Shown here: one piece after another, positions 1 through 20,936 of the stretch
Layout: each line of letters starts with the position of its first letter
Position numbering within the stretch: the stretch's first letter is position 1
Assembly: GCA_965233585.1 (NCBI GenBank)
Contig: CBDDTI010000451.1
Coordinates: 1 to 20,936, forward strand
Direction: 5' to 3'
DNA length: 20,936 nt
DNA from: a bacterium
GTDB lineage: Bacteria > SAR324 > NAC60-12
Notes under the pieces: generated by a model
What the model was told of the DNA's origin: nothing
Databases searched by the model: none
What the model saw: the letters and a program-made list of their open reading frames with translations, nothing else
Position numbers and translations under genes: made by a program

Positions 1-143
1 CTGCGCCGCTGCAGCCTTTGAGATTTTCTTTCACATGGGATGGGATCAAGATGAGATCAAGATGGGTAAACGGTAAATGAAAATTATGTAAACGGTCAAA
101 AGTTTGGACCGCAGACAGCTGTGCCTTATCGCCCTATCCTTAG

Positions 144-3100
144 GCCAGCTGCGGCTCCAGAAGCGGATGAAATGATCGTCGCCCTTGCGCTCAGATGGGC
201 CACGCTCCATGCGGTCACAGGTGGTGAGTGTGCTTTAAATTGGAGGATGGACCCAACAACTTGTCATTTGTATTGCGAAAATAGATCGGGATTCTAGGGT
301 CCCCTATGTGAGACAAATCGTACGGAGATGGTACCCAAAGAATTTGGTTGTTTTGGGGCAAAATAACCGAATTTGTGTGGTTCCCAGATCTGAAACTATC
401 CTTAACCCATACCCATACCAGCTCCCAGGTTGCCCCATGGCTGGCGCTTCTTTGATTTTGTAGAAGGTGCTTACCAACCATGCATGTCATAGGCTATAGA
501 AAATGACCATGGGGACATTGGCACAATCACTTAATGTGAGCTTACCAGCGTATAGTATCCCCCTCCTTATAATTAAAATACAAGATCCTTCAATATTTCC
601 TCCAGCCTTTGAGATTTAACATTTCAACAATATATCAACATCCATGATATCATAGTGATATCTCCTTTGTATCCCCAAACTGTTTGATCCCATCATGATG
701 CTCCAGGCCCAGTTGATCTCCATGGGCATCGGTGAGAATGCGGTGAGCATGGGCTCAGCCATGGGACTTGGGCCCTGTAAAAACTGTTTGGGGATGCACA
801 ATCTTCCTTGACATCCACTGAAGTTCACATATCATCCACGAAATCATGACTATTAAAAAGTGCAAAAGATCTATGAAATCAACATTTTTTAAAGGAATCC
901 CCGTTCCACGATTGGTCAAATGGTTCAACCCCCCAAAATTGTCCCCTCAATTTCAATGTCTTGCCAGGCCAAGCGTGCCAGCCTCGCCGTCAACAACTCG
1001 GGGGCCGAAGCAGCCTGCGCCTGGTGCCGGGGTGGGTGGTAGTGGACCCCATGCCTAAGTGTCCCAAGTGTCCCAAGAATGGTGGGGTTCATAGCAGGGT
1101 GACGTTTTGTGAGTCCCGTGCAGGTTCTTCGAACACAGTGAAGATCCAGACATCAATTTGCCGCCTGCTGCTGGACTGGCGGGCGATCGTCGGTTTTCAA
1201 ACGAGATTGATGCTGAAGTTTCCAGCGATTTTCGTCGCAGGAGCCCAACCTGCTGGTGACGCTGGGTCTGGATCTCAGCCGCAGCCAACAGTGACACCGG
1301 GGGATATCCAGAAACGCCCACAGGTTTGATCCTGAAGCAGTGTCCACGTTGTGCTCCATGGGCTTTGCAGAAGCCCATGTGCGAGCGGCCCTGAAGTCGT
1401 GCCTTGGCTGCTCTTGGACTTAGATTTGAGGCCCTCCAACAGATACATGCTATTTTGATCTATTCTGGATGGTGTGGTTTTGAGACTTGGAAAAAGTCTC
1501 CATGTTTCTTATACCGAACAAATCCATAGGAGGCATACAACCTCATAAATAACAGCTAAACAATTGTAATCATATATTATATATATATATAGAGATCTAT
1601 TTGCAAACAGAACATTCAATTCAGCGCACAAAGATGTACAAAAACAATGTTGTTTACCATGAAATGATAGGAATTGGAATCAATAAATGATCTGTCCCAA
1701 ACCTTGCCACCTGGCCCCATACCCAGGTGCATGAACAGTGTGGAGCGAGCGGCCGATTGGCCGGGGCCCCTGTGGCCAGGTGTCGCCCTGTGGGGTTCAA
1801 CGGTGTGGGGAAGTGAGTCATTCTGGTAGGGGCAACTCGTCCAAAGAAATGGCCCTTGTGCGGATTGGTGAATGATGAAGATGTGCACAGAATTTCAATT
1901 GCCGAATTTCGGCTAGATCGTAAAATTTAGTTGTCAAGTTGTGGACTGAGCATGTTTTGGCGCTTCAGGTTTTGGCTGCATGCCCAGCAAAAGCCAAATC
2001 ATATCTTCAACGCACTTCATCGCTCACATCTTCATGGCTCACATGGGAGGTTGCAGCAAAGAATCAACAGGTCCACATTTGGTTGATTCTTTTAGGTCAT
2101 TATGATTATCATGTCACCAGTTTTTGTTGGCAGCGTTCCAGCCCCAGATGGGTAGTTGAACATCATACTTGTATTTGCGACTGGGGCTTTATGTTGCCCT
2201 TTCAATGGTGCTTTGTACTGATGGGCTTGCAGTTCCATCCTACCCATGCAAAGAGCTTTGGGCATGTCCAAACCTATTGACAAGTCACCTTTAGGCTGGG
2301 TTTCCAGCGAACACCTACGGCGATGGAGATCCGGAATTCGTTGCTGATATTAGGCTGTAATTTTCAAGTCTCACATTGTTAGGCACTGCCACATACCCAA
2401 GCAATCCCCAAGGCAGGATGAACAAAACTGATATCGCCAACTGCCCGCTGTGCTCTGTGCCAACTGCCACCACGACGTCAACAACCGAAGGAACGAAGGT
2501 AGCATTGACCCATGGCCATTATCGATGGGTGTCCTACAATGACAAGCTGCGACAAGCTGCGACAATGCCAAAATATCTTTGCCATGGGACTTTTAAGGAC
2601 TTAATGCCTTCAATTGGAGTGGCACTTGCGTCGTCAAGAAGCACGCAGTCTACCTCCAGCGTGGCCAGATTGGCGGGTACCAAGAAAGACTGGTGCGATG
2701 GGTAGCCCATTGACATGGCCAACCGGCACTTCGCATCGCTCCTGCTTGTGCATTACTTGTCATTACTTCATCTTCGATAAATTATGTGTTTTGGAAGATT
2801 GTGGGTTCGATTGGTGCTAGGTATGAACAGCCATTGCTTCGTACTAGGGAAAGTTTCATTGATAATCACATTGATATTTGTAGCGGCAATCATCATCACC
2901 ACCACCACTACCAGCATCAGAATCAGCATCATCATCATCATCACCATCACCATCACCATCATCATCACCATCACCACTACCACCACCACTACCACCACCA
3001 CCATCATCCATCATCATCATCATGATCATGATCATGATCGTGGAAATCCTACAGGGACATGTCCATGAGCAACTGTTATTTGCGTGGTTGTCAGTACACC

Positions 3101-4670
3101 ATTTTGGTGTGGGTCCTTTCCCACGGCTTACCTCCCAAGGCTTTTCTCACACGCAGACGATCTGGATGCAGCCGTGGCTGCGGTGAATGGCAGTGGCACA
3201 GCGGTGGCTGGGCAAAACTCAGGGGATGACCGACTGATGACTGATTGCTGAAGGCTGGCAAGTTAAATCTTCAGAATCTACAGGGCTATATGTGGAAACC
3301 CGATCTCACCCTTGCTCCCTCGAGGGTCGGGATCTTTCCTGGCTAAACTTTAAACATACTTCCATTTTTTCACGAAGTGTGACATGAAGTTGGACATGGT
3401 TTTGCTCAAGAATTGAAGCGGACAAAACTCTCCATGGACAACGTGTCTTCCAGGGGTTGTTTCAACGCTATTTTGATCCATGGTGCAAGACAAAAAGTGG
3501 AAGTGTAGGCAACTCCTTGCCCATTCCATGAACCCCTAGAAATGTTCCCAAAAAACAACGATAAGACCAGCAAAAGATGGATTGTTTCCTGCCACCGTTG
3601 GGTTCAGTGCTCCCTGGCGCTCCAGGCCGGGCCGAGTCGAGTGGACAATGAAGATGGCGTGGGCGAGTGCCCAGCGATGATGCCTGTTGGAAGCTTCAAA
3701 CATCTTCAAACTAAAGATTGCATGAAAATGGATGAACTACTTGGCGTTTCATGGTTAGGCTGAATCTAGCATTGATTTTTTAAATGGGTTTACAGCAGCT
3801 GCCTACTGTTGATCTCAGCATTGCGAATTGGTGCAGTTTTCGAACAGAAGTGCGAGGTACGAACTCCTGGGGTTTGTGTCCCACATTGGAAAGCACACCT
3901 CTCATGGGCATTATGTTTGCCACATGCACTTCCCTCAGTCACTTGTTGTGGGACGCGGTATGTTAAATGCCTTTATGAAAGGCATCATGGCAACCCAACA
4001 GTGAAAGGTTCCAGCAAGGTTCCAGGACTGTTCCGGTTTTTCGGGGCGCCCGGCCCCAGAGACTGAAATGCAATAGATTCGCTGTTGGGAATAAGGATGG
4101 TTCAAAAAGACCGCAAGAAATAGTGATATTCATATGCCAATAATTACCCACGTTGTAGATCCCTTTGCGGCAACTGAGGCGACGGGGTGAGGGTGGCTCC
4201 TGGGTGATCTTTGATGATAGCAAGGCATGGGGTTGAGCCGCCGTCCCAAAAAATATGAATCAAAAAGTCTGCCAAGGTCGGATCTCCCGTAGCCCACAAA
4301 AGCCTAGCCTTCGATTAGCTCCCGCCAGGTGGCGAAATCCGAAGCTCCACCATTGGATTTGGGCCATCCCCTTAGAATGGAGAAAAAAAACATCCCTGAT
4401 GTGGACCTATTGAGCGGGCAAATTGTTGGCAGTTTCAACATCTTTCAAAGCTTGTTCATTTTGACTGGAAGCGATGCCAGTTTCAAGCAGTTGGCAAGCA
4501 TTTTGTTGGGAAACTATGTTCATTGGTTGGTGCTTACTACTTTGATTTGCCAGGTTATCTTTACCTCTATAGACGGAAGGACTTTTGGAGTTGCATTGCA
4601 CTTACTTGGCTTTGCTTTGAAAGTTTGGGAATTCAAAGCACAGCACCTTGAATGTTGAAAGGACGCCTGA
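144..4670 (+). CDS. UBP14: Ubiquitin carboxyl-terminal hydrolase of the USP5/USP13/UBP14 (isopeptidase T) type; 3' portion, multi-exon, 5' end outside the window
   Basis: Hand-spliced exons 144-180, 707-742, 968-1023, 1124-1173, 1241-1265 (end uncertain), 1324-1398, 1727-1759, 3140-3203 (end uncertain), 3626-3666, 3857-3925, 4179-4224, 4329-4362, 4554-4579, 4662-4670 join in frame. Translation: UBA1 (EMIVAQLISMGIGENAAKRASLAVNNSGAEAACAWFFEHSEDPDIN), UBA2 (FDPEAVSTLCSMGFAEAHVRAALKSCMNSVERAADWLFSH), His box (YELLGFVSHIGKHTSHGHYVCHM...WVIFDDSKV) and the typical C-terminus PPLDLGYLYLYRRKDA*. Two UBAs inserted before the His box are diagnostic of the USP5/UBP14 family. The last micro-exon (GA donor) is the least certain. 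Confidence 0.93.
2889..3038. repeat. (CAT/CAC)n trinucleotide microsatellite, ending in (CATGAT)n, inside the largest intron of the deubiquitinase gene
   Basis: About 150 bp of atc/acc/cac triplets seen directly. It accounts for the poly-His, poly-Thr and poly-Val/Met ORFs. Confidence 0.95.
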
Positions 4671-4942
4671 GCCTGAGCCAGAGACTAAACCTGAAAAATA
4701 TTTCCAAAAGCAAAAATTATAATTAATATAATGATTTTTTGATAAATATTAGAAGAAAAAACTAAACGACGGATGACCTGAGAGCGTACAGGAGCAAGGT
4801 ACTTAAATCTAAATATAAACAAAAACATTATAGATATAAGAAAAGGCAATGATAACGATGGAAAATGAAATATTTATTATTATCTTTGTGAAAGAGGCAA
4901 GATGTTATTAAAATGAAAGCTGAAGTACGAAGATAAATATTC

Positions 4943-5077
4943 GAAGGAATTTTAGAAAACAAACTTTTACAATATGGGCAGATGAAAAAGCAAAGATGGG
5001 AAGAATTAGAGAAGAGACAGAAATAAGATTAAAAAGAGAAAGTCTCAGAAAAAAAGATCTAGGTGCGCGAAAAGGTA
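4943..5077 (+). repeat. 5' fragment of a purine-rich interspersed repeat (…gaaggaattttagaa…gatggg aagaattagagaagag…aggtgcgcgaaaaggta), apparently interrupted at a TA
   Basis: GA-rich degenerate sequence. From memory it resembles an abundant Symbiodiniaceae interspersed repeat whose continuation appears at 8559-8642. Not verified by a search. Confidence 0.5.
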
Positions 5078-5619
5078 CTGGGTAGTAGACCTTACTCGTC
5101 TTATTTTACGAGAAGTCGTTTCGCAATCGTCGTGCCTATGGGAAGTGCTGTTAGATACCTCATTCTAGATTCGTTATATGTTTTGGGGTATGTTGAATTT
5201 TTGATGCAAATCGTAATGGTACGATGCTTTGGACTGGGATTAGGATTTATTTAGGGAATTTTTATTCCTATAGGTCGTTTATATAGATAGTTTACTATTA
5301 TTAGACAAAAAGATTGCTAAATATAAAAATAATTTAAATCCTTTTAATGACATAAAAAGGAATGCCTTATATAGATGTATGATAGGACGTATCCCGAAGG
5401 TTTTTATTTTATCCTGAAGATTAAAATTCGTATCGTAATACCTTATATCCGCCGGAAATTTTATTATATACTCTTTTTTATTGAAGGCTTGAGGTTAATG
5501 ATTTAAATGTTACTTATATGATGGTTTTGAATAGGAAGTATATTGTTTTTTTTAAATAATGTTTATCGGGAGAGAAACTTCTGTTTTGCGGGGATTTAAT
5601 AGAATAAAGTATAGAAAAG

Positions 5620-5730
5620 GGTAGATTAGAGTAGGGAGGAGTAGAGTAAAGAAGAATAGAATAAAGTGGAGGTGAGTAGAAAAAATAAAATAAAGAAGAT
5701 TAGGGTAAAATAGAGAATTTATAGGAAAGG
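5620..5730 (+). repeat. Degenerate (GAGTA/GAATA)n pentanucleotide simple repeat
   Basis: gtagattaga gtagggagga gtagagtaaa gaagaataga ataaag… seen directly. Confidence 0.6.
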
Positions 5731-5963
5731 AAAGTATATGAGTAGAAATTTATAGGTTTTGTTTTGTTTTTTGGATATGTTATTTTAAATTTTATTATTT
5801 AATAAAAATATAAATTTGGATTAATTATATTTTTTATAATAATTTAATTTTTTATTTATTATAAATTTAATATATTATATTTAGAATAATTCGGAATTTA
5901 TAGTATAATATTATTTAAAATTATTAGTTAATTATTATATTTTTTAATAAATATAGAAAAATG

Positions 5964-6756
5964 TTAAATTCGAGGTATTTGAGCTTATATTCGTGGTATT
6001 TGAGGCTGAAGATTTATGAATACTTAATATACCCGGTTACCGTTATTATAAATAATTAGACTAAAATATATTAAAGTAATAATATATTAAAGAGGTTGAA
6101 AAGATTTAAATACAAAATAATAATAGGAATTTTATTTTAAAAAAAAAAAAATTGAAAAACTTATTTTGCTAGGATTAAATTTGGATTTATGCGGGTTAAT
6201 TCTTTTTAAATATTTTTTAATAAGATAAATAAGGATAGTGTATTATTAAATGTACATATAAGTTATCTATATATACTTCCCGAAGACCAACCTTATTATT
6301 GTTAGTAACTCTAAATATTTGATGGCCTGTTGGGGGGCATGGTATTTGCCGGTTGCACCCGCCAGGTTTTGGATATTCTTAAGAGGACTTGTGGAAAAAG
6401 CAAGATAATGATTGGGTTCCGTGTAGATTACACCATGATGGGGTTTATTTACGAATTCCGTACAAGTAGCATGTACCGTGGTGGTGGGTGACTGGCTTGG
6501 TATTTTTGTTCAGTATTTGGCTTCTGAAGGTATAGAATTATATTTCTGTTAAATCAAAGGTAAATGTAACCAATGCTAGCTATCTGTGGGACCCTTAAAA
6601 TCGGAGCACATATAAGATACCTTGCCTGAAGATCTATGGACATATTCCCAAAAAATCGATGTATTTGCTTGGTTTTTCTTCCTCAAAAAGGTGTTGGCCA
6701 TGTGAGAAGTAACATAAGATATCAATAAATATTTGTAATTTTCCCAAAATACCGGT
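5964..6756 (+). repeat. Left arm of a ~0.8 kb long inverted repeat (pairs with 7461-8308)
   Basis: Aligns as reverse complement to 7461-8308 throughout, e.g. 6588 gggacccttaaaatcggagcaca vs 7606 tgtgctccgattttaagggtccc, and 6351 ggttgcacccgccaggttttggatattcttaagaggacttg vs the 7888-7928 region. Confidence 0.95.
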
Positions 6757-7467
6757 GGACATTTGGGATTCGAACTTCCCAAAAAAAAAACATGCACATG
6801 TTGGGAACTTCCTTAGAAAATCGATGCACGTATTGGGAACTTCCCCAAAACAAAATAGCGGCGCGCATGTTGAGAACTCCATCAGAAAATCTATGCAAAT
6901 ATTCGGAACTTCCCAGCAAAATGGATGCGCATGTTGTGAACTTCTGCCAGAAATTGATAGACACGTTGGTAACCCCCTCTATATATCGATGGACATCTAG
7001 TTGGCAATTTTCGTTCAAAAATGATGAACACGTAAGGAGTTTCCCCGGAAAATCGGTTTCCACATGTTGGGAACTTCCCCAAAAATAGCGGCGCACATAT
7101 TGGGAACTTCCGCGGAAAATCGATGCACATGTGGAACTTTCCGCGGAAAATCGATGCACATGTTGCGAACTTCCACCAAAAAATCAATGCACATTTCGGA
7201 ACGGCACCAAAAAATCAATGCACATTCTGGAACTTCCCAGAGAAGTCGATGCACCGGACGGGCTCGGGTGCATTGATTTTTGGGATTGACGCTGACCTGG
7301 TCCGAGGCGGAGTCTTTTCGCTATTTTTCGGTTTAAACCTATCTTGTGCATTGATTTTGGTTCACCACCCCTTAAACAAAATCAATGAATGCACCGGACG
7401 GCGGGGGGTGCATTGAAAACCATTGATTTTGAGAGGGGGGTGTTATTTTTATAATGGTGAACCGGTA
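6030..7467. mobile_element. Putative non-autonomous TIR DNA element (~1.44 kb), TA-flanked, with an internal tandem array
   Basis: The left end tacccggttaccgttattataaataa (6030) resembles the reverse complement of the right end ttatttttataatggtgaaccggta (7443-7467; rc taccggttcaccattataaaaataa). Both ends terminate in TA. No transposase ORF inside. Confidence 0.5.
6757..7255 (+). repeat. Tandem minisatellite, ~30-36 bp unit (aaaatcgatgcacatgttgggaacttccc-like), roughly 13-15 degenerate copies
   Basis: The cores gatgcaca..tgggaacttcc recur at about 6792, 6823, 6893, 6924, 7063, 7094, 7122, 7153, 7187 and 7218. Confidence 0.9.
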
Positions 7468-8308
7468 TTTTGGGGAAGTTCCAATGTTTATTGATATCTT
7501 TTGCTACTTCTCATATGGCCAACGCCTTTTTGAGGAAGAAAAACCCAGCAAGTACATCGATTTTTTGGGAATATGTCCATGGATCTTCAGGCAAGGTATC
7601 TTACATGTGCTCCGATTTTAAGGGTCCCACAGGTAGCTAGCATTGATTGTATTTACCTTTGATTTAACAAAAATATAATTCTATACCTTCAGAAGCCAAA
7701 TACTGAACAAAAATGCCAAGCCAGTCACCCACCACCACGGTACATGCTGCTTGTGCGGAATTCGTAGATGAACCCGTCATGGTGCAGTCAGTCTTTACGG
7801 AACCCAATCATGTAAGTAGATTTTTTGTTGAAAATTGGCAGGTACATCCTTATTTTTTTTTCAATTGATGTTATCTTGTTATTTCGACAAGTCCTCTTAA
7901 GAATATCCAAAACCTGGCGGGTGCAACCGGCAAGTGCCATGCCCCCCCACACCTAGGCCATCAAACACTTGGAGTTGCTGACAGTAGTGAGGTTGGTCTT
8001 CGGGGGATGGCTTGTATGCACTTGGTTTGATAATATACGGTTCTTATTTATCTTATTTAAAAGGAATTAACCCGCATGGATTCAAACCTGATCCTGACAA
8101 GGTAAATTCTTCCAATATTTTTTTTAAAATAAAATCCCTATTATTACCTTGGTGTTTGAACCTTTTCAACCTCTTTGGTGGACTATTGTTTTAGTCTATT
8201 TTAGTCCAATTACTTATAACACCGATAACCGGATGGAAGGTCGATATCAGAAACGGCAAATGTTCAGCCTCAAATACCACGAATATGGTTTCAGATACCT
8301 CGAATTTA
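7461..8308 (-). repeat. Right arm of the long inverted repeat; carries a ~60 bp segment (about 7811-7870) absent from the left arm
   Basis: Reverse-complement match to 5964-6756. Both arms end internally at ACCGGT (6751-6756 and 7461-7466). Confidence 0.95.
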
Positions 8309-8767
8309 AAATAAAAATAATTTACTAATTTTAAAGGATTTATTTTTTTATTTATATTAATTTTAATAATATTTTTTTTATATAATATAAAAATATAAAA
8401 ATTAAAATAATCGATATTATAATATTTAATTAATTTTTTATATATATTATGTAATATAATAATTTCTTAATATTGGGTAATTTTTGAATTTTATTTTATA
8501 TTATATGTTTTAATAAAATAATTTTATATTAAAAGAAATATAAAAAATTATCTATTTATAGGAAAATTCCGAAAAAAGGATTTTCTTCAATCTATGGCTC
8601 TAGAGGGTCGAAAATTACGATTGTTAAAGGTGGATGCGGAATTATTATTATATATAATAATATAAAATATATTTTTTAATTAAAAATATTAAAAAATAAA
8701 AAATATTTTTAGAAATGAAAATTTAATTTTAAATTAAAATTATTAATAATTATTTTATTTTGAGTAA

Positions 8768-9645
8768 TTCCCAATATAATATTTGTTATTTTCTTACCCG
8801 TATTTTTTTTGATATATGTATTTTTTTAAATTTTTACCAATTTATGAGGTATATTTTTTGGCATTCGATCTGGTATTTTTTTATATATTTGACAAATATT
8901 TCGAATTTATGTTGGAATATTTATAATGTTCCACTTGATATCTCAATACTTATTTTAGGTGGTATACCTCCATATATTTAATTTAACATAATTTCTAATT
9001 TTTTATTTAAAATTTGATTTTCTGACATCCTATTTAATATATTTTTTGATATTTTGTCTGGCATATTTTCTGGTATTCTATTTAAGATGGTTTCTGACAT
9101 TTTATTTGGTATCGCTTCTGACATTCTACCTGGTATATTTTTGGCACATATTCTGACATATTTTTTGCTATTTTATTTAATATCTATTTGTCGTATTTTT
9201 GGCATATCATTTGATATATTTCCTGAAATTTATTTGACAAATATTTTGATATTTTATAGAAAATATTTTGAAATATTTTATTTGATATTTTTTATGGCAT
9301 ACGATTTGGAATCTCTTCTGGCATTCTATCTGGCATATCCTCTATTTTTTTTGGTATATCATGAGACAAATTTTCTCGGATTTTATCTCGTATATTTTTC
9401 CGTGTTCTTTCTGATATTCTATTTTGGTATATTTTCTGGAATTCTATTGAGGTCCAGTTGTTCGCATTGACTTGGGGAGGTCTTAGGGTGTGGTCCAGTA
9501 GTGCGTATTCAGCTTCGAAGTAGGCAGGGATGGTAAAAAAGAAGAACACGGACCAGGAGGAGGAGGGAAAAAGAAAAGGAGGACACGGGGGAGGAGGAGC
9601 ACATCTCTGATAAAATTTAATAACCCTCAGCCGGCAGGCAAGGAA
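8768..9645 (+). mobile_element. Interspersed repeat element with an internal 12-bp-period minisatellite (tctggcat/tctgacat units), a gaggtccag motif region and a GGA-rich tail
   Basis: ctgacat/ctggcat units recur at about 9020-9445, followed by gaggtccag, ggtccagtagtgcg, (gga)n and ataaaatttaataaccctcagccggcaggcaaggaa. The element starts ttccc and ends aggaa (possible very short terminal inversion). The minisatellite is seen directly; assignment to a common Symbiodiniaceae repeat family is from recollection only. Confidence 0.65.
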
Positions 9646-9989
9646 TTGAGCATTTTAGTTTTTTTGCAATGGCGATATCGAAAAAGGGTATGTTATTGTT
9701 TTGTCTCGAAAGTAATAATGGAAAATTTTGCTGGATTTTAGAGTATGGTTGGAATAAGACATTTTTTAAAAAATTATCCAGTAACATTTCAAAAAAATGT
9801 AGATATTCTTTTGCTATATGTCAGATTTCTTTTAAAATTTGTAATTTCGATAAATGAAAAAATTTCGTAGAAAATTTACAGAAGCAAGTAAACAATACCT
9901 TTGTGACAACCTTGACATACCAAACCACACCGCTTTCATTAATTATACCACAATTTCCCACAACGACGAGTATGCCAAATTTTTTCCCC

Positions 9990-11990
9990 ATGCTACATCC
10001 TGAATTTTCCCTTATCCAAAAAACCGCGGGAGTGGTGGCTGGCGCTTTGTCTCCACCTCCTTGGGAACCCTTCTAGCAATTCAAAAAAGCATCCTGTGTC
10101 CCAATTGGAGTAAAATTCAAACGCTGTGTCAGTGAAGTTGAAACAAAAGCCTGTAAAATCGGAAAAATAATTTATTTTGTTATTTCCATGGAAAGTTATT
10201 GTTTTTTGTGGAGTCGGTTGCGGTCGCAAGAAATGGCTCTGTCAGTTTATTCCCACTCGTTTTTGAATATTTTAAAATGCTTGAAAAAGGATCCTTTTGG
10301 AACAAACCCTCAACTAAAACAAATAAAAATCAAAAATTTTGCAATGCAGCTAATTGGCAGAAATGGTAATGGAATTCCTAGGTGACATTAGAAGAAATTG
10401 ATAAGACAGACGCAAAATATTATTGAACCACCAGAGACAGAAAAGACATACAGAAAAATATTTCAGACACCAACACAAAAGAAAACACAAGCACAACACG
10501 AAGCCACAAATGTTACCCACAAGCTTATTTGATTACATGACGTGGTGACTTTTATTCAGCTGCTTTTTAGCCAGCACTTTTTTTCGGTGCCCAGAAACAA
10601 CATTTCTCGCTTATTTTGTGGTGAACATTCTTTTTTTCTTTTCCGTTGAATACGCATCGTCCCCTGGCTTCGCTGGTTCAATGTTTTCAAGACGCGCTTC
10701 CATCCTCGGTATGCCTACCCGTCTGGAAACCAAAAAACGTTTTCCTAAAGGAATTGGACGGAAAACATCTTAGTTTCAAACCCAGCAAAACCGAAGACCC
10801 GAAACACGGCAATGATTTCTGACTAGGAACGATTTTTTTCGATTCATCAGAAATAATTATATTTTAGTCGACGCTGAAAAAGCCGCAATGCGGCATTTGC
10901 AGCAAACAAGAAAAACAAATGTCGTGTTTTCTTGTGCGTAGATATTACTCTGCATGAACTAGAGGAAGTGAATGATCGAAAGATTTTCTTTGCAGTTGTA
11001 ATCGTGGTGCGAGCACACACTGTGGTGTAATTTATTGACTTTAGACCAAAAAAAGCAAAGTAGTTTGTTGTAGTGTGCCCGACTAATTTTTGTTGCATTG
11101 AGGTCTTGCAAGTGTGGGTTTAGATATTTTTGGTCACGACAAAAACAGTGTCCATGTGAGCAATTTGTTTAAAGGCAACACGGAGTCAGTCACAAACCAA
11201 AAGTCAACGCAAGGAAAAAAATGAATTCGTAGTAAAAAAAATTAAATTCCTGAAGGAGATCTTTATTTTTTTTTCTCTTGCCATTTTCGAAGTTATTGGA
11301 TTGTGAAAATATAAATTAAAGAATTGGAACCACACTGCAAACATAACTGCGACTTCAACTTCACCACAGGAATTACACAACATTTTACAACCACAACCTA
11401 CAACAAGGACCCCTCTACAACGTTATCAGTAGCAGTGCAGGAGTCTTTTCAACAGGAAACCTCGTGGAAACGTTGGCTTTCTTGCACTTGTGAATGGCAA
11501 CGCGGATTCAATTTTTGTCTGCAAGAAGAGTGGTTTTTTGACCAAAAATTCTTCAAATATGTTTATTTTCTCTTGACATCACTTCAGGGTGTTCATGGAT
11601 TACCATCAGGCCTTTCATTTTGCCATTGAACATTTGTACATAGATTGGTTTTTCCATTTATAAAAGGTCGATCGACATTTTTTTTCAGGCAACGTGCAAA
11701 AAGGGTATATCCCTTTTTTTCTTCTGGATTCCTGCTCTAATCAACACCACAGGAATGGTTGCCACAGGAAATGGTCTGCAGCAGAAAGTCTTTGCTGAAA
11801 CTTGCTGTATCATTGACCAACAATGTCAAAAATAGTTTCCATGGTACAGTACCAAAAAGCAAAGGAAATTCTGAGGCCGCAACCGATTGATGTGACATTC
11901 TGTGATACGCAAATGTTTTCAACTTGGCAGGGAAACTTGAATCTTCCACATGGTTGAAGTGCATATTGGAATGAATTATTATCAATAAAA
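9990..11990 (-). pseudogene. Degenerate coding relic, possibly a Mutator-like (MULE) DDE transposase, broken by stops and frameshifts
   Basis: A higher-complexity island inside AT-rich DNA with minus-strand protein-like fragments: GYTLFARCLKK…LMVIHEH (possible Zn-binding N-terminal part), QKLVGHTTTNYFAFFGL…RTTI…RSFTSS…FFLFAANAAL, and FYSNWDTGCFFELLEGFP…QSASHH. The order is compatible with a MULE, but catalytic residues cannot be identified with certainty. Confidence 0.35.
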
Positions 11991-12849
11991 TTTTTTGAAA
12001 AAAAATTCGACTTTCGGTGCGACAATTGTCAGACGTCCAAAATTCCTGGATGTGTGTCCGGTGCAGCTAGGTGGCCTGATTAGTTAGTTACTGGGAAAGA
12101 ATGGGCAAATCAAAATACGCATGGAAATCTGGGCAATTCATTTGGGCAATTTCAAACCACACCCATCAGGCCAATACAAACAGTGTTTGTTTCCAAACAG
12201 AGCTGAAAAAAATTAGCTCGTTGCTGAAAAGGCTTGTGTGTCAACCAAATGCCATAGAAAGATTCGTATCCAAGAGCTTCGCTGTCTCAACGGCGAATGA
12301 AACATGATTCAACGCATTTCTGTGAATAATCGACGCAGGCGAATCCAAAAACTTAACCGAGGCGAATCATTCGTACAAAATGAACGATTTTTCATTCTTT
12401 AATCCATTGTACGTAGTTGATTGGGAGCAAGCTTTTCCGTATCCAGGAGGCACAGCGATACACATCCAGTAAGGATGAAATTTCAATCCCTGACCCCTAA
12501 TGCCTGGAAAAAAAGAAAGTCCTTGTGCGCGACTTTATAAAGAATCAATATGTGCACCTTGGCAACTAGCCCGCTGCAATGTCTGTGTTTCATGTGCAAA
12601 GATTTGGAACAAAGTCAGAAAAGGGCCCAATTCAGAATATCATCTCCGGCAGGACATTTTACGTATTGAGAGTCTGCATGCTTTTTTTCACATGAAGAAA
12701 CCTGAAGCAAACCTTGTTCCTTCCCATCAGTTGCGACAAGATTTCCAATGTAAATTTCTTTTTAAATGGAAGGTAACAAGAAATTTGATCTGCGATTCGA
12801 ACGTATATATGTATGGGTTAAATTGATGGAAATATTTGTCAAGACATGG

Positions 12850-14330
12850 AAGATATCTAATTCTTCTTTAAAAAAAATAAATTTCCTATTTTTTTCTATA
12901 AATAAGGAACATTTGGAATTTATATAATTCAAGAATCATAAAACGACAATTTTTTTTTTTTGAAAAAGTAGAGGAATAAATATAATTTAAATATATATAT
13001 AAAACAAAAATTTATAAATAAATATTTTTTTTCAAATATAAATATTTAATATTATATTTTCAAAATACCAGGGCAAGATTTTCCAATCCCAATAATTTTG
13101 AAATAATTAGATATACCTCTATAAATATCGAATATATCGATAAAAAAATAATCAATTAAATAAATTTCAGAAAATTATTTTATTTTAAAATAATTCCAAT
13201 AAGGGTAAGTAAAATTTATATGCCGGAAAATTTCATAATATTTTTTTTAATTCAATAATTAAAAAATACATTATAATTAGGTTATATTTATAAAGTATTA
13301 TTTCGGTATATATATATATTTTTTAATATATTTTTTATTTAAAATTAAAATCAAAATAAAATATATAATAAATAATAAATAACATTTAATTTTTTTTAAA
13401 ACAATTATTTTTAATAATTAATATAAAATTATTTTTATTTAATTTTTATATTAAAATTATTTATTAATTTAATAAATTTTAATATATTATACGAAATAAT
13501 ACCTCGGTTAAGGACAAATTATATTTTATAATTTAAATCCATATATTTAATAATATATAATTTTTTTCTTTATAATTAAAAAATACATATATTATTTTGG
13601 AAAATAAATACCTTTATTCGACGTCAAAAAAAAGAAAATCCATTATAATTATTCCCAATATATTATAATTCCTATTCAAATAATTAGAAAAAAAGTAAAA
13701 TTAATAACCACAATCAAAAAAAAATCAAATAGTAAATATCATATTTACGAAAATTATTTCCTATAAATATAAAATTTCAAAAATTAATATATTTCGAAAA
13801 ATTAATAGCAAAAATTCGACCCAATAACATACAAGAAAAATGTTATTTAAAAGCAAGGATCAACCCCAAATACTTTAAAATAATTATTTTACTAATAAAA
13901 TAAACATTAACAAGCAAAAAACGGGCATTATTTCCAATTAACGATATTTCCATAACGATACTTCGGGTTACCTTAGAACCTTCGGGTAATCTTAAGGCCT
14001 TAAAGTCTCCTTTAATAAATTTTAGGATTATATAAATAGGATCTTAAATCGATTTACCGAGTTCTAAAAAAAAATCAAATTTATAATATAAAAATATTTT
14101 TTAATATTAAAAATATTATTTTATGTAATTCTAGGATAGTAATTTCAGCTAGGTTTCCATCCTTCCCTTTACTTCGTAAAATAAAATCAAAGTAGTAGTC
14201 CATCAGGAGCTATTTTTTTATAATATAATAAAAAACGAATTAAATAAATAAAAAAAAAAAATAAAAAAAATCATAAAAAACTAAAATATACGAAGAAAAA
14301 CTAGGATAAAGAAGTAAAAATAACTAAAAA
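12850..14330. other. Extremely AT-rich degenerate tract (eroded repeat DNA) with residual CpG-containing words
   Basis: Long A/T runs. CG words (tcga, acga, ttcgg, ccgg) survive while CA/TG are scarce. No ORF of 60 aa or more in the track. Confidence 0.85.
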
Positions 14331-14344
14331 ATTAAAAGGAACCT

Positions 14345-14525
14345 AAATAAACTGAGACAAGCAAAGATGAACAACCGAGAAGAGTTAAGAAGAGCTAAGA
14401 TAAGTTAAGAAAATGAGCTGAGGAAAAGATGACTTAAGTAAGATGAGCTGCTGCGATAAGCTAAGCAGGGGTCAAATAAGCTCTGAAGAATTAAGAAGCT
14501 GTGAGAAGAGCTGAGCTGAGCTGGT
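14345..14525 (+). repeat. Degenerate gagaagagct/gatgagctga 10-bp-period repeat
   Basis: gaga agagttaaga agagctaaga taagttaaga aaatgagctg… gagaagag ctgagctgag ctgg seen directly. Confidence 0.75.
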
Positions 14526-14627
14526 TAAGGTCCTATAGAAAGAGCACAATCCTTTCTGATATTCCTTTTAGAGAGAGCAATCCTTTCTGATATGTTATTT
14601 TTTGATGATTCATTAACTTTAATTTAA

Positions 14628-17600
14628 TTATAAACCAGTATCTTCGGCCTTTGCGCAAGTTGATTTGTCACATTCAAGTTGCCAAACCGAAATACAATTT
14701 CATGCAAGCCAATGCAAAGGTTACCATCCACATCAGCATGGGGCACTGCAGCGATCTGAAGCTGATGGCAAGCATAAATGAGCAACATCTAGGCTCCTGA
14801 CCGCTTCGCCCAACCTTTCACTAATCCACACCAATAAGCACATGTTTAAAAGCAAACAGAGACACGTGAGATTGACGCGTTGAACGGACAATTTCTATGC
14901 GGCCAAATCAAGAAGCGCTCTTGCTGAATCGCCAAGAACGATGTGAAAACCACGAGAAGAAACACTCCTCACATCTCCTCACTGGAAGAGTGACATGCGG
15001 TGACATGTGCCCTTGCCTTTGCAGAGCCGCATCGCGGTCCAAGCCGTCTAACAAGGCAGGAAGTAGAACTGCAGACACCTGGCGCTTCCAAACAAATTAA
15101 GCACCTGAAACGTGACACTCTGCAACACCATGTTCAATCTGTGCAAATTGGCAAACTGAAGTGGAAAAATAGCAAGCTTTCAACAAGAAACTTTCAAAAC
15201 GTTGAAACCATTACCCACTGAGCATCGCACGTAGAGCGCTACACCAATGCCTGTGATCAATGGAAGAGTGGCCTGGCGAATCTGCAGGAAGCTGTGAATC
15301 CTTCGAGGCTAGGAATGCCACGGTGCACGGTGCCCACGGTTCCCCATGGCCTCGTAACTGGCGCCGCCCGCCAGCTCCACGGCCAGGACGACTGAGGTGA
15401 TGGGCACCTGAGCCGATGCCCTGTTGGTCACAAATTGGACTTTTGATGAAACGTGTTTAGGATTGTTTAATATTGTTTAGTATTGTTTAGTATTGTTTAA
15501 TATTGTTTAATATTGTTTAGTTGTTTTGGTTGAGAAATTGATATGTGTTTAATTGATGTTTTCAATTCTGTCTAGTCATGGTTTGTATCAAGTGCTTTCT
15601 TCAGTGTAAAATGCGAAAATCCGTCGTTTAGTGAGGCCGAAAGCAACTCAGTCGCCCGCACTACAGTTCGCAGCCAGCATAGATGCCATGCCAACAACAA
15701 TATAAGTTGTGGCTGCCTGTGAAAGCTGTGCCCCAGACCACAGGACCATCATGGACCATCCAAAACGTCGAGGATTTCATTCTCCAATCACAATGCAGGA
15801 GTTTTTAACAGATGGGCTGCGAGGCAATCCGCTTTCGCCAAGTTGCCGAGTGGGCGATGGCAGCCCCCTGAAGTCGACAGCTCGCGACTCACCAAGGCTC
15901 AACGTCCCCAACTTGCATGTGGCCACATGTCAGGACAGTGCCCCAAAACAGTTTCCTTTTGTCAGGTGAGCCCTGCTTTATTTCACTGAACTTTTATGCA
16001 AGAATTTCCACTTTGGAACAAGATGAACAAGACTTCAACATCGCCAATTCGTTGCCTCTATCATGCGACCCAGCGCGCCACCAAGGCAGGCTCCGATGTA
16101 AATGGACGGAGCGAAGGTTCCTGTCATCGATCCAATCTCTTCTGTTTACTGTCGGATTCTCTGGCAGCCAAGTTCGGCTGGTGGACATGCGGCTGGTGAG
16201 CTGGCTTGAGTGGAAATGAATCAATGGAAACGAATTAGCCTGCCTCCAACTAGACCACTGACTGAAGAGAAGGCAGTGGAAAAAATCTTGAGCACCTTGA
16301 GTGACTGGAAACCAGATGGATAACACATAATAAAACATGATAAAACTACAATGCTGAACCCGATTGGGAGCCCAAGCCATTAGGGCCAGCAGCGGCGCTG
16401 CACCGAAGAGGCCAATGGAGCCACGGTTCTGGCGGTGCAGCACCAGAGCACCAAATCTGCAAATAAAATCACAAAAATTCTCATGTTTCTCATCCAATCC
16501 TGCAGCTTGACGAACTCACCGATTCTTCCGGCCATGGGCCATTGGCCATCTTACTTCACCTTGTTCCTTTGTACTTCCCTAATCACTTCCATTCTTATCC
16601 TGCCTCGATCAACGGTGCTAGCGACAGGTTGGATGCTGCTTCACCCAATGGCTCAGAGGCATCGCGCAGCACCTCATTCACTGCCTTGGCGATGCAACGT
16701 CTTAAGGGTCAGGAAAGACCTAGAGACACGTGGGAAACACACGGGCTTGAGCTGCAAAAAAAATCATTATTCAATTTCATGGAAAATGAACCTTTTGCCA
16801 AACATCTTCTTATCCATTTCCAGGGTCAATCTGCTTGTATTGGACATGTTCCTCAATTAGGTGCCATGAAACTGGAGGTTTCGCTTAGGAGATCTGATCA
16901 TCTTCATCATCTTCTAATCAACACCTGCTGTTTTAGGGTCAACAACTTGCCTTGGCTCCCAAACGCCGAAGCCATCGAACTGGACACGGGCGCGCGTGAG
17001 CAAAGAGATGAGGACCGTCACGAGCGCACCTGCCTCAGTGCAGGTGACACACGGTGATTGATCCGACCGATCCAAGTGATCCAACCTGCTTTGCATTGTG
17101 AGGTTGTACCAGGTTGACTCTTTGATGTCCTCATACAGCAAAAACATAACACGTTTTTTTTCCAGAAATCACACTTGGACATGAGAAAAGGGCAAAAAGC
17201 CGCACTTTCCAAACACTTCAAATGCTGCTGTCACCTGGGAAATCTGGGCTCCGCACGATGGGTAGCCAAATGTTAGGTACTCCTTGATCTGTCACCCAGG
17301 TGATGATATCGCGGCTTGAAGCCACGATCTTCTTGTAGCCATAGGCAATCATTCCTGGCTGGTGGTATCAGAGCTTTACTGTTTGAACAAATATGGCAGA
17401 TACCAAAAAATTGCAGTTGCCGAACGTTGTAATCTTATTTGAGGTGGGAAGCAGCGTTTTGGAAGACGTTTCGAGCTGCGGAAGTTCTTACAACTGAACT
17501 TCAAGCCTGTGAGGACACCCAAAACGATGAAGAAGAACAACTCCTTCCGAGGTTAACACAGAAACTACAGCCGTAGCCACAAAATCAAAGGTGTGAAGGG

Positions 17601-18410
17601 AGCTCGCGCAAGCTGTGCAAACATCTCAAGCTGGACAGTGACTAGCGTATAGCGTGACTAGTCCAAATGTTGCCTCACCTGAGGGCCCAGCGCCGTTCCC
17701 TCCGTCCCAGGAGAAGTTCGTGGTTTTGATGGCGGGGCCGCCCTTAGTCAAAATGGGACTTGGGCCATGTGGCCATGTGGCCATGCTGTTTTATGTTGAC
17801 TCCATGGCCTCTGGGTACCGCGCCGGTAGAAAGGATTGAACCACAGCAGCGCTCACTGCTGCTGCAAGCAGCCTGGACAGTTTATGAAACAAGCGTCATC
17901 AAGTGTCATGGTGGACAACCAAACTGCGTGGGTATGGTGATTTCGAGACAAAGCTGGGCAGAATGCTGCACCCTTATTGCCCATGATATCCATGGGGCTG
18001 GAAAACACCATTCAACTCCCATTGCTCCCGTTGCTTCATTTTCTCACCTTGTTGTGAGATCCAGGGAGTTGTCGTCACCTGGTCTAACGACCTGCACAGC
18101 GGTTGGACCTCACCAAGCTTTGCACTTACTCTCAGTGAGCCGATTACGATCCAATCTGCAGCAAGCCTATCATTTTTATATATTTTTGTTCATTTTTGAG
18201 GGCAACTCAACGAAATAGGGTCATTTGCCTGCTGGTGCCTTGCCTCTGAAGCAAAGAAAATACCCGCAATGGGTGCATTGAAACCTCAAACCGCCCAGGT
18301 CAACGACATCGGAGCTGCGGGAAATGCTATGCGAAATTCTCAGCTTCACACCTGCTGCAACGCCGGCAGCAGCGCCAGAGGCCAGAAGAGCATCTGGATT
18401 TTGATTTATC
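14628..18410 (-). CDS. CLC-family chloride channel/transporter, prokaryote-like (plant CLC-e/CLC-f type), helices G to Q; no CBS domains; helices A-F not found in the window
   Basis: Hand-spliced exons 18410-18352, 18284-18244, 18091-18048, 17872-17824, 17742-17692, 17543-17507, 17354-17257, 17033-16965, 16684-16604, 16428-16378, 16295-16244, 16120-16056, 15867-15847, 15716-15660, 15407-15351, 15272-15231, 15078-15017, 14814-14787, 14648-14628 join in frame. Motifs: LLASGAAAGVAAGFNAPIAGIFFASEVV, ELFFFIVLGVLTG, LKIFSTAFSSVSGLVGGTFAPSIYIGACLG, YIVVGMASMLAANCSVPITSVVLAVELAG, ATLPLI. The last two exons, 15867-15847 and the start of 16428-16378 are less certain. Confidence 0.9.
15454..15520 (+). 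repeat. 10-bp tandem repeat (tattgtttag/tattgtttaa) x ~7 in a CLC intron
   Basis: Seen directly. Confidence 0.9.
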
Positions 18411-19304
18411 CTCCGCCCCACAACTGTCTGCGATGAAGTCATGCAATGAAAGGAAGATGTTTGAACTGATTGAATAGCTCAAATAGCAGCTAACATTTAT
18501 ACTGGTTAGATATTTCCAACTGGAGTGCTTTTAAGGTGAAATAGAGCCGCGAATGTCAGGCAAAAACACAATGGTCACGCAGCGAGCACACTGGAGAAAT
18601 CAACGGAGACTTTCTCATCAATGAAATTATGAACTGTGAATGATGTAAATCAACAATTGATAATGATAATGAAACAAAACATAATCAACCATAATGCAAA
18701 CTGCATGTTTCAACAAAGGAAATGCGTAAAATAAACTGAACAAATAGACATCAATCATCAATTGCCAAAACAGCAAACTATACAACACCTTCAGAAAAAA
18801 ACACTGAACAGTAGGAAAACAGACAAGACACACCGAAAAATGCGGTGGAAGCAAATAGTTCGGACATCTAGGCAGTTTTTTTCTTGAGACATTTTGGCCT
18901 AAACCGCGAGAAGAAAAGGACAACTGCGGATTTTTTTGAAACGAAAGGAAAACACGAACACCGAGGACATAGTTACTTAGGTGTGCAAATCAGCAAACCC
19001 AATTCTCACGCGACAACTGTGACAAACAATCCAAATACCATGAATATTGCAATGCCGTTTTTCATCTTGGCATCATGCCCAGACCCACGAAAGCATCACA
19101 CTAGCAATGTCCGGCCAATAAAGAATTCAAACAATCCCCAGAACTTTTTGTTTCACTTATTTTCTTCACATCCTCATTTTCACCCTTTCTCCCCTATTTC
19201 CCGAGGTGTCTTTTTGAGTTTTTTTTAGCTGCGCCCCAAAAAAATGGGGAAAATCCGCCATTTTTTCGGAGACGGGAAAACCCCCACAGAACTGAGCTCT
19301 TCAC

Positions 19305-20785
19305 CTCGCCATGGATCCTTCGGATCGTCCACCGCAAGCCTCGAAGGAACACCGATCCACGCTGAGCAACACCGCGTCGGTGCGTGCCTGCGACATCAAC
19401 AGAAACCAAAAAAAACTTGGGATTTCGAAATTTGACTTTTTTGATCTTTAGCCAAAAGGGCAATTTAACCATCAAACATAGGAATTGTTCCAGTGCAGGT
19501 TATGTCAAAATGGGCGATAATGTATCAATTCATTGGCAACATGATGAAAAACCATTGGATCTTGAAGTGACCTATTTTCAAACAAACCCACATCTGGAAT
19601 GGAATGACTACCAACAAGGGAGAAGCATTGGGGTGCAGTTCCAGTTCTAAGTTGTTTATAGAACCATAGTTGTAGGGGTTAGACAATTATCTCCCATCTT
19701 ATGTCTGTTAGAATCCCATAGTGATAGCCATTTGCTTCACCCCCCACTTTTCTGACCTCGCTTTTCTTGCGAAATCCTGCAGGGATTCCTGGGATTCCTA
19801 TTTTCAACACTCAAAAAACCCATGGGACAACGGGATCGCCTTCACCGTGGCAGCTCGTGGTGCCCTGAACAGCACGGCCAACTCACCCACCACTTGACCA
19901 CTCTCCTCATAGGCGAAGACCTGCCATGGCAGCCATGGCACATCATGGCACCAAAAAAGGGAGTACCTTTATGGACCCAACGGTTTGGATTTCAGTCTTT
20001 AGATGTATTTCGTATCATCTTTGTATCTAAATTATTATCAAACATAATCTTTTTGGGATAAAAATTGTCTAAATGATTAAAGATCCATGTTTTTTTGCGG
20101 CAAATCTTGAGCCATTCCCAACTCAGAGCTGGGCGGATTCATCCAAGCCTTTTTCTCTTGGCCGCCATCTGGGACATAGACATCCAGCTCCCCAGTTTTC
20201 CTGTGGCACAATTTTTCCGGATTTCTGCTGCTTTTGACCATGTGATCTGAAATGGTTGCATCTCTAGTTTGATGATGTTTGATGTTTGATGTTTCTTTTA
20301 CATGTAAAATAAACATCCTGTTTGATGGAAATGATGTCTGAGTCACCAGGGTCACCCAACGCCATCCCGAGACGCCGGGGTTTTCTATGTCCAAGGCTCG
20401 TGACGAAGAGGCCTGGCTCATCATCTGCCACCTCGGCCGCGGCACCACATGGCATGTGCTGTACCACTAATGGCCTCGATAAATGCCCTGGCTCTTGAGA
20501 CTAATGATGAAGCATGATAAAGCTAATCAAGCTAATTATCACTGCTTTGACAGGTCACCGGTTGACATATGTTGACATCTTTATATGGGAAGTTGGAATT
20601 CAGTGAATTCAGCATGGAGGTGCATCTCCAGGAGTATATAACCAAGTAAGCTGCAAGGATCGAAATGACAACGATCCGTGGTCCAGAACCACCACATCAC
20701 CACAGCAATGAGTTGAATCTGCTCCACTTGTGGCACCCGCCTGATCTCCATGTTTCATCAAATTGTCGCCTGCCTTGATCCGAAC
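19305..20785 (-). CDS. Cyclic nucleotide-binding domain (CNBD, PKA-R/PKG-like) exons; gene start outside the window, 3' continuation unresolved
   Basis: Exons 20785-20741, 20431-20400, 20200-20149, 19920-19840 and 19387-19340 (or to 19305) splice in frame to VRIKAGDNLMKHGDQ VADDEPGLFVTKTGELDVYVPDGGQEKK VFAYEESGQVVGELAVLFRAPRAATVK ARTDAVLLSVDRCSFE. This has an intact phosphate-binding cassette (GELA…PRAATV). A further exon near 20890-20936 is possible. Confidence 0.88.
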
Positions 20786-20936
20786 CTACCACTGCGGCAC
20801 ACCGGCAAAATCTTGTTTTTTTTTGCACTGTAAAAGCGACACTTTTTCTGCTTGGCTTCATAATGCTTCTAACCCGAAAGAATATGAACCATGGCCCCCA
20901 TGGCGGAGTATCTTTGTATCATCCCTGAGGACAAAT

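Follow-up and report, generated by a model that had tools for sequence, protein, structure and literature searches.

The window comprises an entire contig of 20,936 b, which carries two genes and nothing else recognisable as a gene. To judge from its sequence, this contig is Symbiodiniaceae DNA that was wrongly binned with a bacterial assembly. The first gene (1..4651, + strand) is the 3' part of a gene for a USP5/UBP14-like deubiquitinase (UBP) and was delineated by means of the Pfam family UCH, homologues, a tblastn exon map, splice sites and ORF frames. The UCH match scored 24.4 bits (cut-off 23.9), and tblastn against Symbiodiniaceae proteins yielded 12 collinear exon matches. The UBP-like exons span 148 to 4651 on the + strand and lie approximately at 148-183, 707-745, 968-1024, 1125-1175, 1328-1402, 1731-1760, 3141-3215, 3626-3667, 3858-3926, 4180-4224, 4329-4364 and 4553-4651. 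The closest proteins found in the homologue search are those of Effrenium, Breviolum and Symbiodinium. Splice sites, read by eye, contain GC, GA or GT as donors and an AG followed by G as acceptor in 11 of 11 cases. Proteins and splice sites thus bear out the dinoflagellate source that had been proposed in a preceding, sequence-only reading of this DNA.

The same reading had placed the deubiquitinase stop at 4670. The last conserved motif of the UBP, GYLYLYRRKD, is encoded at 4553-4582, and the in-frame stop codon is the TGA at 4649-4651, to which the position was corrected. The TGA at 4668-4670 was rejected as UBP stop, because it belongs to another frame and is preceded by the earlier stop. 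The introns of this gene (3,850 b in total) have a GC content of 46.2%, and therefore show the ordinary composition that had been ascribed to them.

The second gene (14624..20936, - strand) codes for a CLC-like channel or transporter, and its 5' part lies off the contig. Exons were located at 16038-16145, ~17502-17528 and ~18244-18282, and a candidate stop at 14624-14626. The exon 16038-16145 reached 23.1 bits for Voltage_CLC, which is under the cut-off of 24.8; weak collinear tblastn matches to CLC were found at 18282-18244, 17528-17502 and 16133-16068. Exon 16038-16145 is the final CLC exon with family support. Further downstream, a - strand ORF (14627-14788) ends at the candidate stop. The CLC stop that had been put at about 14628 coincides with the end of this ORF, but neither homologue nor Pfam searches yielded a match that would back its coding status. 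The convergence of the two flanking genes holds, as the UBP-like exons are on the + strand and the CLC-like exons on the - strand.

Composition of the spacer

In 200-b windows, the spacer between the genes (4651-14627) has a mean GC content of 0.311, compared to 0.478 in the UBP gene and 0.467 in the CLC-like gene. The minimum is 0.035 in the spacer, and 0.30 and 0.28 in the two genes. On the UBP side, GC drops from 43% (4600-4699) to 29% (4650-4749); on the CLC side, values of 29-31% (14550-14699) give way to 44-50% from 14650 onward. The GC change near the UBP end and the presumed CLC end is therefore as abrupt as had been claimed. The description of the spacer as a GC trough of about 10 kb is correct with respect to the low mean, but the trough is not a single block. 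It is a mosaic of three deep AT islands, which are parted by stretches of 39-45% GC.

The UBP stop is followed by a zone that is purine-rich on the + strand (4652..5260; 33% GC, G-C skew +0.32) and probably holds the 3' UTR of the UBP gene. Within this zone lies a 140-b fragment (4941-5077) of a 1.4-kb repeat family, which ends at 5077 even if the alignment tolerates C>T changes. AT island 1 (5261..6300) has a GC content of 21%, a CpG o/e of 1.73, a CpA+TpG o/e of 0.49 and a (CpA+TpG)/(ApC+GpT) ratio of 0.68. It contains 60 C and 160 G (skew +0.45, p 1e-11) and overlaps the outer half of arm A of an inverted repeat. AT island 2 (8001..9000) has 21% GC, locally 14%, and a CpG o/e of 1.61. A T-rich copy of a 48-b tandem-repeat family (9017..9495, + strand; 25% GC, AT skew -0.37) is located next to it. 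The 3.3 kb from 9471 to 12780 are unique DNA without a recognisable gene (38.6% GC, CpG o/e 0.79, TpA o/e 0.49), and their dinucleotide pattern is ordinary. AT island 3 (12781..14330; 17% GC, locally 10%, CpG o/e 2.29) carries a negative G-C skew, which amounts to -0.22 over 13251-14250 (102 C vs 65 G, p 0.005). The last zone (14331..14627), which adjoins the presumed CLC end, is purine-rich on the + strand, with 35% GC and a skew of +0.28.

In the three islands, CpG o/e is 1.6-2.3, CpA+TpG o/e 0.49-0.75 and TpA/ApT 0.90-1.08; the corresponding values of the two genes are 0.57-0.67, 1.35-1.39 and 0.47-0.48. TRF detected short AT tandem repeats inside the islands. None of the 44 spacer ORFs of at least 60 aa exceeded a Pfam cut-off, and searches of the spacer for Rfam families and tRNAs found none.

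C-to-T erosion of the resident repeats

The inverted repeat comprises 2.3 kb in total. Arm A (5961..6756, + strand) has 17-28% GC in its outer half (to ~6330) and 45-46% in its inner part. In the core (6792..7254), a unit of 31-32 b is repeated in tandem about 14 times. Arm B (7461..8312, - strand) is less eroded (29-51% GC) and carries, in comparison with arm A, an insertion of 49 b. Further copies of this repeat were found neither in the bin nor in two public collections. Comparing the arms over 863 aligned columns, with a polarity set solely arm against arm, gave 69 GC>AT transitions towards arm A and 19 in the reverse direction (p 8e-8), besides 47 transversions. Among the GC>AT changes between the arms, 69 of 84 are transitions. 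The changes cluster at 6008-6329, adjoining island 1, and GC falls stepwise along arm A into this island (0.46, 0.28, 0.17-0.20). Over their inner 350 b, the two arms share 90.7% identity and differ by few transitions.

The mutated fraction depends on the sequence context. It is 0.29 for CpA (31/108), 0.25 for CpT (19/75), 0.17 for CpC (17/98) and 0.05 for CpG (2/42); the difference between CpG and all other contexts (67/281) is significant (Fisher p 0.004). With regard to the 5' neighbour, 27/84 C were mutated after A, 12/54 after G, 14/85 after T and 16/100 after C. Furthermore, the changes are biased towards one strand. In arm A, 50 C>T stand against 19 G>A (p 2e-4), and reading arm B on the + strand gave 14 C>T and 5 G>A. 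As the arms are inverted and yet both are biased on the + strand, the bias goes with the genomic strand and not with the element.

Eroded copies of two repeat families showed the same type of change. For the 48-b tandem family, GC-richer copies exist on contigs C108 and C615. The copy of the window differs from the C108 copies by 40 C>T, 7-15 G>A and 8-10 reverse transitions, and from C615 by 17 C>T, 4 G>A and 3 reverse ones. For the 1.4-kb family, which has more than 20 copies, polarity was assigned by comparing the top hit per contig (21 contigs) with a consensus. Fifteen of these 21 best-per-contig copies match the consensus at an identity of 88% or more. In the three most eroded ones, GC>AT and AT>GC transitions number 17/1 (C616, flanking GC 0.20), 18/3 (C477) and 21/3 (C114), which sums up to 56 vs 7. 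Sparing of CpG is weak in these eroded copies (9/55 vs 47/194) and absent from pooled repeat pairs that differ by at least 10 GC points (0.240 vs 0.262); the latter set consists of 58 non-independent pairs, and its labelling as richer and poorer inherently favours GC>AT.

The inverted-repeat arms and the eroded copies of two families thus corroborate the earlier claim of C>T erosion of resident repeats. With inner arms of 90.7% identity and 15 of 21 family copies barely mutated, homology is not the determinant of this erosion, in line with what had been suspected. The repeats are neither mutated over their full length nor in every copy.

Origin of the AT islands

On balance, we favour the reading that this convergent Symbiodiniaceae spacer is a mosaic of decayed repeats and unique DNA, whose islands have arisen largely by strand-biased, CpG-sparing C-to-T change. 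Unmethylated cytosines, which are those outside the CpG context that is methylated in this family, might have been deaminated, probably by an enzyme, in DNA that was single-stranded or otherwise exposed, and the damage would stay where no gene is under selection. The spacer would then be one instance of the published GC dip at the ends of convergent gene arrays, and erosion would affect the non-genic DNA of this genome in general, rather than being a proven effect of convergence. We put forward only tentatively the wider proposal that Symbiodiniaceae possess a strand-coordinated deaminating activity, which spares methylated CpG, turns unselected or repeat DNA into islands of 80-90% AT and in this way causes the hitherto unexplained GC dips at dinoTAD boundaries.

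Comparable islands occur elsewhere in the bin, where about 28 other contigs have the same architecture. Outside the window, 43 of 70 islands of at least 500 b have a significant G-C skew; across all 73 islands, CpG o/e has a median of 1.44. As selection of the bin was for a GC content of about 40%, dinoflagellate contigs with AT islands are over-represented in it.

The islands could also have been AT-rich from birth, as satellites or low-complexity insertions, in which case the C-to-T changes of neighbouring repeats would reflect the usual decay that old DNA undergoes when it is not under selection. No GC-richer ancestor or relative was found for the greater part of the three islands, and similar low-complexity matches rich in AT recur across many contigs. 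Because of the short AT tandem repeats detected by TRF, part of the islands may indeed have been AT-rich from the start. As an explanation of the whole, we consider this origin unlikely. It does not account for the stepwise fall in GC along one and the same repeat arm as this arm enters island 1, for the depletion of C on one strand of this island, or for the recognisable eroded family copy on C616; moreover, CpG o/e exceeds 1 in 63% of the 73 islands, which is not required of plain AT-rich satellites. Even less probable is a homology-dependent genome defence akin to RIP, which would recognise duplicated DNA and mutate its cytosines. The affected element is an inverted duplication, CpA is its most mutated context, and the divergence of the repeats is dominated by C-to-T, both between the arms and in the 1.4-kb family; the TpA/ApT values of the islands and the (CpA+TpG)/(ApC+GpT) ratio of island 1 also conform to such a process. 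However, RIP-like mutation is made unlikely by the inner arms and most family copies, which are intact: erosion is found in the outer parts adjoining the islands, and mutation dependent on duplication, along the whole length and in all copies, was not observed. CpT and CpC are mutated nearly as much as CpA, and in the part of the literature that was covered, 'repeat-induced point mutation' and 'Symbiodiniaceae' co-occur only for fungal Starships. Least of all do we expect an assembly or binning artefact, by which dinoflagellate genes were fused to unrelated AT-rich DNA. The contig belongs to a chimeric bin, and ten runs from other studies contain just 0.61-0.64 of the words sampled from 1-10000; but four runs contain 0.89-0.98 of them, covering gene, islands and inverted repeat. 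The inverted repeat crosses island edges with graded composition, and the architecture recurs on the other contigs mentioned above.

A stronger competitor, which we nevertheless regard as doubtful, states that the spacer is a true domain boundary of two long opposing arrays and that this position itself causes the C-to-T erosion. Converging transcription or replication forks would expose the non-template (or lagging-template) strand, and the mutated strand would hence switch at the centre. The two genes converge, and the skew changes its sign between them, from positive at 4651-6300, towards the UBP gene, to negative at 13251-14250, towards the CLC-like gene; in either half, the strand poor in C thus coincides with the sense strand of the closer gene. 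The + strand bias common to both inverted arms likewise points to a positional effect. With a k-mer model from whose training the window was excluded, a genome-wide excess of G+T was detected on the sense strand, and in the islands this excess has the same sign and is stronger. Published GC dips occur only at convergent sites, and the domains are transcription-dependent (PMC8110479, PMC8110477).

Against this, the zone by the CLC end has a sign opposite to the expected one, and the other contigs lend no clear support to the erosion by convergent position that the sequence-only reading had raised as a possibility. The left-positive, right-negative pattern was found in 18/28 other internal troughs (p 0.18), the sign combinations being +/- in 8, -/+ in 3, +/+ in 6 and -/- in 11. 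The orientation of flanking genes was deduced with a k-mer predictor, which assigned 17 of 21 independent labels correctly. At 13 troughs on other contigs it predicted convergent flanks for 4, divergent flanks for 3 and tandem flanks for 6, which is no significant convergent excess over random sites (18.8% convergent, 17.1% divergent, 64.1% tandem). Island skew agreed with the predicted sense strand of the left flank in 14/27 cases and of the right flank in 16/25. Since the accuracy of this predictor is about 80%, these negative orientation results are weak.

Comparison with known systems

In ascomycetes, RIP turns repeats into AT-rich blocks by dense C-to-T mutation, with TpA going up and CpA going down in strand-coordinated single events; the machinery is of the RID/DIM-2 type and acts before meiosis. 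The spacer resembles RIP products and AT-rich isochores in its dense C-to-T changes, in AT-rich blocks derived from repeats, in TpA gain and CpA loss, and in the strand coordination of the changes. It differs from them in the independence of erosion from homology, in the nearly equal use of CpT, CpC and CpA, and in its non-fungal host.

Deamination of single-stranded DNA by AID/APOBEC enzymes is similar in that C-to-T changes affect one strand across hundreds of bases and the methylated context, CpG, is spared. Unlike AID/APOBEC, the erosion described here has no preference for TC or CC. A bias that follows element orientation, as in APOBEC editing of cDNA, was not found, because both arms are biased on the same genomic strand. 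For Symbiodinium, a CG methylation of about 70% is reported, and an APOBEC-like editing to which methylation would be an obstacle has been suggested (de Mendoza et al. 2018, PMC5890265); the deaminating activity tentatively proposed above would be this editing.

Base J marks convergent strand-switch regions of kinetoplastids, and 5-hmU is enriched at dinoTAD boundaries (PMC11071213, PMC11572971). The spacer would be akin to these cases as a zone of termination where opposing arrays meet and where the DNA has a special, thymine-related state. Islands rich in T would provide 5-hmU with more substrate, and a link between AT islands and this base may therefore exist. If the erosion is general, the enrichment of 5-hmU that antibodies reveal at boundaries may in part mirror T density, and a DNA-editing activity hitherto unknown would be indicated for organisms of which both chromatin and genome defence are little understood. 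If it is not, the locus is another convergent spacer of decayed repeats.

A GC dip at the ends of convergent gene arrays has already been published. In Symbiodiniaceae, it amounts to about 10% and is confined to convergent sites (Nand et al. 2021, PMC8110479), a finding with which the dip described here agrees. The main texts of this study and of Marinov et al. 2021 (PMC8110477) give no explanation for the dip, and the terms 'deamination', 'C to T', 'skew' and 'R-loop' are absent from them; PMC8110479 raises the question whether the boundary is 'encoded in the genome'. The spacer adds evidence at the level of bases that a one-strand, CpG-avoiding C-to-T erosion accounts for a dip of this kind at least in part, and it thus offers a concrete mutational hypothesis. 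Boundaries of dinoTADs lie where two long unidirectional arrays end, and their Hi-C insulation disappears when transcription is blocked. By gene orientation and GC, on a contig that holds two genes, the locus is a candidate for such a boundary. According to its nearest proteins and splice sites it belongs to a dinoflagellate nuclear genome; as at the boundaries described in PMC8110479 and PMC8110477, the flanking genes converge (UBP on +, CLC-like on -) and GC declines sharply and locally (0.311 vs 0.467-0.478 in the genes). With islands of 10-21% GC, the local dip is far deeper here than the published averages.

Origin of the contig and its two converging genes

The window represents all of one contig (C451; 20,936 b) from an assembly of 12,006,139 b and 747 contigs that has been deposited as prokaryotic. 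ORFs of at least 150 aa cover 79–87% of the five longest contigs (0.14–1.07 Mb), less than 10% of 331 of the 747 contigs, and 13.8% of the window. The GC content of all contigs ranges from 34 to 46%, with 39.4% for the window. The assembly is a chimera, namely a composition bin collecting whatever sat near 40% GC. It consists of approximately 3 Mb of dense bacterial contigs (C745–C747, C295, C729) and approximately 9 Mb of low-coding eukaryotic contigs; the dinoflagellate-like share is at least 1.75 Mb, and the mixture is hidden by the completeness and contamination figures. For comparisons beyond the window, the bin offered 71 dinoflagellate-like contigs with a total of 1.75 Mb. Dinoflagellate contigs reach about 40% GC only if they contain AT-rich stretches, and the sample is therefore skewed towards such contigs.

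The + strand gene encodes a USP5/UBP14-like deubiquitinase (UBP). Among 77 stop-to-stop ORFs of at least 60 aa in the flanks, only the one with a UCH exon at 3813–4001 passed its Pfam cut-off (24.4 versus 23.9 bits), and searching the assembly for the family recovered the same exon. With this exon as query, nine of ten candidates had E-values of 0.001 or better; those named were from Effrenium voratum, Symbiodinium sp. CCMP2592 and Breviolum ("symbB"). A tblastn search with five of those proteins yielded 12 short collinear + strand exons between 148 and approximately 4651. The last conserved motif GYLYLYRRKD is located at 4553–4582 and its frame closes at TGA 4649–4651. The TGA at 4668–4670, which the sequence-only reading had taken as the stop, belongs to another frame and is preceded by an earlier stop. 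When exon ends were slid by 1–3 b by eye, the donors of the 11 introns were GC (six), GT (three), GA (one) and unresolved (one), and all 11 acceptors, likewise judged by eye, were AG followed by G. GC, GT and GA donors combined with such acceptors are the splice pattern described for dinoflagellates in PMC11572971.

The - strand gene is weakly identified as CLC-like, with less support than UBP. Its Voltage_CLC match at 16038–16145 scored 23.1 bits (E = 4.8e-5), which is below the cut-off of 24.8, and 18.3 bits in another search. A bacterial CLC from the same bin aligns collinearly over short stretches at 18282–18244, 17528–17502 and 16133–16068. The - strand orientation of the gene and the origin of the contig at family level (Symbiodiniaceae) were thereby confirmed. 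Two word-index searches and a full HMMER search of a representative library gave no stop for this gene; of the 15 - strand ORFs of 14627–16145, Pfam matched only 16038–16145. The previously proposed position of about 14628 does coincide with the end of a - strand ORF (14627–14788, stop 14624–14626), but this ORF has no homology support.

Composition of the trough and erosion of its repeats

The GC content is 47–50% in both genes, drops from 43% (4600–4699) to 29% (4650–4749) within approximately 50–100 b of the UBP stop, and is back at 44–50% from 14650 onward. In 200-b windows, the mean GC of the trough (4651–14627) is 0.311 compared to 0.478 and 0.467 in the genes, and the lowest values are 0.035 compared to 0.30 and 0.28. 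The UBP introns have 46.2% GC over 3,850 b. These values confirm an abrupt trough that starts near the UBP stop and an ordinary composition of the UBP introns, as the sequence-only reading had proposed. In this coral-symbiont dinoflagellate, the DNA between the two genes is thus a true convergent spacer, and its GC trough is both deep and patchy.

The trough is a mosaic and not uniform. From the UBP side, it comprises a purine-rich zone (4652–5260, 33% GC), AT island 1 (5261–6300, 21% GC), an inverted repeat with arm A (5961–6756) and arm B (7461–8312) around a core of approximately 14 copies of a 31–32-b unit, AT island 2 (8001–9000, 21% GC), a T-rich tandem-repeat copy (9017–9495), 3.3 kb of unique DNA (38.6% GC), AT island 3 (12781–14330, 17% GC and locally 10%), and a further purine-rich zone (14331–14627). 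None of its 44 ORFs of at least 60 aa scored above a Pfam cut-off, and neither an Rfam family nor a tRNA was found. The observed/expected ratios in the islands are 1.6–2.3 for CpG and 0.49–0.75 for CpA+TpG, versus 0.57–0.67 and 1.35–1.39 in the genes; TpA/ApT is 0.90–1.08 in the islands and 0.47–0.48 in the genes. This pattern agrees with an origin of the AT-richness from C>T changes. Islands of contig C615 (6951–8100, 14526–15800, 48951–50400, 62876–64400) show the opposite of this type (CpG approximately 0.1–0.45, CpA+TpG approximately 1.5–1.8). Low-GC patches in these contigs are therefore not all of one origin.

The 2.3-kb inverted repeat (5961–8312; arms of approximately 800–850 b) is unique in the bin, and a 24-b probe detected no other copy in the public collections metagenome_contigs and genome_contigs. 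A palindrome at this position between converging genes could form a hairpin or cruciform. The inner arms (6408–6756 versus 7811–7461) are 90.7% identical and the outer arms (5961–6408 versus 8312–7871) 75.2%. The comparison of arm A with arm B, which was made without an outgroup, revealed in 863 aligned columns 69 transitions with T/A in arm A and C/G in arm B, 19 in the reverse direction (p = 8e-8), and 47 transversions. Transitions account for 69 of the 84 GC-to-AT differences. Their excess is located at 6008–6329, where arm A enters island 1; here, the GC content is 0.17–0.28 in arm A and 0.29–0.42 in arm B, and further in it is 0.45–0.51. The fraction of changed cytosines, sorted by 3' neighbour, was 31/108 for CpA, 19/75 for CpT, 17/98 for CpC, and 2/42 for CpG (CpG versus the rest, Fisher p = 0.004). 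In terms of the + strand, arm A contains 50 C>T and 19 G>A changes (p = 2e-4) and arm B 14 and 5. As both inverted arms are biased in the same way on the + strand, the bias is a property of the genomic strand and not of the element. In a runs test for strand-coordinated clustering, C>T and G>A changes in arm A formed 23 runs compared to 28.5 expected (p = 0.066).

Two further families allowed similar comparisons. Relative to GC-richer copies on C108, the T-rich copy at 9017–9495 shows 40 C>T and 7–15 G>A changes, and relative to C615 it shows 17 and 4; reverse transitions against the C108 and C615 copies number 3–10. A non-coding family of approximately 1.4 kb, with a sharply defined 5' end, a leader rich in purines and tandem units of approximately 120 b in its interior, occurs in more than 20 copies on dinoflagellate-like contigs, frequently close to AT islands (full copies are found, for example, at C449:17663–19090 and C548:17203–15684). 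The window contains only a 140-b fragment of it (4941–5077), and polarity can be read from the family consensus. Of the best matches taken from 21 contigs, one per contig, 15 carry few transitions and share at least 88% identity with the consensus. In the three copies with the heaviest erosion, GC>AT versus AT>GC transitions number 17 versus 1, 18 versus 3, and 21 versus 3. The copy on C616 lies in AT-rich DNA with a flanking GC of 0.20. The inverted repeat, the T-rich family and the 1.4-kb family thus support the suggested C>T erosion of resident repeats for the comparable parts, and C-to-T change would have made these parts of the trough AT-rich.

The sparing of CpG is weak in the three eroded copies of the 1.4-kb family (9/55 versus 47/194) and absent in pooled repeat pairs that are at least 10 GC points apart (0.240 versus 0.262 in 58 pairs that are not independent). 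Baseline pairs show a higher rate of change at CpG than at other C (0.092 versus 0.062), so that CpG, at least, is not what drives the additional erosion. A C>T-tolerant Smith-Waterman alignment to four full copies of the 1.4-kb family, performed to find an ancestor of island 1, ended at 5077 (scores 130–147, shuffled means 62–72). For most of the three islands a GC-richer relative was not found, and part of them may therefore never have been GC-normal. A tandem repeat of approximately 70 b in a UBP intron (2889–3041), which has relatives on C524 and C635, lies in a region of 47% GC; this intronic repeat is therefore not eroded.

Homology, position and convergence

A homology-guided process resembling repeat-induced point mutation would be expected to mutate the whole duplicated length and all copies. 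Such a trigger is unlikely, because the inner arms have hardly changed and the family with more than 20 members is unmutated in most of its copies; moreover, erosion is graded by distance from an island. These observations support the earlier proposal that repeat homology does not set off the erosion. The alternative, namely a dependence on convergent position, fits the polarity of the G-C skew within the window. On the UBP side, the skew is +0.32 at 4651–5260 and +0.45 at 5261–6300 (p = 1e-11); on the CLC side, it is -0.22 at 13251–14250 (p = 0.005), with the exception of 14331–14627 (+0.28). Positive after UBP and negative in 13251–14250, it means that in each half the nearer gene has a sense strand poor in C. 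Converging forks would give the same pattern, and transcription and replication are thus not distinguishable.

On other contigs, the left-hand skew was more positive than the right-hand one in 18 of 28 internal troughs (p = 0.18), with sign combinations +/- in 8, -/+ in 3, +/+ in 6, and -/- in 11. For gene orientation, a self-trained codon model was discarded, as it marked GC-rich patches equally on both strands, and a Pfam search of 150 of the 432 flank ORFs found above the cut-off only two overlapping SprT-like ORFs. These ORFs (C477:15146–16707, locus positions 497–2058 of L008) lie on the + strand in different frames, both carry the SprT-like zinc-protease motif (28.6–28.7 bits), and the pair resembles a gene that has been frameshifted or duplicated. 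A 4-mer sense/antisense model, seeded from the two genes of the window and then re-estimated with these excluded, picked up an excess of G+T on the sense strand and called the strand correctly at 17 of 21 independent Pfam-labelled loci, matches on the bacterial contigs C295, C745, C746 and C747 being left out. This excess (top 4-mers GTGT, TGTG, TGTT) was seen on the 71 dinoflagellate-like and 17 other eukaryotic contigs, and can by itself serve to orient genes on similar contigs that lack annotation.

According to this predictor, the 13 troughs outside the window with both flanks called are convergent in 4, divergent in 3, and tandem in 6 cases, which does not differ significantly from 1,093 random sites (18.8% convergent, 17.1% divergent, 64.1% tandem). 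Strand-biased erosion is common in the genome sampled: the G-C skew is significant in 43 of 70 islands of at least 500 b outside the window. The sign of this skew corresponded to the sense strand predicted for the left flank in 14/27 cases and for the right flank in 16/25 (non-significant). Hence, neither skew nor orientation tests demonstrated that erosion is linked to junctions of the convergent type or to the way in which adjacent genes point. Since the predictor is approximately 80% accurate and the sample is biased, these negatives are weak. Convergence itself as the cause of erosion is unsupported on these noisy tests.

Relation to dinoflagellate domain boundaries

Marinov et al. present a model of transcription-induced supercoiling (PMC8110477), and the terms "skew", "GC content" and "R-loop" are absent from its main text. 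In 2024, Marinov et al. described an enrichment of 5-hmU, a low accessibility and the presence of Maverick elements near boundaries of dinoTADs, the Hi-C domains of dinoflagellates (PMC11071213). Mavericks are reported to be enriched at dinoTAD edges in Breviolum. In the assembly, protein-primed polB (Polinton-type) had 12 matches and none on the 71 dinoflagellate-like contigs; the contigs with matches (C315, C58, C164, C382, C401, C435, C193, C47, C530, C426, C322, C581) are outside the dinoflagellate-like composition class. De Mendoza et al. reported that CG methylation is approximately 70% and that unmethylated CG is almost absent, and speculated that methylation could shield retroelement cDNA from APOBEC-like deamination (PMC5890265). 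A tentative and rather doubtful reading is that Symbiodiniaceae possess an activity that deaminates cytosines in a strand-coordinated manner and spares methyl-CpG, and that the GC dips at boundaries would be made by its relics.

Among the papers listed in literature searches and the main texts consulted, no published link between the GC dip and C>T erosion was found; one of the papers listed dealt with fungal Starships. "Deamination", "C to T", "skew" and "R-loop" are absent from the main text of Nand et al. (PMC8110479), who suggested that the boundary is possibly "encoded in the genome". The same article describes unidirectional gene blocks, Hi-C boundaries at the points of their convergence, and a drop in GC that is approximately 6% at boundaries and approximately 10% at, and exclusively at, convergent sites; a PNAS paper of 2024 repeats the dip (PMC11572971). 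The GC dip at convergent sites is therefore already known, and the window adds another example.

Follow-up and report, generated by a model that had tools for sequence, protein, structure and literature searches.

A directional, CpG-sparing excess of C-to-T changes in one arm of an inverted-repeat transposon from a Symbiodiniaceae-type dinoflagellate

At a single locus, the left arm of an inverted-repeat element carries a directional excess of C-to-T changes that spares CpG, and we are highly confident that this excess is real. About one fifth of the cytosines in the left arm have become thymine, while nearly all of its CpGs are intact. The window (the whole stretch of DNA analyzed, 20,936 nucleotides) has the following features, in which P0014 is one of the three copies of the arm described below.

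70–4597 (+): 3′ portion of a gene for a USP5/UBP14-like ubiquitin hydrolase, with about 11 short collinear exons and its coding end near 4600–4660
4660–14500 (about 10 kb, no strand): AT-rich island between two genes, delimited by composition profiles
5601–5800 (+, 200 nt): tract containing no C but 50 G, the extreme of cytosine loss on the plus strand
5961–8312 (about 2.35 kb): inverted-repeat element with arms of about 800 bp and a unique center, delimited by arm alignment
5961–6763 (+): left arm, the hypermutated copy by alignment and counts, worst affected at 6061–6360
6764–7452 (no strand): unique center (45% G+C) between the arms, comprising a tandem array of units of about 32 nt at 6772–7254 (Tandem Repeats Finder) and short GC hairpins at 7250–7420
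7453–8312 (−): right arm, little changed, with a 60-bp insertion (7812–7871) relative to the left arm
9863–10103 (+): fragment of the element family, related to an internal part of another copy (P0014)
12830–14400 (−): right-hand AT-rich patch of 17% G+C, with the minus strand more depleted of cytosine (p = 9.5e-5)
16038–18285 (−): voltage-gated chloride channel family (Pfam), matched by two collinear stretches of exon size

With its long terminal inverted repeats, its copies elsewhere, and no coding capacity, the element is a non-autonomous transposon of the long-inverted-repeat (foldback-like) kind with inverted arms of about 800 bp. The Pfam searches were run on stop-free frames and found no domain in those of the element; a weak match to delta-carbonic anhydrase (E = 0.0077 among 117 frames) was taken as chance. 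There was no Rfam match in the window, no further genuine repeat joining AT-rich and normal DNA in a self-comparison of the window, and no additional copy of the arm in a transition-tolerant alignment across the island. Three independent copies of the arm are known as predicted proteins in the database, namely, P0012, P0013, and P0014, the last of which matches the arms with residues 104–204 and the fragment at 9863–10103 with residues 25–96. The flanks of the element are almost pure A/T, in which any target-site duplication is indistinguishable from chance. In the central array, where changes cannot be polarized, the units depart from their consensus by 13 C-to-T or G-to-A and 27 T-to-C or A-to-G differences, namely, without an excess of C-to-T.

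The two arms were aligned over 776 columns with 87% identity, and the 100 mismatches comprised 79 transitions and 21 transversions. Among the transitions, A or T was found in the left arm at 64 sites and in the right arm at 15 (binomial p = 2e-8). When C/G was taken as ancestral at every transition site, cytosine was lost from the left arm at 31 of 102 CpA, 19 of 73 CpT, 12 of 89 CpC, and 1 of 32 CpG sites; CpA and CpT were hence similarly affected (0.30 and 0.26 per site), followed by CpC and, far lower, by CpG (1/32 vs 62/264 for all non-CpG sites; Fisher p = 0.005). The right arm has 21 CpG dinucleotides, of which 15 are kept in the left arm, two lie opposite gaps, three show a transversion between the arms, and one is TG, while all 15 CpGs of the left arm are also present in the right arm. 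Sorted by the 5′ base, the changes amounted to 22/75 after A, 13/85 after C, 12/60 after G, and 12/66 after T. A dipyrimidine preference was absent, by which an ultraviolet signature was ruled out. Along the left arm, the changes affected 24–52% of C/G sites per 100-bp bin in 5961–6360 and 7–16% in 6361–6763.

An initial annotation of this DNA had drawn attention to 49 bp of the arms (6280–6328 vs the reverse complement of 7955–8003), and its account of them proved exact: at all eight differences, T/A in the left arm stands opposite C/G in the right arm, five in CpA and three in CpT context, and the lone CpG is intact in both arms. Its statement that transitions form the majority elsewhere in the arms also holds over the whole-arm alignment (79 of 100 mismatches), in which both the transition excess and the bias of CpA/CpT over CpG are present. 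The preference for non-CpG cytosines with sparing of CpG was likewise borne out, in the outer 367 bp (5961–6327) by changes at 44 of 104 non-CpG and none of 12 CpG cytosines (P = 0.0014 at equal rates) and in the whole arm by the single CpG lost.

The direction of change was examined with the three database copies as outgroups. At 39 of 47 informative sites, the C/G to T/A change was derived in the left arm, in accord with the C-to-T direction proposed previously; A-to-G editing of a hairpin RNA was thereby ruled out. Outgroup P0012 placed the change on the left arm at 25 of 26 informative sites of the outer stretch, P0013 did so at 6 of 12 sites of the middle, and P0014 at 8 of 9 sites of the inner stretch; the contexts of these left-derived changes were CpA in 19, CpT in 10, CpC in 8, CpG in 1, and ambiguous in 1. 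In the comparison of the outer stretch with P0012, 39 changes were left-derived and four right-derived, and the right arm at 8131–8292 is 98% identical to P0012 (53/54 amino acids). None of the three sampled outgroup copies is hypermutated, with the proviso that a copy must have an open reading frame to be represented in a protein database.

The closest relative of the left arm is P0013, which has 70 of 78 residues in common with the left-arm translation, including six of the T/A states of the left arm. Compared with the right arm, furthermore, the left arm and P0013 both lack the 60-bp insertion and have 10 substitutions in common. Private amino-acid changes number eight in the left arm and none in P0013 (p = 0.008), and all eight are C-to-T on the plus strand. 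Since six of the 12 informative middle sites with A/T in the left arm are common to P0013, a part of the difference between the arms either predates the left arm or arose in parallel; indeed, of the four informative differences among the eight in the 49 bp described above, one is private to the left arm and three are common to P0013. The comparison of the two arms overstates the amount of change that happened at the locus. P0012 and P0014 may also be right-type arms, and the left-derived counts in the outer and inner stretches would then include changes older than the insertion.

The asymmetry extends beyond the element. The island has 10–27% G+C in three patches (4660–5960, 8313–9450, and 12830–14400) and 39% in its middle, as compared with 46–48% in the flanks. 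Depletion of cytosine on the plus and minus strands was expressed as C/(C+T) and G/(G+A), respectively, in place of GC skew; a plain reading of GC skew was partly dropped because the skew at 4660–5000 is largely purine richness, which transitions cannot create. The two ratios were 0.19 and 0.32 at 4660–5960, 0.14 and 0.24 at 8313–9450, 0.39 and 0.38 in the middle, and 0.21 and 0.14 at 12830–14400, and the strand bias is hence reversed between the left and right sides of the island. In the tract at 5601–5800, they reached 0.00 and 0.36 (p = 2e-10), while the body of the upstream gene has no strand asymmetry (0.47 and 0.48). Within the left arm, 47 of 142 C and 17 of 165 G sites were changed (p = 1e-6). 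The earlier proposal of a process acting on both strands was therefore correct in that both strands, not one alone, are depleted of cytosine, but it missed a per-site bias of roughly 3:1 toward the genomic plus strand. The right arm has three private changes of the C-to-T type, likewise on the plus strand, and a test of strand runs among the left-arm changes was weak (21 runs, p = 0.08). The changes peak 100–400 bp inside the left arm and not at its edge, and the right arm is barely changed even though it adjoins DNA of 17% G+C; whatever exposes the DNA would therefore act in patches, with no smooth gradient.

The survival of CG words across the island, also claimed previously, holds only in a relative sense. 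On the assumption that the island once resembled its flanks, the AT-rich parts retain 0.36–0.62 of the flank density of CpG, 0.11–0.29 of GpC, 0.33–0.47 of CpC, and 0.26–0.41 of CpA. Ordinary decay of 5-methylcytosine from CpG to TpG is likewise a C-to-T deamination and is visible in the flanks of the window, where CpG observed/expected is 0.57–0.67. Because the flanks show this usual CpG deficit, such decay is unable to explain the pattern in the left arm, as had been argued in the initial annotation; the context there is reversed.

The window derives from a Symbiodiniaceae-type dinoflagellate, as had been supposed. The hydrolase gene has its best protein matches in Symbiodiniaceae (Effrenium voratum, symbB, and Symbiodinium sp. 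CCMP2592), its collinear exons were traced by tblastn from 70–183 through 4532–4597, and a Pfam UCH match lies at 3813–4001 on the plus strand (E = 2.6e-5). On the other side of the island, Pfam Voltage_CLC was matched on the minus strand at 16038–16145 (profile 260–286; E = 4.8e-5) and 18193–18285 (profile 103–120; E = 0.013); both fall short of the curated cut-off, as single exons are expected to do. This moderate evidence suggests a minus-strand chloride-channel gene converging on the island. The island would then combine a position between convergent genes, given the moderate evidence for the second one, with a local minimum of G+C (10–39% vs 46–48% in the flanks). In the chromosome study of Symbiodinium microadriaticum, as far as it is covered here, G+C drops (by about 10%) only at convergent sites, the dip falls at domain boundaries, and the architecture is considered possibly sequence-encoded (PMC8110479). 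The present island resembles such dinoTAD boundaries in its convergent genes and lowered G+C, whereas its dip is far deeper, down to 10–27% G+C; skew, deamination, and AT-rich DNA are not mentioned in the searched passages of that study. In line with the background invoked previously, methylation in Symbiodiniaceae is mainly at CpG (de Mendoza 2018, PMC5890265): according to the parts of that paper considered here, CpG methylation is about 70% and unmethylated CpGs are below 0.1%, while non-CpG methylation is low (about 1%) but shows a clear enrichment on transposons and conservation of position.

As a whole mechanism for this one locus, we consider it quite possible, though short of probable, that unmethylated non-CpG cytosines were locally deaminated in a transcription-termination or boundary zone. 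Unmethylated cytosines would be deaminated in transiently single-stranded DNA, and CpG cytosines would survive because default methylation in this family excludes them as substrates, much as in bisulfite conversion but by natural means. Transcription leaving each gene into a common termination zone would expose its non-template strand; alternatively, a replication terminus would expose the corresponding strand. Such exposure could explain why the strand bias is reversed from one side of the island to the other and why the arm closer to the upstream gene has lost more. The deep drop of G+C would accordingly be a footprint that mutation has left at the convergent boundary, and the repeat would have no special part in it. 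Within the left arm, the changes are concentrated in a patch of about 300–400 bp, mostly on the genomic plus strand, and the right arm, 0.7 kb beyond it across the center, is almost untouched. Since spontaneous deamination of single strands would hit 5-methylcytosine too, an enzyme must be assumed, for which an uncharacterized deaminase or a methyltransferase acting at non-CpG sites would be a candidate. To our knowledge, no such cytosine-deaminating enzyme is known in dinoflagellates. AID/APOBEC-like sequences from dinoflagellates were judged to be host contamination (PMC5889660).

Editing of single-stranded DNA by AID/APOBEC, known from retroelement editing, clustered mutation, and AID at R-loops, nonetheless offers a likeness in that the C-to-T changes here are clustered and strand-biased, which fits exposed single strands, and methylated cytosine is a poorer substrate of these enzymes. 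Unlike in AID/APOBEC editing, a 5′ preference for TC, CC, or WRC is absent here, and the rule lies in the 3′ base. For Symbiodinium retrotransposons, poorer editing of methylated cytosine is put forward as a speculation in PMC5890265. GC-skewed terminator R-loops and transcription-associated asymmetry similarly leave the non-template strand G-rich and C-poor past the gene end, and in the present island this asymmetry flips between convergent genes; the known phenomenon, described for human genes (PMC3787257), is far milder, however, and CpG is not spared by it. No description of a CpG-sparing C-to-T signature in dinoflagellates was found in the open-access papers searched.

Several other explanations need to be weighed against local deamination in a termination or boundary zone. 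The initial annotation had called the pattern RIP-like, and a homology-dependent defense that recognizes duplicated DNA and deaminates its cytosines, as in ascomycete fungi, would suit the target, a duplicated arm of approximately 800 bp within a multi-copy element. As in fungal RIP, C-to-T/G-to-A transitions dominate in the duplicated DNA and make the transposon AT-rich, with CpA changed most and CpC and CpG under-hit. Classical RIP indices are a high TpA/ApT and a low (CpA+TpG)/(ApC+GpT); the outer left arm, with a TpA/ApT of 1.09 and a substrate index of 0.73, falls within these thresholds, as do the AT-rich patches A and C, but the strong CpA preference of Neurospora RIP is not reproduced, with CpT changed nearly as often as CpA. 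CpG is furthermore the least-changed context here, and the host is a dinoflagellate. A defense induced by repeats would be expected to mutate both linked copies, whereas of two equally repeated arms one was changed (64 vs 15), and the bias tracks the genomic strand in agreement with the non-repeated flank. Because only one arm is hit, with the plus strand favored there and the bias reversed on the far side of the island, the notion of a repeat-induced process is unsupported. The absence of hypermutation from the three other sampled copies, with the database limited to copies bearing open reading frames, also speaks against it. While the 800-bp repeats and their 690-bp linker resemble the repeat–linker–repeat constructs of Neurospora RIP assays, RIP signatures were apparently confined to ascomycetes in a kingdom-wide fungal survey (both from the sections of PMC12543289 considered here), and the MMETSP marine transcriptome set yielded no RID-type DNMT4 from organisms other than diatoms (PMC9998398). 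Fungal RIP requires a RID/DIM-2 methyltransferase and takes place before meiosis. We hence regard a RIP-like defense as quite improbable. Decay linked to a methyltransferase at transposons is equally doubtful; in this explanation, the non-CpG methylation system of silent Symbiodiniaceae transposons deaminates its targets, or non-CpG 5-methylcytosine decays to T without dedicated repair. The changes do sit at non-CpG sites of a transposon arm, consistent with the enrichment of non-CpG methylation on transposons noted above (PMC5890265, in part), but the spared arm, the strand bias, and the non-transposon flank with the same bias are all left unexplained, and methylated CpG ought to decay too.

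It is also conceivable, although unlikely, that no special process is involved, the left arm simply being older or of another subfamily in an AT-biased mutation regime of the island, with CpG kept by efficient T:G repair at methylated sites. The structure and the 10 substitutions common to the left arm and P0013 suggest that the arms were maybe unequal at insertion, and the insertion site is very AT-rich on either side. Sister copies are, however, of the same age, yet the private changes are confined to the left arm (8 vs 0) and are of one type and on one strand; the change is patchy within one arm; and the loss of CpG from the flanks implies that repair at CpG is not generally so efficient in this genome. 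An artefact of assembly, polishing, or base-calling in modified AT-rich DNA is barely credible. Dinoflagellate DNA is rich in 5-hydroxymethyluracil, which is enriched at the boundaries of gene arrays (PMC11071213), but this base, which is read as T, would leave C calls as they are. The differences are, moreover, clean transitions with a context rule and not indels, and the independent P0013 agrees with most of the left-arm translation, six of its T/A states included.

In conclusion, depressed G+C at convergent sites is a setting already published, and the CpG-sparing decay of the left arm within it hints that a process acting locally deaminates cytosines only where they are unmethylated. More generally, though we consider this rather unlikely as it stands, the G+C dips at convergent boundaries of dinoflagellates might be no signals encoded in the sequence but footprints of a methylation-sensitive, CpG-sparing deamination of unmethylated non-CpG cytosines on the strand exposed by termination, supercoiling, or replication termination, carried out by an uncharacterized deaminase or a non-CpG methyltransferase and also inactivating transposons that land there. 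If the dip is such a footprint, cause and effect would be swapped, with the biology of the boundary writing the sequence. A footprint of this kind would further suggest cytosine deamination by a lineage in which no such activity is characterized and would give substance to the speculation, published in the part of PMC5890265 considered here, that default CpG methylation shields DNA from editing.

Among the 117 stop-free frames of at least 62 aa searched against Pfam, one real match was found, namely a ubiquitin-hydrolase exon; its best database relatives come from Symbiodiniaceae (Effrenium voratum, a symbB model, and Symbiodinium sp. CCMP2592; identity up to 92% over the exon). A tblastn search with Symbiodiniaceae proteins extended this match to approximately 11 short collinear exons, and the left gene hence ends right at the start of an AT-rich island. 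On the right side of the window, two collinear matches to the chloride-channel family are both on the minus strand; the island would thus lie between convergent genes, the second of which is assigned with moderate confidence.

Features of the window
70-4597, + strand: ubiquitin-hydrolase exons (Pfam match at 3813-4001)
4660-5960, 8313-9450, and 12830-14400: AT-rich patches of the island, 17-27% G+C
5961-6763: left arm of the element
6764-7452: element centre, unique, 45% G+C
7453-8312: right arm, with an extra 60-bp insertion at 7812-7871
16038-16145, minus strand: exon-sized chloride-channel match (profile 260-286)
18193-18285, minus strand: exon-sized chloride-channel match (profile 103-120)

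A delta carbonic anhydrase match at 19366-19647 (+ strand, opposite to the chloride-channel exons) was weak (E = 0.0077, 117 frames) and is probably due to chance. Also, a CAT/CAC-rich microsatellite (2889-3048; His- or Asp/Gly-rich depending on the frame) lies between the ubiquitin-hydrolase exons, and a 10-nt tandem repeat of about eight TGTTTAGTAT-like units (15444-15523) lies just within the right flank.

Both flanks (1-4600 and 14600-20936) have 46-48% G+C, and their CpG observed/expected ratio (0.57-0.67) and TpA/ApT (0.47) are typical of a genome with CpG methylation. Between them, the island of approximately 10 kb consists of the three AT-rich patches and a middle part at 39% G+C; no Rfam family was matched in the window. 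The initial annotation had stated that CG words survive across this island; relative to flank densities, CpG indeed remains at 0.36-0.62, compared with 0.11-0.29 for GpC and 0.33-0.47 for CpC, but this sparing is only relative and holds provided that the island was formerly like the flanks. The first patch contains a purine-rich tract of 200 nt (5601-5800) whose + strand has 50 G but no C, and at which RNA:DNA hybrids would be favoured if transcription came from the left gene. At 8830-9450, a degenerate 24/48-nt tandem repeat on a strand very rich in T (with an AT skew of -0.37 over 9001-9500) gives repetitive peptides in all three frames (of the SDILSGI, LAFYLA, and FWHSIW kind); similar repeats are present in dinoflagellate gene models.

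The element is multi-copy and non-autonomous with long inverted arms, and no Pfam domain was found in its stop-free frames. Its centre carries a tandem array of approximately 14 units of about 32 nt, and two short GC-rich hairpins with an identical stem (TGCACCGGACGG...GGGTGCA; 7250-7420) lie on either side of its midpoint. Each arm ends in 41 nt (5964-6004 and 8269-8309) that form a 21-nt direct duplication (TTAAATTCGAGGTATTTGAGC-like), which may be a transposase-binding end. Three independent arm copies were seen as unnamed predicted proteins: P0012 (outer arm), P0013 (middle), and P0014 (inner). While the C-terminal part of P0014 corresponds to the arm, its N-terminus matches 9863-10103, pointing to a second element-family fragment within the island with a different internal region.

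CpG-sparing C>T hypermutation between the arms had been proposed from a 49-bp example (6280-6328 versus 7955-8003), which was exact on recheck. Over the whole arms (776 aligned columns, 87% identity), transitions account for 79 of the 100 mismatches, and at 64 of these 79 it is the left arm that has A/T (p = 2e-8). Loss per site in the left arm was 31/102 at CpA, 19/73 at CpT, 12/89 at CpC, and 1/32 at CpG (CpG versus all other contexts, p = 0.005). All 15 CpG dinucleotides of the left arm are common to the right arm, and among the right arm's 21, a transition separates only one from its left-arm counterpart. Changes are concentrated in the outer left arm (47/144 sites versus 17/163 in the inner arm, p = 2e-6; 24-52% of C/G sites per 100-bp bin across 5961-6360 and 7-16% further in), and at 5961-6327, 42% of non-CpG cytosines but 0/12 CpG cytosines were changed (p = 0.0014). 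There was no clear 5'-neighbour rule for the left-arm changes, and a run test for their strand coordination was weak (p = 0.08).

Because two arms alone give no direction, the three other copies were used as outgroups at the codon level. The left arm was derived at 39 of the 47 informative sites with A/T in this arm, namely 25/26 in the outer (P0012), 6/12 in the middle (P0013), and 8/9 in the inner stretch (P0014), supporting the C>T direction. These 39 changes fall at CpA (19), CpT (10), CpC (8), CpG (1), and an ambiguous context (1); in the outer stretch, the left arm's own other changes are 6 reverse transitions and 8 transversions. P0013 is left-like in structure, without the 60-bp insertion, and shares the 6 non-private sites of the middle stretch with the left arm. 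Half of the informative differences there are therefore older or parallel, and three of the four informative ones within the 49-bp example are not private to this locus. The outer and inner "left-derived" sites may include changes predating this insertion if P0012 and P0014 are right-type arms, as they may be. Since protein databases show open-frame copies only, heavily mutated copies elsewhere would go unseen. Relative to its closest relative, P0013, the left arm has 8 residue differences, all + strand C>T, with no private change in P0013 (p = 0.008), which in relative-rate terms is clean evidence for a burst of change in this copy. The three private C>T-type changes of the right arm are likewise all on the + strand.

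The hypermutation is hence real, directional, and CpG-sparing, a pattern that ordinary 5mC decay cannot yield. Both strands were hit, as had been claimed (29 + and 10 minus among the 39), but with a + bias (ancestral + strand C changed at 47/142 versus G at 17/165, p = 1e-6). For the island, C/(C+T) was compared with G/(G+A), because transitions cannot alter purine content.

Strand asymmetry across the window: C/(C+T), G/(G+A)
Left flank 1-4600: 0.47, 0.48
Patch 4660-5960: 0.19, 0.32
Left arm: 0.26, 0.36
Patch 8313-9450: 0.14, 0.24
Middle 9451-12829: 0.39, 0.38
Patch 12830-14400: 0.21, 0.14
Right flank 14600-20936: 0.49, 0.44

Depletion occurs on both strands of the island, and the more-depleted strand flips from one side to the other. 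The small asymmetry in the right flank, the minus-strand gene body, is significant (p = 1e-5) and has the sign that coding-strand C>T changes would produce, whereas the left gene has no such asymmetry.

The process had been likened to repeat-induced point mutation (RIP) of fungi, and the RIP indices, TpA/ApT and (CpA+TpG)/(ApC+GpT), pass in the outer left arm and in two of the AT-rich patches (4660-5960 and 12830-14400), though not in the third (8313-9450). The process does not behave as repeat-induced, because only one of two equally repeated arms was hypermutated, the bias tracks the genomic strand, and the non-repeated flank has the same bias. A positional reading fits the published work on boundaries and methylation: a G+C drop confined to convergent sites is described in S. 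microadriaticum (PMC8110479), and 5-hydroxymethyluracil is reported to be enriched and accessibility lowered at convergent-site boundaries in Breviolum minutum (PMC11071213). CpG is described as methylated by default, with approximately 1% methylation at non-CpG, the small fraction of which is enriched on transposons; the same authors speculated that methylation could shield retroelement DNA from APOBEC-like editing (PMC5890265). Dinoflagellate AID/APOBEC-like sequences were judged to be contamination, and an expanded DYW deaminase family was noted (PMC5889660). Given this fit and the evidence against repeat induction, we favour positional deamination, in which unmethylated non-CpG cytosines would be deaminated on DNA exposed within a convergent termination or boundary zone.

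Follow-up and report, generated by a model that had tools for sequence, protein, structure and literature searches.

The whole stretch of DNA analysed here (20,936 nt, hereafter the window) is contig CBDDTI010000451.1, which is Cladocopium dinoflagellate DNA that has been mis-binned into a bacterial genome assembly. Positions 14628-20785 of its minus strand hold the 3' two thirds of a single nuclear gene of this coral symbiont, encoding a CLC with an internal cyclic nucleotide-binding domain (CNBD). The product, of 690/691 residues, belongs to the prokaryote-like, AtCLCe-like branch of CLC anion channels or transporters, and about 150 of its residues, forming a complete CNBD of PKA-R/PKG type, lie between CLC helices F and G. 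We are confident that the best explanation of the locus is such a mis-binned Cladocopium CLC gene, with a full CNBD at the F-G position and no CBS domain, together with a mechanism of cyclic-nucleotide gating that we infer. More tentatively, and with slightly less than even confidence, we propose that the protein may be a dinoflagellate CLC anion channel gated directly by cyclic nucleotide, through an F-G-loop sensor next to the gating-glutamate helix that would replace the CBS domains. If true, cAMP/cGMP signalling in coral symbionts would be coupled to the flux of chloride or nitrate, perhaps through a plastid membrane.

In the window, the gene consists of 24 short exons (13-98 nt) separated by 23 introns on the minus strand (Table 1), and the spliced frame runs for 420 open codons up to a TAA stop. 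Splice sites can be assigned to every one of the 23 introns, the acceptors being AG throughout and the donors GT (7), GC (15) or GA (1). The spliced translation is identical to protein P0156 at 419 of 420 positions, to P0005 (residues 272-691) at 417 and to P0155 of C. goreaui at 415. The limits set by the original prediction, 18352 and 20785, are true exon ends (the 3' end of the helix-G exon and the 5' end of the contig's first exon, respectively), and the CNBD exons lie where it had placed them, with the correction that they number five in the window (exons 1 to 5). The 151 nt upstream of exon 1 (20786-20936) are intron, and the contig ends there, within the gene, leaving the N-terminal CLC exons beyond the window. 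On the 3' side, the cDNA contig described below extends past the stop to 14611, within the 3' UTR. Because the exons are too short, a Pfam search of six-frame minus-strand translations (stops written as X) was unsuited to this gene, and returned one weak CLC exon match (13.7 bits).

Table 1. Exons of the CNBD-bearing CLC gene in the window, and its longest intron. A slash marks a splice boundary.
Feature	Positions	Strand	Encoded part or remark
Exon 1 on contig	20741..20785	-	CNBD beta-roll begins, VRIKAGDNLMKHGDQ; residues 272-286 of 691
Exon 2	20400..20431	-	CNBD, VADDEPGLFVT
Exon 3	20149..20200	-	CNBD, KTGELDVYVPDGGQEKK
Exon 4	19840..19920	-	CNBD including phosphate-binding cassette GELAVLFRAPRAATVKA
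Exon 5	19305..19387	-	CNBD beta-8, short alpha-B, conserved linker GGRSEGSMA(R); donor GAG/GTGAAG
Intron 5	18411..19304	-	894 nt, longest intron of the window; T-rich; CLC exons absent
Exon 6	18352..18410	-	End of linker and CLC helix G, (R)INQNPDALLASGAAAGVAAG
Exon 7	18244..18284	-	CLC helix H, FNAPIAGIFFASE; following residue (proton-glutamate position) is Val
Exon 8	18048..18091	-	VVRPGDDNSLDLTT
Exon 9	17824..17872	-	Helix I
Exon 10	17692..17742	-	I-J loop
Exon 11	17507..17543	-	Start of helix J; 2 substitutions vs P0005
Exon 12	17257..17354	-	98 nt, longest exon
Exon 13	16965..17033	-	Helix K; 1 substitution, R for C
Exon 14	16604..16684	-	Matched by cDNA-like contig L004
Exon 15	16378..16428	-	Matched by cDNA-like contig L004
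Exon 16	16244..16295	-	Helix M
Exon 17	16056..16120	-	Helix N, GxFxP motif is GTFAP
Exon 18	15847..15867	-	21 nt
Exon 19	15660..15716	-	Helices O/P
Exon 20	15351..15407	-	Helices Q/R, central tyrosine in GGASYE
Exon 21	15231..15272	-	Helix R
Exon 22	15017..15078	-	C-terminal tail
Exon 23	14802..14814	-	13 nt
Exon 24	14628..14648	-	Final six codons AEDTGL and TAA stop (14630-14628)

The in-frame splice from the CNBD into the CLC (19305>18410), which had been predicted from compatible phases, is present base by base in L004, an intronless public contig of 2150 nt that encodes exactly the 690-residue protein P0156. Positions 1079-1164 of L004 align to 19389-19304 and the next block, 1161-1224, to 18413-18350; the arginine codon at the junction is divided AG/G by intron 5, and the acceptor of the helix-G exon is GGAG/GAT. 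The joined peptide ...DRCSFEACGGRSEGSMARINQNPDALLASGAAAG... is letter-identical in P0005 and P0155, and shows S>L in the Effrenium model P0004. Over its whole length, the comparison of L004 with the window gives 24 colinear blocks corresponding to all 24 exons, with 3 mismatches over 1282 nt, and this colinearity, along with the identity to P0156 and the 23 placeable introns, takes the phase match beyond the chance agreement that the original prediction had allowed for. As it had also reported, nothing in 18411-19304 matches helices A-F. The sole five-residue seed in this intron, GLFVT (19032-19018), is a chance match that repeats residues already encoded by exon 2, at 20431-20399. The 90%-identity cluster of the protein counts 34 members; 11 of the 15 listed have 690-692 residues, ten of these being on contigs of 2.1-2.2 kb and one being the C. 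goreaui genome model. The same CLC-CNBD-CLC layout is seen in MMETSP transcripts flagged 'complete'.

The 5' part of the gene is found in a second genomic contig of 32.6 kb, of which L007 and L006 are two parts, and which holds 15 N-terminal exons plus the same 24 exons, the N-terminal CLC exons lying about 10 kb upstream of the latter. Between L006 and the window, identity is 93-95%, and the colinearity extends through the introns. Among the alternatives raised in the original prediction, a CNBD within a full CLC starting beyond the window is the right one: helices B-F precede the CNBD within one open frame, and the GxEGP-type motif that was to be sought upstream appears as GPEAP in these helices, whose exons are upstream in the second contig. 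The other three (truncated fusion, nested gene, misassembly) were rejected on the basis of L004, of L007/L006 and of the colinearity of L006. The exons for cDNA 704-868 (linker and start of the CNBD, residues ~215-271) were not found in the examined parts of L006 and L007 or in the window, and are presumably in the remaining ~10 kb of the 32.6-kb contig. On the other contigs of the window's own assembly, neither N-terminal CLC exons (tblastn) nor a second copy of 14400-20936 (blastn) were found; the sole other CLC of that assembly is a bacterial one, on C747. As this case shows, the DNA of GCA_965233585.1, labelled bacterial, is largely eukaryotic.

Dinoflagellate genes are arranged in same-strand arrays, and a start and helices A-F are both missing from the window, as would be expected if it held two genes, with a CNBD gene either preceding an N-truncated CLC gene or lying within a CLC intron. 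We consider this very improbable, since helices B-F, the CNBD and helices G-R stand in single frames in cDNA contigs and in 23/23 family proteins, and no stop-containing CNBD exon exists, in agreement with the original prediction. To an assembly chimera joined at the repeat-like 18620-19280 we give next to no weight. Contigs of run X1 do break at 18164/18169 and 18762/18781, with doubled depth between, but the independently assembled L006 is colinear through the interval except for a 69-nt indel (it is without 19290-19222 of intron 5), the cDNA joins the exons on either side, and this protein recurs in the annotated genome of C. goreaui.

The runs compared with 14400-20936 were X1 (kind not on record, treated as DNA) and the RNA-labelled X15, X17 and X18. 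In this interval, no spliced contigs were found in the three RNA runs, and no joints in any run, X1 included. The contigs from the RNA runs (depth 2-12) are colinear with genomic DNA, presumed introns included, and give no verdict on splicing or expression; expression of the exact window allele thus rests on cDNA contigs of near-identical sequence that belong to other data sets. The lack of spliced contigs would fit a window copy that is a silent paralogue or allele, the transcripts coming from another near-identical copy. So would the depth of X1 over 18169-18781, twice that of the flanks and thus a hint that this segment has a second copy, and the difference of at least one residue between the window and every compared transcript protein (in the spliced translation, residue 238 is R instead of C). 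Nevertheless, with an intact 24-exon frame, usable sites at 23 introns and so few mismatches to the cDNA, a silent copy appears improbable.

After a poorly conserved N-terminal presequence, the protein has CLC helices B-F and, joined to them by some 30 residues of variable linker, the CNBD; the short conserved linker GGRSEGSMARINQNPD then leads into CLC helices G-R. The insert covers about residues 235-370. Voltage_CLC (PF00654, cut-off 24.8) is matched at 188 bits by P0005 and at 188.9 bits by P0155, and single exons of the window reach only 13.7-18.3 bits each; in NCBIfam, the bacterial ClcA/ClcB models were matched only below threshold. Among solved structures, the best matches are ClC-ec1 and Synechocystis Sll0855, not animal CLCs. 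The gating glutamate is kept upstream of the window, in GPEAP; this motif aligns with ClC-ec1 GREGP, and all 18 family rows covering the site have it. Also upstream, the central serine of GSGIP is not conserved, the Thr of AGTDIK being aligned there in a weak alignment (4-5 bits). In the window, GTFAP (16120-16056) aligns with GIFAP, and GGASYE (15407-15351) with Y445 of ClC-ec1. The proton glutamate (E203 of ClC-ec1) is replaced, as the alignment of ASEVVRP with IIEEMRP puts there a Val that is conserved in the family. Based on this Val, a channel-like or weakly coupled mode would be more likely than strict 2Cl-/H+ exchange. The predicted absence of CBS domains holds for the whole family, with 0/23 proteins having a CBS match (Pfam), and the frame stops after a C-terminal tail of 29 residues past helix R. 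AtCLCe is described as keeping the gating glutamate but not the central serine and the proton glutamate, and the dinoflagellate family is like it in all three respects as published (PMC4746265). The same source gives AtCLCe a C-terminal CBS region and reports Thr at the central tyrosine, whereas the dinoflagellate family is without CBS, carries its CNBD in the F-G loop and keeps the tyrosine.

The cNMP_binding profile (PF00027, cut-off 27.5) is matched at 42 bits by P0005 and at 38-53 bits by 22 of the 23 family proteins, the truncated model P0187 giving 23.7. The phosphate-binding cassette GELAVLFRAPRAATV (pattern GELA...PRAAT) has its Glu and Arg in 19/19 aligned family rows. Averaged over the pairs of 15 members, identity is 0.89 in the cassette and 0.90 in helices G-H, with 0.59 in the membrane helices, 0.54 in the rest of the CNBD and 0.26 in the N-linker. 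As the cassette is among the best-conserved stretches, regulation of this CLC by cAMP or cGMP seems likely from the sequence. After beta-8, the alpha-B/alpha-C region is reduced to a short SFEAC segment followed by the linker GGRSEGS, where PKA-R-type relatives add about 30 helical residues; with so much shorter a lid, the usual CNBD lid mechanism would hardly apply unchanged. This truncation, and the moderate Pfam scores, would also suit a correct gene model in which the CNBD is a structural or interaction module that does not sense cyclic nucleotides, for example one serving dimerisation or docking in the role of the CBS pair. We hold this to be rather unlikely: the cassette keeps the ribose-binding Glu and the phosphate-binding Arg, and it is one of the two most conserved stretches, as selection for ligand binding would give.

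In the gating mechanism that we favour for the sensing CNBD, the domain would stand on the cytoplasmic (or stromal) face, where CBS-bearing CLCs carry their CBS domains, and its intact cassette would bind cAMP or cGMP. A ligand-driven movement of the beta-8/alpha-B hinge could then reach helix G by way of the short linker and, since helix G packs against helix F with its gating glutamate, transport would be switched on or off. Helices G and H are annotated by UniProt as a re-entrant pair. Along with this annotation, the cytoplasmic position of the F-G loop, as assumed in the original prediction, is supported by ClC-7, where this loop is described as wrapping around the headgroup of PI(3,5)P2, which is a cytosolic-leaflet lipid, and as contributing to ligand-dependent inhibition (10.1101/2025.10.01.679551). 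Compared with ClC-7 and the CBS-regulated CLCs, the dinoflagellate sensor is a whole domain of about 150 residues in the loop, splitting the membrane domain into B-F and G-R, and where those proteins respond to an adenine nucleotide or a lipid, it would presumably bind a cyclic nucleotide.

Among transporters, SLC9C1 is modulated by cyclic nucleotides and has a CNBD joined to its membrane domain. With HCN and CNG, and with MloK1 as described in PMC2233883, the dinoflagellate family shares a PKA-R-like CNBD covalently joined to a membrane transport domain, and possibly gating by cyclic nucleotides. It is nevertheless not a member of these families, in which the CNBD comes after a cation pore or exchanger, on its C-terminal side, whereas here the CNBD is internal and the pathway is that of a CLC for anions. 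In the literature cited, the regulatory domains of CLCs are C-terminal CBS domains, and the way in which these control the common gate is a matter of continuing debate. Progress on this question would be helped by a natural CLC in which a well-understood PKA-type CNBD connects with helix G through a 16-residue linker, and a ligand-switchable system would reveal how movement at the cytoplasmic face reaches the gating glutamate. Ion and pH handling is poorly known in Symbiodiniaceae, the symbionts on which reef corals depend, and such a protein would connect their cyclic-nucleotide signalling with anion transport.

The original prediction had proposed a search of dinoflagellates for the combination of cNMP_binding with Voltage_CLC, and we found this architecture in 23/23 relatives scanned (Pfam), with cNMP_binding directly before Voltage_CLC profile positions ~80-345. 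Those with a named source come from Cladocopium, Symbiodinium, Durusdinium and Effrenium, and the others are transcripts; the members from MMETSP and metatranscriptomes are 58-73% identical. A CLC with a CNBD inserted at F-G is common to many dinoflagellates. In a CLC tree computed without the insert columns, the 19 inserted CLCs that were placed are set apart from the others by a branch with SH-aLRT 100, which we count as a single origin. Public database entries bear automatic names, 'cyclic nucleotide-binding domain-containing protein' or 'CLC-E', the latter given by NCBI to the Symbiodinium orthologues. Full-text literature searches found no paper describing this architecture, and to our knowledge no other CLC has a ligand sensor within the membrane domain. 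The two profiles also occur in one protein in P0094 (757 aa, on a 2831-nt contig), where the CNBD is C-terminal, after a CBS domain, and the CLC part is only 27-33% identical to the inserted CLCs of dinoflagellates; by its sequence, P0094 looks like an independent CLC-CNBD fusion.

The original prediction, that CNBD exons are spliced in frame into a CLC, is confirmed as an observation and supported in its interpretation, as a cyclic-nucleotide-binding domain (CNBD) inserted in a full-length CLC; this architecture really exists in dinoflagellates, where it is expressed and conserved and arose once. Six-frame Pfam scans of the window gave a single weak CLC exon, whose read-through matched Symbiodiniaceae proteins, including P0005 (691 aa, representing 34 members) and a model from Effrenium voratum, each with Voltage_CLC and cNMP_binding. 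In P0005, Pfam places cNMP_binding at residues 272-358 and Voltage_CLC profile positions 83-345 at residues 370-662, and finds a second, N-terminal CLC stretch. Using exact seeds and a splice-placement script, we mapped residues 272-691 to 24 exons of 13-98 nt, separated by 23 introns of 67-894 nt. The donors are GT (7), GC (15) and GA (1) and the acceptor is AG, with one such protein-reproducing placement for each of the 23 introns, the script having favoured GT/GC/GA-AG placements; as so often at splice junctions, neighbouring placements 1-3 bases away match just as well. Symbiodiniaceae typically use GC and GA donors. GC content is 0.565 in exons and 0.441 in introns. The spliced frame runs for 420 open codons and then reaches TAA, and its translation is identical to P0156 at 419/420 positions, to P0005 at 417/420 and to the annotated Cladocopium goreaui protein P0155 at 415/420. 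From these identities, the source is a Cladocopium near C. goreaui, and the contig is Cladocopium nuclear DNA. The tandem repeat in intron 19 draws unrelated contigs, and loose ends occur there in 4/4 runs compared with the window.

The junction peptide predicted from a 19305>18410 splice is letter-exact in P0005, and the splice itself is present at base level in L004, an intronless cDNA-like contig (2150 nt) from a scan of metagenome contigs, which encodes P0156 uninterrupted. L004 aligns to the window as 24 colinear blocks, one for each exon, with three mismatches overall, and the blocks on either side of this junction follow each other directly. Among the 15 members listed of the 34-member P0005 cluster, 11 have 690-692 aa, ten of them encoded by contigs 2114-2159 nt long and the eleventh being the C. 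goreaui genome model. Three RNA-labelled runs aligned to the window gave no splice joints; their contigs are low-depth and genome-colinear, and uninformative either way. The first six letters of L004, 54 nt upstream of the ATG, are CTCAAG, with which the dinoflagellate spliced leader ends; this is only a hint of trans-splicing.

Coding sequence for residues 1-271 was absent from the window and from the rest of the bin when both were searched. In P0005 these residues include CLC helices B-F, with AGTDIK replacing GSGIP and GPEAP replacing GREGP, and a presequence of low conservation in which two stretches, residues 5-22 and 47-66, are hydrophobic. A second genomic assembly holds both halves on one 32.6-kb contig: one part (L007) has 15 exons covering cDNA 5-703, and about 10.5 kb downstream another (L006) has the same 24 exons as the window, which settles the order as N-terminal CLC exons followed by CNBD and CLC exons. 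L006 is colinear with, and 93-95% identical to, window positions 20936-14400, and this extends to the introns, the sole gap being 69 nt absent from intron 5. An assembly chimera is excluded by this agreement with the second assembly. The layout also explains why our contig ends 151 nt upstream of exon 1, where there is a long intron or repeat-rich gap. In X1, a DNA run compared with the window, depth doubles between contig breaks at 18164/18169 and 18762/18781, which points to a second copy of this piece of about 600 nt, or a shared segment, elsewhere; no second copy was found in the bin.

A region search with residues 215-420 returned 21 clusters (58-100% identity) that reach from the end of helix F across the CNBD to helices G-H; for 20 of them both Pfam domains are precomputed, and the truncated model P0187 is listed with Voltage_CLC only. 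The named members with an inserted CLC belong to Cladocopium goreaui, Symbiodinium microadriaticum, Symbiodinium sp. KB8, Symbiodinium sp. Y106, Durusdinium trenchii and Effrenium voratum, those of S. microadriaticum and sp. KB8 carrying the name "CLC-E"; Fugacium and Breviolum have partial models only, and the other members are MMETSP, JGI and Logan transcripts. Pfam confirmed the inserted layout in 23/23 family proteins scanned and found no CBS domain in them. HMMER over 1.84 billion representatives matched 6642 proteins, and among the best 150 of these only P0006, P0007 and the partial P0002 have the inserted layout. Of 154 proteins from the searches, 102 matched the C-terminal CLC part only and 39 the CNBD only, while P0094 differs in domain order (CLC-CBS-CNBD). 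A tree of 40 CLCs, 19 inserted and 21 uninserted ones picked from top matches by length, was built on the 484 columns left after the insert columns were stripped. A branch with SH-aLRT 100 has all 19 inserted CLCs together on the same side, next to the uninserted P0011, and a single insertion event suffices for them. The related algal-type CLCs P0015, P0018 and P0026 have no insert and carry a C-terminal EF-hand; this EF-hand and the CBS plus C-terminal CNBD of P0094 are other unusual regulatory add-ons in the same CLC branch. A full-text literature search found no description of the CNBD-in-CLC layout, and the family proteins are present in databases under automatic names only.

In a study of ClC-7, the F-G loop wraps around the headgroup of PI(3,5)P2, a lipid made in the cytosolic leaflet, and F-G loop mutants weaken inhibition by it (10.1101/2025.10.01.679551); another source counts helices F and G as part of the ion pathway, F bearing the gating glutamate (PMC13088963). 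A cytoplasmic CNBD at this position is therefore topologically sound, and the claim that the F-G loop is cytoplasmic finds support in ClC-7 (10.1101/2025.10.01.679551). The CNBD would sit at a known regulatory spot.

The family keeps the gating glutamate, GxFxP motif and central tyrosine of the reference structure ClC-ec1 and, unlike it, has Val at the proton-glutamate position. Val at this position is seen in channel-type CLCs. In being without the proton glutamate while retaining the gating glutamate, and with probably Thr at the central serine position, the family is like AtCLCe, which reportedly retains the gating glutamate and lacks the serine and proton glutamate (PMC4746265). The closest solved relatives of the CNBD are apicomplexan PKA-R and PKG domains, its alpha-B/alpha-C lid is shortened relative to the usual form, and its cassette GELAVLFRAPRAATV has Glu and Arg in 19/19 rows. 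The RAAT form of the cassette, similar to PKA-R, hints at cAMP as the ligand. Mean pairwise identity among 15 members is 0.90 in helices G-H, 0.89 in the phosphate-binding cassette, 0.70 in beta-8/alpha-B, 0.59 in both the C-linker and the membrane helices, 0.54 in the rest of the CNBD, 0.26 in the N-linker and 0.09 in the presequence, a profile that suggests a CNBD on a loose N-terminal tether with its C-terminal end tightly tied to helix G. Judged from sequence, cyclic-nucleotide control of the CLC would be the likeliest function, a reading to which we give roughly even chances. Plastid targeting is a guess, made because the hydrophobic presequence has two parts and the family resembles AtCLCe.

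Positions of the gene and of other features in the window
Feature	Position	Strand	Detail
CLC gene, 24 exons	20785 to 14628	minus	
Weak CLC exon, read-through	16157-16023	minus	45 residues
L004 block before junction	19389-19304		cDNA 1079-1164
L004 block after junction	18413-18350		cDNA 1161-1224
Doubled-depth segment in X1	18169-18781		exons 6 and 7 and part of intron 5; word depth 137, vs about 70 on both flanks
Variant site in X1	18135-18198		three variants
Intron 19 tandem repeat	15454-15521		10-nt unit TGTTTAGTAT, 6.8 copies
AT-rich stretches	~5000-6500, 8000-9500, 12500-14500		GC 0.16-0.26
Inverted repeat, inner arms	6408-6756 vs 7811-7461		91% identity
Inverted repeat, outer arms	5961-6408 vs 8312-7871		75% identity
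Tandem array	6792-7254		32-nt unit, about 14 copies
UCH exon match (PF00443)	3813-4001	plus	24.4 bits; cut-off 23.9
Microsatellite	2889-3039		(ATC)n / (CATCAC)n, ~150 nt

The window comprises the entire contig (C451, 20,936 nt), which belongs to a 747-contig, 12.0-Mb assembly filed as a bacterium. In an assembly-wide scan, 653 of the 747 contigs (7.08 Mb) had less than 60% of their sequence in open frames of at least 100 codons, so that a large share of the bin is not of bacterial origin; much of it may be contaminating DNA from dinoflagellates or other eukaryotes. Near-identical DNA occurs in coral-metagenome runs and in runs of several organisms, and 16 of the 24 runs listed contain half or more of the words sampled from the window. 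The AT-rich stretches, which separate genes (gene regions are at ~0.45-0.50 GC), resemble those on many other contigs of the bin, as does the microsatellite. The inverted repeat brackets the tandem array and may be a transposon or foldback element. The ubiquitin C-terminal hydrolase match lies within an open frame and suggests that a USP-type gene runs on the other strand and converges with the CLC gene.
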